DNA of 51,441 nt, from the NCBI GenBank assembly GCA_964293355.1, contig CAXZAJ010000001.1, positions 1 to 51,441 of the forward strand. Direction: 5' to 3'. The notes below the pieces were generated by a model. It had not been told where the DNA came from. It did not search any database and worked only from the letters and a program-made list of their open reading frames with translations. The translations under genes and the position numbers were made by a program. This document shows, piece after piece, positions 1 to 51,441 of this stretch; the first letter of the stretch is position 1, and every line of letters begins with the position of its first letter. The stretch comes from an uncultured bacterium. Lineage in GTDB: Bacteria; Spirochaetota; Spirochaetia; Treponematales; UBA12059.

Positions 1-1
1 G

Positions 2-850
2 GCAGCCATGAATATGGCCATCCGCGGTATCGATTTCAACTTTGGCGGTGAGCCGGCCAATACCTTTACCCGTGATCTGCACCCCGGCCTGAGGGCTGGC
101 TTCGTCATGGCCAATCCGCCCTTCAACCAGGATGAATGGTGGGACGAAAAACTGGCCAATGATCGCCGTTGGACAGGCTTTCCAACGCCCCCCCGGCGCA
201 ATGCCAACTTTGCCTGGATGCTCCACATGCTCAGTCACCTGAATGACTCAGGCTCCATGGGCCTCTTGCTGGCCAACGGCTCCATGAGTTCAGCCACCAA
301 TGGTGAAGACGAGATTCGGCGCAAACTACTGGAACAGGACTTGGTGGAGTGCATGATAGCCCTGCCCGGACAGCTTTTTACCAATACCCAAATTCCTGCC
401 TGTATCTGGTTCCTCACCAAGAACAAAAAGGCACGCACTACATCTGCCGGCACTTACCGTGACCGCCGTGGCGAAGTGCTCTTTATCGATGCCCGCAACC
501 TTGGCCGCATGGTTTCCCGTGTTCAGCGCATTTTTGATGATGCCGACATCCAGAACATCAGCGCCACCGTGGATGCCTGGAAAGCAGGTAACAGCTACGA
601 AGACAAGCCCGGTTTTTGCAAGTCTGCCGCCATGGCCGATCTTGCAAAGAACGACTACGTCCTGACTCCCGGCCGCTATGTCGGCGCGGCTGATGTTGCA
701 GAGGACACCGAGCCCTTCGTCGAGAAAATGGCGCGCCTCACCACCCAGTTGGGCAAGCAGATTGCCGAAGGTGCCCGTCTGGAAGCGGAGATTCGCACGC
801 AACTGGCCAGCATCGGCTTTGAGGTGCCGGTTCCGGACTCGCGTACATGA
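2..850 (+). CDS. hsdM: Type I restriction-modification DNA methyltransferase subunit HsdM, C-terminal part (5' end off the window)
   Basis: The reading frame is open from the left edge. It contains the N6-adenine methyltransferase motif IV NPPFN (ANPPFNQDEWW) and an HsdM-like C-terminal region. hsdS and hsdR lie on the same strand downstream. Confidence 0.9.
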   Translation, partial: AAMNMAIRGIDFNFGGEPANTFTRDLHPGLRAGFVMANPPFNQDEWWDEKLANDRRWTGFPTPPRRNANFAWMLHMLSHLNDSGSMGLLLANGSMSSATNGEDEIRRKLLEQDLVECMIALPGQLFTNTQIPACIWFLTKNKKARTTSAGTYRDRRGEVLFIDARNLGRMVSRVQRIFDDADIQNISATVDAWKAGNSYEDKPGFCKSAAMADLAKNDYVLTPGRYVGAADVAEDTEPFVEKMARLTTQLGKQIAEGARLEAEIRTQLASIGFEVPVPDSRT

Positions 851-1107
851 ATAACGGTAAAGGAATTATAAAAAAAGAAACCCTGGATCCTGGCACCGCC
901 GCAGAGGACGGGAGAAGGAAAATCAGGGCTAACAGTAAGCATAGTCGCATGCCATGGAAAAATATTCAAGATAATGGGGCTAAGTTTTATGTTCATAGGA
1001 CCCGCAACGGGACAGCTTCGGCTACCGCACCAGTGCGGGTTGTTTTTATCACTAATGAACATGAATCCAAATAAGACGACGATTCAATCTCACCAGAGGA
1101 GTTTGAT

Positions 1108-2649
1108 ATGTTTCAGCGTAATCTAAGCCAGATTTGGGAACAGCTTCGGGGTAAAAGCCCTCAGTTTAAACATTTTTTGCAATCAGTGCGCATTGAGAAC
1201 CACAGGGGTATACGTGATTTATCAATCCAGTTTAAATTCCCCGTTACAGTAATCGCTGGGCCTAATGGATGTGGAAAAAGTACTGTTCTGTATTCCTGTG
1301 CTTGCGCTTACCGGGTAGAAGGGGCAGGCTTACGTGACTTTTTTCCATCAGCCATTTTCCCCAACCTTACCATCGATGACAATCTTCAGGATAAACCCAC
1401 TTCCAGCAACATTGATTATACCTATCTTCACGAAAACAAATTTTTCAACATGCGCTGGTCACGAAAAAAGAGCTGGGATAAAAGCTTTTTTGGCCGGAAA
1501 CAAGCCGTACAGCCCGAACGCGCCCTATATCTACGAACGCTCGCCAACCTGACCAGCCCCAGTGAGGTTCGCGGTGTTCTTACCATTGCCAAAAAAGATT
1601 TTACTACGGAGGACGTAACGGTTGATCAAATCGCCTTCGCCCAACGCATCCTTGGCTATAACTATTCGGCAATCAAGGCAATCAAATCCGGCAGCAAAGA
1701 CTTGCTGTTTGCTGCCCGGGACAACGGAGCCATGCAGTATTCGGAATTTCACATGTCTGCAGGCGAAAGGGCCCTTCTTCGTTTATCTCGTGAAATATCC
1801 AGCCTGCAAAATGCGCTGGTGCTGATTGATGAAATTGAGGCTGGTTTGCATCCATATACCCAACAGCAAATAATGCTGGAACTGCAACGTCTGGCTCTGC
1901 GTAACAACCTGCAGATCATAGTTACTACCCATAGCCCGGTAATATTAGAATGTGTACCCATCGAAGGGAAAGTGTTTCTGGAACGTACCGAGGACAACGT
2001 TATCCAAAAATCTGCCTATCGCACTATTATACAAAAAGCTTACTATGGCCAAACCCTTGATCGACTTTCCATTCTTTGCGAAGATGAGGTTGGCGAAGCC
2101 TTTGTTCGGGGTGTACTTGATTGCCTGAACCCAAAGCTGGAACTGATACAGGAAGATATCGAAGTCGGTCGTGATACAGGAAAAAACGAGTTTCCTGGTC
2201 ACATCAGGGCTCTACATAAATTCAGTAAACTTTCGGACTTCCTGTTTGTGCTGGATGGCGATGCCCGTAGCATGGAAACAGAAATCAAGGCTGCAGCGCC
2301 GGGTGAACAAGTCAGGCCAATCTTCCTGCCCGGAGACAGTATCCCCGAAGCATGGTGCTGGAAGATCCTGGAAACTGACACAGATACCTATGCACAAAAA
2401 CTAGGCATAGCCGTCGTAGAACTCAAACAGCGCATGGCCCGTTTGTCGAGTCTGTATCAAGCCGCAGCCGACAAGCAGACTCAAAAAGATAAACAGCAAT
2501 TTTTTGACCTTGCCACCAGCTTGGGGCGTACCACCACCGACCTTGTACGTTTGGTCAGCCGTCAGGAAACCGAACAGGGCACTGGGGATATTGTGCTTTT
2601 GGTGCAAGACCTTGAAAACCAGATCCGCGACTGGCTGGCCAGAAAATAA
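1108..2649 (+). CDS. ABC/OLD-like ATPase with C-terminal Toprim/DUF4435-like region (RloA-RloB / OLD-family-like fusion), 513 aa
   Basis: ATPase motifs: Walker A GPNGCGKST, signature-like SAGERAL, Walker B VLIDEIEAGLHP, H-loop TTHSP. The C-terminal ~170 aa shows the acidic pattern LCEDEVGE ... FVLDGDAR (E...DxD), as in Toprim-type nucleases. An AGAGGAG RBS lies upstream of the ATG. Confidence 0.75.
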   Translation: MFQRNLSQIWEQLRGKSPQFKHFLQSVRIENHRGIRDLSIQFKFPVTVIAGPNGCGKSTVLYSCACAYRVEGAGLRDFFPSAIFPNLTIDDNLQDKPTSSNIDYTYLHENKFFNMRWSRKKSWDKSFFGRKQAVQPERALYLRTLANLTSPSEVRGVLTIAKKDFTTEDVTVDQIAFAQRILGYNYSAIKAIKSGSKDLLFAARDNGAMQYSEFHMSAGERALLRLSREISSLQNALVLIDEIEAGLHPYTQQQIMLELQRLALRNNLQIIVTTHSPVILECVPIEGKVFLERTEDNVIQKSAYRTIIQKAYYGQTLDRLSILCEDEVGEAFVRGVLDCLNPKLELIQEDIEVGRDTGKNEFPGHIRALHKFSKLSDFLFVLDGDARSMETEIKAAAPGEQVRPIFLPGDSIPEAWCWKILETDTDTYAQKLGIAVVELKQRMARLSSLYQAAADKQTQKDKQQFFDLATSLGRTTTDLVRLVSRQETEQGTGDIVLLVQDLENQIRDWLARK

Positions 2650-2653
2650 TCCT

Positions 2654-2911
2654 ATGACCCCACCATCAGTCGACCAAGCCCTTACCGTCCAAGCCCTCAT
2701 CGACCAACTCAAGCATTACGATCCAACTCTGCCCATAGTGGTTCAGAGTTACGAAGACGGTTACGACCCGCTCACGCACTTGCGCGTTCTTACAATCGAG
2801 CCCACAACACCGCACCCCGCCTGGTACAACGGCATCTATCAGGAAAAACCTCAGGCCAGCCAATCCGCGCTCTTGCTCTACTCAATCCTGAGCCGTGAGG
2901 AAAAGCCATGA
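2654..2911 (+). CDS. small hypothetical protein (85 aa), no recognisable family
   Basis: The ATG lies 5 nt after the ATPase stop. Its stop overlaps the hsdS start (ATGA at 2908-2911). The longer ORF-track version from 2504 overlaps the ATPase gene and is unlikely. No obvious RBS. Confidence 0.4.
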   Translation: MTPPSVDQALTVQALIDQLKHYDPTLPIVVQSYEDGYDPLTHLRVLTIEPTTPHPAWYNGIYQEKPQASQSALLLYSILSREEKP

Positions 2912-4284
2912 TACAAAAAGACAAAAAGGGAGGAGTCTCCCCCCTTGCTCCCCCGGTCCTGCGAATCTCGGACCGGGCCTCGGTTCCTGCGTCGACTGCG
3001 GGGTCTTCCGCTACCCCCCTAGGTGTGTTGCCGGCGGGATGGAGATTTTTACCGATTGATCTAGTCACAAACAATCATGACTCAAAACGCCGTCCGGTTA
3101 AAGGATCAGAAAGAAAATCAGGGCCTTATCCCTATTATGGTGCATCTGGAATTGTAGATTGGGTTGATGACTATATTTTTGATGGCGAATATCTACTTGT
3201 TGCTGAAGATGGTGAAAACTTAAAGACCACACAAACACCAATTGCTTTTCTTTCCATGGGTAAGTCATGGGTAAATAATCATGCACATATTATCACAGGA
3301 AATGAAAAGGCACTTACTAAGTATTTACTGTACGCATTACAGAATATGGATATCAAGCCATATTTAACAGGGGCTGTAATGCCCAAGTTAACTCAGGCAA
3401 ATTTAAACAGTATTCAAATATTATTGCCACCACTTCTACAACAACAAAAAATCGCCGCCATCCTCTCAGCCCTCGACGACAAGATCGCCCTCAATCGTGC
3501 CACCAACCAGACGCTCGAACAGATTGCCCAGGCTCTCTTCAAAAGCTGGTTTGTCGACTTTGACCCCGTCCACGCCAAAGCCCGGGGCGAACAACCCGTC
3601 GGTATGGATGCCGCCACCGCCGCCCTCTTCCCCGACAGTTTTGAAGAATCGGAGCTGGGGATGATTCCGAAGGGGTGGGAAGTGAAGAAGTTGTCGGAAT
3701 TGATACAAATCACTGGTGGAGGTACACCCAAACGGTCAGAAGAATCATATTGGAATGGCAATATCCCCTGGTACTCCGTAAAGGACGCACCTAATGAAAG
3801 CGATGTATTTGTCATCGACACTGACGAACATATCTCTGAAATAGGACTTAAGGAGTCTTCAACTCGACTGCTCTCGGTTGGTACAACTATTATTTCTGCA
3901 CGTGGGACTGTTGGAAAGTTGGCTTTAGTTGCCACCCCCATGTGTATGAACCAATCATGTTATGGAATACTTGGAAATAATGGAAGCAGCAACTGTTATA
4001 ATTATTTTAATCTTAAATTCGCACTTTCTATGTTACAAGAAAAGGTTCATGGTGCTGTATTTGATACAATAACAACAGCAACGTTTGAAACGTGCTTTGT
4101 TGTCTTTCCTGGAATCAAGTATACCGCTCAATACGAGTCGGCCATTCAATCGGCAATGAAGCAGATTGAGACCAATGTACGACAAAATACTGTTCTAAAC
4201 AATATCCGCGACTCCCTGCTTCCCAAGCTCCTGTCCGGGGAAATATCGGTGGCTGATGTTGCCTATCAGGGTTCAAAAAAATGA
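2908..4284 (+). CDS. hsdS: Type I restriction-modification specificity subunit HsdS (two target-recognition domains)
   Basis: Two TRD-like halves (LPAGWRF..., IPKGWEV...). Central conserved spacer LLPPLLQQQKIAAILSALDDKIALN...FKSWFVDFDP and C-terminal LLPKLLSGEISV. The true start may be GTG 3025 or TTG 3028 rather than ATG 2908 (see finding). Confidence 0.9.
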   Translation: MIQKDKKGGVSPLAPPVLRISDRASVPASTAGSSATPLGVLPAGWRFLPIDLVTNNHDSKRRPVKGSERKSGPYPYYGASGIVDWVDDYIFDGEYLLVAEDGENLKTTQTPIAFLSMGKSWVNNHAHIITGNEKALTKYLLYALQNMDIKPYLTGAVMPKLTQANLNSIQILLPPLLQQQKIAAILSALDDKIALNRATNQTLEQIAQALFKSWFVDFDPVHAKARGEQPVGMDAATAALFPDSFEESELGMIPKGWEVKKLSELIQITGGGTPKRSEESYWNGNIPWYSVKDAPNESDVFVIDTDEHISEIGLKESSTRLLSVGTTIISARGTVGKLALVATPMCMNQSCYGILGNNGSSNCYNYFNLKFALSMLQEKVHGAVFDTITTATFETCFVVFPGIKYTAQYESAIQSAMKQIETNVRQNTVLNNIRDSLLPKLLSGEISVADVAYQGSKK

Positions 4285-7200
4285 ATCTCAATTTTTGGGA
4301 AGCCTATCAGCTGGATTTCCGGAGTGCCGATGGTATTCCTTCTATTTTATGCGAAGGGCCAGAGCAATTCTCAGAAATAATTAATTTGCTGGGCAAAATC
4401 CCTGAATCAAAATTTGTTTTTCGCGGACAAAGAAGGGCGGACTGGAAACTTACACCGGGTCTGGCCCGTTTCTCACCTGAGCGAATTGTCAAGGAAGATC
4501 ATGCAAAGGAGCAAATTGACCTATTTCGCAAGTCGGTTCGGGGATTTAAAATGGATCGCTCTCTACTAGAGGGCAATGATAGTCGTGCAGAGAAGGAACT
4601 TTGGTCAACTGGTCAACATTGTGGCCTGCACACACCATTATTGGACTGGACCAGTGCCCCATTCATTGCACTATTTTTTGCTTTTGAGCAAAAAGACTGT
4701 GCTCACAAACAAAAAAATCCATTCCGCTGTGTTTTCGCTCTAAATAAACTCAAAGTAGAATCGCTTTGGGTAGCAAACGCCGACGATTCAATTCGTTTTA
4801 TTGAACCAATTGAAGATGAGCAGGGCCGCCTAGTTGCTCAGGAGGGGCTGTTTACTATATCGCCCTACGGAAAAAACTTTGAAGAAACCCTTCTAAATGG
4901 GTTGGCATCCAAACTTGTTCAAGGCGAAGTCATTTCTGATCCGAACGTTGTAGCGCCATATCTGCTAAGGATTTTGATTGTAAATCGAAACCAGCCAGAG
5001 ATTATTAAATTTCTACGGGATATGAGTATTAATTATGCCAAAATGTACCCCGGCTTAATTGGAGCTTCTCAGGACTGCAACTCGATATTTGAAACAAAAT
5101 ATGTAAACCAGGTAACTGCCCTTGATTCGATAGAGGAAACTCTCCAGACCATCAATCCACCAGCTCTCGCTCGCTTCCCTCAAGAACTAATACCAAGCCT
5201 TACACAAACTATTCAACTATACTGGAACCATCATGCATCCGCGAGTAGCCTTGCTGTGGCCAATTTAATTGGTGCTTGGGACGAAAACAACGCGGTCGAT
5301 ATCGCCGCCATTACTGAGTTATCCGGAAAAACTTACGATACCTTGGTGTATGAATATCGCGAGATTTTGGAGCATCCCGAATCGCCCCTTAGCTTTGTGT
5401 CTGGACATTGGCAGGTCAAGGATAGAATAGATTTGTTGGAATCTTTAAAATCCCGCCTGTTTGAAAAAGACCTTACTATTCTGATGAAAATTGCCCTCAA
5501 GGTATTTACGGAGATTGACCCAGCGTTTGAACTTGAGCCCGAGCAACGGTTTGCGGCCAGTATTTATGGAAAAAAAACCTTATATTCAAATATCCTAAGA
5601 AAAGGATTGGCCGAAGGTCTGGCTATGCTTGGAAGCACGAAATTGGATTTCCCTCGTTGCTCACAATCAAGTATCCATTCAGCGGTTAAAACTTCAATTT
5701 GCGAGATTCTAGACTCTACCGATTGGCAATTGTGGGGTAGTCTCAACAGTCTTTTGCCTACTCTGGCCGAGGCAGCCCCGGAAGTTTTTCTTAACCAAAT
5801 TGAACATGCCTTGCATGTTTCTCCCTGTCCCTTTGACCAGCTTTTTACCCAAGAGGGAATTGGCGCTTTAGGCCATAACTACCTAACCGGGTTGTGGTGG
5901 GCATTGGAAAATTTAGCATGGGACCAGACCTACCTTGTCCACGCAACACAAGTCTTGGGTGAACTGGCTGCGCATGACCCCGGCGGGAATTGGGTAAACC
6001 GTCCTATTAATTCCTTAACCACAATTTTCTTACCCTGGCGCTATCAAACCCTGGCTTCTATCGATAAACGCACGACCGCTGTCCAAACTCTCTGTGTAAA
6101 TTGGCCCAATATCGGTTGGAAACTATTGTTGAACTTGCTACCAAATCATTTCCAAACTAGTTCTGGTACTTCCAAGCCAGTTTGGCTCCTACGTATCCCA
6201 GAAGACCATGGTAAAACAATCAACAATACCGAATACTGGCAACAGATAGAAAACTATTCCAAGATAGCAATTGCCCAAGCCAAATCTGATAGTAAGAAGT
6301 TGGCAGAGCTTATTGACCATAGCACTGACCTGCCACCAGAAGTATTTCGTCAATTCGTCAAACGTCTGTCTCTCGATGACCTTAAAGAATTGCCAGACCA
6401 AGAGCGTTTGTTCATTTGGGACCATCTCCTAAAACTGACGGTTAAGCATCGGAAGTTTCCTGAAGCGAAGTGGGTTATGCCGGTTGAACGTTTAGAGGCA
6501 CTGGAGACGATTTCTGCTGGTTTGGCCCCAGTTGATCCATTTATTCTTCACCAACCCTTATTCACCGATCGAGATTTTGATTTGTACGAAGATACAGACG
6601 ACTATGCCGCGCAAGCTACTAAACTCGACCAGCGTCGCCAGGCTGCTATTCAACAGATTTTTAACACCAAGGGATTTGGAAGCGTAGTTGATTTTGCCAA
6701 CCAAGTAATTTCGCCCAGCCAAGTAGGACACGCCCTTGGAGGAATCAGCGATGAATCGATTGATCTCCAAATCTTGCCCTCATTTCTGGATGATGGTAAT
6801 GCCGTGCACATCGCCTTAGCCACAGGCTTTATTTGGAAACGACTCAACATCTATGGTTGGGAGTGGTGCGATACCTTTGCGGAGTTGAAATGGAGCACAA
6901 AACAGATTACGAAGTTCTTTTGTTTGTTGCCATTCAAAACCGAAGCCTGGTCTAGGGCCGAAAAATGGCTGGGGGCTGATCAGAGTGAATACTGGACCCA
7001 AACAAATGCTAATCCCTATCAGCACGATGGCATACCAGAGTATGCAATTGAAAAGATGCTTGAAAACGGCAGGCCTTTTGCGGCCATCAATTGCCTTGCG
7101 GTGGCCCACCAATTTAAACACACAATTTCGACTAATCAAGTCAAAAGAGCCCTGTTAGATGCATGCCAGTCCCAAGAACCTGTTGAGGCCCTGGATCGAC

Positions 7201-7916
7201 ACAACATTACTGAAACCATCAAGTACCTTCAGGACAGCCCAGATGTTACGGACGAAGAACGCATCGCTATTGAATGGGCTTTCCTGGCCATGCTCGATGA
7301 GTACAGTGGTACGCGACCCAGAACACTGGAGCGACAATTAGCCAATGATCCTAATCTCTTTTGTGAGCTTATTCGCTTGATATTTCGCTCCAAGAATTTC
7401 CAGCAGGAACAAGAGCTTCCCGATGAACAAAAGAAAAACACGGCCATAAACGCCTATCGTTTGTTGGACAACTGGAAAACGATTCCAGGAATGCAAGAAT
7501 CCGGAGTTTTTGACGCTCAGTTTTTCGAAGAGTGGTTCAACCAAATACGCAAATCTACGGCTGAGTCTGGCCATCTTGAAATTGCTTTGAGCAAGGTAGG
7601 CGTTGTTCTGGTGCATGCTCCCGCCGATCCAGAAGGATTATGGATTCACAAGGCAGTCGCCAAAGCTTTGAATGGAGTAGAGGCCGATAGTTTGAGGCAA
7701 GGATACCAAATAGGGATTATGAACAGTCGTGGTGTCCACTGGGTTGATCCATCAGGTAAGCCAGAACTTGATTTGGCAGAAGAATATGATCAAAAAGAAA
7801 AAGCAATACTTTCGCAAGGCTACCATAAGTTCGCCCAAACACTCCGGGGTATTGCGGAGAATTATAGGGAAGACGCTGACAGAATACGGCGCCAATACGA
7901 AGGTGACGACGAATAA
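4281..7916 (+). CDS. FRG-domain protein with ~950-aa C-terminal alpha-helical region of unknown function (1211 aa)
   Basis: The N-terminal ~260 aa carry the FRG-domain hallmarks FVFRGQRRADW, GQHCGLHTPLLDWTSAPFIALFFA and GRLVAQEGLFT. The rest has no motif I recognise. The start overlaps the hsdS stop (ATGA). Confidence 0.85.
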   Translation: MNLNFWEAYQLDFRSADGIPSILCEGPEQFSEIINLLGKIPESKFVFRGQRRADWKLTPGLARFSPERIVKEDHAKEQIDLFRKSVRGFKMDRSLLEGNDSRAEKELWSTGQHCGLHTPLLDWTSAPFIALFFAFEQKDCAHKQKNPFRCVFALNKLKVESLWVANADDSIRFIEPIEDEQGRLVAQEGLFTISPYGKNFEETLLNGLASKLVQGEVISDPNVVAPYLLRILIVNRNQPEIIKFLRDMSINYAKMYPGLIGASQDCNSIFETKYVNQVTALDSIEETLQTINPPALARFPQELIPSLTQTIQLYWNHHASASSLAVANLIGAWDENNAVDIAAITELSGKTYDTLVYEYREILEHPESPLSFVSGHWQVKDRIDLLESLKSRLFEKDLTILMKIALKVFTEIDPAFELEPEQRFAASIYGKKTLYSNILRKGLAEGLAMLGSTKLDFPRCSQSSIHSAVKTSICEILDSTDWQLWGSLNSLLPTLAEAAPEVFLNQIEHALHVSPCPFDQLFTQEGIGALGHNYLTGLWWALENLAWDQTYLVHATQVLGELAAHDPGGNWVNRPINSLTTIFLPWRYQTLASIDKRTTAVQTLCVNWPNIGWKLLLNLLPNHFQTSSGTSKPVWLLRIPEDHGKTINNTEYWQQIENYSKIAIAQAKSDSKKLAELIDHSTDLPPEVFRQFVKRLSLDDLKELPDQERLFIWDHLLKLTVKHRKFPEAKWVMPVERLEALETISAGLAPVDPFILHQPLFTDRDFDLYEDTDDYAAQATKLDQRRQAAIQQIFNTKGFGSVVDFANQVISPSQVGHALGGISDESIDLQILPSFLDDGNAVHIALATGFIWKRLNIYGWEWCDTFAELKWSTKQITKFFCLLPFKTEAWSRAEKWLGADQSEYWTQTNANPYQHDGIPEYAIEKMLENGRPFAAINCLAVAHQFKHTISTNQVKRALLDACQSQEPVEALDRHNITETIKYLQDSPDVTDEERIAIEWAFLAMLDEYSGTRPRTLERQLANDPNLFCELIRLIFRSKNFQQEQELPDEQKKNTAINAYRLLDNWKTIPGMQESGVFDAQFFEEWFNQIRKSTAESGHLEIALSKVGVVLVHAPADPEGLWIHKAVAKALNGVEADSLRQGYQIGIMNSRGVHWVDPSGKPELDLAEEYDQKEKAILSQGYHKFAQTLRGIAENYREDADRIRRQYEGDDE

Positions 7917-7951
7917 CCCTATCATCTGCGTATTCTTGACTGGAGCGAAAA

Positions 7952-8440
7952 ATGACTGACCAGGAACCTGAACCAATGAATCCCGACATCTCTCCCACCC
8001 ATGGCCAATTCCTTGTGTACCAGACTGAGAACGGACACATCAAGCTGGATGTCCGCTTTGAAGGCGAAACGGTTTGGCTTACCCAACCCATGCTGGCAGA
8101 ATTGTTCCAGACGACACAGCAGAATATCAGCCAACACATTCTTAATATCTATGAAGAAGAAGAACTTGCCCCGGAGGCAACTCACAAGGATTTCTTGTTG
8201 GTTCGAACTGAGGGCAATCGAAAGGTCAAGCGCCTCCTGGATTACTACAACCTCGATATGATTATTTCCGTGGGCTACCGTATCAAGAGCCATGTAGCCA
8301 CCCGCTTCCGCATCTGGGCTACTGCATGTTTACGAGAAATAAAATTATTCGATGATCAACATGCACAAAACACGTTAGAATTGGCTCATATTCCGTTTGT
8401 TTCGTATATATTGCACGATTTTGAGGTGGTATCATGCTGA
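7952..8440 (+). CDS. rhuM: RhuM-family protein, N-terminal fragment only (truncated, 162 aa)
   Basis: The N-terminal ~120 aa match the RhuM pattern (FLVYQTENGHIKLDVRFEGETVWLTQPMLAELFQTTQQNISQHI ... YNLDMIISVGYRIKSHVATRFRIWAT). From about nt 8320 the sequence becomes an unrelated AT-rich tail. Full-length family members are about twice this size. Confidence 0.65.
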   Translation: MTDQEPEPMNPDISPTHGQFLVYQTENGHIKLDVRFEGETVWLTQPMLAELFQTTQQNISQHILNIYEEEELAPEATHKDFLLVRTEGNRKVKRLLDYYNLDMIISVGYRIKSHVATRFRIWATACLREIKLFDDQHAQNTLELAHIPFVSYILHDFEVVSC

Positions 8441-9720
8441 ACTACTTGAAGCTGAAAAACATTGGACCAGCTCCGGAATTTTACATTCCGCAGTTTGGTT
8501 CAAGGTTGAATTTGATCACCGGTGACAACGGTTTAGGTAAAAGCTTTCTGCTTGACAGTGCCTGGTGGGCTTTGACCAGAAAATGGCCAGCAGAAATCAA
8601 CCCGAGCCTAGTCGGCGGAAAAAAAGCGATACCCTATGGCAAAGGCACCGCATGTATCGAGTTTTCATTCACCGCAAAGACCGGGTCTGAAGTATATACA
8701 AGTTCTTTTGACAGGGAATCACAAGCCTGGACTGGCCGTTCCGGCCGGCCAGCTAATCCGGGGCTCATTCTGTATGCCATGGCTGATGGTAGTTTTGCCT
8801 TGTGGGATCCGGCTCGCAACTATTGGAAAAAGAAAGGTAGTATCGATGTACAGGACAGACCACCTGCCTACGTTTTTACTCCGGACCAAGTTTGGAACGG
8901 CTTAGGCGGTGAAAAAGGTACAATGGTCTGCAATGGTTTGATTCAGGATTGGGCCGGCTGGCAAAAAGAGAATGGCCGCGCCTTCAAGACTTTATGTGCG
9001 GTCCTTACAACGCTCTCTGCCAATGAAAGTGAACGCTTGATTCCTGGTGAACTGACCAGAATCAGCTTGGATGATGTTCGGGATATGCCAACCTTGAGCT
9101 TGTCGTATGGTCAATCAGTTCCGGTTGTACATGCATCTGCTGGTATGCGCAGGATCATCGCTCTGGCCTACTTTATGGTTTGGGCTTGGGAGGAACACCA
9201 AAAAGCAGTCCAAATTCTGGGGACAGCTCCGATTGAGCAGATGGTCTTTCTCATTGATGAAATTGAGTCTCATCTCCACCCCAGTTGGCAAAAACGCGTC
9301 ATACCATCGCTGGTACGTGTGGTCCGCGATCTTTCAGCTACGATGAACTCCCAATTATTGCTCGTAACCCACTCCCCGTTGATCATGGCATCGGTGGAAC
9401 CGTTGTTTGACCCTACACAAGATGCATGGTTTGATATTGATCTGATTGACTCTCACGTAACCTTACAAACAAAATCATTCACCAAGCACGGAGATATCTT
9501 GAATTGGCTGACTAGTGAAGCCTTTGATCAGTTCAGTGGAAGGGCTCCGGAATATGAACAACTCGTGGATGAAGCCAGTAAACTACTGGATGCGAATCAA
9601 AATTTAGATATCTCGGCAATCAGAGAAATTCATGGACGACTCGCCAAGGCATTAAGTCCGTTGGATGTCTTCATTATCAGATGGCGTGCAGCGTGTGAAA
9701 AGAAAGGAATATTTCTTTGA
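8434..9720 (+). CDS. AAA_21/ABC-type ATPase, Septu PtuA-like (428 aa)
   Basis: Walker A GDNGLGKS, Walker B/D-loop FLIDEIESHLHP, H-loop LVTHSP. It is paired by a 4-nt overlap with a TIGR02646-like HNH protein. Confidence 0.7.
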   Translation: MLNYLKLKNIGPAPEFYIPQFGSRLNLITGDNGLGKSFLLDSAWWALTRKWPAEINPSLVGGKKAIPYGKGTACIEFSFTAKTGSEVYTSSFDRESQAWTGRSGRPANPGLILYAMADGSFALWDPARNYWKKKGSIDVQDRPPAYVFTPDQVWNGLGGEKGTMVCNGLIQDWAGWQKENGRAFKTLCAVLTTLSANESERLIPGELTRISLDDVRDMPTLSLSYGQSVPVVHASAGMRRIIALAYFMVWAWEEHQKAVQILGTAPIEQMVFLIDEIESHLHPSWQKRVIPSLVRVVRDLSATMNSQLLLVTHSPLIMASVEPLFDPTQDAWFDIDLIDSHVTLQTKSFTKHGDILNWLTSEAFDQFSGRAPEYEQLVDEASKLLDANQNLDISAIREIHGRLAKALSPLDVFIIRWRAACEKKGIFL

Positions 9721-10319
9721 TACCAGTGCAGCCGCAATCAGAGCCACCGGACTTTAACCAAAAAGTGCGTATTCCTGGTCAATCCTGGCTAAGAAACAAG
9801 GGAATTGCCCCTGGTGCACCTCCACTCAAAGCTGGAACTCTACCCGCTTACTGGTCAAAATCGCAAAAGAATCTTTGGGATGCGTACCATGGCGTTTGCT
9901 CCTACCTTTCAATGTATTTTTACTGGGAAACCGGCGCCAGCTTCACTGATCATTTCGTTCCAAAATCAAAAAATGCCTGGAAAGCTTATGAGTGGGATAA
10001 TTATCGACTTTCAGCTCTTGGTCCGAATCGTCGAAAAGGAATAAAAACTAATATCCTCGACCCGTTCGCGCTGCAGCCGGGTACATTCACAATCAATTTT
10101 GTTAGTGGTACTGTTTCTATAGCGCAGCAAGTCTCGGTCAGCATTCGTACGTTAGCGCAAGATACGATCGATGAACTTGGTTTGAATGAACCTGAAACGT
10201 GCCGTACTCGTACTGAATGTTTTGATGGATTTCTTTCGCATAACCTAAGTTCAGATTACCTTTCGAGAAAATTTCCCTTTGTGCATGCGGAGCTGGTACG
10301 ACAAGGTTACGTATCATGA
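9717..10319 (+). CDS. TIGR02646/PtuB-like HNH-family protein (200 aa; TTG start at 9717 or GTG at 9726)
   Basis: The core GVCSYLS...FTDHFVPKS...YEWDNYRLSALGPNRRKG fits the His-Me finger layout (DHF His, downstream Asn, RKG) of the small nuclease partner of PtuA-type ATPases. It overlaps the ATPase stop, and its own stop overlaps the hsdR start. Confidence 0.55.
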   Translation: MIPVQPQSEPPDFNQKVRIPGQSWLRNKGIAPGAPPLKAGTLPAYWSKSQKNLWDAYHGVCSYLSMYFYWETGASFTDHFVPKSKNAWKAYEWDNYRLSALGPNRRKGIKTNILDPFALQPGTFTINFVSGTVSIAQQVSVSIRTLAQDTIDELGLNEPETCRTRTECFDGFLSHNLSSDYLSRKFPFVHAELVRQGYVS

Positions 10320-13300
10320 CAGAAGACCAGCTTGAAAAAATTACTATAGATTGGTTCCGCGCCCAAGGTTATGACTACGCCTACGGCCCCGACATAGGCC
10401 ATGACGGCGACAGTCCGGAACGGCCCGATTATGCCAGCGTCATTCTACCCAAGCGCCTGGCAAGTTCCCTGTCATCGCTCAACCCTGCAATTCCTGCATC
10501 CGTCATTGATGAAGTCGTTTCTCTCCTGCAGAAGCCAAAACATCTGACGTTGCTTGCCAATAACCGTCAGTTTCATGAATGGCTTCTGGATGGCGTTCCT
10601 GTTGAAGTTGAAAAGAATGGGCGCAAAATCGGAGACCGGGTCAAGCTGATCGATTTTGCCGCCCCCGATAAGAATCACTTTTTGGTAGTGAATCAATTTA
10701 CCGTTTTTGGTACCAAACAGCCCCGCAGGCCTGATATTGTGGTCTTCATCAATGGCATGCCCATTGCCGTCATCGAACTCAAAAACCCTGCTGACGAACA
10801 AGCAGACATCTGGTCAGCTTTTCATCAACTGCAAACCTATAAACAAGAGATATCCGACCTCTTCATCTTCAACGAAACCTTGGTCATTTCTGACGGCATC
10901 AATGCCAGGCTTGGCTCCCTTACAGCCGATCAGGAACGCTTCATGCGCTGGCGCACACTGAAGAACGAAAATGAAAAACCCTTATTGCAGTTCGAGCTGG
11001 AAACTTTAATAAAAGGATTCTTTGACAGAGAACTGCTCCTGGACTACCTACGCTACTTCATACTCTTTGAAAACATGGGGGATACCCCCGTCAAGAAGAT
11101 TGCTGGTTACCACCAGTTCCATGCGGTACGTGAAGCCGTCAGGGCAACGATTATCGCCTCCCACCATGATCCTGATGATGTGGCTGAACCGCCAAACGAC
11201 TGGGGTGAGAAAGTTACTCCCGGATGTAAAAAGGGAGGAGTGGTTTGGCACACCCAGGGATCCGGTAAGAGCATCTCAATGGCCTGCTTCGCCGGAAAGC
11301 TCCTGCAACAGCCGGAAATGAAAAACCCGACCCTGCTGATCGTTACCGATCGCAATGATCTGGATGGCCAGTTGTTCGAGACGTTTTGCATGGCGCACAT
11401 GCTCTTGAAGCAAACGCCTGTACAGGTTGAAAACGTTGATGAACTTCGCGATTTGCTGTCTGCCCGGCCCTCGGGAGGGATCTTCTTTACAACTATCCAG
11501 AAATTCCAGATCAAGGATGGTGAAGACCGGTTCCCCGTCTTGAATGACAGGCACAACCTGGTGGTTATTGCCGATGAAGCCCATCGCAGCCACTACGGCG
11601 ACAAGGCAACCCTTAACAAGAAGACCGGTGCGTATACCTACGGGTTCTCCAAGAACATGAGGGATGCCCTGCCCAATGCCACCTTCGTGGGCTTTACCGG
11701 TACACCAATCGCCCAGGAAGACAAGGACACGGTCGCGGTTTTTGGCGAGTACGTCAGTATCTATGATATTCAGGACGCCGTGCTCGACGGTGCCACTGTT
11801 CCCATCTACTACGAAAGCCGTTTAGCCAAGCTTGACCTGAATGAAGCGGAGATTCCGGTTATCGATGATGATATCGATGAGATCATTGAAGACGACGAGG
11901 ACACTCAGACAAGAGAGCAGACCAAGAGTAAATGGGCCGCGTTGGAGAAGCTCGTAGGTGCCCAACCTCGACTTGAGCAAGTAGCCAAAGACTTGATCGA
12001 TCATTTTGAAGCGCGCACTTCAGCTGTCGAAGGCAAGGCTATGATCGTATGCATGAGCCGTGAAATCTGCGCCAACCTCTATAGCGCGTTGGTTGTTCTT
12101 CGCCCGGAATGGCATTCTGCAGATCCTTTACAGGGAACAATTAAAGTCATAATGACTGGGTCTGCGTCAGACAGGGAAACGCTACAACCACATATTTACA
12201 ATGGACGCACCAAAAAGCAATTAGAAAAGCGCTTCAAGAATCCCGGTGATTCGCTTAAACTGGTCATCGTCAGGGATATGTGGCTCACTGGCTTTGATGC
12301 GCCATCCTGCCACACCATGTACATCGACAAACCCATGAAGGGTCACAATCTCATGCAGGCCATTGCCCGGGTAAACCGCGTATTCAAGGGCAAAGAAGGC
12401 GGCTTGGTAGTCGATTACATTGGTATTGCCAATGAGCTCCGCCATGCCCTCGTGACCTATACCCAGGCAAAGGGTAAAGGCTCCCCAACCCTCGACACCA
12501 ATGATGCCTATAACAAATTGCTTGAATTCCTGGATGTTGTCCGAGGCTTGTTCCACGGCTTCGACTATAGAAACTACAAAAAATCACCCATTCCTCTACT
12601 GGTTCCGGCCGCGAATCACATTCTTGGCTTGGATGATGGCAAAAAAAGGTTTTACGATGTGGTACTCGCTTTAAGCAAAGCCCACTCACTATGTTCCACT
12701 CTGGACGCTGTTAAAGCATACCAGGAAGAAATAGCATTTTTTCAGGCAGTCAAGTCAGTAATCGCCAAGGCTTCCGGCTCGGATCTAAAACTGACTGAAG
12801 ACCAGAAAAACAGCGCCCTCAAACAGATTCTTGATAATGCAGTAGTTGCCCAAGGAATTGACAATATCTTTGCCCTTGCCGGTCTTGAACGACCGGATAT
12901 TTCAATTCTCTCTGACGAGTTCTTGGCTGAAGTAGCGAATATGCCTGCACGCAATCTAGCCGTAGAGTTACTGCAAAAGCTGTTGCATGACGAAATAAAG
13001 TCTAAAACCCGCAACAATATAGTGCAGGAAAAAAAATATAGTGATCGCTTGCTTGATACCCTCAAAAAGTATCGCAATCGTTCTATAGAAAGCTCTCAAG
13101 TAATAGAAGCATTAATCGCCCTTGCAAAGGAATTCAGGGACACCGTTAACCGCGGAATTGATTTAGGTTTAAATTCCGATGAAGTTGCCTTTTATGATGC
13201 CCTTGCAGAAAACGAAAGTGCAGTCCGGGAATTGGGTGATGAAATCCTTAAAAAAATCGCACAGGAAATCACTGAAAAGCTTAGAAAAAGTACCAGCGTT

Positions 13301-13459
13301 GATTGGCAGAAACGTGAGAGCATCCGTGCAAAATTACGAAACCTTGTACGCATAACGCTTCGCAAGTACAAATACCCTCCGGATAAAACCGAAGAGGCTA
13401 TAGAACTTGTACTCAAACAAGCTGAAGTTCTATCAAATGAGTGGACTAAAGATCTATGA
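10316..13459 (+). CDS. hsdR: Type I restriction enzyme R subunit HsdR (1047 aa)
   Basis: Typical HsdR N-terminus (EDQLEKITIDWFRAQGY), helicase motif I HTQGSGKS, motif II VIADEAHRSH, and a long C-terminal helical domain. Confidence 0.93.
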   Translation: MTEDQLEKITIDWFRAQGYDYAYGPDIGHDGDSPERPDYASVILPKRLASSLSSLNPAIPASVIDEVVSLLQKPKHLTLLANNRQFHEWLLDGVPVEVEKNGRKIGDRVKLIDFAAPDKNHFLVVNQFTVFGTKQPRRPDIVVFINGMPIAVIELKNPADEQADIWSAFHQLQTYKQEISDLFIFNETLVISDGINARLGSLTADQERFMRWRTLKNENEKPLLQFELETLIKGFFDRELLLDYLRYFILFENMGDTPVKKIAGYHQFHAVREAVRATIIASHHDPDDVAEPPNDWGEKVTPGCKKGGVVWHTQGSGKSISMACFAGKLLQQPEMKNPTLLIVTDRNDLDGQLFETFCMAHMLLKQTPVQVENVDELRDLLSARPSGGIFFTTIQKFQIKDGEDRFPVLNDRHNLVVIADEAHRSHYGDKATLNKKTGAYTYGFSKNMRDALPNATFVGFTGTPIAQEDKDTVAVFGEYVSIYDIQDAVLDGATVPIYYESRLAKLDLNEAEIPVIDDDIDEIIEDDEDTQTREQTKSKWAALEKLVGAQPRLEQVAKDLIDHFEARTSAVEGKAMIVCMSREICANLYSALVVLRPEWHSADPLQGTIKVIMTGSASDRETLQPHIYNGRTKKQLEKRFKNPGDSLKLVIVRDMWLTGFDAPSCHTMYIDKPMKGHNLMQAIARVNRVFKGKEGGLVVDYIGIANELRHALVTYTQAKGKGSPTLDTNDAYNKLLEFLDVVRGLFHGFDYRNYKKSPIPLLVPAANHILGLDDGKKRFYDVVLALSKAHSLCSTLDAVKAYQEEIAFFQAVKSVIAKASGSDLKLTEDQKNSALKQILDNAVVAQGIDNIFALAGLERPDISILSDEFLAEVANMPARNLAVELLQKLLHDEIKSKTRNNIVQEKKYSDRLLDTLKKYRNRSIESSQVIEALIALAKEFRDTVNRGIDLGLNSDEVAFYDALAENESAVRELGDEILKKIAQEITEKLRKSTSVDWQKRESIRAKLRNLVRITLRKYKYPPDKTEEAIELVLKQAEVLSNEWTKDL

Positions 13460-13478
13460 ATACCTGCCAACGGCATAA

Positions 13479-14138
13479 ATGGAACCCATGACGCCCCAAA
13501 ACCCCATTCGCGCCCTCCTCGTCACCCCCACATCCCTCACCCTCGTCACCTACCTTCCCGGCAAGCCCGACGCCCCTGCTGACGACTCCGGCACCGTGCA
13601 ACTCCTCACCTGGTCAGAAGCCCCGGACGGCCGCGCCCTGCCGCGCTGCACTGAAACGATCTCCAGGAAGGCCATTGCCGAGCGAAACCCAGCCTTCAAC
13701 GAAGCTCTGTCCCCGTACCGGTTCGGGCTCCAGCAGTACGACCCGTTCCAGTCGTTGGCGGTCTCGCTTGACCGGGCCGCGGAACAGGGCGCGGGTCTGT
13801 CGCTGGCACTCTGGGCCGCGCTGGAGGCGGACCTGTTCCGCTTTGCCTTTGACCAAAGCTTTACCGCTGCGCTCGACGAGGCCCGCGGTACTGACGAGTG
13901 GCTCCGTTTTGCCCGGCTCAACGGCTTGTACCGGGCCTGCATTATGGCGCTGGCACCCCTGGGCATCGTGCCGCCGGCCTGGAACGCCTGGCTCCGTGAT
14001 GACGGCAAGGCCCGTTTTCCTCCGCGCGGCATGAGCAACGTGCTGGAACGGGCCCTGACGCGGCGCATCGGCACAATCTCAGGCGCGATCACAGGCTTTT
14101 TCTCGGGTTCCATCAAAGGCCAGTTCTCGGCTCCGTAA
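13479..14138 (+). CDS. hypothetical protein (219 aa), high-GC
   Basis: Strong G/C preference at third codon positions in this frame. The competing 350-aa antisense ORF also overlaps the next gene and looks like a shadow ORF. No family recognised. Confidence 0.5.
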   Translation: MEPMTPQNPIRALLVTPTSLTLVTYLPGKPDAPADDSGTVQLLTWSEAPDGRALPRCTETISRKAIAERNPAFNEALSPYRFGLQQYDPFQSLAVSLDRAAEQGAGLSLALWAALEADLFRFAFDQSFTAALDEARGTDEWLRFARLNGLYRACIMALAPLGIVPPAWNAWLRDDGKARFPPRGMSNVLERALTRRIGTISGAITGFFSGSIKGQFSAP

Positions 14139-14221
14139 AAGGGGGCTGGATACGGAGCATCCGAAAGCGGGTTGAATAGGAAGCGGTACACGCCGATACT
14201 CGATGTGAGGGACCCAACAGC

Positions 14222-14998
14222 ATGATCGCACAGATAGGACGCGCCGCGCGGCTCAAGGCCTCGGCACTGCTCTACGGACTCGGCTTCTTCTACACCGTCC
14301 TCAGGGAAACCGTCCGCTTCTTCCGCAAGAGCCAGGTAGGCTACAAGGTCCTCATCATGCAGATCCTGTTTACCGGCTATGAGGCCCTCGCGATCAACGC
14401 CATCATGGCCATTGCGATAGGCGCGGCCATCAACGTCATCGGCTCCAGCCTGCTGCCGCAGTTCGGGCAGAGCCAGCTGATGTACACCATCCTGATCATC
14501 GTGATTACGCGGGAACTCGGGCCCCTCCTCACAGCCTTCGTCATCACGGCACGCTCGGGTACCGCGATAGCCACGCAACTGGGTACCATGGTGGTCAACC
14601 ATGAAATCGAGGCGTACATGGCCGTGGGGCTCAATCCGGTGTCATACCTGGTGGTGCCGCGCTTCATCGGGGTAGTCGTGTCGATGCTCGTGCTCACCGT
14701 CTATTTCAACATCTTCGGGCTGCTCGGATCGTTCATCGTGGTGCAGATCGTCAAGCCAACGCCCATCATGGAATACCTCTCGGCCCTCATGTCCACGCTG
14801 ACCGTCAGCGACGTGCTGTCCGGCCTGCTCAAGGCCTTCGTGTTCGGCGTCATCGTATCGGTCGTGGCCACCTACCAGGGCTTCTCGGTCAACCGCGCCA
14901 GCACTGAAATTCCCGTGGCCGGCATCAAGGCCGTGGGGCTGAGCTTCATCCTCATCATCGTCGCCGATGTGCTCATAACGCTGGTGCAATATGCCTGA
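14222..14998 (+). CDS. mlaE: MlaE-family ABC transporter permease
   Basis: 258 aa and polytopic, with MlaE-like size and layout. First gene of a permease/ATPase/MCE triad joined by overlapping stops and starts. Confidence 0.75.
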   Translation: MIAQIGRAARLKASALLYGLGFFYTVLRETVRFFRKSQVGYKVLIMQILFTGYEALAINAIMAIAIGAAINVIGSSLLPQFGQSQLMYTILIIVITRELGPLLTAFVITARSGTAIATQLGTMVVNHEIEAYMAVGLNPVSYLVVPRFIGVVVSMLVLTVYFNIFGLLGSFIVVQIVKPTPIMEYLSALMSTLTVSDVLSGLLKAFVFGVIVSVVATYQGFSVNRASTEIPVAGIKAVGLSFILIIVADVLITLVQYA

Positions 14999-15812
14999 CA
15001 CGACTCGGGAAGCCCAGGCCATGGAGCTGCGTGGCGTAACCGCCTCGTCAGGCGGCTATGAGATCCTGTCGGGCACGAACGTATCGTTTCCGGAAGGCTT
15101 GTGCAGCGTGGTGATGGGCGCGGCAGGCTCGGGCAAGAGCACGCTGCTCAAGGTGGCCGCCGGCCTGGTGGTGCCGGACTCGGGTTCGGTTTCGTTCCGT
15201 GGCGCGGACATGGCCCGCTTCGGCCGCAAGGAAGAATTCGCGTTCAGGGCGACTACAGGCTTCGTATTCCAGGATGCGGCGCTCTGGTCGGACACCACCA
15301 TACTCGGCAACGTGGCGATGCCGCTCCGCGTGCACAGGCACCACCTGGGCGAAAAGGCCATAGCCGCGGCAGTGCGCCAGTTGCTGGACAAGCTCGGCTA
15401 TGACGAAAGCCTGACCATACGGCCGGCGGAGCTTTCGGCCGGCGAACAGAAGCTGGTGTCCATAGCGCGTGCCGTCATCCACGAGCCTTCTGTCATTTTC
15501 ATGGATGATCCAACCTCCAACCTGGACGAGGACGCCGCCGAGAAGGTCTTCAGCCTGCTCGATGAACTCAGGAAAAAGCGGCGCACCATCATCGTGGTGG
15601 CCAACAGTTCCGACCTGGCCTTCCGGTTTGCGGACAGGCTGGGCGTCATCAAGGCCGGAGTCATGGTGGCCTTTGGCACCTATGATGCCACCGTCAGCAG
15701 CGCGGAACTGGCCCTCAATACCTCTTTGGCACGTCTCAGGGCCAGAGGCAGCCGCATCAGGACGCCTTTGGACGATACCGGTGCCGAGAATTCGCAACGG
15801 GGAGATGTATGA
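14991..15812 (+). CDS. mlaF: MlaF-like ABC transporter ATP-binding protein (start 14991 or 15021)
   Basis: Walker A GAAGSGKST, signature LSAGEQKLVSIARA, Walker B IFMDDPTSNLD. Confidence 0.85.
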   Translation: MPDTTREAQAMELRGVTASSGGYEILSGTNVSFPEGLCSVVMGAAGSGKSTLLKVAAGLVVPDSGSVSFRGADMARFGRKEEFAFRATTGFVFQDAALWSDTTILGNVAMPLRVHRHHLGEKAIAAAVRQLLDKLGYDESLTIRPAELSAGEQKLVSIARAVIHEPSVIFMDDPTSNLDEDAAEKVFSLLDELRKKRRTIIVVANSSDLAFRFADRLGVIKAGVMVAFGTYDATVSSAELALNTSLARLRARGSRIRTPLDDTGAENSQRGDV

Positions 15813-16906
15813 AATTCAAGATCAAGTTTGCCGACCAGATCGTTGGTCTGTTCATCATCGTGGCGCTGGCCTTCTTCGTGGCCATCGTCGTTCTGATCGG
15901 AGCCAACCAGCGCTGGTTCGCCCAGGACTACGCCTTCGTTACCGCCTTTCCCTCGGCTACGGGCGTGGCACCGGGCACCTCCATCATGATGAAGGGCTTT
16001 ACGGTAGGCAAGATCGACAGGCTCACCCTGAACGCCAACAATTCCGTAGACGCGGAATTCCACATCTACGACACCTACTACGACAAGGTGCGGGAGTATT
16101 CCATTCTGGAGCTGACCGTCTCCCCGATCGGGCTGGGCTCGCAGCTGCTTTTCCACCCCGGCCGCAGCGAGACGCAGTTGGCTGAAGGCGTCTTCATCCC
16201 GACGGCTGATTCAATAGAAGGTCAGGCGCTCATAGAACAGGAGCTCGTGGATATTCCGCCCAAGGACGACACCATCACCCGCCTGCTGGCCAACGTCAAC
16301 CCGCTCCTGGAGAACACCAACAAGACCATCGTCACCATCAACAGGACGCTCACGGAGGTCAACCGCGCGCTGGCAGGCCAGAGCACAGGCCCCCTTGGCG
16401 ACATAGTCAATGACGCGAGCCGCGCGGCCGCCGCCCTGCCCGGCACCATGGAAAACGTGGACGGCATCGTGACGGACGTGCAGGACCGCGTGGCTGGCCT
16501 CCTGGACCAGGTCTCTGGCCTGCTCACCGAGCTGGACACCATCAGCGGCAACCTCGTGGAGACGACCGATTCAATCCGCGATCCAACCGGCATCGTCACG
16601 AAACTGCTTGTCCCCTCCGGCTCCATCAAGACCTTTCTGGACGACGACAACGCGCTTTACAAGCGCGTGATGAGCATCGTGGGCGAGGTGGACAAGAGCA
16701 TGAAGAGCCTCCAGGGCATCATTTCCGGCCTCAACAGCGAGATGCCCAAGGTAGCCGGCCTCCTCAACGAGACGCGCACCGCCATTCAGCAGGCGCAGGA
16801 CGTGCTCGAAGGCGTCAAGAACAACCCGCTGATCAGGGGCGGCGTCACCGAGCGCGTAGAGCAGGAATCGCTGTACCGGTCCATGCGCGAAGGAAGCTTT
16901 GAATGA
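15809..16906 (+). CDS. mlaD: MlaD/MCE-family substrate-binding protein
   Basis: N-terminal TM helix followed by an MCE-like core (GVAPGTSIMMKGFTVGKIDRLTL) and a long helical tail. ATGA overlap with the ATPase gene. Confidence 0.75.
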   Translation: MKFKIKFADQIVGLFIIVALAFFVAIVVLIGANQRWFAQDYAFVTAFPSATGVAPGTSIMMKGFTVGKIDRLTLNANNSVDAEFHIYDTYYDKVREYSILELTVSPIGLGSQLLFHPGRSETQLAEGVFIPTADSIEGQALIEQELVDIPPKDDTITRLLANVNPLLENTNKTIVTINRTLTEVNRALAGQSTGPLGDIVNDASRAAAALPGTMENVDGIVTDVQDRVAGLLDQVSGLLTELDTISGNLVETTDSIRDPTGIVTKLLVPSGSIKTFLDDDNALYKRVMSIVGEVDKSMKSLQGIISGLNSEMPKVAGLLNETRTAIQQAQDVLEGVKNNPLIRGGVTERVEQESLYRSMREGSFE

Positions 16907-17895
16907 ACAGGATGAACACCTCCCGCGCGGCTGTCCGTGCCGCCCTTCTCGCCGCTGTCTTGATGGCAGGCGGTCTGACAACCTCCTGCTCCAGCACCCC
17001 CAGGAAAGCCGCCGCCGTCGTGACGGCCAAGAATGACGCTGCTGAATTTTCCAGACTCGGCGACGGTTTTCTGGCGTCGGGGCAGTATGCCTCGGCGCTG
17101 CAGTACTATGGCGAAGCGCTGGATTCCAACCTGTCCGTAGACAATGTGGAAGGCGCCATAGCCTCCCGCGGTTCAATCGGCCGCGTGTATCTGGCCATGA
17201 CCAGCTTCGACGACGCCCGCCGCGAGTTCACTGACGCGCTCGAGGACGCGCGCGCCTTGGGCAAGCCTTCTCTCGTGGCGCTGTGCCTTTCCAATGCCGG
17301 CGAGCTGACCTACGCCGAGGGCGTCTCGCAGGGCTCCGCAGCCAGCGCGGCAACTACGACAGCCGCGGCGGCCGCGGCGGATCTGCTGTTCGCCGAGGCT
17401 GAACCGCTGGCGGCCGGCGACGAGGCCGTGGCAGCCGTCGTGGCGCACAACCGCGGCATCGCCGCCATGGCCCGCGGCGAACTGGACGCCGCCGAGGCTT
17501 ACATCCTGAAATCCGCCGCCGCCAATGAAAAGGCGCGCCGCTGGGTGGAACTCGGCTCCAACCGCTACGCCCTCGCCTCCATAGCCAATGCCCGCGGCAA
17601 CCTGCCCGCCGCCCTGGACTGGGCCCGCAAGGCTCTCGAATCCGACAAGGCGGCCGAAAACTCCCCCGGCATCGGCGCCGACCTCGAGGCGCTGGCCCGG
17701 CTCAGCCGCAAGTCAGGCGACGAGCTCGCGGCCTTTGACCTGTATCGCCGCTCGTTCGGCGTCTGGCTGTCCCTGAACCGCGCAGCAGACGCCGAGCGCT
17801 GCCTCGTGTCCCTCAACGAACTGGCGCTCAAGCTGGGCAAGGAAGGCTACGCCCAACGCTACGCGGAACTGCTTGAGCGGATCCGGGACCGATAG
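16903..17895 (+). CDS. TPR-repeat lipoprotein
   Basis: Signal peptide with a lipobox-like LTTSC. Ala-rich TPR-like repeats (YASALQYYGEALD ..., ALDWARKALE...). ATGA overlap with the MCE gene. Confidence 0.6.
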   Translation: MNRMNTSRAAVRAALLAAVLMAGGLTTSCSSTPRKAAAVVTAKNDAAEFSRLGDGFLASGQYASALQYYGEALDSNLSVDNVEGAIASRGSIGRVYLAMTSFDDARREFTDALEDARALGKPSLVALCLSNAGELTYAEGVSQGSAASAATTTAAAAAADLLFAEAEPLAAGDEAVAAVVAHNRGIAAMARGELDAAEAYILKSAAANEKARRWVELGSNRYALASIANARGNLPAALDWARKALESDKAAENSPGIGADLEALARLSRKSGDELAAFDLYRRSFGVWLSLNRAADAERCLVSLNELALKLGKEGYAQRYAELLERIRDR

Positions 17896-18068
17896 ATAAC
17901 CCTCTTCCGGGGAAGGCCGGGATCGCCGGCGCCTCCTGGCGACGGAAGCCCGGCCTTGGGGGCGCGTCTGACCCAAGCCACCAGATTCCTGAAACTGGCG
18001 CCCCCTGCCTGACTCCAAGGCCTGACTTTGCGCGTCTGAGCGAGTATACTTGTCTGTGGAGGCCTGCA

Positions 18069-18656
18069 ATGCGTACGGATGGAACATCAGCGCTGAAGCC
18101 TGACGGCCGATACACGGTGGCGGACTACAAATCCTGGAACGACGATGTGCGGCGCGAGCTGATTGGCGGCGTCATCTACGATATGAGCCCGGCTCCGCGC
18201 ACGGGACATCAGGATCTGGCTGGAGACGTGTTTGCCACGATCAAATACTACCTTGCGGACAAACCCTGCGTGCCGTTCATTGCGCCCATCGATGTTTACC
18301 TGTTTCCGGATGAAGATGACGAGGACTCGGATGACGTGGCGCAACCGGACGTGCTGGTGGTGTGCGACCGGAGCAAGATCCATGACGACGGCATCCACGG
18401 CGCGCCGGACCTGGTCATCGAAGTGCTGTCGCCTTCTACCGCGCACAAGGACCTGGGCGACAAGCGCGACCTCTACGAGCGCGCCGCCGTCAAGGAATAC
18501 TGGCTCCTCAACCCCGATACCGGCGCCGCCCTCGTGTGGCACCTGGACGGCTCGCGCTTTGCGCCGGTCGCGGAATACCTTGAAGGCAGCGAGATACATT
18601 CCAGCGCCATCGCGGGCTTTACATGGAAGACGGTCCGCGCCACAAAATACAGCTAG
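18069..18656 (+). CDS. Uma2-family (DUF820) endonuclease
   Basis: PD-(D/E)xK-like core APDLVIEVLSPSTAHKDLGDKRDLYERAAVKEYWLLNP, typical of the Uma2 family. Confidence 0.8.
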   Translation: MRTDGTSALKPDGRYTVADYKSWNDDVRRELIGGVIYDMSPAPRTGHQDLAGDVFATIKYYLADKPCVPFIAPIDVYLFPDEDDEDSDDVAQPDVLVVCDRSKIHDDGIHGAPDLVIEVLSPSTAHKDLGDKRDLYERAAVKEYWLLNPDTGAALVWHLDGSRFAPVAEYLEGSEIHSSAIAGFTWKTVRATKYS

Positions 18657-19363
18657 ATTCCTGAAGCTGCCTCGCCGGTAGTTCCGATGGTCGTTCCGGT
18701 GAACGGCTTGCCGTCCAGGATGGCCTGCAGGTTGGGCAGGTCGGTGCCGGCGGCGCAGATCACGCGAAGGCCAAGTTCTTCCGCGCGCCGCGAGGCGATG
18801 GGATCAAAGGGCACGTTCTTGCCCGGCGTCCACTCATTGCCCACCATGGCGCGGAAATCCTTCCACGATATCGAATCGACGGGCTTTGCCGCCGGGTCCA
18901 CCTTGGGGTCGGCGGTGTACACCTTGGCGATGTTGGAGAGGTTGACCACCACGTCGGCCTGGAAGCGCTCGGCGAGCACGACGGCGTCGAAGTCGGTGGA
19001 GAAGCCGGGTTTCCAGCCGGAGGCCACGAGCACCCGGCCGCCGAACACGGACACGCTCGTGGGATCGGTGACCACCTCGTGGGGACAGAGCTCCAGGAAC
19101 ATGCTGCGCACGAGCTGGGCGTTGTGGCGCGTGGCCATGATGCCTATCCAGTCCTGGGCATCGTAATCGGGAACGTCCACCGCGTCGCGATAGGCCTTCT
19201 GCCAGGCCCGCGCGGGGCCGCCGCCGCCGACGACGATGATGAGCCGGCGCGCCTGGTCCACGTCCAGCCAGCGCCTGGCCAGCGTGGCAAACGCCTTTAC
19301 GAAGGCTGCGTCAGGCGCATCCGGGGCCACGATCGAGCCGCCCAGAGACAGTACTTTCGTCAT
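18653..19363 (-). CDS. amino-acid-kinase family protein, archaeal-type UMP kinase (PyrH)-like
   Basis: MTKVLSLGGSIV ... VVGGGGPAR ... SGWKPGFSTDFDAVVLAE ... NIAKVYTADP. A GGAGGA RBS lies 6 nt upstream of ATG 19363; the longer ORF-track start at 19387 lacks one. Confidence 0.6.
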   Translation of the reverse strand: MTKVLSLGGSIVAPDAPDAAFVKAFATLARRWLDVDQARRLIIVVGGGGPARAWQKAYRDAVDVPDYDAQDWIGIMATRHNAQLVRSMFLELCPHEVVTDPTSVSVFGGRVLVASGWKPGFSTDFDAVVLAERFQADVVVNLSNIAKVYTADPKVDPAAKPVDSISWKDFRAMVGNEWTPGKNVPFDPIASRRAEELGLRVICAAGTDLPNLQAILDGKPFTGTTIGTTGEAASGI

Positions 19364-19500
19364 CAATATCCTCCACACCATGTTCATTGTACGGAAGCCC
19401 TACATGCCTGTAAAGCTGGTTCAGGCCAGGGCCGATGATCTTGCCCCGGACGGCCCGCCGGCGTTACTCTATACGCTATAAACCACCAAGGAGCATCAGG

Positions 19501-20010
19501 ATGGCAAATCCGATCGCGTCGTTCAAGACGAGCCTCGGCTCGTTCAATATCGAACTCTTCGCCGACACCAGCCCGGCCACCGTCAAGAATTTCGTCGAGT
19601 ACATCGAGTCCGGGTTCTTCAACGGAACGGTCTTTCACCGGGTCATCCCCGGCTTCATGATCCAGGGCGGCGGCATGACGCCGGGCCTCAAGGAAAAAGC
19701 CACCAGGGCGCCAATCAAGAACGAAGCGGACAACGGCGTGTCAAACGCGCGCGGCACCATCGCCATGGCCAGGACCTCGGACCCCAACAGCGCCACCTGC
19801 CAGTTCTTCATCAACGTGGCCGACAACAAGCCGCTGAACCATAAGTCCAAGGACGCGGCCGGCTGGGGTTATTGCGCCTTCGGCAAGGTAACCGAGGGCA
19901 TGGACGTGGTGGATGCCATCGCGGCGGTGGAGACTGGCAACCGGTTTCCGCACCAGAACGTGCCCAAGACCGACGTGCTCATCGAGAGCGTGACCGTAGC
20001 TGTAGCCTGA
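19501..20010 (+). CDS. ppiB: cyclophilin-type peptidyl-prolyl cis-trans isomerase
   Basis: [44 protein letters not shown] before ATG 19501. Confidence 0.92.
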
Positions 20011-20059
20011 TTCACGGCTCGCCTGACTGCCCTCGTACGCGGAAACGCGATCGCGGAGG

Positions 20060-20085
20060 CTGGCAGGCTCCGTGGAGCCTGCCAG
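20060..20085. terminator. GC-rich hairpin between convergent genes (possible bidirectional terminator)
   Basis: CTGGCAGGCTCC/GGAGCCTGCCAG arms, a near-perfect 11-12 bp stem with a small loop. It lies between the ppiB stop and the TrpR-like stop. No clean U-tract. Confidence 0.45.
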
Positions 20086-20101
20086 GTTGCCTATCCAGGT
20101 G

Positions 20102-20425
20102 TCAGCGGACCTTGCGTTTCTTCTCCACGACGGTGTAACCGGCTATCTCGAGCATCTCCCTGAAGGATGATTGCTCTTTTTTAAGCTCGCGCGACCCGCG
20201 GGTTATTTTGCACAGGGACAGGCCCAGTTCGGCCGCAATGGCCCGCTGCGGAACGCCTTCCGCTATGCGCTTTACCAGAGCCCAGCGCTTGGCTATCTCG
20301 TCGGCCTCGGCCTTGGTGAACAGGCTGTACAGGAATCCCTCTATAAGAACGGGATCGTTCGTGGCGGCGAGCGTGCGGGACATCTCTTCAAAATTGGCCG
20401 CGACCAATCCGGTTTCATCGTTCAT
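20102..20425 (-). CDS. Trp-repressor (TrpR) family transcriptional regulator (107 aa)
   Basis: LFTKAEADEIAKRWALVKRIAEGVPQRAIAAELGLSLCKITRGSRELK matches the TrpR helix-turn-helix region, including the ITRGS motif. Start taken at the internal ATG 20425. Confidence 0.8.
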   Translation of the reverse strand: MNDETGLVAANFEEMSRTLAATNDPVLIEGFLYSLFTKAEADEIAKRWALVKRIAEGVPQRAIAAELGLSLCKITRGSRELKKEQSSFREMLEIAGYTVVEKKRKVR

Positions 20426-20573
20426 TCGTGCGCATCTCCATAATAGAAATATTATACCAAGCCTGGGCCGTCTTGTCACTTGAAAAATGTATATTCCTGT
20501 AGAAACATTTTGAATGTCAAAAGGCTGTTTCAAAAACAAGGGCTCAAAATTCCATGTAGCACCGACTATCTAC

Positions 20574-20602
20574 TTGACGCAAACCGGAGCCATCAGTATG
20601 CT
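20574..20602 (+). promoter_or_regulatory. sigma70-like promoter for the ABC importer operon
   Basis: TTGACG (20574-20579), 17 nt spacer, TATGCT (20597-20602), about 48 nt upstream of ATG 20651. Confidence 0.45.
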
Positions 20603-20610
20603 TCAATTCT

Positions 20611-20628
20611 GTTACTACTAATAGATAC
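20611..20628. promoter_or_regulatory. imperfect palindrome, candidate TrpR-type operator
   Basis: GTTACTACTAATAGATAC is self-complementary at 12 of 18 positions and has a CTA..TAG core. It lies just downstream of the -10 element. Confidence 0.25.
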
Positions 20629-20650
20629 GTTTTACCGGAGGATACTGCAC

Positions 20651-21649
20651 ATGCGTACCAAGGCTTTCTTTACAACCTCACTCGTGGCGGCGCTCATCGC
20701 CATGACCGCCGTGCTCTCCATTGCCGCGGTCAAGGACGTGCCGGTGGGCATCGCCAAGTTCGTGTCGCACCCGGCACTGGACGACATCGAGCGCGGCATC
20801 GTGGACGAGCTTACGGCCACCGTGCCAGGAGTCCGCCTGGACCTGCAGAACGCCAATGCCGACATGGCCACCGCGGCGCAGATAGCGCGCAAGTTCAAGT
20901 CAGACATGGTACAGGTCGCGGTCGGCATTGCCACGCCGACCGCCCAGGCGCTGGCCAGCGCCATCAGGGACATACCCGTGGTGTTTTCCGCCGTCACCGA
21001 CCCGGTGGCCGCGGGGCTCGTCTCGTCGTACCAGGGCGGCGGCAAGAACGTAACCGGCACCTCCGACATGACGCCCGTGTCTGCCCAGCTCGACCTGCTC
21101 ACCTCGCTCAAGCCCATAAGGCGCCTGGGGCACGTGTACAATGCCGGCGAAGCCAACTCGGTCAAGCTGGCTGAACTGGTCAGGGCGTACTGCGACAGGA
21201 AGGGCATCCAGCTCGTTGAATCGACGGTAGCCAACTCCTCCGAGGTGCGCTCGGCGGTGCAGGCGATAGCGGACCGGATAGACGGCCTGTACCTGGGCAA
21301 CGACAACACGGTGTTCTCCGCGGTCAACGCGGTCGCCGAGGTCTGCCTCCAGAAACGCCTGCCGCTGGTTACGGCGGATCCGACAAGCGCCGAGACCGTG
21401 CCGGTGCTGGCCGCCCTCGGCTTTGACTACTACCAGATGGGCCGTGCTACGGGCCGGATCGTCGCCCGCATCCTGAAGGGCGAGAAACCAGGCGCCATTC
21501 CCACCTACTTCCCCGACTCGCCCGCCGAGAAGAGCCTCGTCCTCAACCTGGACGTGGCCGCGAAGCTGGGCATCTCGCCGACCGCTGAACTGGTAGCGCA
21601 GGCTACTTCCGTCGTCCGCAACGGTACCGTCGAGCGCAGAAAGAAGTGA
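20651..21649 (+). CDS. ABC transporter substrate-binding protein (ABC_sub_bind / putative tryptophan-tyrosine transport family)
   Basis: Signal/anchor sequence followed by KFVSHPALDDIERGIVDEL ... GIATPTAQA ... FSAVTDPVAAGLV ... NVTGTSD, the typical layout of this family. Start at ATG 20651 with a GGAGGA RBS. Confidence 0.75.
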   Translation: MRTKAFFTTSLVAALIAMTAVLSIAAVKDVPVGIAKFVSHPALDDIERGIVDELTATVPGVRLDLQNANADMATAAQIARKFKSDMVQVAVGIATPTAQALASAIRDIPVVFSAVTDPVAAGLVSSYQGGGKNVTGTSDMTPVSAQLDLLTSLKPIRRLGHVYNAGEANSVKLAELVRAYCDRKGIQLVESTVANSSEVRSAVQAIADRIDGLYLGNDNTVFSAVNAVAEVCLQKRLPLVTADPTSAETVPVLAALGFDYYQMGRATGRIVARILKGEKPGAIPTYFPDSPAEKSLVLNLDVAAKLGISPTAELVAQATSVVRNGTVERRKK

Positions 21650-22575
21650 TAGAAGCCATACTCGTCGAGGGTCTTGTCTACGGCATTCTGGCCCTCGGCG
21701 TATTCGTTTCATTCCGCGTGCTGGACTTTCCTGACCTGACAGCCGAGGGGGCCTTTCCCCTCGGGGCGGCGGCGGCAGCCGCGCTGATTTCCGCCGGGGC
21801 CAACCCGGTGGTCGCGATGCTGGGAGCCCTGGCGGCAGGGGCGCTGGCCGGGGCGGCTACCGGGTCCATCCACGCCGCGCTCAGGGTTCCCTCGCTGCTC
21901 GCAGGCATCGTCGTGATGACCGGCCTGTGGTCGGTCAACCTGCGCGTGATGGGCGGCAAGGCCAACATGCCGCTGATAGCCAACAACCCGGTGATGGACG
22001 CCGCCTACGGCCTCCTGCCCGGCTCCAGCGACTGGTCAGCGGCCTTGTTCTTCCTCATCGTCGCAGCCAGCGTGCTGGGCCTGCTCGCGCTGTTCTTCTC
22101 CACCGAGGCGGGCATAGCCATGGGCGCGCTGGGAGACAACGAATCCGTCGTCATCGGGGCGGGATCCAACCCAAAGGTGCTCAGGACCGCCGGCGTTTCG
22201 CTTTCAGGAGCGCTGTGCGGGCTTTCAGGCGGACTTGCCGCCTCGTACCAGGGCTTTGCAGACGTCAATTTCGGCTCAGGCGTCGTGGCGGCGGGTCTCG
22301 CAAGCGTGATGGTCGGAGAATTCCTGTTCCGCTCCAACCGCATCGGCATCCAGCTCGTGCGCGTCATCATAGGCTCCATAGCCTTCCGGACCATCATGTT
22401 CGCCGGCCGCAAGTACGGCTACCTCGTCGGCATGGGCCCCAACGACCTCAGGATGGTCACCGCCCTGCTGGTCGTGGGCGCGGTGGCAGCCGGCCGCTTC
22501 AAGGCAAACCAGGCCTCCCGGCGCGGCCTGAACGCGGCCGTTTCCAGGGCCGGAACCAAGGGTAAACACCAGTGA
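21646..22575 (+). CDS. ABC transporter permease (BPD_transp_2-type)
   Basis: Polytopic 309-aa protein. GTGA overlap with the binding-protein gene. Confidence 0.75.
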   Translation: MIEAILVEGLVYGILALGVFVSFRVLDFPDLTAEGAFPLGAAAAAALISAGANPVVAMLGALAAGALAGAATGSIHAALRVPSLLAGIVVMTGLWSVNLRVMGGKANMPLIANNPVMDAAYGLLPGSSDWSAALFFLIVAASVLGLLALFFSTEAGIAMGALGDNESVVIGAGSNPKVLRTAGVSLSGALCGLSGGLAASYQGFADVNFGSGVVAAGLASVMVGEFLFRSNRIGIQLVRVIIGSIAFRTIMFAGRKYGYLVGMGPNDLRMVTALLVVGAVAAGRFKANQASRRGLNAAVSRAGTKGKHQ

Positions 22576-23363
22576 TCACCATAGAAAACCTCACCGTCAT
22601 ATTCAACGCCGGCACCCAGGACGAACGCGCCGCCATAGACGGTCTGTCTTTGTCGGTGCCGAAGGGACAGTGGATCTCCCTGATCGGATCAAACGGGGCG
22701 GGCAAGACGACGCTCCTCAACGCCATCGCGGGGTCTGTCCCCGTGGCGGCCGGCAGCGTCGTGCTGGACGGCCTCGACCGCGCGGGTGAGCCGGAATACC
22801 ACCGGGCCAGGATCGTCGGCCGCGTCCGGCAGGACCCCACGGCCGGCACCGCCCCGGAGATGACCGTGATGGATAACCTGGCCCTCGCCAGCCGCAAGGG
22901 TCCCCGTCGCCTGCTGCCCGCCAAGCCGGCCTCGCTGAAGCGCAGGCTGCTGGAACGGCTGGCTGAACTCGGCATGGGCCTGGAAGACCGGGTGTCGGAG
23001 AATGTTTCCAGGCTCTCCGGCGGCCAGCGGCAGGCCCTGGCGTTGCTCATGGCCGCGATGACCAGGCCCGCCGTGCTGCTCCTGGACGAGCACACCGCGG
23101 CCCTCGACCCGCGCAACGCCGATATCGTCATGGAACTGACCCGTCGCTTCGTCCGCGACTACGACCTGACAGCGCTGATGGTGACGCACGACATGCGCCG
23201 CGCGCTGGCTGAAGGCGACAGGCTCGTGATGATGCACGAAGGCAGCATCGTGGCGGACCTCAGCGGCGCGGAGAAATCAGGCTCCAGCGTGGAGCGGCTC
23301 GTCAGGCTGTTCAAGGAAGTACGGGGTGAGGAATACGCTGAAGACCGCGATCTGCTCACGTAA
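22572..23363 (+). CDS. ABC transporter ATP-binding protein
   Basis: Walker A GSNGAGKTT, signature LSGGQRQALALLMA, Walker B LLLDEHTAALD. Confidence 0.88.
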   Translation: MITIENLTVIFNAGTQDERAAIDGLSLSVPKGQWISLIGSNGAGKTTLLNAIAGSVPVAAGSVVLDGLDRAGEPEYHRARIVGRVRQDPTAGTAPEMTVMDNLALASRKGPRRLLPAKPASLKRRLLERLAELGMGLEDRVSENVSRLSGGQRQALALLMAAMTRPAVLLLDEHTAALDPRNADIVMELTRRFVRDYDLTALMVTHDMRRALAEGDRLVMMHEGSIVADLSGAEKSGSSVERLVRLFKEVRGEEYAEDRDLLT

Positions 23364-23401
23364 TTCCTTGACGCGCGGCGCTCATGGTCTATTCTTTAAC
23401 C

Positions 23402-25060
23402 ATGAAATCAATCCGGACTAAAATTGTCGTACTCTCGGCCGCGGCAGCGCTTATCGTTGCGCTCAGTCTCTCAATATTCTTCATCTCCATATTGAGAACG
23501 TCAATCGACGGGCAGGTCCAGGCGCTCGAGACAACATTGCGGGATGATTTTGACCTGCTCATCAAGAGCGAGATCGAAACGGTGGTCTCGATGCTTGAGC
23601 GTATCGCCAAGCTCAGGGACTCAGGCGCACTCGCCGACTCAGCGGCCCGATCATTCGCGGCCACGCTGCTACGCGATATCAGGTACGGCAACGACAGCTA
23701 TTTCTGGGCTGATACACCCAAGGGCGACAACATAGTCCTCCTGGGGGGAGCCTCCGAGGGAACCAACCGCCTGGGCCTCAAGGACGTCAACGGCTTTGAA
23801 CTCGTGCGGGCCATCATAGACGCCGGCATGAGCGGCGGCGGCTATACCGACTACTGGTTCCCCCGGGCCGGCGAAACCGAGGCGTTGCCCAAGCGCGGGT
23901 ACAGCAAGTATTCACCCGGTTTCGACTGGGTCGTCGGAACGGGAAACTACACCGACGATATCGACAAGGTCATCGCGGAGAAGCGATCCGCCGCCGAGGC
24001 CGTGTTGAGCCGGGCCCTGGTGATGATAGCCGTCATAGCGTCGGTGCTGTCCGCCGCGATGGTTGCCGTGGCGGTGCTCATGGGAGACCGCATAGCCAAA
24101 CCGCTCGTCTATGCGGCGGCGAGGGTCCGGGATCTGGCCGCCGGCCGGCTCGACGAGGCATTTGACCACAGGATGGCCTCCGGCAAGGATGAGGCCGGGG
24201 TGCTCGTCTCGTCCCTGTCCGCTACGGTGGCAAAACTGCGCGAGGTCATTGAAAATGTGCAGGACGCCAGCTCCGTCATGATCTCCGGTTCTGCGGCTCT
24301 TTCCGAAGCTTCAGTCCAGATGGCTACCGGCATAGACGGCATAGCCGAATCCAGCCAGCAATTGTCCCAGGGCGCTTCGGAGCAGGCCGCCAGCGCGGAA
24401 CAAGTATCTGCAAGCGTTGAACAGATGGGCGCGAACATCAGACAGAACGCGGACAACTCGTTCCAGACCGAGAAAACTTCCTCAAAGGCGGCCAACGATG
24501 CCAAGGAAGGCCTGTCAGCTGTACGGGCGACGGTTGCAGCCATGCGCCAGATCGCTGAAAAAATAGATATTATAGAAGAGATAGCGCGGCAGACGAACAT
24601 GCTGTCGCTCAACGCCAGCATAGAAGCGGCCAGGGCCGGCGAGCATGGCAAGGGCTTCGCGGTGGTAGCCAGCGAGGTCGGCAAACTGGCTGAGCGCTCG
24701 AAGGTGGCAGCGGGCGAGATATCGGTGCTGTCGCAGCAGAGCGTCGACATAGCCGACAGGGCGGGAACCTTGCTGGAAGGCATGGTGCCGGACATCCAGA
24801 AGACTGCCGACCTGGTGCAGGAGATCAGCGTCGCGAGCCGCGAGCAGGATAGCGGTACGCAGCAGATCAGCCAGGCCATGACCCAGCTGGATTCGGTCAT
24901 CCAGCAGAATGCCTCCATCTCGGAGGAATTCAGCGCTACCAGCGAGGAAATCGCGGGCCAGGCGCGCATGGTCGCCGACACGTCGGCGGAACTGTACGCC
25001 CAGGCTGAACGGCTCCAGGGGCTCGTGTCATTTTTCAGGCTTTCGGATTTTGAGGATTAG
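23402..25060 (+). CDS. methyl-accepting chemotaxis protein 1 (single Cache_2-type sensor, HAMP, MA domain)
   Basis: Cache-like [13 protein letters not shown]...[13 protein letters not shown]...WVVGTGNY. Signalling hairpin [35 protein letters not shown]. Start chosen by alignment with the paralog start MKSIRMKIV. Confidence 0.9.
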
Positions 25061-25087
25061 TCTATCGAGAACATCTGGAGGCTCGAC

Positions 25088-26761
25088 ATGAAATCGATAC
25101 GCATGAAAATCGTTGCGCTGGCAGCCGCATCGGCTCTTATCGTGGCTTTGAGTCTTACGCTGGTGTTCATGTTCGTCCTCCGCTCGGCCTCGGAAGTCCA
25201 GGTAGGCGTTCTTGAATCCACCCTGCGGGACGATTTTGACCGCCTGATCAAGAGCGAGGTGGAGTCCGCGGCCTCCATGCTCGACAACCTTGCGCAGTTG
25301 CGCGACAAGGGCGAACTCAGCGAGGCCCTGGCCCTCGCCCTCGCCACCAGCCAGTTGCGCTCGATGAGCTTTGGCGAGGATGGCTACTTCTGGGCCGATA
25401 CGCCTGAGGGCGACAACATCGTAAACCTCGGCTCGGCGACTGAAGGCACCAACCGCATCACCACCAGGGACGTCAACGGATTCGAGCTGATCCGGGCCAT
25501 CATAGAAATTGGCATGAAGGGTGGCGGATATACCGAGTACTGGTTCCCGCGGGCCGGCCAGACTGAAGCCGCTCCCAAGCGGAGCTACAGCATCTACGTG
25601 CCAGGTTTCAACTGGGTTATCGGTACCGGCAACTACGTTGACGACATAGACCAGATCATCGGTGCCAAAAAGGCTGAAGCGGCGGCCAGCCTCGCCCGTG
25701 CGCTGGCAATAATAGTCGTGCTCGCAACTGCCCTGGCGGGCGCCATGGTAACCATCGCGCTTATCCTCGGGGGGCGTGTCTCCCCCCCCCGGGTCTACGC
25801 TTCTGCCAAAAAGCAGGAAAGGGGCAACGGGCGCCTGGGCGCAAGCTTTGACGACCGCTACTCCAGAGGCGGCGACGAGGCAGGACGGCTGATCGTATCC
25901 CTCAAGGAAACGATCTCCAAGCTGCGGCAGGTCGTCCAGCAGGTGCAGGATTCCGGCGCTTCGATACTGGATGGAAGCTCCTCGCTTTCCGAAGCCTCAT
26001 CGCAGATGTCCATCGGGCTCGAAGGCATAGCACAATCCAGCCAGCAGCTATCGCAGGGCTCCAGCGAGCAGGCCGCCAACGCCGAGGAAGTCTCGGCCAG
26101 CGTCGAGCAGATGAGCGCAAACATCAGGCAGAATGCCGACAACGCCTTCCAGACCGAGAAGATATCGACCAAGGCGGCAAGCGATGCCAGGGAAGGGCTC
26201 TCCGCGGTTCACCAGACGGTCGACGCCATGCGCCAGATAGCCGAAAAGATAGCCATCATCGAGGAGATAGCCCGCTCGACCAACATGTTATCGCTGAATG
26301 CCAGCATCGAGGCGGCGCGGGCCGGCGAACACGGCAAGGGCTTCGCCGTCGTAGCCAGCGAGGTGGGCAAACTGGCCGAGCGCTCGAAGCTGGCCGCCGG
26401 CGAGATAGCCACCCTGTCCACCCACAGCGTAGGCATAGCGGACAAGGCCGGCACGATGCTTGAAGGCATGGTACCGGACATCCAGAAGACGGCCGACCTG
26501 GTGCAGGAGATAAGCATAGCGAGCAGGGAGCAGGACGCGGGCGCCCAGCAGATAAACCAGGCCATGACGCAGCTGGATTCCGTCATCCAGCAGAATGCGT
26601 CCATTTCAGAGGAATTCAGCGCCACCAGCGAGGAAATCGCCAGCCAGGCCACGATGGTCGCCGATACCGCTTCAGGCCTTGCAGACCAGGCGCAGAAACT
26701 GCAGACCCTGGTGGGCTTCTTTACGCTCGAGGGAACCGGAACTCTGCCAGAAGACCAGTGA
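25088..26761 (+). CDS. methyl-accepting chemotaxis protein 2 (paralog of MCP1, Cache_2-type sensor)
   Basis: Same architecture as MCP1 ([13 protein letters not shown]...[13 protein letters not shown]). GGAGG RBS upstream. Confidence 0.9.
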
Positions 26762-26768
26762 CGGGCAT

Positions 26769-26796
26769 GATGTTTGGCTTGCGAGAGCCAAACATC
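26769..26796 (+). terminator. hairpin after MCP2 (terminator-like, weak U-tract)
   Basis: GATGTTTGGCT-tgcgag-AGCCAAACATC, a perfect 11-bp stem, at the start of a 140-nt lower-GC gap. Confidence 0.4.
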
Positions 26797-26904
26797 TCCC
26801 AAAGGTCTATTATTTCTAAAATTCCAGTGTATACTTGCGTTTGTCTCATATGCTCTGACGTGGTTCGTCAAGTTATAGATACAGTGAAAATCCAGGGGGA
26901 ATCT

Positions 26905-29034
26905 GTGGCTGACATAAAGATCAAATGGAACGCACGAGCGTCCATCGGCACGCGGATAGCCCTGATATTCGGCCTTTCAACGTTTGTGGTCCTGGCAATC
27001 CTGGGTATCGTAATAGCCCAGAACTCGTTTAAAAGCGCCAAAACCCTCGCCGAGGGGTATTCCCTGGAAATAGTCCGGGCGCGCGCCGACGAGCTTTCCT
27101 CCCTGCTTTTACGCTATATGCGTTTCGCGGAGGACATGGCTATCCGCGATGTCATGATTCGGGGCAACAAAGACGAGATACGCGCAATGCTGCGTAATCT
27201 GGATACGCAGGTTTCAGATGAATTCGACGGAACCTTCGTCGCCTGGAATGATGGTGCCTTCATCACCTTGAAAGGAGAGACCGGCACCATTTCTGACCGC
27301 GACTACTTCAAGGAGATCATGCGAGGCACCACCAACAGTGCCGTGGCAAATCCGGTCATATCAAAAGCCACGGGCAAGCCCATCGTCGTAGTCGCGGCCG
27401 CGATCAAGCGAAACGGCAAGAACGACGGGATCGTGGGTATCCAGATCACTCTGGAAAACCTGTCCAGAACCGCTACATCGGTCAAGTTTGGTGAGACCGG
27501 TTCTGGGTTCATCGTGGACGGAACGGGTCTCGTGATAGCTCATGCCACCCCCGAATTGGTTATGAAACTGAATACACTCGACAGCGCCGAATCTGGCATG
27601 AAAGGCCTGGACGAGGGTGGCCGGAAAATGCTGCTGGGGGAAACCTTCTCACTGGAGATCACCAAGCCTGACGGCGAAGTGATGATCCTGTTCGCCGCGC
27701 CCGTGCAGGGGACACCGACATGGAGCTTCGGCGTGACGCAGGCGAAAGCCGAGATCCAGAAGAGCGGACGGGATATCGCGTTCCTCGTCGTGGCCTTCAG
27801 CGCCGTGGCGGTGCTCATCATAATCCTCCTGTCCATCCTGATCGGCCGCTCGATAGCAAGGCCGATCGGGCTGGCGGTCGATCATCTGAAACTGGTAGCC
27901 ACGGGCGACATCCGCAGGGATGTTCCGGAGGCCTTCCTCAGACGGGGTGACGAAATAGGCAACCTGGGCAGGGCCATCCAGACGCTGTCAACGGATCTCA
28001 GGCACATCGTTGTCGAGGTGCAGAACGGTTCAGCCTCCGTGCTTGAAAACGCCAACGAGCTGTCTGAGGCTGCCGCGCAGATGGCCACCGGCATAGCAGG
28101 CATAGCGGATTCCAGCCAGCAGCTCTCGCAAGGCGCTACGGAACAGGCCGCGAGCGCCGAGGAAGTATCCGCCAGCGTTGAGCAGATGGGCGCCAACATC
28201 AAGCAGAACGCCGACAACTCCACGCAGACCGAGCGCATTTCCTCCAAAGCCGCCGGCGACGCCAAGCAGGGAGCCGCCGCGGTGGCCGAGACCGTCAGCG
28301 CCATGCGCCAGATCGCGGAAAAAATCGGCATCATAGAAGAAATAGCGCGCCAGACGAACATGCTGTCGCTGAACGCCAGCATCGAGGCGGCGCGGGCCGG
28401 CGAGCACGGCAAGGGTTTCGCCGTGGTGGCCAGCGAAGTAGGCAAGCTCGCGGAGCGCAGCAAGCTGGCCGCCGGCGAGATTTCCACCCTGTCAAAGCAC
28501 AGTGTCGATGTGGCAGAAAAAGCAGGCACGATGCTGCAGAACATGGTTCCGGACATCCAGAAGACCGCGGAACTCGTGCAGGAAATCAGCGTTGCCAGCA
28601 GGGAACAGGATACCGGCACCCAGCAGATCAATCAGGCAATCGCCCAGCTCGATACCGTCATCCAGCAGAACGCTTCGATTTCCGAGGAATTCAGTGCCAC
28701 CAGCGAAGAGATTGCCAGCCAGGCAACGATGGTTGCGGGTACGACCAATGAACTGGCCCAGCTGGCTCAAAAGCTCAAGGAAGTCATCTCGTTCTTCAAG
28801 GTTGACGCCGCCGTTTCGGCAACCACATCAGGCACCACAACCAGATCCGAAGAAGTGCTGCCATCCAGAAAACAGCTCCGAGGGACACTTCCTCCGTCAG
28901 GCAGGTCCATGGAACAAAGATCCGCGGAGCACGGGGCCCCGGTAAGGACCAGAAGCTCATCAACGGGCATAACCGTCAGGAATGCTCCGTCCGCATCGAA
29001 CAAGGCCAATGACGACGACTTCATCGAATACTGA
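26905..29034 (+). CDS. methyl-accepting chemotaxis protein 3 (double-Cache sensor, HAMP, MA domain, C-terminal DFIEY tail)
   Basis: GTG 26905 is preceded by an AGGGGGA RBS. The ORF-track extension back to 26758 crosses the hairpin and the AT-rich gap. dCache-like DRDYFKEIM...[20 protein letters not shown]...GIVGIQITL...[13 protein letters not shown]. Confidence 0.85.
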
Positions 29035-29063
29035 TGCGCTATGATTGATAAGAGGAGCTTGCC

Positions 29064-31157
29064 ATGAAACTCAGGACCGCTTTTTCACTGTTCATCGTCG
29101 TGGCGTTGATCATCGGCGTCGCGACGTCCTTGATCATGGGAATCCTGCCTGCCCGGTCGTACATCCAGGAGAACTTCCTCGATGTGATAGACGAGATCGT
29201 GGAGTCGTCAAAATCGGGAATAGAAACCGAGATAGCCCGCGGCTGGGAAGTCTCCCTGGCGCTCGCCCGCAGCCCATTCCTGGTGGAGTGGCTCACGGGC
29301 GATGAAAAGGATGTAGCCCTGGGCAAGAAAGTCCTTGCCACCACCAAGGAATATGCCTCCAGGACAGGCTTCTCGTCGGCTTTCATAGCCAACAAGTCCA
29401 CGGGCTCCTTCTACATCGGCGATGCCTTGATAAACACGCTGTCCACCAGCAAGCCCGATGATTCGTGGTTCTTCGACGTACTGGCCTCCAGCACGGAACT
29501 GAGCCTGAACCTCGACCACAACGAGCAACTCGGTACCACAGCGCTGTGGTTCAACACGAGGGTACTGTCTGGAACCGACGCGGTAGGCGTCGCGGGTATA
29601 GCATTGTCGTTGGACAAGGTCGTCTCGGATTTCACCAAGGCGGTACCCAGCGCTCGAAGCAGCCTGCACCTTGTCGATTCAAAAGGCATGATAGTCGTAT
29701 CGTCGGATGAAGAAACCATAGGAAACAAGCTTTCAGCCATTATCGACAGCGAAACGAAGGGCGTTGCAGGGCGAAAGGACATCAAGACGTTTGAGCATCC
29801 GGCGTACGGCCTGACGGTGTTCTCTGAGGCAGCTATACTCCAATCCGGTTACACCATGGTATTTGAAGGTCCGGTTGCCGACTTTGTGCCATCGTTCTGG
29901 GACCTGAGCGGCCGCTCCATACTCTTTACAGCCATATTCACCGCGCTGGTGGTTGCTGGTGCGGTACTGTTCAGCTCCAGGTACTTTGCCGCACCCATCC
30001 TTACCATGAACCAGATGGCCATCGCGCTCGCTTCGGGTGACCTCACTGACCATGGCAATTCCGCGATCGAACGCCGACATGACGAAATCGGAACGCTCTA
30101 CGGATCACTCCAGGGTACCGTTGAAAAGCTCCGGTCGGTGGTCTCCAATGTCCAGTCCGCGGGCGACAAGGTAGCAAGCGTTTCGCGGGAGCTGTCCGTT
30201 TCCGCGGACCAGATGTCCAAGGGAATCCAGGGCATCGCGAACTCCAGCCAGCAACTCTCACAAGGCGCTACGGAACAGGCCGCGAGCGCCGAGGAAGTGT
30301 CGGCCAGCGTTGAGCAGATGGGCGCCAACATCAAGCAGAACGCGGACAACTCTACGCAGACAGAACGCATTTCAGCCAAGGCGGCCGGAGATGCCCGGCA
30401 AGGCGCGGCGGCCGTCGCCGAGACGGTCATCGCGATGCGCCAAATAGTCGAAAAAACCGCGATAATTGAAGAAATAGCGCGCTCCACCAACATGCTGTCA
30501 CTGAACGCCAGCATCGAAGCTGCGCGGGCCGGAGAACACGGCAAGGGCTTCGCCGTGGTGGCCAGCGAAGTGGGCAAACTGGCGGAACGCAGCAAGATCG
30601 CGGCCGGCGAGATATCCACGCTCTCCAAGCGCAGCGTCGACGTGGCCGAGAAGGCCGGAGCGATGCTGCAGAGCATGGTGCCGGACATCCAGAAGACCGC
30701 GGAACTCGTGCAGGAGATCAGCGTGGCCAGCCGTGAACAGGATACGGGTACCCAGCAGATAAACCAGGCCATCGCCCAGCTGGACACGGTCATCCAGCAG
30801 AATGCCTCGATCTCCGAAGAATTCAGCGCCACCAGCGAGGAGATCGCCAGCCAGGCCGCCCTGGTCGCGGACACCACCGAGGAACTGGCGGCTCAAGCAT
30901 CGAACCTCAAGAAGGCGGTGGCGTTCTTCAGGCTCGACGATTCCGCCACAGCGGCTCCAGTAGCCAAACGGGAACCGCAGCCAGAGCAGGCTGCGTCCCG
31001 TTCAGCGACCGGTTCAGCGACAAGGCCACCTGCTGCTGCAGCCAGCCCCGAGACACGTACCGCTGTCGTTCCGCGAAAAATGCCAGGCACGGCAATAACC
31101 CTGAGGCAACCTGCCTCAAAGTCATCCGTAGACGATACTGACTTTATTGAATACTAG
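29064..31157 (+). CDS. methyl-accepting chemotaxis protein 4 (Cache-like periplasmic sensor, HAMP, MA domain, DFIEY tail)
   Basis: Two TM segments flank a ~270-aa sensor. Conserved MA module. AGGAG RBS upstream. Confidence 0.88.
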
Positions 31158-31199
31158 TAACCTGATTGAAAAAGCCTGTATTCCAGGCAAGGAGCGTGC

Positions 31200-33392
31200 A
31201 TGAAACTTCAGACCAGACTGTCGGTTGCCTACGGGATCATCTCGATACTGGGATTCAGCGCCGTCATCGGCGTAACCACTACCATGACCTATTCGACCAC
31301 CAGAAAGCTCGTGGAATCGACGGCGCTCGAGATGGGTGGCAAGGCCAGCCTGGAGCTTCCCGAACCCTTCACCACAGCTCTGGCAAAGACTAGCACGCTC
31401 GCGCGGACCCTCGCGGTAACCAAGGACAGCGCTGATCCCCGGAACACTGCCCTGCGGATAATCCAGGCCGAGTTTGAAGGCAACACCCAGTATGGCGGCG
31501 TGTGGGCGACGTTTGAACCCGACGCCTTTGATGGTGCCGACGACCAGCACCGTGGATCGCCTGGCTCCGCGGATGACGGCCGTTTTGCCCCCTACTGGAA
31601 CAGGTTCGCCGGTACGCCGATGCTTGAACATACCGTCGATTACGATAATCCAGGTGAAGCGGGACTCTACTACACCGAGCCCTTCAAGACCGGCAAGCCG
31701 TACATCGTCAAGCCGGTGGAATACCTGATCGCCGGCAAGATGACGCTCGCTGTATCGGTTTGCATGCCGATTTTCTATAAAGGCAAGACCATCGGCGTGG
31801 CAGGAGTCGACTTTGCCATGGATGCGATAAGGGACATCAACGCGGCCGTAAAACCCTATGGAACCGGCTATGCCTACCTCTTGTCTACCGATGGCAGCAT
31901 AACTGCCCACCCCGACACCGAGATGGTTGGCAAGAATATTACTGAAGGCTCCGCTCCAAAGGATCAGGCCGGCATCCTGGAAAAGATAGGTTCGGGAACC
32001 ACCTGGACGGGGTCCTACACTGAAAAAGGTCATGCGTTCTACGTCATCAACTTGCCCGTCAGGTTCACCGATGTCCCGAAACCCTGGAGCATGGGTTTCG
32101 TCATTCCCATGACCACGGTTCTGGAACCGGTATTGGCGCTCGTATACCTGGCTCTGACTGCCGCGGTACTCGCCGTCATCGCATCGGTGATAGCTTCAGT
32201 CTTCATCGCCAGGTCGATAAGCAAACCCATCATGGCCATCTCCGGCGTGGCATCACAACTGGCACGGGGCGACCTCACGATGCGGGTACCCGAGGGACTC
32301 CTCGGCCGCAAGGATGAAATTGGGCTGCTGTCGAATTCCATGCAGACGACACTTGGCCGTCTCGGTGAAGTCGTCAGCGAGGTGCAGGCCTTCAGCGAAA
32401 GCGTTTCTACCAGCGCCGGCGAAGTGTCCACCGCGGCCAGGCAAATGGCCGACGGCATCGCCGGCATAGCAGAGTCCAGCCAGCAACTCTCCCAGGGTGC
32501 TACAGAACAAGCCGCCAGCGCGGAGGAAGTGTCAGCCAGCGTCGAGCAGATGGGCGCCAACATCAAGCAGAACGCGGACAACTCCACGCAGACGGAGCGC
32601 ATATCGGCCAAGGCCGCCGGGGACGCCAGGCAAGGCGCATCGGCCGTTGCGGAAACACTCATCGCGATGCGCCAGATCGTCGAGAAGACAGCCATCATTG
32701 AAGAGATAGCCCGCTCCACCAACATGCTCTCGCTGAACGCCAGCATAGAGGCGGCACGGGCCGGCGAGCATGGCAAGGGTTTCGCGGTCGTGGCCAGTGA
32801 AGTCGGCAAGCTTGCCGAGCGCAGCAAGCTGGCCGCAGGCGAAATATCCACGCTCTCCAAGCGCAGCGTCGATGTGGCGGAAAAAGCCGGGGCCATGTTG
32901 CAGAGCATGGTGCCCGACATCCAGAAGACCGCCGAGCTCGTGCAGGAAATAAGCGTCGCCAGCAGGGAACAGGATACGGGCACCCAACAGATAAACAAGG
33001 CCATTTCCCAGCTGGATACCGTGATACAGCAAAACGCCTCGCTGTCCGAGGAATTCAGCGCCACCAGCGAGGAAATAGCCAGCCAGGCCACGATGGTCGC
33101 GGGTACCACCGAGGAGCTCGCAGCCCAGGCCGGCAAGCTCAAGGAAGCCGTGTCTTTCTTCAGGCTCTCAGCCTCCTCCGGGGCGACCTCCAGCACTCCA
33201 GGCTCCGCCAGGCCCGCAGGCGCCGGTAGCTCAAAAGCTAAATCCGGACGGGACGCCCCGATAGCTTCGCCTGCAGGCAAGGCCAAGGATCGCGCGGCCA
33301 CCGCAGCCGTCAGAAAGGCTTCCACGGCCATTACCCTTAGAAGCGCAAAACCGGACTCCAGGATGGACGATGACGAATTCATCGAATACTGA
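31200..33392 (+). CDS. methyl-accepting chemotaxis protein 5 (double-Cache sensor, HAMP, MA domain, EFIEY tail)
   Basis: dCache-like [19 protein letters not shown]...[22 protein letters not shown]...[16 protein letters not shown]. Conserved MA module. AAGGAG RBS upstream. Confidence 0.9.
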
Positions 33393-33416
33393 GGGAAATC
33401 AAGAAAGGAACTTGCC

Positions 33417-35027
33417 ATGAGGATCAGATCACGACTTACACTGGGTTTCTCTTCAATAGTATTGCTTTTGCTCGCCATAACCTTTTTCAGCATAACGTTG
33501 CTGAGGTCCACATCAGGGAATCTCCTGATCGTCGTGCAGGAGTTTCTGCCTTCCATCGACTTCCTGGAACAGGCCGACCGCGATTACTATCAGCTCATCG
33601 AGGCGGAGCGAACCCAGTTGCTGGTAGCATCGACTGGCGGAGAGGACAAGCGCTGGGGTGAGGCCTGGCAGGAAAATCTCGACCAGGCGATACGACGTAT
33701 GGCCGGCTACGCGGATCTCGCTACGACGGAAGAAGAAAAACAACTCTACGCTGAATATCTTGAGAGCCACAAACAATGGGTCGAGCTGTCAAGACGCGTC
33801 ATGGCTGATTCCAGGGACCGTTCCCCAGGCGCGGCCGGAAAAGCGGCGGCGCTGTCTCTCGGGCCAGCCAGCCAGGCCTTTGATGCGATGCGTGAAACCA
33901 TCAACAAGCTCGAAGAACTGGTGATGAACAATGCCGAAGCGCTCAAGGTCTCGACCGTCAAGTTTACCTCGTTCGCGGTCATCAACATGCTGATCCTTGC
34001 GGGCCTCACGATCGCGTTGACCGTCGCGGTATCCATCTTGCTGACCAGAAGCATAACAAGGCCGCTGCAGGAATGCGTCAACATATCGGATGCCCTCGCC
34101 GCGGGTAACATGGCGGTTCGGGTCGCCGAGCGATGGACTCGAACCAAGGACGAAACCGGTGAATTGGCACGGGCATTGTCCGGAACGGTTGCCAAGCTTT
34201 CCGACGTTCTTGCCAAGGCGCAGAAAACCAGCGATTCGGTTTTTACCGGTGCCAGGGAACTCTCCGATACGGCTCACCAGATGGCCCTCGGCATAGAAGG
34301 AATTTCGAATTCCAGCCAGCAATTATCGCAAGGCGCAACGGAGCAGGCCGCGAGCGCCGAGGAAGTATCGGCCAGCATCGAACAGATGGGTGCCAACATC
34401 AAGCAGAATGCCGACAACTCGACCCAGACCGAGCGGATTTCGTCCAAGGCTGCGAGCGACGCCAGACAAGGCGCGGAAGCGGTTGCCGAGACCGTCGTGG
34501 CCATGCGCCAGATTGTGGAAAAAACCGCCATCATCGAGGAAATTGCCCGTTCCACCAACATGCTCTCGCTGAATGCCAGCATCGAGGCGGCTCGCGCGGG
34601 AGAACACGGCAAAGGATTCGCCGTCGTAGCCAGCGAGGTCGGCAAACTCGCGGAACGCAGCAAGCTGGCGGCGGGAGAAATATCGGCGCTGTCGAAGCGG
34701 AGCGTCGACGTGGCAGAAAAAGCGGGAGCCCTGCTTCAGAGCATGGTGCCGGATATTCAGAAAACCGCGGAACTCGTCCAGGAGATAAGCCTGGCTAGCC
34801 GCGAGCAGGACACGGGCACCCAACAGATAACCCAGGCGATAGCCCAACTGGATTCCGTCATACAGCATAACGCGTCATTGTCAGAGGAATTCAGCGCCAC
34901 CAGCGAGGAAATCGCCAGCCAGGCCACGACGGTGGCTGAGACAACGGAGCAGCTCGCTGAACAAGCCACGATCCTGAAAGATGCCATAGCCTTCTTCAGG
35001 CTTGACGTCACCCAGACCATACAATGA
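33417..35027 (+). CDS. methyl-accepting chemotaxis protein 6 (four-helix-bundle-type sensor, HAMP, MA domain)
   Basis: All-helical ~170-aa periplasmic region between two TM segments. Conserved MA module. No C-terminal tail. Confidence 0.88.
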
Positions 35028-35040
35028 TGGAGGATTCAAT

Positions 35041-35544
35041 ATGCGCCAGTATTTGACCTTTGAACTGGAAAAGAGGCGGTATGGAGTTGCCGTGGAATTT
35101 GTCAATTCCGTACTCGACACCCAGTTGATCACTCCCCTGCCGCACGGATCCAGCATCGTCACGGGTCTTACGAATGTCAGGGGTAACGTCGTTCCGGTTT
35201 TCGATCCACGTCAGACGCTCAGGCAGACGAAAGTGGACGATATCAGGAACGCAGGCGCTGCCGATGAGTCACTTGAAGACGAAGAAGGCGGCATTGTCAT
35301 CTTCGAGGTTGAAAATGGAACGCTCCTTCCGTTCATAGGCATGCAGGCCGACAGGATAGGCAAGGTCGTCAACCTGGAAGAATCCGACATATCCGCCGTG
35401 CCGGATTTCCTGCCCGAGAATGCCTCGCGCTTCTTTGACGGCTTCTGCTTCGTCGGAGGAACGCGGCACTCGATAATCAACCTGAAAGAACTCGCTTCCA
35501 GGGAATCGCTGTTCAGCGGAAGCGAAGGAGGTCGCCGTGCTTGA
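35041..35544 (+). CDS. cheW: chemotaxis coupling protein CheW
   Basis: QYLTFELEKRRYGVAVEFVNSV ... VTGLTNVRGNVVPVFDPR, a typical CheW N-terminal core. 167 aa. Confidence 0.88.
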   Translation: MRQYLTFELEKRRYGVAVEFVNSVLDTQLITPLPHGSSIVTGLTNVRGNVVPVFDPRQTLRQTKVDDIRNAGAADESLEDEEGGIVIFEVENGTLLPFIGMQADRIGKVVNLEESDISAVPDFLPENASRFFDGFCFVGGTRHSIINLKELASRESLFSGSEGGRRA

Positions 35545-35839
35545 AATTACCGTTTTGGCACCGGAAGACTCTGGTATCTCCGCCGCGGCGGGAATAAAGG
35601 CTGAACTCCTGTCTGCCGTTGGGAAAGCCAGGCCTGGTTCCACCATCATCTTTGACATCAGCAAGGCAAAGCGAGCCGATTCCTCGCTGGCCCAGCTGAT
35701 GATCGCGTTTGAACGCGACGCGGCGGTAAAAGGGTATAAGGCCGTAATCAAGGACGGCGATGCTCAACGTACCCCGCAGACCATGTGCGGTTGCGACTCC
35801 ATGGAAGGCCGGAACGAGGAGGTCAGCCATGAACGATAA
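35537..35839 (+). CDS. STAS-domain protein (anti-sigma-factor-antagonist-like), 100 aa, GTG start
   Basis: FDISKAKRADSSLAQLMIAF resembles the STAS D-x-S...DSS segment. It overlaps the cheW stop by 8 nt and the cheA start by 11 nt. Confidence 0.55.
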   Translation: MLEITVLAPEDSGISAAAGIKAELLSAVGKARPGSTIIFDISKAKRADSSLAQLMIAFERDAAVKGYKAVIKDGDAQRTPQTMCGCDSMEGRNEEVSHER

Positions 35840-37907
35840 ACTCATCGAGACGTTCCTGGACGAAGCGCACGAGCTGCTCGACGGCCTGGAGGATCATCTG
35901 CTGGATCTGGAAAAGAATCCATCAGATGTGGAGGCCATGAACGCGGCGTTCAGGGCGCTCCACTCAATAAAGGGCTCCGCGTCGATGTTCGGCTTTGAAG
36001 CCGTAGGAGCCTTTGCGCACGAGGTGGAAGCCGCCCTGGACCACTTCAGGAGCCTGTCGCTGCCTGCCACGCCGGAACTCTCGGATGCCGTTTTGCGCTC
36101 CCGCGACCATATCCGCGCCTTGCTCGACGCACCTGATTCAGCTTCAACCGAGGAGCGCGAAGACCTCATAGCCACGCTCGCCGCCATAGCCGGCAAGGTA
36201 ACGGAGAAACAGGAGCCGGCACCCGCTGTCACCCCTAAAAAAATTGCCGAATTCAGCTCCAGCGCCTTCAAGACGTTCAGGATACGGTACAAGCCTTCAA
36301 AGGATGCCTACCACCGGGGAGTCAAACCGGAATCACTTGTAAGGGAACTCAGATCGCTGGGTGAGGCCAGCGTACGCTGCGACGCGAGCGGCATACCCGT
36401 ACTGGCAAAACTCGACCCCGAGGACTGCCATCTTTCATGGACCGTGCTGCTCACGACTTCATTGCCCAGGAGCGCCATTGAGGACGTGTTCATTTTCGAG
36501 GAGGGCACGTCTACCGTACAGATCGAGGAAGCCGATCATGATGACGTCTATGATGGCTCCGAGGTGCGCAGGTTGGGCGAGATACTCGCGGCGCGAAGCC
36601 TGCCGGAGAAAGACATCGATGCGGCCCTGTCAAAACAGCGCACGATAGGTGAAATCCTGGTAAAAGACCTGGGTACGCCAAAAGCCGTCGTTGAGGACGC
36701 GCTGTTCGAACAGCAGCACGCCCGCAACATCGTGCAGGCAGCCAGGGAAGAAAGCGACAAGAAGACGATCCGCATACGCTCCGACAAGCTGGACGGCCTC
36801 CTCAACCTCGTGGGAGAGCTCGTTACGGTGCAGGCGCAACTGTCCCAGACGGTCAAGGATTCCGGGGATCGTCACCTGCACGGCATCAGCGATTACGTAA
36901 AGCGGTTGGCTGGAGAGCTCCGGGCGACCTCGATGGAGTTGCGCCTGGTACCCGTTGATTCGCTCTTCGCCAAATTCAAGCGCCTCGCCAGGGACCTCTC
37001 CAAAAACCTGAACAAGGAACTGGAGTTGCGGCTGGAAGGCGGCGAAACCGAGATAGACAAGTCGGTGATAGACGTGCTCAACGATCCGCTGGTCCACCTG
37101 GTACGGAACGCGGCGGACCACGGGCTGGAGCAGACAGCCGAGCGCATCCGCAAGGGCAAGCCTGCAGCCGGTACCATCACCATGAAGGCACAGCACGCGG
37201 GAGCCTTCGTCCGCATCAGCGTTTCCGATGATGGCGAAGGGCTGGACAGGGAGAAAATCCTCCAGAAGGCCATAGACCGCGGACTCGTACCGGCCGACGT
37301 GCGCCTCCCGGACGATGAAGTCGACCAGCTTATCTTCAAACCAGGCTTCTCCACAGCGGACGTCGTATCCAGCGTCTCGGGACGGGGAGTTGGCCTCGAT
37401 GTCGTCAAGACGGCCATAGACCAGCTCGGGGGTATCCTTACCGTACATTCCCAGGAGGGCAAGGGCACCGAATTCAACCTGGACATACCGCTGACGCTCG
37501 CCATCATCGATGGATTCCTCGTCCGATCCGGCGTGCGCATGTACGTTATCCCGCTGTCGTCGGTGGATTCATGCTTCGAGCGGGAGCGCACCAGAGAACC
37601 GGAACGGCTCATCGTCAGGGGCAAGGATTTCATACCCTACGTTTCCTCGCGCGACCTGTTTGGTCAGGACGAGGAAGCGCCGGTACGGGAAGAAGTGGTC
37701 ATCGTCAGCATTTTCGATTCAAAGCTGGCGATCGGCTTCGACCAGGTAATCGGCGGCTACCAGACGGTCATCAAACCGATAGGTGAAATTGCCCGCTTCG
37801 CGGCCGGCATTTCAGGAGCCGCAATCCTGGCTGATGGCGGTATAGCGCTGATTCTGGACGTGGCCGCCCTCGCCCGCTCACACAAAAACACCAGCCCACC
37901 TGCCTGA
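35829..37907 (+). CDS. cheA: chemotaxis histidine kinase CheA
   Basis: Hpt domain with FRALHSIKGSASMFG. Dimerisation, HATPase (LVHLVRNAADHG ... DDGEGLD ... GRGVGLDVV) and C-terminal CheW-like domains. AGGAGG RBS before ATG 35829. Confidence 0.92.
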   Translation: MNDKLIETFLDEAHELLDGLEDHLLDLEKNPSDVEAMNAAFRALHSIKGSASMFGFEAVGAFAHEVEAALDHFRSLSLPATPELSDAVLRSRDHIRALLDAPDSASTEEREDLIATLAAIAGKVTEKQEPAPAVTPKKIAEFSSSAFKTFRIRYKPSKDAYHRGVKPESLVRELRSLGEASVRCDASGIPVLAKLDPEDCHLSWTVLLTTSLPRSAIEDVFIFEEGTSTVQIEEADHDDVYDGSEVRRLGEILAARSLPEKDIDAALSKQRTIGEILVKDLGTPKAVVEDALFEQQHARNIVQAAREESDKKTIRIRSDKLDGLLNLVGELVTVQAQLSQTVKDSGDRHLHGISDYVKRLAGELRATSMELRLVPVDSLFAKFKRLARDLSKNLNKELELRLEGGETEIDKSVIDVLNDPLVHLVRNAADHGLEQTAERIRKGKPAAGTITMKAQHAGAFVRISVSDDGEGLDREKILQKAIDRGLVPADVRLPDDEVDQLIFKPGFSTADVVSSVSGRGVGLDVVKTAIDQLGGILTVHSQEGKGTEFNLDIPLTLAIIDGFLVRSGVRMYVIPLSSVDSCFERERTREPERLIVRGKDFIPYVSSRDLFGQDEEAPVREEVVIVSIFDSKLAIGFDQVIGGYQTVIKPIGEIARFAAGISGAAILADGGIALILDVAALARSHKNTSPPA

Positions 37908-37929
37908 CAGCAAACGCGAGCCATCCATG

Positions 37930-37967
37930 GCCAGGAGGATGCCCCAAACGCATCCTTCTGGCTTTTT
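37930..37967 (+). terminator. rho-independent terminator of the mcp-cheW-STAS-cheA operon
   Basis: GCCAGGAGGATGC-cccaaac-GCATCCTTCTGGC (13-bp stem with one G:U pair) followed by TTTTT. Confidence 0.8.
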
Positions 37968-37999
37968 CAATGATTTCTATTTAAAAAAAGCCCTGAACC

Positions 38000-38028
38000 T
38001 TCACGGATCCGTATATCCGCGTTAGTAT
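38000..38028 (+). promoter_or_regulatory. sigma70-like promoter upstream of exbB
   Basis: TTCACG (38000-38005), 17 nt spacer, TAGTAT (38023-38028), 35 nt upstream of ATG 38063. Confidence 0.4.
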
Positions 38029-38062
38029 CTTAGATAAGAATACCTGAATCACGGAGGCTTGC

Positions 38063-38764
38063 ATGCTCGATTTCATAGTCAAGGGCGGTGTTGTGCTCTG
38101 GGTCATCATGGCGTTGTCGGTCATCGGCATAGCCATCATCGTCGAACGCGTACTGTATTTCCGGAGCATCAGGACCGACGAGGAAAAGCTGTTCCAGCGG
38201 GTCAAGGCTTCCGTTGAAAAGGGCCACTTCGAGGAAGCGCTTTCCATTTGCGACAACAACGAGTCACCGTTGTCGGCCCTCATCAAGGTTGGCATCGAGT
38301 ACCGTTCGTACCCTGAATCGGCCCAGAAGGAGATCCTGAAGGACGCCGCAGCCCAGGAAGTGCCACGACTCGAACGCAACGTATCGACGCTCGGAACAAT
38401 AGCCCACATCGCACCGCTCCTGGGGCTTCTGGGAACCGTCACCGGTACCATGAAGGCCTTCGGCGTGCTCGGCAGGTTCGGCGCCGTGGCAGATCCGTCC
38501 ATACTCGCCATGGGCATCTCGGAAGCGCTCATCACCACGGTGGGCGGCATCGTGGTCGCGGTACCGGCGGTGATCTTCTACAACCTGCTCGTCACCAAGG
38601 TAAACCTGATACTCCTCAAGATGGAAAATCAGGTAACGGCCCTGATCATGATGATCAACTCGGGCAAGCGCCGCGTCTCCGCGACGGAACCCGCCGTGAT
38701 GCCGGCCGCCGCCAAGGACGGAGCCAGCCAGGGAGCCGGCGCCGGCAAGGGAGCTGGCGAATGA
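38063..38764 (+). CDS. exbB: MotA/TolQ/ExbB-family proton channel protein
   Basis: LGTIAHIAPLLGLLGTVTGTMKAF ... GISEALITTVGGIVVAVPAVIFYN, the signature region of the family. Confidence 0.85.
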   Translation: MLDFIVKGGVVLWVIMALSVIGIAIIVERVLYFRSIRTDEEKLFQRVKASVEKGHFEEALSICDNNESPLSALIKVGIEYRSYPESAQKEILKDAAAQEVPRLERNVSTLGTIAHIAPLLGLLGTVTGTMKAFGVLGRFGAVADPSILAMGISEALITTVGGIVVAVPAVIFYNLLVTKVNLILLKMENQVTALIMMINSGKRRVSATEPAVMPAAAKDGASQGAGAGKGAGE

Positions 38765-39180
38765 CCATAGAACGCAGGCTGAAACCGCAGATCAACGTTG
38801 ACCTCACGCCGCTGATCGACATCGTTTTCCAGCTGGTCATATTCTTCATGATATCGAGCACCTTCAAGACAGCCCCGGGCATAGAACTCATGCTGCCCGA
38901 CTCCGGCACGGCAACGACCATAACGATTACCGAGATGAGCATCGTGGCCGTATCCGAGGACGAAGTCTACGTGAACAAGATACGTACGACCGCGGCAGGT
39001 GCCGAAACCGTCGTCAGGGCCGAGCTTGAAGGCCGCACCGCGGCGGACGTGCAGGCCGTGCTGGAAGCCGGGGCCGAGGCGCCGTACCAGCTCGTCGTTA
39101 CGCTGCTGGATGCGCTCCGGGCAAACGGCATAGACTCGGTGGGCCTCTCCACGCGCGCGCCCGGCAAGGCGGCCCCATGA
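38761..39180 (+). CDS. exbD: ExbD/TolR-family protein
   Basis: INVDLTPLIDIVFQLVIFFM, the N-terminal signature. 139 aa. ATGA overlaps on both sides. Confidence 0.85.
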   Translation: MTIERRLKPQINVDLTPLIDIVFQLVIFFMISSTFKTAPGIELMLPDSGTATTITITEMSIVAVSEDEVYVNKIRTTAAGAETVVRAELEGRTAADVQAVLEAGAEAPYQLVVTLLDALRANGIDSVGLSTRAPGKAAP

Positions 39181-40121
39181 CAGCGGTACGCGACGACTGG
39201 CTGCGCGCCCGGCAGCGGAAGCGGGCAGCCATAGCCTGGTCCTCCGCTCTGGGCGTCTATGTGCTTGCCTTCGCGGTTGCCATGCTGATTTCACTGTTTG
39301 CCGTGGAGGAGCTTGCAGACTTTTCCGGACCCATCGTCGTCAGGCTGGGCTCGCCTGAAGGGCTGGACGTGCCGCGCCCGAGCATGGAACCTGCTCCGGC
39401 GCCCGCGGCGCCGGAACCCGCCACCGTACTGGAGGCTCCCGAGAGTGTCCCGGCACCGGTTCCCACGGCAAAACCAACTCCAGCACCCGCGGCCGCAAAA
39501 CCCGCCAGCCCCACCGTGCCCAAGCCGACTCCTGCTATCACGGCACCCGTTCCCCAGCCCGTTACTCCCCCGGCCCCGGTACCTGTCGTGCTCAGGGGAT
39601 CTGAGAGCGGCAACTCCTACGACATGACATTTCTTTCAGGCTCGGGCGTCGTCGGGCGGAGTCTGTATGTGCCGATATGGCTCTTCATGCAGGTTCCCAA
39701 CGAGCTGCCAGCTACCCTGTACGAGGCCATTCCCGACCAGCCTGGACTGCCTGGTACGAAAGAGGCCCGCAAAAAAACATTCACCACCTGGTACAAGGAA
39801 GCTGGTGGAATGTGGCAACTCAAGGGATTCAGGCAACCCGATTACGATACCAGGGCAACCCTGTGGATAATTCTCGAGGATGCCGGATATGACGTAAAAA
39901 ACGCCGAGTACAAGAAAGACAAAAACCTCAGGCCAGTCACCGTCCTGTTCAAGGTATCGGCCCCGGGCAACGACGGAAAACCAGCGCTTGAAGCTGTGCA
40001 CATAGAGTCCGGCTCGGGCTATTCCACCATAGACGAGGACGTGCTCTACGGCTTCAGAAGAGCAGAATTTTCAAACTCGGGCTCCTCGTCGATTTCCGGC
40101 AGGTTTACCTACCGGTTCTGA
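39177..40121 (+). CDS. tonB: TonB-like energy transducer (TM anchor, Pro/Ala-rich spacer, extended C-terminal region)
   Basis: N-terminal TM segment. ~70-aa Pro-rich spacer (PAPAPAAPEPA...PVPQPVTPPAPVP). TonB_C-like end VTVLFKV...VHIESGSGYSTIDEDVLYGFRRAEF. Confidence 0.6.
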   Translation: MTAVRDDWLRARQRKRAAIAWSSALGVYVLAFAVAMLISLFAVEELADFSGPIVVRLGSPEGLDVPRPSMEPAPAPAAPEPATVLEAPESVPAPVPTAKPTPAPAAAKPASPTVPKPTPAITAPVPQPVTPPAPVPVVLRGSESGNSYDMTFLSGSGVVGRSLYVPIWLFMQVPNELPATLYEAIPDQPGLPGTKEARKKTFTTWYKEAGGMWQLKGFRQPDYDTRATLWIILEDAGYDVKNAEYKKDKNLRPVTVLFKVSAPGNDGKPALEAVHIESGSGYSTIDEDVLYGFRRAEFSNSGSSSISGRFTYRF

Positions 40122-40159
40122 TGCCATGATGAAACGATGATACAAAGGAAGCATACAAG

Positions 40160-41725
40160 GTGAAATCCATCGTCGTGGCTGTCATGCTGGCCTCTGCACT
40201 CGTTTGTCTCGCGATGGGGGTGCTGACATACCTGCGGGCCCGTTCCAGAGGGCAGTATTACTCCCTGTCCACCATCTTCATTGGTGCCGCGCTCTACGCT
40301 GGATTCTACGCCGCGGAACTCCTGCAGCCGGACATTCAGGGCGTTCTCCGGTGCGTAGGCTTTGAATATCTCGGATCACAGATCATAACCGTCTCGATGT
40401 TCTTCATGATCCAGGATTTCAGGGGCAAACCAAATCCCTCGTTTGGTATCATTGCCCTTGTTTCACTAATCCCGGCCATCACCCAGATACTCGCCTTTAC
40501 CATCCCGTTCCATGAACTTCTCTACATCGAGCCGTCAGCAACGCAGGTGCAGGGGCTCACCATCCTGAGTTTCACCAAGGGGCCCTGGTATTGGGTCAAT
40601 ATCCTCGTACTCTATGGAGTCTTTACCTACGGGCTGTTCGTGTTCATCAGGGCGATTCTTTCTGGATCTGGAGCGCGCCGCACTCAGGCCCTGTATCTGA
40701 TAGCCGGAAACAGCGCTCCATTGGTCTCCAATGTCATCTACCTCGCGGGTCTGACGCCAGCCGGTATCGATGTTACCTCGATCGCTTTCATGATCAGCGG
40801 CATGTTCTTCACCATCGGCTTCTTCAGGAACCGGGTTTTTGATATTCGTCCGATCGCGCGCGATACGGTGTTCGAACACATGCGCGCCGCGGCCCTGGTT
40901 ATCGGTGACGATGAGGTAATCATCGACTTCAACACCGCCGCTGAAGACCTCTTCCCCCCGCTTTCACTGAAGTCACAGAATACGCTTTTTTCAGACCTCT
41001 ACCCCGCCTGCCCCGGGCTTGAAGGCGCACTGTCGCGTGAAGAAAATCCCTGTACGGTTTCCATACCCAAAGAAGGCGGAGGCGAACGCCGTTTTGAAGC
41101 CCACCGTTCGATCATGACGGACAAACAGGGCAGGAAGCTCGGGGTGTTGTTCATACTCTATGACGTGACCGACAGGGAACTGCTCCAGGAGCAATTACGG
41201 GATCTGGCATCAATCGATGGATTGACCGGCCTCTCCAACCGCCGCAGTTTCTACGAAAAGGCCGGAGTGGAACTGGACAGGGCAAGGCGGCACGGCCGGC
41301 CCATCGGATTCGCCATCATGGACATGAACGGCTTCAAGCAGATCAACGACCGGTACGGCCATCAGGCCGGGGACGATGCGCTCAAGCTGACAGCGCGCCT
41401 GTGCTCCGATACGCTGCGATCCTGCGATGTAGTCGGCAGGATAGGCGGGGATGAATTCGCGTTCGTCTTCCCTGAATGCGACGAAGCGGGCGCGGCGGCG
41501 GCCGTGGAGAAGGTACGCAAGGTGGTCTGCTCCGCAACCTTCTCAAGCGGTCGCGATACCGTACCCATCTCCGCATCCTTTGGTTCCATGGGATCCATCG
41601 GGCCGGTTCATCCGGACCTTGAAGAATTCCTGTCCACAGCCGACAGGCGCATGTATGCCGACAAGTCCCGCTCAAGGCCGGTAGCCTCCGCCCCAAAGTC
41701 CAGATCAGCACCGAAAAAGACCTGA
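40160..41725 (+). CDS. diguanylate cyclase: N-terminal 7TM sensor, PAS-like region, GGDEF domain with I-site
   Basis: Seven predicted TM helices. GGDEF domain: DGLTGLSNRR ... NDRYGHQAGDDAL ... RSCDVVGRIGGDEFAF, with RxxD five residues before GGDEF. GTG start with an AAGGAAG RBS. Confidence 0.88.
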   Translation: MKSIVVAVMLASALVCLAMGVLTYLRARSRGQYYSLSTIFIGAALYAGFYAAELLQPDIQGVLRCVGFEYLGSQIITVSMFFMIQDFRGKPNPSFGIIALVSLIPAITQILAFTIPFHELLYIEPSATQVQGLTILSFTKGPWYWVNILVLYGVFTYGLFVFIRAILSGSGARRTQALYLIAGNSAPLVSNVIYLAGLTPAGIDVTSIAFMISGMFFTIGFFRNRVFDIRPIARDTVFEHMRAAALVIGDDEVIIDFNTAAEDLFPPLSLKSQNTLFSDLYPACPGLEGALSREENPCTVSIPKEGGGERRFEAHRSIMTDKQGRKLGVLFILYDVTDRELLQEQLRDLASIDGLTGLSNRRSFYEKAGVELDRARRHGRPIGFAIMDMNGFKQINDRYGHQAGDDALKLTARLCSDTLRSCDVVGRIGGDEFAFVFPECDEAGAAAAVEKVRKVVCSATFSSGRDTVPISASFGSMGSIGPVHPDLEEFLSTADRRMYADKSRSRPVASAPKSRSAPKKT

Positions 41726-41730
41726 GAACA

Positions 41731-41763
41731 GCGCGACCAGCCCCTTGCGAAGCGCGGTCGCGC
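41731..41763. terminator. hairpin between convergent GGDEF and flotillin genes
   Basis: GCGCGACC-15 nt-GGTCGCGC, with a T-rich stretch (GTTTTTAC) further downstream on the + strand. Confidence 0.4.
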
Positions 41764-41786
41764 CTTCAGTGTAACCAGTTTTTACA

Positions 41787-43064
41787 TCAAGCCTTCTTTT
41801 CTTTGTCCACCAGCCCGCCCTTTCGCGACTCCGGCCTGGTCATGCCCTCGAGGGCCGCCGCGACGATGTCGTTTCTGGAAGCCGCTACGGCGTTCGGGTG
41901 AATCGCCGAGATAGGCTCACGGTCTCCTCCCGAGCCGGTTACCACGGAAACGTGGTCGGTGGGATAGCTGGCCAGGGTTTTGGCGAACGGCCCGAACAGT
42001 TTCTGGAAGTTGTCCAGTATCCAGGCCCGCCTGGCCTCGCCGCCGGCCGCCTGCATCGTCTTGAGCGTTACCGCCAACTGCTCTATCTCGGCACGGGCCA
42101 CTTCACGCCAACCGGAAACTTCTGCTTTTGCATTTAGTATGGCTTTTTCCTTCTCGGCTACGGCCGGGGTGGAAATTTCCGCGCGGTAACGGTTCCTGAG
42201 CATTTCTATGTTCTGTTTCTCCGCTTCAAGCTCGGCCTTGATGCCGGAGACGCGGGCTCGGGCGTTGGCCGCTTCCTGCTCCACCCCTACCATCTGGCGC
42301 TGGGTTTCCTGGGCCATCCGGACTCGAACCTCCGCCTTGAGGCGCACGAGTTCGTTGTTCAGGTTCTTGACTTCGGTCTCCGCCCTGCGCGCCTCTGCCT
42401 GCTCCGCGCTCGCTGCCTTGGCCTCCGCCTGAGCCTGGCGGGCCTTGGTCTCGGCGCTGGCAGACTGGATGCGCTTGAGCAGCGCTATGTACAGATCCGG
42501 CTCTTCCACGCCCGGTAGGCGGTGGTCGTCCACGTCGGCGATGTTCATCGTCGTTATTTCAAGGCCGATGTTCTCAAGGTCGTGCTTGCAGACATTTATC
42601 ATCTTGGCGACGAGGATGTCCTTGTCCTTCATCACCTGCTCGGGCGTCATGCTGGCTATCGAGTCACGCAGGTGGCCCTCGATGATGTCACCCGCCGTCT
42701 TGGTCAGGTTATCCTTGTTCGTGGCCAGGTCCAGGATGCGCGTCACCGCGTGGGAACGGCCCGCGTCATTGCTCGCGATGGCGAACGAGACCGTAGCCTT
42801 GACGTTGAGCGGCACGATACCGGCCGCGATGGCCGAATCGACGACGACCTCGATGGTGATCGGTGTCAGGTCGAATTTGCTGAAGCGCTGGAGCAGCGGA
42901 ATGATGAAGGCCCTACCGCCGGAAAGGGTGCGAAAACCCTTGGCGCCGCCGGAACCGGTAACGACGCCGAGCTCGTTGCCGCCTACTATCTTCATGTTGG
43001 TTATGAGCTGGATGAGTATCGTGATGGCGACCAGGCCGCCGAGTACCGCAATGAACGCTATCAT
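41787..43064 (-). CDS. flotillin-family SPFH protein (425 aa)
   Basis: N-terminal TM segment, SPFH core, and a long Ala/Glu/Arg-rich coiled-coil (QAQAEAKAASAEQAEARRAETEVKNL). ATGA overlap with the upstream paralog. Confidence 0.85.
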   Translation of the reverse strand: MIAFIAVLGGLVAITILIQLITNMKIVGGNELGVVTGSGGAKGFRTLSGGRAFIIPLLQRFSKFDLTPITIEVVVDSAIAAGIVPLNVKATVSFAIASNDAGRSHAVTRILDLATNKDNLTKTAGDIIEGHLRDSIASMTPEQVMKDKDILVAKMINVCKHDLENIGLEITTMNIADVDDHRLPGVEEPDLYIALLKRIQSASAETKARQAQAEAKAASAEQAEARRAETEVKNLNNELVRLKAEVRVRMAQETQRQMVGVEQEAANARARVSGIKAELEAEKQNIEMLRNRYRAEISTPAVAEKEKAILNAKAEVSGWREVARAEIEQLAVTLKTMQAAGGEARRAWILDNFQKLFGPFAKTLASYPTDHVSVVTGSGGDREPISAIHPNAVAASRNDIVAAALEGMTRPESRKGGLVDKEKKA

Positions 43065-44410
43065 TGTACACCTCCCCTTGCGTTGGCCGCCCCGGACGGT
43101 TCAGGCATGGCCAGCGAGCGCACATCCACGCCAAACGCCTCGGAGAAGGTATGCAGGAAATCCGCGAAGGCCCTCGGGCCTCGGTTGACCGCTCCCGAGA
43201 AACCTTCAGCGTCATTCATGACGACCAGGTTGTCCACCGTGCCGGTTTCTGTCGCTTCCATATACGCCTCGAACAGGCGCGGCAACTGCTGCTGCAGGAA
43301 CATGACGCTCGAGGCGTCGTCGCCATAGGTAGCCAGCAGTTCCGCCTTGGCCTTGAGGAGCTCGTTGCGGGCCGACTGCCTGATCGAGACGGCTTCCCGG
43401 TCACCTTCCGCAACGATGCGCGCCTCTTCTTCGCGGGCGGAGGCTACGAGTGTAACGGAGGACTGGTTCTTGAGTTTCTGCAGTTCGACCAGCTGGGCCT
43501 GCACCGCGGCTTCTCCGGAATTCCTTGCGCCCGCTATGGACTGGTCGGCGGTCAGCCTGGCTTCCTCGATGAGGCCGGCCGACTCGCGGCGGTAGACTTC
43601 AAGCTCCTGCCGGGCCGCGATGATGGCCTCGTCGGCCTGGCTCCTGGACACCTCGATGCGCTTGCGGGCCTCGCTCTCGGCCTGGTCGGCTATGGCGCGG
43701 AGGCGTGACTCCTCGATCTCCACCGCGCGGCGTTTCTCTGCCAGCGTCTTCTGCGCCAGATTGGCTATGTAGTTGGACGTATCCCAGATTTTCTGCAGCG
43801 ACACCGACACGACCTTCATGCCGAACGAGCGCAGGTCTGAATTGATGTCGGCCAGCAACTCGGCGCGGAACTGAGCCCGTTCGCCCATGTCCGCCTCGGA
43901 CTCGCCATCGTCGTTGCCCACGTCTTCCATGCCTATGGCCTGCAGCGGCGTGGCCTTGTTCAAGGCACCGCGGAAATTACCCACCAGGGTCTGCTGGATC
44001 TGCTCGTGGATCTGGCGCACGTCCTTGCCCATCAAGCGCTCCACGGCGCTGTATAGCATCGCCTCGTCGTCATCGTCTATGCAGACGCAGGCGGTGGCGT
44101 CGGCACCCATCGTAATGCCGTTTGCGCTGTTTACGCCTTCTACCCGCACGCTGATGGGAAACACTCCCAGATCCAGCGTTCCTACGGCCTGAAAATACGG
44201 TATGACGATCGTGCGGCCGCGGTCCACCGCAAAGCCAAAGTCACGGCCGTGGTGCCTGGTCTTGCGGCCCGTAACGACGAGGATGCGGTCGGGCGAAGCC
44301 ACCCTGATCGTCATCTTGAGCAGTGCCACCAGCGCGACGAAGGCCACGACGCCCAGCCCCCCGAAGATGAAACCCTGAAAATCGGAAAAAATTTCCTTCA
44401 GCAGATCCAT
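43061..44410 (-). CDS. flotillin-family SPFH protein (449 aa)
   Basis: TM segment, SPFH core and coiled-coil (EKRRAVEIEESRLRAIADQAESEARKR). Start at ATG 44410 with a GGAGG RBS. Confidence 0.85.
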   Translation of the reverse strand: MDLLKEIFSDFQGFIFGGLGVVAFVALVALLKMTIRVASPDRILVVTGRKTRHHGRDFGFAVDRGRTIVIPYFQAVGTLDLGVFPISVRVEGVNSANGITMGADATACVCIDDDDEAMLYSAVERLMGKDVRQIHEQIQQTLVGNFRGALNKATPLQAIGMEDVGNDDGESEADMGERAQFRAELLADINSDLRSFGMKVVSVSLQKIWDTSNYIANLAQKTLAEKRRAVEIEESRLRAIADQAESEARKRIEVSRSQADEAIIAARQELEVYRRESAGLIEEARLTADQSIAGARNSGEAAVQAQLVELQKLKNQSSVTLVASAREEEARIVAEGDREAVSIRQSARNELLKAKAELLATYGDDASSVMFLQQQLPRLFEAYMEATETGTVDNLVVMNDAEGFSGAVNRGPRAFADFLHTFSEAFGVDVRSLAMPEPSGAANARGGVQ

Positions 44411-44421
44411 GATGCCTCCTT

Positions 44422-45090
44422 TTAGATATCTTCTACCCAGCAGCATTCGTCATCATAATCGACGATGCGCACCGTGCAACCTTTGTTAAAAGCCCTGGCG
44501 GAATCCTTGGCCCGGACGAACACCTCGGTCTCCCTGCCGTAGCGGCGCACCGCGGCCTTGCCCATCGCGCCGGGCATGACGGAGACGGTGATCGTCGCTT
44601 CGTCCATGATGAACTCGGCCGCCTTTATGGATGAGTCCAGATCCTTGCGGATGAAAGCCCTGAGCGAGCGGGCTAGCACAGCGATGAAGATGCCCGCGCC
44701 TGCGCTCCATGCCAGGCTCTCGGCCGGCTGTACGCCGGTGAGCATTGCGAAGAGGCCCGTAGGACCGGCGCCCACTGAAAAATAGACGCCCGTCCTGAGC
44801 GCGCCTATGGTTCTGGCGACGATGCGCGTGCCTGAATCGGCGGAACTGAGGTTGGATCCGTGCGCCGTTTCCGCCGGCATGTGGTCTTCATGGGCACCAT
44901 CGTCACTGTCGTCAGCCCCGTCTTCGCCGGCCCCGTCATCGTCAGACGCAGCCTCGTCGGCACTGCCGGAATCACTGTCGTGGCCGCTGTCTGACTGGCC
45001 GGCATGCTCGAACACACCAAGCAGGTCCACTATGGTAACCCCGATGCCAAAGACGGCCAGCGCGGAATACAGGACAAACAGGCCGCTCAC
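44422..45090 (-). CDS. NfeD-like membrane protein with acidic loop (222 aa, GTG start)
   Basis: TM helices and a C-terminal OB-like segment GKAAVRRYGRETEVFVRAKDSARAFNKGCTVRIVDYDD. GTG 45090 overlaps the upstream stop (GTGA). The longer ORF-track N-terminus would overlap the upstream gene by 230 nt. Confidence 0.55.
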   Translation of the reverse strand: MSGLFVLYSALAVFGIGVTIVDLLGVFEHAGQSDSGHDSDSGSADEAASDDDGAGEDGADDSDDGAHEDHMPAETAHGSNLSSADSGTRIVARTIGALRTGVYFSVGAGPTGLFAMLTGVQPAESLAWSAGAGIFIAVLARSLRAFIRKDLDSSIKAAEFIMDEATITVSVMPGAMGKAAVRRYGRETEVFVRAKDSARAFNKGCTVRIVDYDDECCWVEDI

Positions 45091-45896
45091 GATTTCAGTT
45101 CCCGGCGGCAAGCCGCGCTCGAGTCTATGAGCTCCCTGGCCGGCACCAGTCTGGAAGCGGACAGCAGGTGCAGCCCCGTCTCGGCCGTCGTGTCCGCGTA
45201 CGCGCGCGCGAGTATCGGCATGAACCGGTTGCGGGGCAGCACCCGCGCGCCGAGCTTTACCTTGTAGTCGATTTCCATCCCCAGATCCCATACCTTGATC
45301 CCGGAAGAAGCCAGCAGGCACCCAAGCGCGGCAAGCTGCACGGTTCCTGCACCCGATGCCTTGGTGTAACCAGTCAGGCTGGCATAGGAACTGCCTATCA
45401 AGTAGCCTATCTCGCCGGCCACCAGCACGGGACCATCATCATGGATTTCCCATAATTCAACGGATATGAAGGCAACTTTCCTGAGAGCCCGCTGCTCATG
45501 CAGTTGCGTAAAGGCATTCGTCAGGTCAGGAACCAGCCAATCGGGTCCATGTTCGTCTACACAGGCGGCAAGGACTGACGAAAACATGCGGTTGCAGCTG
45601 AGCAGGTATTTCCTTGACTCGCGGTGGGCGGTCCTGGTCACCCTCACGGTTCTGGGGTCGAGGAGACAGCGTTCAAAGTGCAGTTTGGGCAGGAAAAAGT
45701 CGTGGCTTGATCTAGGCGTGACGAGGGCCAGCCCCATGGGCATGAAACGTGCCAGCGTGGCTTCCTCCACAATCTCCCCGTCTATGTAGGGAAAGAGCGC
45801 GAATTCTTCATGGTACTCGGTGGCGATGATCTCGGCGCAGGAACAAAAATTATCGCCGGGCTCAATATTCGGATAGCTACCCTCGTCGTGGAACAT
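45087..45896 (-). CDS. leucyl/phenylalanyl-tRNA-protein transferase (Aat)-like acyltransferase-fold protein (269 aa)
   Basis: SVELWEIHDDGPVLVAGEIGYLIGSSYASLTGYT...GAGTVQLAALGCLLASSGIKVWDLGMEIDYKVKLGARVLPRNRF resembles the Aat C-terminal catalytic domain layout. Assignment is from memory of the family pattern only. Confidence 0.45.
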   Translation of the reverse strand: MFHDEGSYPNIEPGDNFCSCAEIIATEYHEEFALFPYIDGEIVEEATLARFMPMGLALVTPRSSHDFFLPKLHFERCLLDPRTVRVTRTAHRESRKYLLSCNRMFSSVLAACVDEHGPDWLVPDLTNAFTQLHEQRALRKVAFISVELWEIHDDGPVLVAGEIGYLIGSSYASLTGYTKASGAGTVQLAALGCLLASSGIKVWDLGMEIDYKVKLGARVLPRNRFMPILARAYADTTAETGLHLLSASRLVPARELIDSSAACRRELKS

Positions 45897-45992
45897 TGGC
45901 CATCCTTTCCGTCACCCTGTACGATACAGCAAGTGGCCGGACAGCGCCAGAGCCTTGGCCCGCAATGCCATCCCCCATGATATACTATAACC

Positions 45993-46553
45993 ATGCGAAC
46001 AATAGGAACGTACCATGCGGGACGTATTGTCGTAGCCGTCGGCGACATCACCGGATTCGAGGGCGACGCGATAGTCAACGCCGCCAATTCAGCGCTCGCA
46101 GGCGGTGGCGGTGTCGATGGGGCAATCCACAAGGCGGCTGGTTCAGCGCTGGTCGAAGCCTGCCGGGCGCTGCGCACGACCGATTGGCCTGACGGCCTGC
46201 CAACCGGACGCGCCGTTGCCACAGGGGCGGGAAACCTGGCCGTACAGGGCATCATCCATGCGGTTGGCCCGATCTGGCGTGGAGGTCAGGCCGACGAGGC
46301 CATGCTGCTCGCGTCAGCCTACCAGGAATCGCTGGCCATCGCGTTCAACCGCAACTGGCAGCGCGTGGCATTTCCGGCCATCTCCACAGGCGTCTATGGC
46401 TACCCCAAGGCTGAGGCTGCCGCGGTCGCTTTCAAGACTGTTTCAGCCTACCTCGGCGAACACGCCGTGCCTGCGACGGTCTGGTTTGTCTTCTTCACGG
46501 AAACCGACGCTGAAACCTTTATCGCGGCCATCTCCAAGGCACCGGACAGGTGA
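45993..46553 (+). CDS. macrodomain protein (YmdB/O-acetyl-ADP-ribose deacetylase-like)
   Basis: GDITGFEGDAIVNAANSALAGGGGVDGAIHKAAG ... AFPAISTGVYGYP, canonical Macro motifs. Confidence 0.9.
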   Translation: MRTIGTYHAGRIVVAVGDITGFEGDAIVNAANSALAGGGGVDGAIHKAAGSALVEACRALRTTDWPDGLPTGRAVATGAGNLAVQGIIHAVGPIWRGGQADEAMLLASAYQESLAIAFNRNWQRVAFPAISTGVYGYPKAEAAAVAFKTVSAYLGEHAVPATVWFVFFTETDAETFIAAISKAPDR

Positions 46554-47794
46554 GCCACCGACCGCCTGAACCGACGCTCCTGAGCAGGGACGACACTGTC
46601 AGGCTGGCCTGGGAAGCCAGGTTCGCGCCTGTTGGCCAAGATGAGCACGCGGCCAGAGCCGCAAGCCAGATACGGCGGCTGGGGCATGTGCAGATAGACA
46701 CCATATCGGTTGTCGAGCGCGCCCATCATCATATTCTGTGGAGCGCAGACCGCCTCTATCGCCCCGATCACCTGCAACTGCTCGAGACGTCGCCAAGGCA
46801 AGCCTTCGAGTATTGGGCGCACGCAGCCGCCTATCTCCCCATGGAAGACTACCGGTACTGCCTGCCCAGAATGAAACGGATAGCGGAAACGGGCCACCAG
46901 TGGTTTCCCTCCGACCCTAAGATCGTCCAGGCCGTGCTCGATCGCATCAGGGCAGAGGGTCCACTCCGCTCGTCTGACTTCAAGAGCAGCGAAGGGCCGC
47001 GCGGACCGTGGTGGGACTGGAAGCCCGCCAAGGCCGCACTGGAATACCTGTTCATGTCCGGCACCCTGCTCGTGGCCGCCCGGCCGGGCTTCCAGAAACT
47101 CTACGACCTTGCCGTACGCGTGCTGCCGCCGGAAACGGATACGCGGCTTCCCGCTGACGACGAGAGGGGCGACTGGGACGTCCGCAGGGCCGCGCTGGCG
47201 TTCGGAGTGTTCTGCGAGGCGGACGCGGGTTACAACCGCAAAGACGGCCGCGGAGGCCTCCGTGCGGCACTGACCCGAGCCATGGAATCCGGTCTGCTGC
47301 AGGAAGTGCGTATCCAGGGCGACGAGGGCCGCAGGCACTGGGCTGCCGCCGATGCGCTGAGCCGCTTGTCACGGCCCCTGGTCGAACAGGAAAGGCCACT
47401 CCGCATCCTGTCTCCCTTTGACAACTACATCATAGACAGGAAACGGACCAGCCGCCTCCTCGGCCTTGACTATACGATGGAGTGCTACGTGCCCGAGGCA
47501 AAACGAAAATTCGGCTACTTCGCGCTCCCCGTGATCTGGAAGGGCTTGCCGGCTGGCCTCATAGACTGTGCCGCTGACCGAAAAACCGGAACGCTGGTCA
47601 TCAAGCGCGCGGAGTTCCGGATGCAAACGCAAGCAGAAAACAGGTTGTTCTTCAGCTTGCCCGAACTGGGTCAGGCCAAGGCGAAAAGGCATTTCCCCGC
47701 AGGCTTCAGAAAGGCACTGGATGCCGAACTGAAGGCCTTTGCCTTGTTCAACCGGTGCGATACGATAGTGGAAGCACGATGCGATACAGTATGA
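46550..47794 (+). CDS. winged-helix DNA glycosylase, AlkZ/YcaQ-like (DUF1006 family)
   Basis: QIDTISVVERAHHHILWSR-type N-terminus. C-terminal KRKFGYFALPVIWKGLPAGLIDCAADRKTGTLVIK, as in YcaQ-family proteins. GTGA overlap with the macrodomain gene. Confidence 0.7.
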   Translation: MSHRPPEPTLLSRDDTVRLAWEARFAPVGQDEHAARAASQIRRLGHVQIDTISVVERAHHHILWSADRLYRPDHLQLLETSPRQAFEYWAHAAAYLPMEDYRYCLPRMKRIAETGHQWFPSDPKIVQAVLDRIRAEGPLRSSDFKSSEGPRGPWWDWKPAKAALEYLFMSGTLLVAARPGFQKLYDLAVRVLPPETDTRLPADDERGDWDVRRAALAFGVFCEADAGYNRKDGRGGLRAALTRAMESGLLQEVRIQGDEGRRHWAAADALSRLSRPLVEQERPLRILSPFDNYIIDRKRTSRLLGLDYTMECYVPEAKRKFGYFALPVIWKGLPAGLIDCAADRKTGTLVIKRAEFRMQTQAENRLFFSLPELGQAKAKRHFPAGFRKALDAELKAFALFNRCDTIVEARCDTV

Positions 47795-47807
47795 ACATGG
47801 AGTCAAC

Positions 47808-48668
47808 TTGAAAATCCAGATACGGAATTCCGCATTGCGCGTAGCGGGAATCTACGCTGCCGTTTCATTTGCCTGGATCGCGTTCTCCGACCGCGCGGCA
47901 ATGCTGTTGTCCATGGACTATGCGCACCTTGCCTGGTTCCAGACCATAAAAGGTCTGTTATTCGTCTCGGCGACCTCCGTCATCCTTTATCTTTTTTCCA
48001 AACGGCAGTTCGAGCACCTGACCCGCGTCCAGGATGCGAGGGAGCAGGAGATACTGGCTTCACTGCGTGAAAAGTAAGCCTTGCTGCGGGAAATAGACCA
48101 CCGGGTAAAGAACAACCTTCAGGTCATCATCAGCATGCTGACCCTCCAGGGAGGCGATGATGGCCGATTCGCCGATCTGGGTCAGAAAGTCAGCTCGATG
48201 GCGCTGGCCCAGGACCTGCTGACCGAGTCTACCGACCTGTCTTCCATCGATGCCGGCAACTTCGCCGAGCGGCTGGCCGAATCGTTGAATGCAGGCATGG
48301 AACAGCCGCGTGTCAGGATAACCGGAGAAGGTGATGCCTTAACGCTCTCGTCCGACGTTGCGGTCTCCATCGGAATCCTCATAGCGGAAGCATGCTCGAA
48401 CGCCGCCAGACACTCGCGCCGTTCCGCTGATGAAACCGTTTCAATACACATATCCATAAAGGATGACACGGGGAGCACGGTGGTCACGGTGCGTGACGAC
48501 GGGCAAGGCTTCCCTGACAGGCTCCCCGGAAGCACTGCCCTCAACTCCACCAGCATAGGTTTCGCGCTCATGGAAGCGATCGCGGAACAGGTGCATGGAA
48601 AGCTCAATCGTCGCAACGACGGGGGTGCGGTCGTGGAGCTCAGGATTCCGGAAGCCGGCCAGCCATAA
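47808..48668 (+). pseudogene. HisKA_2-type membrane sensor histidine kinase interrupted by one in-frame TAA (48075-48077)
   Basis: ORFs 47808-48077 (two TM helices plus linker) and 48081-48668 (LLREIDHRVKNNLQ H-box plus HATPase_c) are in the same frame and separated only by TAA-GCC. Confidence 0.7.
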
Positions 48669-48687
48669 GCCGGCCAGCCGGCGCAGT

Positions 48688-49926
48688 TTACAGCTCCTGT
48701 GAATCCCAGGCGGCAACGAGCGCTCCCACGCGCGTCGATGCGGCTATGATGTCCTCGTGCGTCGGTACCGCCGGAAGCGCATCGACCACTTCAAAGACGA
48801 GCGACTGGGCCTGGGCCAGCGCGCCTGCCTGGTTCTCGGCCCTCATCGGATTGCGGCGCACGCGTTTTGCCGCCAGGCGCCTGGCCTGCCAGTAGGCTTC
48901 TCCGCCAGCAGAACCGTCGGCATAATCGTAGCCGGTCCACAGGGGCGTAAAAACTCCATCCTTCAGCAGTATTGGCTTGAACAGGTTGGAGCATGCGTAC
49001 GACGCGCCGGTAAACCATAGCACTGCCCCGTCCGGCTTGTATTCCACCAGCATCGAGGCGGTCGTCGGATTGCCCATCACGTCGCCGTCATGGTCGCAGA
49101 CATTGCGGGGTTTACCCGGATGCTCCGGGTCGATGGCGGCATGAGCCCTGAGCACATTCAGCGCCGAGGCCCGGCCGCCGGACAGGGTCGCGGCCGACAG
49201 GAGCCCCTGCACCGCGCGCCGTCTGGCGTCGCCCGCGGAGAACCGTGACAGGAACTTGTGCTCCACGTACTCCTTCCAGGAACCTTTTTCAGAAAGCCTC
49301 CCCGCATCCGCCTCGTCAAGGCAGGCCATGCGCTCGTTGACCACCGCGATGGCTTTGCGGGTAACCGCATCCACCCGCTTGTAGTCGTCGGTAAGGGAGT
49401 AGGAATTGGATATGGCCGCCGGTGAGTCCAGTTGCTTCCAGGCCCAGCGCTTGGCCGCCGTTTCCAGCACGAAGGCTGCATCCGGCCCCGTTATCATGTA
49501 CGTGTTGTTGTAGACGAGCTTGCCCCTGAACGAGCCGACCCCGCCCTGGTCGTAACGCTCGGTAAGCGTTATCAAAACTTCAAGGGCTTCCTGGGCACTC
49601 GAGGCCGAGGAAAGCGCGGCCCGGACGAAGTCCATGCCCAGCACACCATCAGGCGCGGGCTTGAAGCGGCTGAAAACCGCCTCGTTGCCTATCGCTACGC
49701 CCGCGCCATTGAGCCCCATCTCGGCGCCGGGCATCCAGGTAGGGCAGGAAACGGCCAGTGCGTGGCCGGCGTCCTTGATGTCAAAGGAACGCGGTCCGAC
49801 GGTGACAGCCACGGACGGTTCCCGCCGCGGAATGAGGCGAAACGCCTGAGGCTCAGCCGCGTTGCGGTCGGAATTCTTTCCCATGAACATGCCGCCTTCG
49901 GCAGGCAGATAGAAACTGTCACACAT
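48688..49926 (-). CDS. Ntn-hydrolase peptidase, C69/secernin-like
   Basis: N-terminal MCDSF...GKNSDRNAAEPQ matches the secernin/C69 pattern, with the nucleophile Cys directly after the initiator Met. GGAGGA RBS upstream. Confidence 0.6.
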   Translation of the reverse strand: MCDSFYLPAEGGMFMGKNSDRNAAEPQAFRLIPRREPSVAVTVGPRSFDIKDAGHALAVSCPTWMPGAEMGLNGAGVAIGNEAVFSRFKPAPDGVLGMDFVRAALSSASSAQEALEVLITLTERYDQGGVGSFRGKLVYNNTYMITGPDAAFVLETAAKRWAWKQLDSPAAISNSYSLTDDYKRVDAVTRKAIAVVNERMACLDEADAGRLSEKGSWKEYVEHKFLSRFSAGDARRRAVQGLLSAATLSGGRASALNVLRAHAAIDPEHPGKPRNVCDHDGDVMGNPTTASMLVEYKPDGAVLWFTGASYACSNLFKPILLKDGVFTPLWTGYDYADGSAGGEAYWQARRLAAKRVRRNPMRAENQAGALAQAQSLVFEVVDALPAVPTHEDIIAASTRVGALVAAWDSQEL

Positions 49927-49949
49927 CGGTACTCCTCCGGATGGATAGT

Positions 49950-49977
49950 AAAAAAGCCGCTCCCCTGAAGGAGCGGC
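49950..49977 (-). terminator. rho-independent terminator downstream of the ferritin gene
   Basis: On the minus strand: GCCGCTCC-ttcagg-GGAGCGGC followed by TTTTTT. Confidence 0.75.
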
Positions 49978-49997
49978 AGAAATTCAGGCAAGTCTGA

Positions 49998-50528
49998 TCA
50001 AACAGCGGGGAAGGGGGCGGTGTAGTCCAGCGGGATAGTCACGGCACGCTTGCCAAGCTCTATGTTCAGCATGAACAACCCCTGCTTGCTGTCGCCCAGC
50101 AACTCAAGGTTGCGCAGGATCTCGATGGCGTTCTTCTCTTCCTCGGCCTGCTCGTCGATGTACCAGCGGACGAGGTTCTCGGTGGCGTAATCCTTTTCGG
50201 AGATGGCGAGTTCGAGCAGTTCGCGGATGGAAGCGGTAACGAACTTCTCGTGCTCCAGGGTCGCCTCGAAGAATTCCTTGATGGACTTGGCCTTGATTAC
50301 CGGCTTGTCTATCTGCTCGAGTACGGGCTTGGCGCCCTGGTCAATGAGGTACTGATAGAACTTCATGGAATGGAACATTTCTTCGTGGTACTGGGTCATG
50401 AACCACTTGGCTATGCCGTTGTAGCCATCATCGCTCATCTGGGCTGACATCGCCATGTACAGGTAGCCTGAAAAGGTCTCGCGGTTGATCTGCAGGTTTA
50501 TCCTGTCTGCCACTTTCTTGGAAATCAT
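49998..50528 (-). CDS. non-haem ferritin
   Basis: INRETFSGYLYMAMSAQM ... QYHEEMFHSMKFYQYL ... TLEHEKFVT, ferroxidase-centre residues in the ferritin pattern. Confidence 0.9.
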   Translation of the reverse strand: MISKKVADRINLQINRETFSGYLYMAMSAQMSDDGYNGIAKWFMTQYHEEMFHSMKFYQYLIDQGAKPVLEQIDKPVIKAKSIKEFFEATLEHEKFVTASIRELLELAISEKDYATENLVRWYIDEQAEEEKNAIEILRNLELLGDSKQGLFMLNIELGKRAVTIPLDYTAPFPAV

Positions 50529-50637
50529 ACAAAGCTCCTTGCATCATACTGTATTAGTGTCAGGTGCTTTCAAAAAGCAACCTTTGATCAAATATAGTCT
50601 TTACCTGCCGTCAGGGCAAATTCAACGGTTCTGGTCA

Positions 50638-51441
50638 TCAACGAACGAGCCAGCTCGAGTAGTACACGCAGGGTTCGTCAAAGGCCACCGGCACCTCGTC
50701 CAGCCTCGTCCAATGGCCCGGCAGGTCCAGCGCGCGTGCCGCCGCCTCGAAATGCCTCATGGCAATGCCTATGTCGAGTTCCTGTATCCTCACGCCCCGG
50801 ATGGCGGTGTTGTAGGCTTTGTCCTCGTACAGGAACAGGTGGAAAGCCGAATCATTATCCGAACCCGTTCGAACGATGCGCCAGGGCTGCTTGTTGGAGG
50901 CGGAAGGCCCCCTCCGTACCGCCTCGAGTACTGGCTTCCAGATGCCGCTTTCCTCTTCAGTAAGTGGCGCTATCCATGTACCGTTGAAGAAAATTTCTGA
51001 CCAGGCTCGGCGTTTCTTCGATCCGGCCAACGCGCGCATGGCGGTATCGACCATGGTACGGCGATCGGCTGGTTCGCCTACGGGCGTTACCGCGGGCACC
51101 ACCTCGTCTTCAGTCAGCCGCAGTACCTCCCTGGCACCGGAGCGGTCAAAGGTACCGCCGAGCCAGCAGGTTCCCAGCCCGTTCGCGGCCGCCACCAGCA
51201 GGATGCCTTCCAGTGCATAGCCGAAATCGGCGCAGGCGAACGGGGCACTGCCCGTAGCGCCAACGATAAAGGCCGGCGCATTCTTGATTATGCCGTACGT
51301 GCCGATGCGCCCCGAGGCCACGTCTCCGACGGATTCAGGCTCCACCATCGCAAAGCGCGGCCTGGTGCCGGAGGGGCAAGGCCCCGATGAAGCCATGGCC
51401 GAATCCAGCAGCCTGCGGTCGCTGGGATGGAGTCCCCGACC
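50638..51441 (-). CDS. nitroreductase-family protein (probably continues off the right edge)
   Basis: GPSASNKQPWRIV and a CWLGGTF-type core. The frame stays open from ATG 51396 to the window end (…HPSDRRLLDSA-M…), so the true start may lie outside the window. Confidence 0.6.
   Translation of the reverse strand, partial: GRGLHPSDRRLLDSAMASSGPCPSGTRPRFAMVEPESVGDVASGRIGTYGIIKNAPAFIVGATGSAPFACADFGYALEGILLVAAANGLGTCWLGGTFDRSGAREVLRLTEDEVVPAVTPVGEPADRRTMVDTAMRALAGSKKRRAWSEIFFNGTWIAPLTEEESGIWKPVLEAVRRGPSASNKQPWRIVRTGSDNDSAFHLFLYEDKAYNTAIRGVRIQELDIGIAMRHFEAAARALDLPGHWTRLDEVPVAFDEPCVYYSSWLVR

Follow-up and report, generated by a model that had tools for sequence, protein, structure and literature searches.

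Defense genes embedded within other defense loci have been described for type I restriction-modification (R-M), BREX, DISARM, and Hma systems under the term "guilt-by-embedding" (Payne, Hughes, Fineran, and Jackson, 2024, 10.1101/2024.01.29.577857). Within type I R-M loci, the embedded genes have the same orientation in 96.7% of cases, and a possible backup role has been raised for them (10.1101/2024.01.29.577857). Experimentally active modules lie between the hsd genes for TgvAB in Vibrio cholerae VPI-2 (PMC11411939) and DarTG2 in EPEC (PMC12255303), and the hsdS-hsdR site was described as a potential recombination hotspot in the DarTG2 paper (PMC12255303). In the Escherichia coli prr locus (hsdM-hsdS-prrC-hsdR), an ABC-ATPase tRNA-targeting effector occupies this same site, as it does in the locus analyzed here. 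HEC-04 and Septu provide protection when expressed alone, and tRNA-Tyr cutting has been shown for PtuA-PtuB of other Septu systems.

The window studied here is an entire contig of 51,441 bp. The ORF listing and direct reading of positions 1 to 13459 revealed ten co-oriented plus-strand ORFs with a largest intergenic gap of 35 nt, in the order hsdM, an ATPase-TOPRIM gene of the HEC-04 type, an 85-aa gene, hsdS, a giant FRG gene, a RhuM remnant, ptuA-ptuB, and hsdR. As in the loci of Payne et al., genes of known or candidate defense families lie co-oriented between the hsd genes. HEC-04, PDC-S05 (RhuM), and PDC-S15 (FRG) are named in that study and, like Septu, its lead embedded example, are PADLOC entries. 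Compared to those loci, the locus studied here fills both slots, with three intact modules and a remnant, and one module is an uncatalogued fusion. The TgvAB and DarTG2 loci, in contrast, each hold a single embedded module from families that differ from those of the window, and EPEC DarTG2 has a dedicated upstream regulator, RptR, whereas the 5' end of the window operon is off the contig. Thus, cargo between hsd genes is a documented arrangement rather than the novelty implied in a sequence-only reading of this DNA, having been described for type I R-M loci (10.1101/2024.01.29.577857) and experimentally for TgvAB (PMC11411939) and DarTG2 (PMC12255303). The features of the locus are as follows.

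2..850, plus strand: hsdM, 3' part, 282 codons (Pfam N6_Mtase, 3.5e-64; PADLOC MTase_I, 3e-91)
847..1074, plus strand: orf75, probably no gene but a chimeric reading frame that spans the junction of an insertion
1108..2649, plus strand: HEC-04/IbfA-type ABC ATPase-TOPRIM, 513 aa (PADLOC HEC-04, 1.4e-50)
2654..2911, plus strand: orf85, a small conserved gene (85-aa ORF at the matching place in related locus L166)
2908..4284, plus strand: hsdS (Pfam Methylase_S, two stretches, 2.2e-41; PADLOC Specificity_I, 2.3e-120)
4281..5102, plus strand: FRG domain of the giant, residues 1 to 274 (Pfam FRG, 1.1e-20; PADLOC PDC-S15, 9.4e-79)
5103..7916, plus strand: linker (to about residue 311) and all-alpha HEAT/ARM-like solenoid of about 900 aa (AlphaFold2)
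7952..8440, plus strand: rhuM (PDC-S05) remnant (PADLOC PDC-S05, 1e-48)
8434..9720, plus strand: ptuA, Septu ABC ATPase (PADLOC PDLC00307, 4.1e-173)
9717..10319, plus strand: ptuB, Septu HNH nuclease (PADLOC PDLC00348, 1.9e-60, full length)
10316..13459, plus strand: hsdR, HindI-type (Pfam HSDR_N, SWI2_SNF2, T1R_D3-like, and T1RH-like_C, 7.8e-123; PADLOC REase_I, E=0)
13460..13480, no strand: right-hand edge of the low-GC island, placed by the rise in GC3

The splitting of hsdM, hsdS, and hsdR by defense-type cargo, which the sequence-only reading had proposed, is seen as two slots on one strand, with a spacing of 2,057 bp between hsdM and hsdS and of 6,031 bp between hsdS and hsdR, the second largest among 62 compared loci. 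Every stop/start overlap that it quoted was also located: ATGA at 2908, 4281, and 10316, a 7-nt overlap at 8434, and TTGA at 9717; we found an additional ATGA at 847. The overlaps are not a sign of special coupling of the cargo, as about 21 of 55 related loci overlap or abut at the cargo-hsdR junction whatever the cargo family. Stop/start overlaps are common in operons, and a promoter and terminator scan gave no signal above shuffled expectation, so co-transcription of the chain is no more than plausible. The whole hsd block has a GC content of 43 to 52%, compared to 60 to 68% in the flank, where genes for MlaE/F/D-like transporter proteins and housekeeping genes are found, and GC3 rises from 0.37 to 0.53 in the last island genes to 0.78 to 0.86 in the next three. 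The low-GC block, which stops no more than 20 nt past hsdR, thus appears from its composition to be a horizontally acquired island.

Pfam and PADLOC profile matches bore out all of the module identifications made earlier, and the intact modules match catalogued defense families over their full length and with high scores, with the solenoid as the exception. Nucleotide-binding and catalytic motifs are intact. Among the hsd products, HsdM, whose 5' coding part lies beyond the contig end, has an NPPF motif at residue 38, HsdS is a specificity subunit with two target-recognition domains, and HsdR has a DEAH motif at 420. The HEC-04 match in the first slot spans profile positions 18 to 463 of 494 (PADLOC), with a Walker A motif (residues 51 to 58), a Walker B motif (237 to 244), an acidic CEDEVGE motif (324 to 330), and DGD (383 to 385); its dN/dS between the window and L166 is 0.06. 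The stop of orf85 overlaps the hsdS start through ATGA. Its product is 86% identical to the L166 counterpart, with a dN/dS of 0.26 in its own frame and of 0.75 and 2.85 in the remaining two, and had no family match in Pfam, PADLOC, and a further search; orf85 appears to be a conserved gene that travels with HEC-04. The ORF listing gave a 135-aa version from TTG 2504, which overlaps the ATPase gene, and ATG 2654 is the likely start. By contrast, orf75, also without a family match in the same searches, is probably not a gene because it straddles a 186-bp stretch (819 to 1004) missing from L166, which aligns on both flanks.

We compared the window with 61 loci whose hsdR is 60 to 75% identical. 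Cargo of at least 660 bp lies between hsdS and hsdR in 58 of them and cargo between hsdM and hsdS in 18, with 116 of 135 embedded ORFs co-oriented. Cargo families vary between loci: the commonest are Schlafen/AlbA_2-HATPase_c_4-wHTH (22 loci) and SIR2 (11), followed by FRG/PDC-S15 (7), RhuM-type (4; RhuM-Fic in the one scanned, from L040), SoFic (3), DUF4917/PDC-S21 (3), Kiwa (2), HipA (2), and many families seen once. Stacking as heavy as in the window recurs in several loci; for example, L051 holds SIR2-HerA, retron II-A, AbiEi/Eii, and a short RhuM-like ORF within 8.4 kb, and L079 has cargo in both slots. The closest relative, L168 (hsdR 89% identical, and hsdM 91% identical at the amino acid level), has the order hsdM, HEC-04, a 140-aa NTase_sub_bind ORF, hsdS carrying a nucleotidyltransferase domain at its N-terminus, PDC-S15, two unknowns, HEC-02AB, and hsdR, with HEC-02AB at the position of the window's Septu. 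The window and L166 differ at a dS of 0.28 in HEC-04 and of 1.31 in the neighboring hsdM. The low dS of HEC-04 relative to that of hsdM and the Septu/HEC-02AB exchange suggest that cargo travels separately from the hsd genes.

The alternative of independent passengers, also raised earlier, fits this variability, and the best reading of the modules is that of passengers occupying two slots prone to exchange. We give a probability of roughly 75% to an acquired type I R-M operon whose two internal junctions serve as exchange slots for independent modules, a reading that builds on the observed gene content, order, junctions, intact motifs, and cargo variability among relatives. The hsdM-hsdS slot holds a HEC-04/IbfA-type ABC-ATPase-TOPRIM nuclease and its small conserved partner ORF, and the hsdS-hsdR slot the FRG-solenoid protein, a RhuM stump, and the Septu PtuA-PtuB pair. 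Each intact module would answer its own triggers and act as a separate defense layer, gaining from its position transcription shared with the hsd genes and co-transfer. The HEC-04 gene is less variable than this model predicts, since it occupies the first slot in all three of the closest loci (the window, L166, and L168), and the tight junctions across 13.4 kb and the recurrent FRG gene after hsdS could reflect more than hitch-hiking.

In a different arrangement, for which prr is the model, at least one module would be wired to HsdMSR as PrrC is, silenced by the complex and freed to act as a second line once a phage anti-restriction protein disables the complex. The classic PrrC anticodon nuclease acts in this way from the same hsdS-hsdR position, and anti-restriction proteins, Ocr and Stp among them, set off several ABC-ATPase defenses (10.1101/2024.01.29.577857). 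PtuAB likewise pairs an ABC ATPase with a nuclease that cuts tRNA, the constant HEC-04 in the first slot is in keeping with such wiring, and the T1RH-like_C tail usual in the R-M-embedded FRG clade, homologous to the HsdR C-terminus, would be a plausible docking handle that hints at R-M contact. However, the giant lacks this HsdR-like tail, the sole sequence feature suggesting contact, and, unlike prr, the window has no PrrC homologue and its sequence gives no hint of R-M guarding for PtuAB or HEC-04, both protective when cloned alone. Most cargo homologues lie outside R-M loci, and the cargo varies among close relatives, with HEC-02AB replacing Septu in the closest one; such free exchange weakens the backup-effector idea, and we regard it as unlikely.

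One item of the locus is new. The FRG giant consists of 1211 uninterrupted codons (4281 to 7916, plus strand), its start overlapping the hsdS end through ATGA, and the PDC-S15 match is limited to residues 8 to 286 (PADLOC). Its FRG domain (AlphaFold2 pLDDT, 81) is 36 to 55% identical to PDC-S15 proteins, with 55% for P0280, retains 21 of 21 invariant alignment columns, and belongs to the R-M-embedded PDC-S15 clade; it is a predicted NAD-consuming or ADP-ribosylating effector. The sequence-only reading had singled out a giant joined to hsdS. The size is indeed unusual, with all 28 of the closest FRG homologues at 254 to 467 aa, mostly about 400 aa, but the hsdS overlap is ordinary for PDC-S15 in this R-M lineage: the short FRG gene of L168 has the same ATGA, and the slot between hsdS and hsdR contains a short FRG gene in 7 other loci. 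Compared to these proteins (FRG plus T1RH-like_C, about 400 aa), the giant has a HEAT-like solenoid of about 900 aa in place of the HsdR-C-like tail, which triples protein size.

The solenoid model is all helical (pLDDT, 85.9), with the first 42 or so modelled residues disordered, and its best Foldseek matches are CAND1, Pds5, and exportins (E about 1e-4, TM 0.1 to 0.3). It has no Pfam, NCBIfam, PADLOC, or PDB-sequence match and belongs to a family that, at E<=1e-3, comprises 5,477 representative clusters; homologues with examined surroundings are standalone, on an ICE, in defense islands, and on plasmids, and one member, P0110, has SIR2 in place of FRG. DSR2 combines SIR2, a MID domain, and an alpha-solenoid/HEAT C-terminal domain that binds the phage tail-tube protein (PMC11850899, PMC11263360). 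The giant has a similar layout, with an NAD-directed effector domain at the N-terminus and a long stretch of helical repeats behind it, although its effector is FRG and not SIR2. It had no sequence match to the PADLOC Dsr1/Dsr2 models, and no DSR2 structure is among the 50 Foldseek matches listed for the solenoid; the resemblance is one of architecture only.

Downstream of the giant, homology of the rhuM ORF is confined to its N-terminal third (nt 7988 to 8347), with the PDC-S05 match ending near profile position 121 of 342 (PADLOC). In a tblastn search of the island, full-length RhuM was covered at residues 2 to 124 and the remainder was not found. Past about nt 8347, the ORF runs into ptuA upstream sequence, so the 7-nt overlap at 8434, although present, is a by-product of truncation; this 162-aa ORF is also present in L167. 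PtuA is full length (residues 1 to 425 on profile 1 to 421 of 424; PADLOC), with Walker A at 30 to 37. The ptuB gene has a TTG start and overlaps ptuA through TTGA and hsdR through ATGA; PtuB homologues align from residue 1 and begin 3 to 9 nt past ptuA, and the motif residues are DH (78 to 79), N95, and N104.

With a demonstrable remnant beside it, the giant could be a dead chimera of illegitimate recombination in a junkyard slot, with activity confined to the hsd genes and, perhaps, Septu and HEC-04. No FRG-solenoid fusion was found outside this element apart from one 99.8% identical metagenomic copy, and the fusion point lies inside a predicted disordered linker. We consider the dead-chimera reading highly improbable, as the 1211 codons are without interruption, all of the invariant FRG columns are kept, the solenoid is modelled at a pLDDT of 85.9 and keeps the family's invariant positions, and the fusion point coincides with the boundary at which other solenoid-family members bear their own N-terminal domains, as a working domain swap would give. 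The fusion appears to be the one new item of the locus and is absent from the catalogue. Under the independent-passenger reading, the locus would have grown in steps, and its ancestor would have been a simpler hsdM-(HEC-04)-hsdS-FRG-...-hsdR operon. A solenoid gene may have recombined onto the resident FRG gene, displacing its HsdR-like tail, and a Septu cassette may have inserted into rhuM, destroying it. In favor of passengers, most Septu relatives are located outside R-M loci (4 of 80 adjoin a type I hsdR); against them, one metagenomic contig, L132, also has HEC-04 beside PtuAB and hsdR.

The sequence-only reading had described positions 1-13459 as a Type I restriction-modification (R-M) operon with embedded modules, and our ORF listing, direct reading, and Pfam and PADLOC matches confirmed this. 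Ten plus-strand ORFs lie no more than 35 nt apart, with stop and start codons meeting as ATGA at 847, 2908, 4281, and 10316, in a 7-nt overlap at 8434, and as TTGA at 9717; every junction quoted in that reading (all of these except the one at 847) is present. Its gene calls were also correct, since they agree with the Pfam and PADLOC matches and with intact nucleotide-binding or catalytic motifs in HEC-04, PtuA, PtuB, HsdR, and HsdM. The main features are listed here in operon order.

Features of the operon and its cargo
Contig start, plus strand: HsdM, partial, with its N-terminal half off the contig; N6_Mtase 3.5e-64, NPPF at residue 38 of the partial protein
1108-2649, plus strand: HEC-04, ABC ATPase-TOPRIM; PADLOC 1.4e-50, profile positions 18-463 of 494
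Between HEC-04 and the giant, plus strand: HsdS with two target-recognition domains; Methylase_S in two stretches, Specificity_I 2.3e-120 over residues 43-451
4281-7916, plus strand: 1211-aa giant, FRG/PDC-S15 in residues 8-286 only; PDLC04934 9.4e-79, Pfam FRG 1.1e-20
7952-8440, plus strand: RhuM/PDC-S05, N-terminal third only; PADLOC 1e-48
8434-9720, plus strand: PtuA; PDLC00307 4.1e-173, residues 1-425 on profile positions 1-421 of 424, GDNGLGKS (Walker A) at 30-37
9717-10319, plus strand: PtuB HNH nuclease; PDLC00348 1.9e-60, full length, DH at 78-79, N at 95 and 104
After PtuB, plus strand: HsdR; HSDR_N 7.7e-51, SWI2_SNF2 1.7e-75, T1R_D3-like, T1RH-like_C 7.8e-123, REase_I E = 0

HsdR contains an N-terminal nuclease, an SF2 DEAH motor (DEAH at residue 420), and a C-terminal assembly domain. 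From their domains and motifs, hsdM, hsdS, and hsdR are predicted to encode a Type I R-M system, which would provide classical modification-dependent restriction. The hsd block has a GC content of 43 to 52% and a GC3 of 0.37 to 0.67, compared to 60 to 68% and 0.78 to 0.86 in the flank, and the switch occurs less than 20 nt past the hsdR stop codon. Because of this switch and the nature of the downstream genes (MlaE/F/D-like transporter proteins, a TPR protein, Uma2, an amino-acid kinase, and a cyclophilin), the hsd block is, by composition and context, a foreign island adjoining the core chromosome. The window is one complete contig of 51,441 bp that starts inside hsdM, and the 5' half of this gene is missing from it together with the rest of the island's left end and any promoter or regulator located there. 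A promoter and terminator scan gave hits at chance level. A hairpin with a T-run at 1025-1047 was considered as an hsdM/HEC-04 terminator and rejected; it is kept in L166, a closely related contig, yet its folding equals that of shuffled sequences (z = -0.01). The Uma2-family gene, encoding a putative restriction endonuclease, lies amid housekeeping genes at 18069-18656, 4.6 kb past the island, and large co-oriented ORFs (536 to 758 aa) follow in series at 23384-37907.

The first cargo gene is predicted to encode HEC-04/IbfA, a single protein in which an ABC ATPase is fused to a TOPRIM domain with an acidic metal site. It has a Walker A motif at residues 51-58, the acidic stretch CEDEVGE at 324-330, and DGD at 383-385; these residues were matched to the published K62, E319, D375, and D377 by position rather than by structural alignment. 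HEC-04 is an OLD-like, IbfA-like ATPase-nuclease that alone protects against T4 and T5 (Payne et al. 2024), and its Walker A motif is required for defense (cited HEC-04/IbfA paper). Two small ORFs flank this gene. The first, at 847-1074, is probably not a gene: it straddles an indel (window positions 819-1004 are missing from L166) and is without a homologue. The second, an 85-aa ORF that overlaps the hsdS start (2654-2911), is called at the same spot in L166 (11547-11804) and has a dN/dS between the two of 0.26 in its own frame compared to 0.75 and 2.85 in the other frames. Probably this is a genuine gene that moves together with HEC-04. No such ORF follows the HEC-04 homologues of the L132 or L168 comparison loci, and Pfam, PADLOC, and a further profile search gave no family match. 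An origin from hsdM, as a displaced fragment, was considered in view of its hsdM-like GC3 (0.64) and rejected, since tblastx and self-blastn show no similarity.

Between hsdS and hsdR, homology to RhuM covers residues ~2 to 124 of ~340 and ends at nt ~8347, and the rest of that ORF is unrelated sequence running into ptuA. Thus, the 7-nt overlap at 8434 is an accident of truncation. A full-length RhuM (about 330 to 340 aa) was looked for and not found, the remainder of the gene is nowhere in the island, and we class 7952-8440 as a remnant of a family, PDC-S05, that was later shown to protect (PMC12881386). The truncation would be explained most simply by a Septu cassette having landed in rhuM. 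The giant, the remnant, and ptuA are arranged alike in L167, a metagenomic contig from a second sample that is 99.8% identical to window positions 5966-9020. Exact-sequence look-ups with the giant and hsdR gave no match.

The two genes that follow, which overlap by 4 nt, have the gene content and motifs expected of a Septu (PtuA-PtuB) system and are predicted to encode one. Septu is a PtuA-gated PtuB nuclease; in other Septu systems, anti-phage activity or tRNA cleavage is known, with tRNA-Tyr as the reported target (PMC13096335, PMC11555353). Across 80 loci with PtuA relatives (54 to 63% identity), 4 adjoin a distant Type I hsdR, one (L132) has a HEC-04 homologue directly upstream, and one (L155) has a homologue of the C-terminal solenoid of the giant 4 kb away; none of the window's genes was found at the other PtuA loci. 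In L132 (metagenomic, 13-8318), the HEC-04 homologue is 53% identical and is preceded by a partial ATPase and an HNH gene; after it come PtuA, split over two ORFs, PtuB, hsdR, which overlaps by 4 nt, and a YgjP-like peptidase. This locus is the only other site where HEC-04 adjoins the window's type of Septu.

The sequence-only reading had called for a comparison of homologous neighborhoods, and this showed that the cargo varies by locus. We fetched 80 loci with an HsdR 60 to 75% identical to that of the window and could place hsdM, hsdS, and hsdR in 61 of them. The hsdS-hsdR spacing is at least 660 bp in 58 of the 61 (median, 1.5 kb), cargo lies between hsdM and hsdS in 18, and 116 of 135 embedded ORFs are co-oriented. 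Since a bare hsdMSR is exceptional, this lineage is a convenient hunting ground for new cargo. The families found are as follows.

Cargo of the related hsdR loci
Schlafen/AlbA_2-HATPase_c_4-wHTH: 22 loci (clustering and annotation)
SIR2: 11 loci
Short FRG/PDC-S15: 7 loci
RhuM-type (PDC-S05/S23): 4 loci, of which the L040 member is RhuM-Fic
SoFic: 3 loci
DUF4917/PDC-S21: 3 loci
Kiwa: 2 loci
HipA: 2 loci
Singletons: dozens

Stacked cargo is found repeatedly in these loci, L079 being an example in which both slots are filled, and the window's hsdS-hsdR gap of 6.0 kb is the second largest of 62. The heaviest stacking in the set is in a gammaproteobacterial metagenome-assembled genome (L051, 2101-10568), where an 8.4-kb hsdS-hsdR slot holds SIR2-HerA, a type II-A retron (NDT and RT), AbiEi/AbiEii, and a short RhuM-like ORF. 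Septu, HEC-04, and the solenoid occur in none of the 61 loci, and a conserved combination of the window's modules was rejected on this basis and because among the 80 Septu loci only L132 (HEC-04) and L155 (solenoid) share a second module. The last cargo gene overlaps or abuts hsdR in about 21 of 55 loci, whatever the cargo, so overlapping junctions are a property of the slot. The interpretation offered earlier therefore holds for the gene identities and the overlaps themselves and fails where it took the overlaps to be special to this cargo. Its claim that the arrangement is novel is not supported either, as the embedding phenomenon, with 96.7% co-orientation, was described by Payne et al. (2024; bioRxiv 10.1101/2024.01.29.577857), who had already argued from genomic sinks, co-transfer, and co-regulation and raised the idea of a PrrC-type backup. 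Modules embedded in Type I R-M loci can be functional, as for TgvAB (PMC11411939) and DarTG2 (PMC12255303). By position and strand, PADLOC matches, and homologues outside R-M loci, the window's cargo belongs with such predicted embedded defense systems, lying co-oriented between the genes of another system and drawn from families also found elsewhere. The pattern is documented and the locus is a further, richly stocked instance of it, so it adds little by itself; its value is raised somewhat by the fusion of FRG to a solenoid in the giant and by the hint of a possible docking interaction between short FRG proteins and the R-M complex.

The closest relatives show which parts of the operon persist. 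L168, reached by way of the neighborhood of P0280, the best FRG homologue, encodes HsdR and HsdM proteins 89% and 91% identical to those of the window, in the order hsdM, a HEC-04-like gene (75% identical), a 140-aa NTase_sub_bind protein, hsdS, a short FRG gene, two ORFs of unknown function, HEC-02A, HEC-02B, and hsdR. Its FRG gene (FRG plus T1RH-like_C) overlaps hsdS by ATGA, as does the giant in the window. The L168 hsdS (3459-5542), which follows the NTase_sub_bind gene, has an N-terminal nucleotidyltransferase (NTP_transf_2/Polbeta) domain, and the two look like a MNT/HEPN-type pair merged with hsdS. In L166 (21 kb, assembly GCA_974337735.1), HEC-04 and the 85-aa ORF are accompanied by a truncated hsdS, HEC-02AB, and a DUF262-like gene; nucleotide identity to the window is 82% in hsdM and 92% over window positions 1005-2921. 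The dS between window and L166 is 0.28 for HEC-04 and 1.31 for hsdM, indicating that the HEC-04 cassette and hsdM have different histories. What persists in this lineage is the hsd skeleton, with HEC-04 and FRG in their places; the pair before hsdR is exchanged (HEC-02AB or Septu).

These comparisons bear on whether a module is tied to the restriction complex, as in PrrC-like guarding. Such guarding would fit the position of the cargo within the operon, its ABC-ATPase theme, and the conserved HEC-04 slot, but cargo turnover among close relatives and the stand-alone activity reported in the literature speak against it. No PrrC model is among the PADLOC matches listed for the cargo proteins (for three of them, the best 25 of more than 100 families). 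The best-supported reading is that HEC-04, the giant, and Septu act independently; each would respond to its own trigger, separately from the hsd operon.

The giant bears on the same choice. With the whole protein as the query, homologues span only the C-terminal ~75%. A query of residues 1-290 gave 28 matches, all of them proteins of 254 to 467 aa, mostly about 400 aa, and 17 of these combine PF08867 with PF11867 (T1RH-like_C), the architecture of R-M-embedded PDC-S15. Every invariant column of the FRG domain is kept in the giant, which diverges past residue ~274, and we assign this part as a predicted PDC-S15 FRG domain. The PDC-S15 tail shares homology with the C-terminal ~130 residues of HsdR (PDLC04934 matches residues 907-1037 of the window's HsdR), and short FRG proteins with such an end are found at L016 7153-8445, at L168 5539-6732, and in P0280-P0299. 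We looked for this tail in the giant and rejected its presence, since the PDLC04934 match stops at profile position 302 of 416, and the P0280 tail has no match in the window other than hsdR. An HsdR-like tail on the short proteins favors PrrC-like guarding, whereas its loss from the giant counts against it. Through this copy of the HsdR C terminus, the short FRG proteins may dock on the methyltransferase core, which is a testable hypothesis. Iyer et al. (2022; PMC9503650) placed FRG in the ADP-ribosyltransferase (ART) superfamily and suggested that it serves as an antiviral effector of the NADase type. Our FRG model (pLDDT 81) gave a best Foldseek match in the PDB of E = 0.49, with weak matches to TreTu (an ART toxin) and Tpt1 amid noise; since these are not significant, the ART assignment is that of the literature.

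Residues ~312 to 1211 of the giant are modeled as an all-helical solenoid (pLDDT 85.9). Its Foldseek neighbors are generic HEAT/ARM proteins (CAND1, Pds5, exportins) at E of about 1e-4 and TM scores of 0.1 to 0.3, and we therefore name no specific structural relative. The module (window 5103-7916; homologues P0002-P0269) has no match in Pfam, NCBIfam, PADLOC, PDB sequences, or a phage collection. Its family is very large, and clustering at 50% identity gives 5,477 representatives at E<=1e-3 and 2,714 at E<=1e-30. The fusion to FRG was seen only in the window's element and L167. The solenoid is usually preceded by a variable N-terminal region of 240 to 520 aa, which is a majority domain in most cases and elsewhere SIR2 (P0110), Schlafen/AlbA_2 (P0120), or HTH (annotated, on Rhizobium plasmids). 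The majority domain may be nuclease-like; its assignment by eye as PD-(D/E)xK/Cap4-like was dropped after a single Cap4_nuclease match at E = 0.11 and an empty PDB profile search. The homologues examined are stand-alone genes, found on a Pectobacterium ICE adjoining CcdAB and ArdC, in Vibrio near GmrSD and a SIR2 protein, in a Brocadia island rich in toxin-antitoxin genes, and on a conjugative plasmid of Shewanella, downstream of Abi and Sie genes.

We give a little better than a one-in-three chance to the reading in which a large, unrecognized family of single-protein immune proteins (~5,500 clusters) uses the solenoid as its sensor or scaffold half and has interchangeable N-terminal domains, FRG being the one found here. 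If this is true, an FRG effector that normally docks on the R-M complex would have been freed of its HsdR-like tail and put under an independent solenoid sensor while still in the operon. Judging from its architecture and by analogy with DSR2, which has a similar layout of effector and helical sensor, the solenoid would bind a phage component and so free the FRG activity. The giant differs from DSR2-type defense in having neither a SIR2 domain nor a match to a Dsr model, and no DSR2 chain is among the 50 Foldseek matches listed for the solenoid. Current catalogues include neither the FRG-solenoid protein nor the family from which its C-terminal module comes, and the size of this family, its swappable N-terminal domains, and its defense and mobile-element contexts make it a reasonable candidate for functional screening. 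L082 of Vibrio parahaemolyticus (3970-11552) encodes two large proteins in tandem, one with SIR2 (1269 aa) and one of the solenoid family (1183 aa), and genes for a GmrSD_N/DUF262-type protein and an ABC ATPase lie next to them.

Follow-up and report, generated by a model that had tools for sequence, protein, structure and literature searches.

What does a 513-aa ATPase gene do between the hsdM and hsdS genes of a type I R-M system, and does it depend on the small gene that follows it? The window analysed here is a stretch of 51,441 nucleotides from an uncultured member of the Spirochaetota, and a preliminary description of it had read the ATPase and its 85-aa neighbour as a new, compact two-gene variant of OLD/PARIS-type abortive infection that possibly monitors the R-M system. 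The evidence presented below points elsewhere: the 513-aa gene is very probably an anti-phage defence that works by itself, as a single gene of the HEC-04/IbfA type in the OLD superfamily.

Gene layout and flanks

The hsdM part, the ATPase gene, orf85 and hsdS all lie on the forward strand. The window opens in the 3′ part of hsdM (positions 2–850), which is truncated by the contig end and borders the cargo slot on its upstream side; its product is 88–91% identical in amino-acid sequence to HsdM of three other loci (L001, L003 and L004), where Pfam identifies N6_Mtase. A spacer made up of relics (847–1107) leads to the ATPase gene (1108–2649), which has a GGAG Shine-Dalgarno motif 9 nt before its ATG, followed by orf85 (2654–2911, 85 aa) and by hsdS (2908–4284) as the downstream flank. 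The geometry first described for the small gene holds for the ORF itself and for the ATGA at 2908–2911 that its stop shares with the hsdS start, but 4 nt (TCCT) rather than 5 separate the ATPase stop codon (TAA, 2647–2649) from the orf85 ATG at 2654. HsdS matches Methylase_S (2.2e-41) and Specificity_I (2.3e-120, match starting at residue 43), and has a GC-rich N-terminal extension of ~42 aa that is common to the window and L004, the first 44 aa being 64% identical between the two. Further neighbours are an FRG-domain protein, a RhuM fragment, a PtuA-like gene and, after it, a 200-aa ORF without a Pfam match, and finally hsdR. The island around the 513-aa gene is dense in defence genes and has a GC content of 44–51%, against 57–65% in the remaining contig.

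Co-transcription of the 513-aa gene with the hsd genes is predicted and probable. A sigma-70 promoter scan of the spacer found none ahead of the ATPase gene, and an Rfam scan of positions 1–14000 matched zero RNA families. The spacer does contain a conserved segment (995–1047) with a terminator-like hairpin (1025–1038) and then a T-run, and this hairpin upstream of the gene, together with the lack of a promoter match, counts against assured expression.

An ATPase-Toprim protein of a described family

The 513-aa protein consists of an N-terminal ABC ATPase (residues ~20–300), a Toprim domain (~318–410) and a C-terminal helical bundle (413–512). The full ABC-type motif set that had been read from the ORF is present, with Walker A GPNGCGKST at residues 51–59 (positions 1258–1284; K57 at 1276–1278) and, at positions 1756–1938, the signature SAGERAL (217–223), the Walker B/D-loop LIDEIEAGLHP (239–249) and the H-loop TTHSP (273–277). 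The Toprim core (2059–2337) is built of strand-helix repeats (residues 320–324/327–344, 351–355/359–371 and 378–382/384–395). The E...DxD pattern reported for the C-terminal region falls in the motifs CEDEVGE (324–330) and LDGDAR (382–387), in which E325 (2080–2082), D383 (2254–2256) and D385 (2260–2262) are the candidate catalytic residues. In an alignment of 42 homologues with 51–75% identity, K57 and these acidic residues are invariant. The same is true of G51, N53 and G56 in Walker A, of S217, G219, E220, R221, L239, I240, E244, G246, H248, P249, H275 and S276 in the other ATPase motifs, and of C324 and D326 (on either side of E325), G354, D356, T357 and L382 in the Toprim domain. Since key residues of the motifs are invariant in homologues, the motifs represent conserved features and not chance.

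Pfam matches of the protein are AAA_15, AAA_21 and SMC_N, and NCBIfam gave nothing beyond sub-threshold ATPase matches. The C-terminal 223 aa returned zero Pfam matches at E ≤ 10, OLD-like_TOPRIM and DUF4435 included, and the suggested kinship of this region with DUF4435, RloB or PARIS proteins is therefore not supported by Pfam. In the AF2 model (pLDDT 86) the region has a beta-alpha Toprim topology, and its acidic residues lie where strands end. Foldseek places the model closest to the full-length OLD nuclease of Thermus, 6P74 (E 2.4e-13, whole-chain TM 0.37), and there are further matches to the ABC-type ATPases PtuA, OLD and AriA. When PDB sequences were searched with the profile of the family, ATPase cores alone were aligned (PtuA, OLD, AriA and Rad50) and no Toprim.

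The best of 158 PADLOC matches was HEC-04 (PDLC04149; E 1.4e-50, 170 bits), with residues 15–481 aligned to profile positions 18–463 of 494, a coverage of 91% for the protein and 90% for the profile. Searched by itself, the C-terminal 214 aa matches the Toprim part of the same profile (positions 305–463), weakly (E 6.9e-5). HEC-04, or Hma-embedded candidate 04, is a one-gene ABC-ATPase-TOPRIM defence shown by phage assays, and protection is lost in the K62A and E319A/D375A/D377A mutants (Payne, Hughes, Fineran, Jackson; bioRxiv 10.1101/2024.01.29.577857). These positions match K57, E325, D383 and D385 of the window protein, and both proteins are single chains of ~500 aa in which an ABC ATPase precedes a C-terminal TOPRIM. 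HEC-04 is likewise embedded within a multi-gene methylation-based defence system, whereas the window copy sits between hsdM and hsdS of a type I R-M system and not in an Hma system, and its host is a high-GC uncultured bacterium. The match, as measured against the HEC-04 profile, is a distant one (170 bits over 467 residues), and the C-terminal helical tail of the window protein (~482–513) falls outside it.

IbfA, from IncI1/R64-type plasmids, is a 1557-bp gene for an ATPase plus TOPRIM protein and a HEC-04 homologue according to PADLOC; as a single gene it interferes with phage growth in an abortive-type manner, with a proposed mechanism of distorted early and late phage transcription that is specific to P22-like phages (PMC12111858). 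In architecture and size the window protein corresponds to HEC-04 and IbfA, which have been described before, and the claim of a new compact variant is not supported. As a stand-in for IbfA we compared a 518-aa 'AAA family ATPase' encoded next to a ProQ/FinO gene on the E. coli IncF plasmid NZ_CP096181.1, which we take to be IbfA from its 1557-bp length and ProQ neighbour alone. The domain order is identical to that of the 513-aa protein, and hhalign of the family profile against it gave a probability of 99.3% (E 1.5e-20, residues 16–423). E325 and D383/D385 line up with its 'veDD' and 'lDGD' and, besides these E and DGD Toprim motifs, an 'LPG..PE' segment aligns. On the HEC-04 model this plasmid protein scores 141 bits, against 170 for the window protein. 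It differs in being plasmid-borne, from Enterobacteriaceae and not R-M-embedded, with ~27% identity. Given this identity and the distant HEC-04 profile match, activity and phage range may differ, and the mechanism proposed for P22-like phages may not carry over to the window protein. By sequence comparison, the 513-aa protein is a new member of the already described HEC-04/IbfA single-gene family; its membership, motif conservation and fold are established.

The initial reading of the gene as a defence-type fusion of an OLD-type ATPase with a Toprim domain agrees with both the HEC-04 match and the 6P74 fold match, and it is important to consider how close the ties to other such systems are. 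Class 1 OLD proteins (P2 Old and Thermus scotoductus OLD, 6P74) are, like the window protein, stand-alone ABC ATPase plus Toprim chains, of 500–590 aa. With hhalign, P2 Old was aligned at a probability of 84.9% (E 6.4e-6), with E325 on the glutamate of its 'vEG'. The PADLOC Old model is absent among the best 25 of the 158 matches for the window protein, and it matches two homologues, locally (E ~1e-15). The tie to class 1 OLD is thus at the level of the superfamily, not of the family. An ABC ATPase is combined with a Toprim nuclease in PARIS (AriA/AriB), in Gabija (GajA/GajB) and in the effector of retron I-B (Eco8) as well, and segments of the window ATPase match the AriA, GajA and ATPase-Toprim_I-B profiles, the last with E 7.6e-31 and the first two local to the ATPase core. 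In contrast to PARIS, the window protein has no DUF4435/AriB match, and the AriA/AriAB matches comprise residues 231–279 and 24–62. In contrast to Gabija, whose GajA profiles match residues ~233–301, no GajB/UvrD helicase ORF adjoins the ATPase gene, as had been described from the start. In contrast to retron I-B, there is no reverse transcriptase ORF among the neighbours and no Rfam RNA in the 14000 positions scanned.

Cargo exchange between hsdM and hsdS

A word-index search gave >2000 hits for the 513-aa protein. Homologues that are 51–56% identical occur in Bacteroidota, Bacillota, Beggiatoa and Magnetococcales, while only two of 401 genomes from the same phylum have a match; this patchy distribution, combined with such identity across unrelated phyla, indicates horizontal spread. 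An alignment search of metagenome contigs recovered two further full-length loci and no more, and a profile-free search of genome contigs with the single protein gave one irrelevant 70-residue match. For the comparison of genomic context we used 10 loci other than the window, each with an ATPase homologue. Seven of these homologues (L002, L009–L013 and L020; 51–65% identity) have no hsd or other R-M genes in the examined flanks and no orf85 relative, and no neighbour is conserved across the 10 loci. This comparative context indicates that the 513-aa gene has no obligatory partner. Two neighbouring genes were considered and rejected: the gene upstream of the L002 homologue, a candidate hsdM, is SpoIID, and a 75-aa ORF downstream of the L011 homologue is unrelated to orf85 by the orf85-family profile.

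Many ATPase homologues are solitary chromosomal genes amid metabolic or housekeeping genes. Such surroundings would fit an ATP-dependent nuclease with a housekeeping or repair-type role, carried in the island by chance, and host-beneficial roles have been raised for distant chromosomal homologues of IbfA (PMC12111858). The patchy spread across unrelated phyla and within the same phylum argues against a role of this kind, as do the location of the gene in a low-GC island rich in defence genes and the fact that the nearest tested relatives, HEC-04 and IbfA, are defence proteins. We consider a non-defence function highly improbable.

DNA similarity between the window and L001 covers precisely positions 1108–2648, the ATPase ORF alone (blastn), and establishes the boundaries of the cassette. 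The L001 ATPase is 75% identical and has a HEPN/MNT-type pair after it in place of orf85, while L003 shares 92% DNA identity with the window over 1005–2921. The gene order in L004 is hsdM, an Abi-like gene, orf87 and hsdS, with the same ATGA overlap as in the window; the gene filling this slot matches Abi_2 with E 2.3e-5, slightly below the Pfam cutoff. Part of the window spacer (847–934) corresponds to the first ~28 codons of that Abi_2-like gene (blastn), and the conserved 995–1047 segment sits directly upstream of the orf85 homologue in L004. The recorded contents of the slot are therefore a HEC-04-like gene with orf85 (window and L003), a HEC-04-like gene with the HEPN/MNT pair (L001) and an Abi_2-like gene with orf85 (L004). 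The 513-aa gene is a one-gene cassette, and the slot that received it, in a type I R-M island gained by horizontal transfer, exchanges its cargo.

That three related operons (window, L001 and L003) carry the gene in this slot could also suggest a guard of the R-M system, PrrC- or PARIS-like, that stays silent as long as the Hsd complex is intact and fires when a phage anti-restriction protein, Ocr- or ArdA-like, inactivates the complex or mimics its target. According to the text of a review, Ocr triggers both PARIS and Gabija, which share the pairing of an ABC ATPase with a Toprim. However, the hsdM genes of the three embedded cases have 82–83% DNA identity and form one lineage, so that together they represent roughly a single event, with an exchange of the adjacent gene in addition. 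Since seven of the 10 external homologues have no hsd gene in the examined flanks, and HEC-04 is protective in an E. coli strain without R-M systems, we regard a guard function as unlikely.

The small gene requires separate consideration. The orf85 family has 45 representatives at E ≤ 1e-3, with proteins of 70–87 aa and the invariant residues Y33, E34, G36 and G60, and its members match PHROG 7217 and 5861, both function-unannotated. A pN/pS of 0.17–0.29 indicates purifying selection and thus a real gene. Pfam gave nothing for orf85 at E ≤ 10 and chance matches only for 43 family members. The AF2 model (pLDDT 84.5) had zero Foldseek matches in the PDB.

The two-gene proposal casts orf85 as a regulator, antitoxin or trigger sensor that works with the ATPase-Toprim protein. 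A gap of 4 nt separates the two genes, which occur together in the window and L003, the small gene is under purifying selection, and the omission of IPTG for HEC-04, whose strain showed apparent toxicity (bioRxiv 10.1101/2024.01.29.577857), makes an antidote plausible in principle. Yet co-occurrence with the ATPase clade, searched with the family profile, extends to one of the 10 external loci, the near-identical operon L003, and orf85 relatives are found without the ATPase in five further loci (L004 and L014–L017), mostly within phage-like gene arrays. In L004 the orf85 homologue keeps its place before hsdS while the Abi-like gene fills the slot, the L001 ATPase has a HEPN/MNT-type pair next to it, and both HEC-04 and IbfA act as single genes. 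The lack of co-occurrence is established, and we find an orf85 partnership distinctly improbable. Judged by its sequence relatives, orf85 is a gene separate from the ATPase that belongs with hsdS and comes from a small, mostly phage-borne family. In three operons (window, L003 and L004) it immediately precedes hsdS and shares the ATGA with it, an overlap that probably couples its translation to that of hsdS.

The tie of orf85 to hsdS is the sole remaining item of some interest: a fold without a solved analogue, fixed ahead of hsdS as the neighbouring cargo changes. It could be a domesticated copy of a widespread phage small protein that acts on the R-M system, in HsdS translation or assembly control or as a decoy for a phage factor. 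This possibility and that of an hsd-embedded HEC-04-like clade firing upon anti-restriction are, even when taken jointly, improbable.

Proposed mode of action and implications

For the 513-aa gene as an autonomous defence, the N-terminal ABC ATPase is likely to be the infection sensor or switch, and the C-terminal Toprim, with its putative metal site E325...D383-x-D385, the nuclease effector. By analogy to HEC-04 and IbfA, infection would probably change the state of the ATPase, which would license nucleic-acid cleavage by the Toprim domain and stop phage production. We propose this switch-effector scheme because HEC-04 needs both motifs and is toxic when over-expressed, and because IbfA interference is of the abortive type. 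We infer defence activity in this host, together with its trigger, its substrate and an abortive outcome, from these relatives. The gene itself entered the slot between hsdM and hsdS in the acquired island as a cassette of one gene.

The locus shows clearly how, in nature, single-gene cassettes replace one another between the hsdM and hsdS genes of a type I R-M system. The pattern of slot contents backs the published "guilt-by-embedding" picture and opens no new one. What the 513-aa gene adds to the HEC-04/IbfA family is a divergent clade that is environmentally widespread.

A single-chain ABC ATPase-Toprim protein

The ATPase gene (1108–2649, +) has its own GGAG ribosome-binding site and encodes a 513-aa protein in which Pfam detects the ATPase alone (AAA_15, AAA_21 and SMC_N). 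The preliminary description read it as an ABC ATPase with a Toprim-like tail, a domain call that is correct, and all of the motifs it quoted are present (residues 51–59, 217–223, 239–249, 273–277, 324–330 and 382–387). A word-index search gave >2000 matches, the best 120 of which are all 508–538 aa long, share 51–56% identity and come from several phyla; K57, E325, D383 and D385 are invariant in a 42-sequence alignment. In the AF2 model (pLDDT 86), three strand-helix units (320–324/327–344, 351–355/359–371 and 378–382/384–395), with the acidic residues at the strand ends, come after the ABC ATPase, and a six-helix bundle comes after the third unit. The PDB structure that the model matches best is the full-length OLD nuclease of Thermus scotoductus (6P74, E 2.4e-13), the remaining matches being ABC ATPase cores of PtuA.

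The top PADLOC match is HEC-04, a single-gene ABC ATPase-TOPRIM phage defence (E 1.4e-50; residues 15–481 against profile positions 18–463 of 494), followed by the retron I-B ATPase-Toprim model (7.6e-31). Taken by themselves, the C-terminal 214 aa retain a match to the HEC-04 profile in its Toprim part (E 6.9e-5), whereas their match to the retron I-B model is weak (E 0.042). Several coliphages plaque less on E. coli deltaRM with HEC-04, this defence is abolished by K62A and by E319A/D375A/D377A, and apparent toxicity led to IPTG being left out for the HEC-04 strain (Payne et al., bioRxiv 10.1101/2024.01.29.577857). The spacing from E to DxD is close in the two proteins, 58 and 60 residues in the window protein versus 56 and 58 in HEC-04. 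The gene encodes one polypeptide in which both the ABC ATPase and the Toprim metal site are intact, and their conserved residues are essential in a homologue.

IbfA, an ATPase-TOPRIM protein that IncI1 plasmids encode in a gene of 1557 bp, is assigned to HEC-04 by PADLOC and interferes with P22-like and other phages (PMC12111858). An "AAA family ATPase" of 518 aa is encoded beside a ProQ/FinO gene on an IncF plasmid of E. coli; we regard this protein as IbfA because of its 1557-bp length and its ProQ neighbor rather than from an alignment to R64 or pUA1135 IbfA. The family profile aligns with this IbfA-like protein at an hhalign probability of 99.3% (E 1.5e-20), pairing LCEDE with veDD and VLDGDA with ilDGDk and including the LPG..PE segment, and with P2 Old at 84.9% (E 6.4e-6), where E325 falls on the Toprim "vEG" glutamate. 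The 513-aa protein belongs to the HEC-04/IbfA family, inside the OLD superfamily. Published work already covers this architecture, its size and its habit of sitting inside methylation-based defence operons. Among other candidates, PARIS was ruled out because DUF4435 was not detected in the protein, Gabija because a helicase gene is absent, and a retron effector because there is neither an RT nor an Rfam RNA family match.

The restriction-modification island

The window is a complete contig of a metagenome-assembled genome (499 contigs, 88% completeness), and its first 13.5 kb form a gene array on one strand. hsdM (2–850, +), truncated by the contig end, is followed by a 257-nt spacer, the ATPase gene, orf85 (2654–2911, +) and hsdS (2908–4284, +), then by genes for a 1211-aa FRG-domain protein and a RhuM fragment, and finally by hsdR (10316–13459, +). 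Just upstream of hsdR, at 8434–10319, a PtuA-like ATPase gene (PADLOC PtuA, E 4e-173) and a 200-aa ORF with no Pfam match would add to the operon a second module based on an ABC ATPase. Since GC content steps from 44–51% in the island (1–13500) to 57–65% across the rest of the contig (13500–51441), the composition is consistent with horizontal gain of the entire island.

The ATPase gene is embedded between hsd genes in the window and in two external loci, L001 and L003, which raises the possibility that the protein guards the restriction-modification system. This role is possible but unsupported, because the three embedded cases have a single hsdM lineage in common, no hsd gene lies near seven further homologues (L002, L009–L013 and L020; L021 was too short to be judged), and HEC-04 works in a strain without restriction-modification systems (bioRxiv 10.1101/2024.01.29.577857). 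The L002 homologue adjoins SpoIID and M16 peptidase genes, and a match was found in only 2 of 401 genomes of the window's own phylum. In the likely mechanism, infection would change the nucleotide or oligomeric state of the ATPase, which may license nucleic-acid cleavage by the Toprim domain and so an abortive-type block. The hsdM-ATPase spacer contains no sigma-70-type promoter; expression is probably by read-through from the hsd promoter, which a terminator-like hairpin at 1025–1038 (+), CCGCACCAGTGCGG, with its T-run may attenuate.

The hsdM–hsdS cargo slot and orf85

The preliminary description suggested that the ATPase and orf85 may be a compact two-gene variant, a reading that is not supported. 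orf85 is a real gene: 45 representatives were found at E <= 1e-3 in a 50%-clustered library, Y33, E34, G36 and G60 are invariant, pN/pS is 0.17–0.29 among three close copies and the AF2 fold is confident (pLDDT 84.5). It begins 4 nt, not 5 nt as earlier stated, after the ATPase gene, and the reported ATGA overlap with hsdS was borne out. When 10 external loci with the ATPase gene were translated in six frames and their ORFs searched with an orf85-family profile, a relative was found only in L003, a near-identical operon with a 96% identical ATPase, and the orf85 relatives of L004 and L014–L017 have no ATPase homologue nearby. Co-occurrence of the small ORF with the ATPase, as judged from these loci, fails in both directions.

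L004, whose hsdM is 88% identical to that of the window over the common region, is decisive for where orf85 belongs. In its slot lies an Abi_2-like gene of 281 aa that carries an RNxxxH motif (Pfam Abi_2 E 2.3e-5, just under cutoff), and its orf85 homologue lies directly before hsdS, with the ATGA overlap and the GC-rich HsdS N-terminal extension both as in the window. Window 408–934, 995–1047 and 2675–3006 align with L004 1–527, 1339–1391 and 1445–1776 at 88%, 94% and 91% DNA identity; therefore window 1048–2674 is an insert, comprising the ATPase ORF with 60 nt upstream and 25 nt downstream. In L001, similarity is limited to the ORF itself (1108–2648; 68% DNA, 75% protein), and an HEPN/MNT-type pair follows, whose MNT domain is joined to HsdS. 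These comparisons show the ATPase gene to be a mobile cassette of one gene and place orf85 on the hsdS side of the slot. At L001 3459–5542, an NTase_sub_bind (HEPN-type) protein precedes an HsdS that bears an NTP_transf_2/Polbeta (MNT-type) nucleotidyltransferase domain at its N-terminus; a specificity subunit is thereby fused to a toxin-antitoxin-like pair.

The HsdS extension (~42 aa, GC-rich, MIQKDKKGGVSPLAPPV...; window 2908–3035, L004 1678–1809, L003 8255–8300) always starts within the orf85 stop (ATGA). It shows 64% amino-acid identity in L004, its first residues are kept in L003 as well, and PADLOC HsdS profiles match only from residue 43 on. In L003, hsdS has shrunk to a 118-aa ORF (8255–8611) in which the extension and the final ~25 codons survive along with a fragment of a different target-recognition domain, and this restriction-modification system is probably without a functional specificity subunit.

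The orf85 family (70–87 aa; window and L014–L017) has the core motif MTVxELIxxL...VVxGYEdGYD...WYxG and no Pfam family, and it is common in phage-like contigs. Its members match PHROG 7217 (25 of 43) and PHROG 5861 (14 of 43), both function-unknown families; the fold has no PDB analogue, but BFVD contains many uncharacterised phage proteins that resemble it. Relatives sit in phage-like arrays of small ORFs, accompanied by genes for thymidylate synthase, metallophosphatases, an SNF2 helicase and a PD-(D/E)XK protein.

The 75-aa ORF behind hsdM (847–1074) is a chimeric relic: the first ~28 codons (847–934) are the 5′ end of the Abi_2-like gene occupying the L004 slot, and the end (995–1047) is the conserved hairpin segment, found in L004 a short way upstream of the orf85 homologue. 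This segment shows 94% identity in L004, and the hairpin is present in L003 too; the hairpin may act as an attenuator or mark the slot border as a recombination landmark. A phage-type small protein tied to hsdS, orf85 is a residual curiosity, and the relic records a past cargo replacement.
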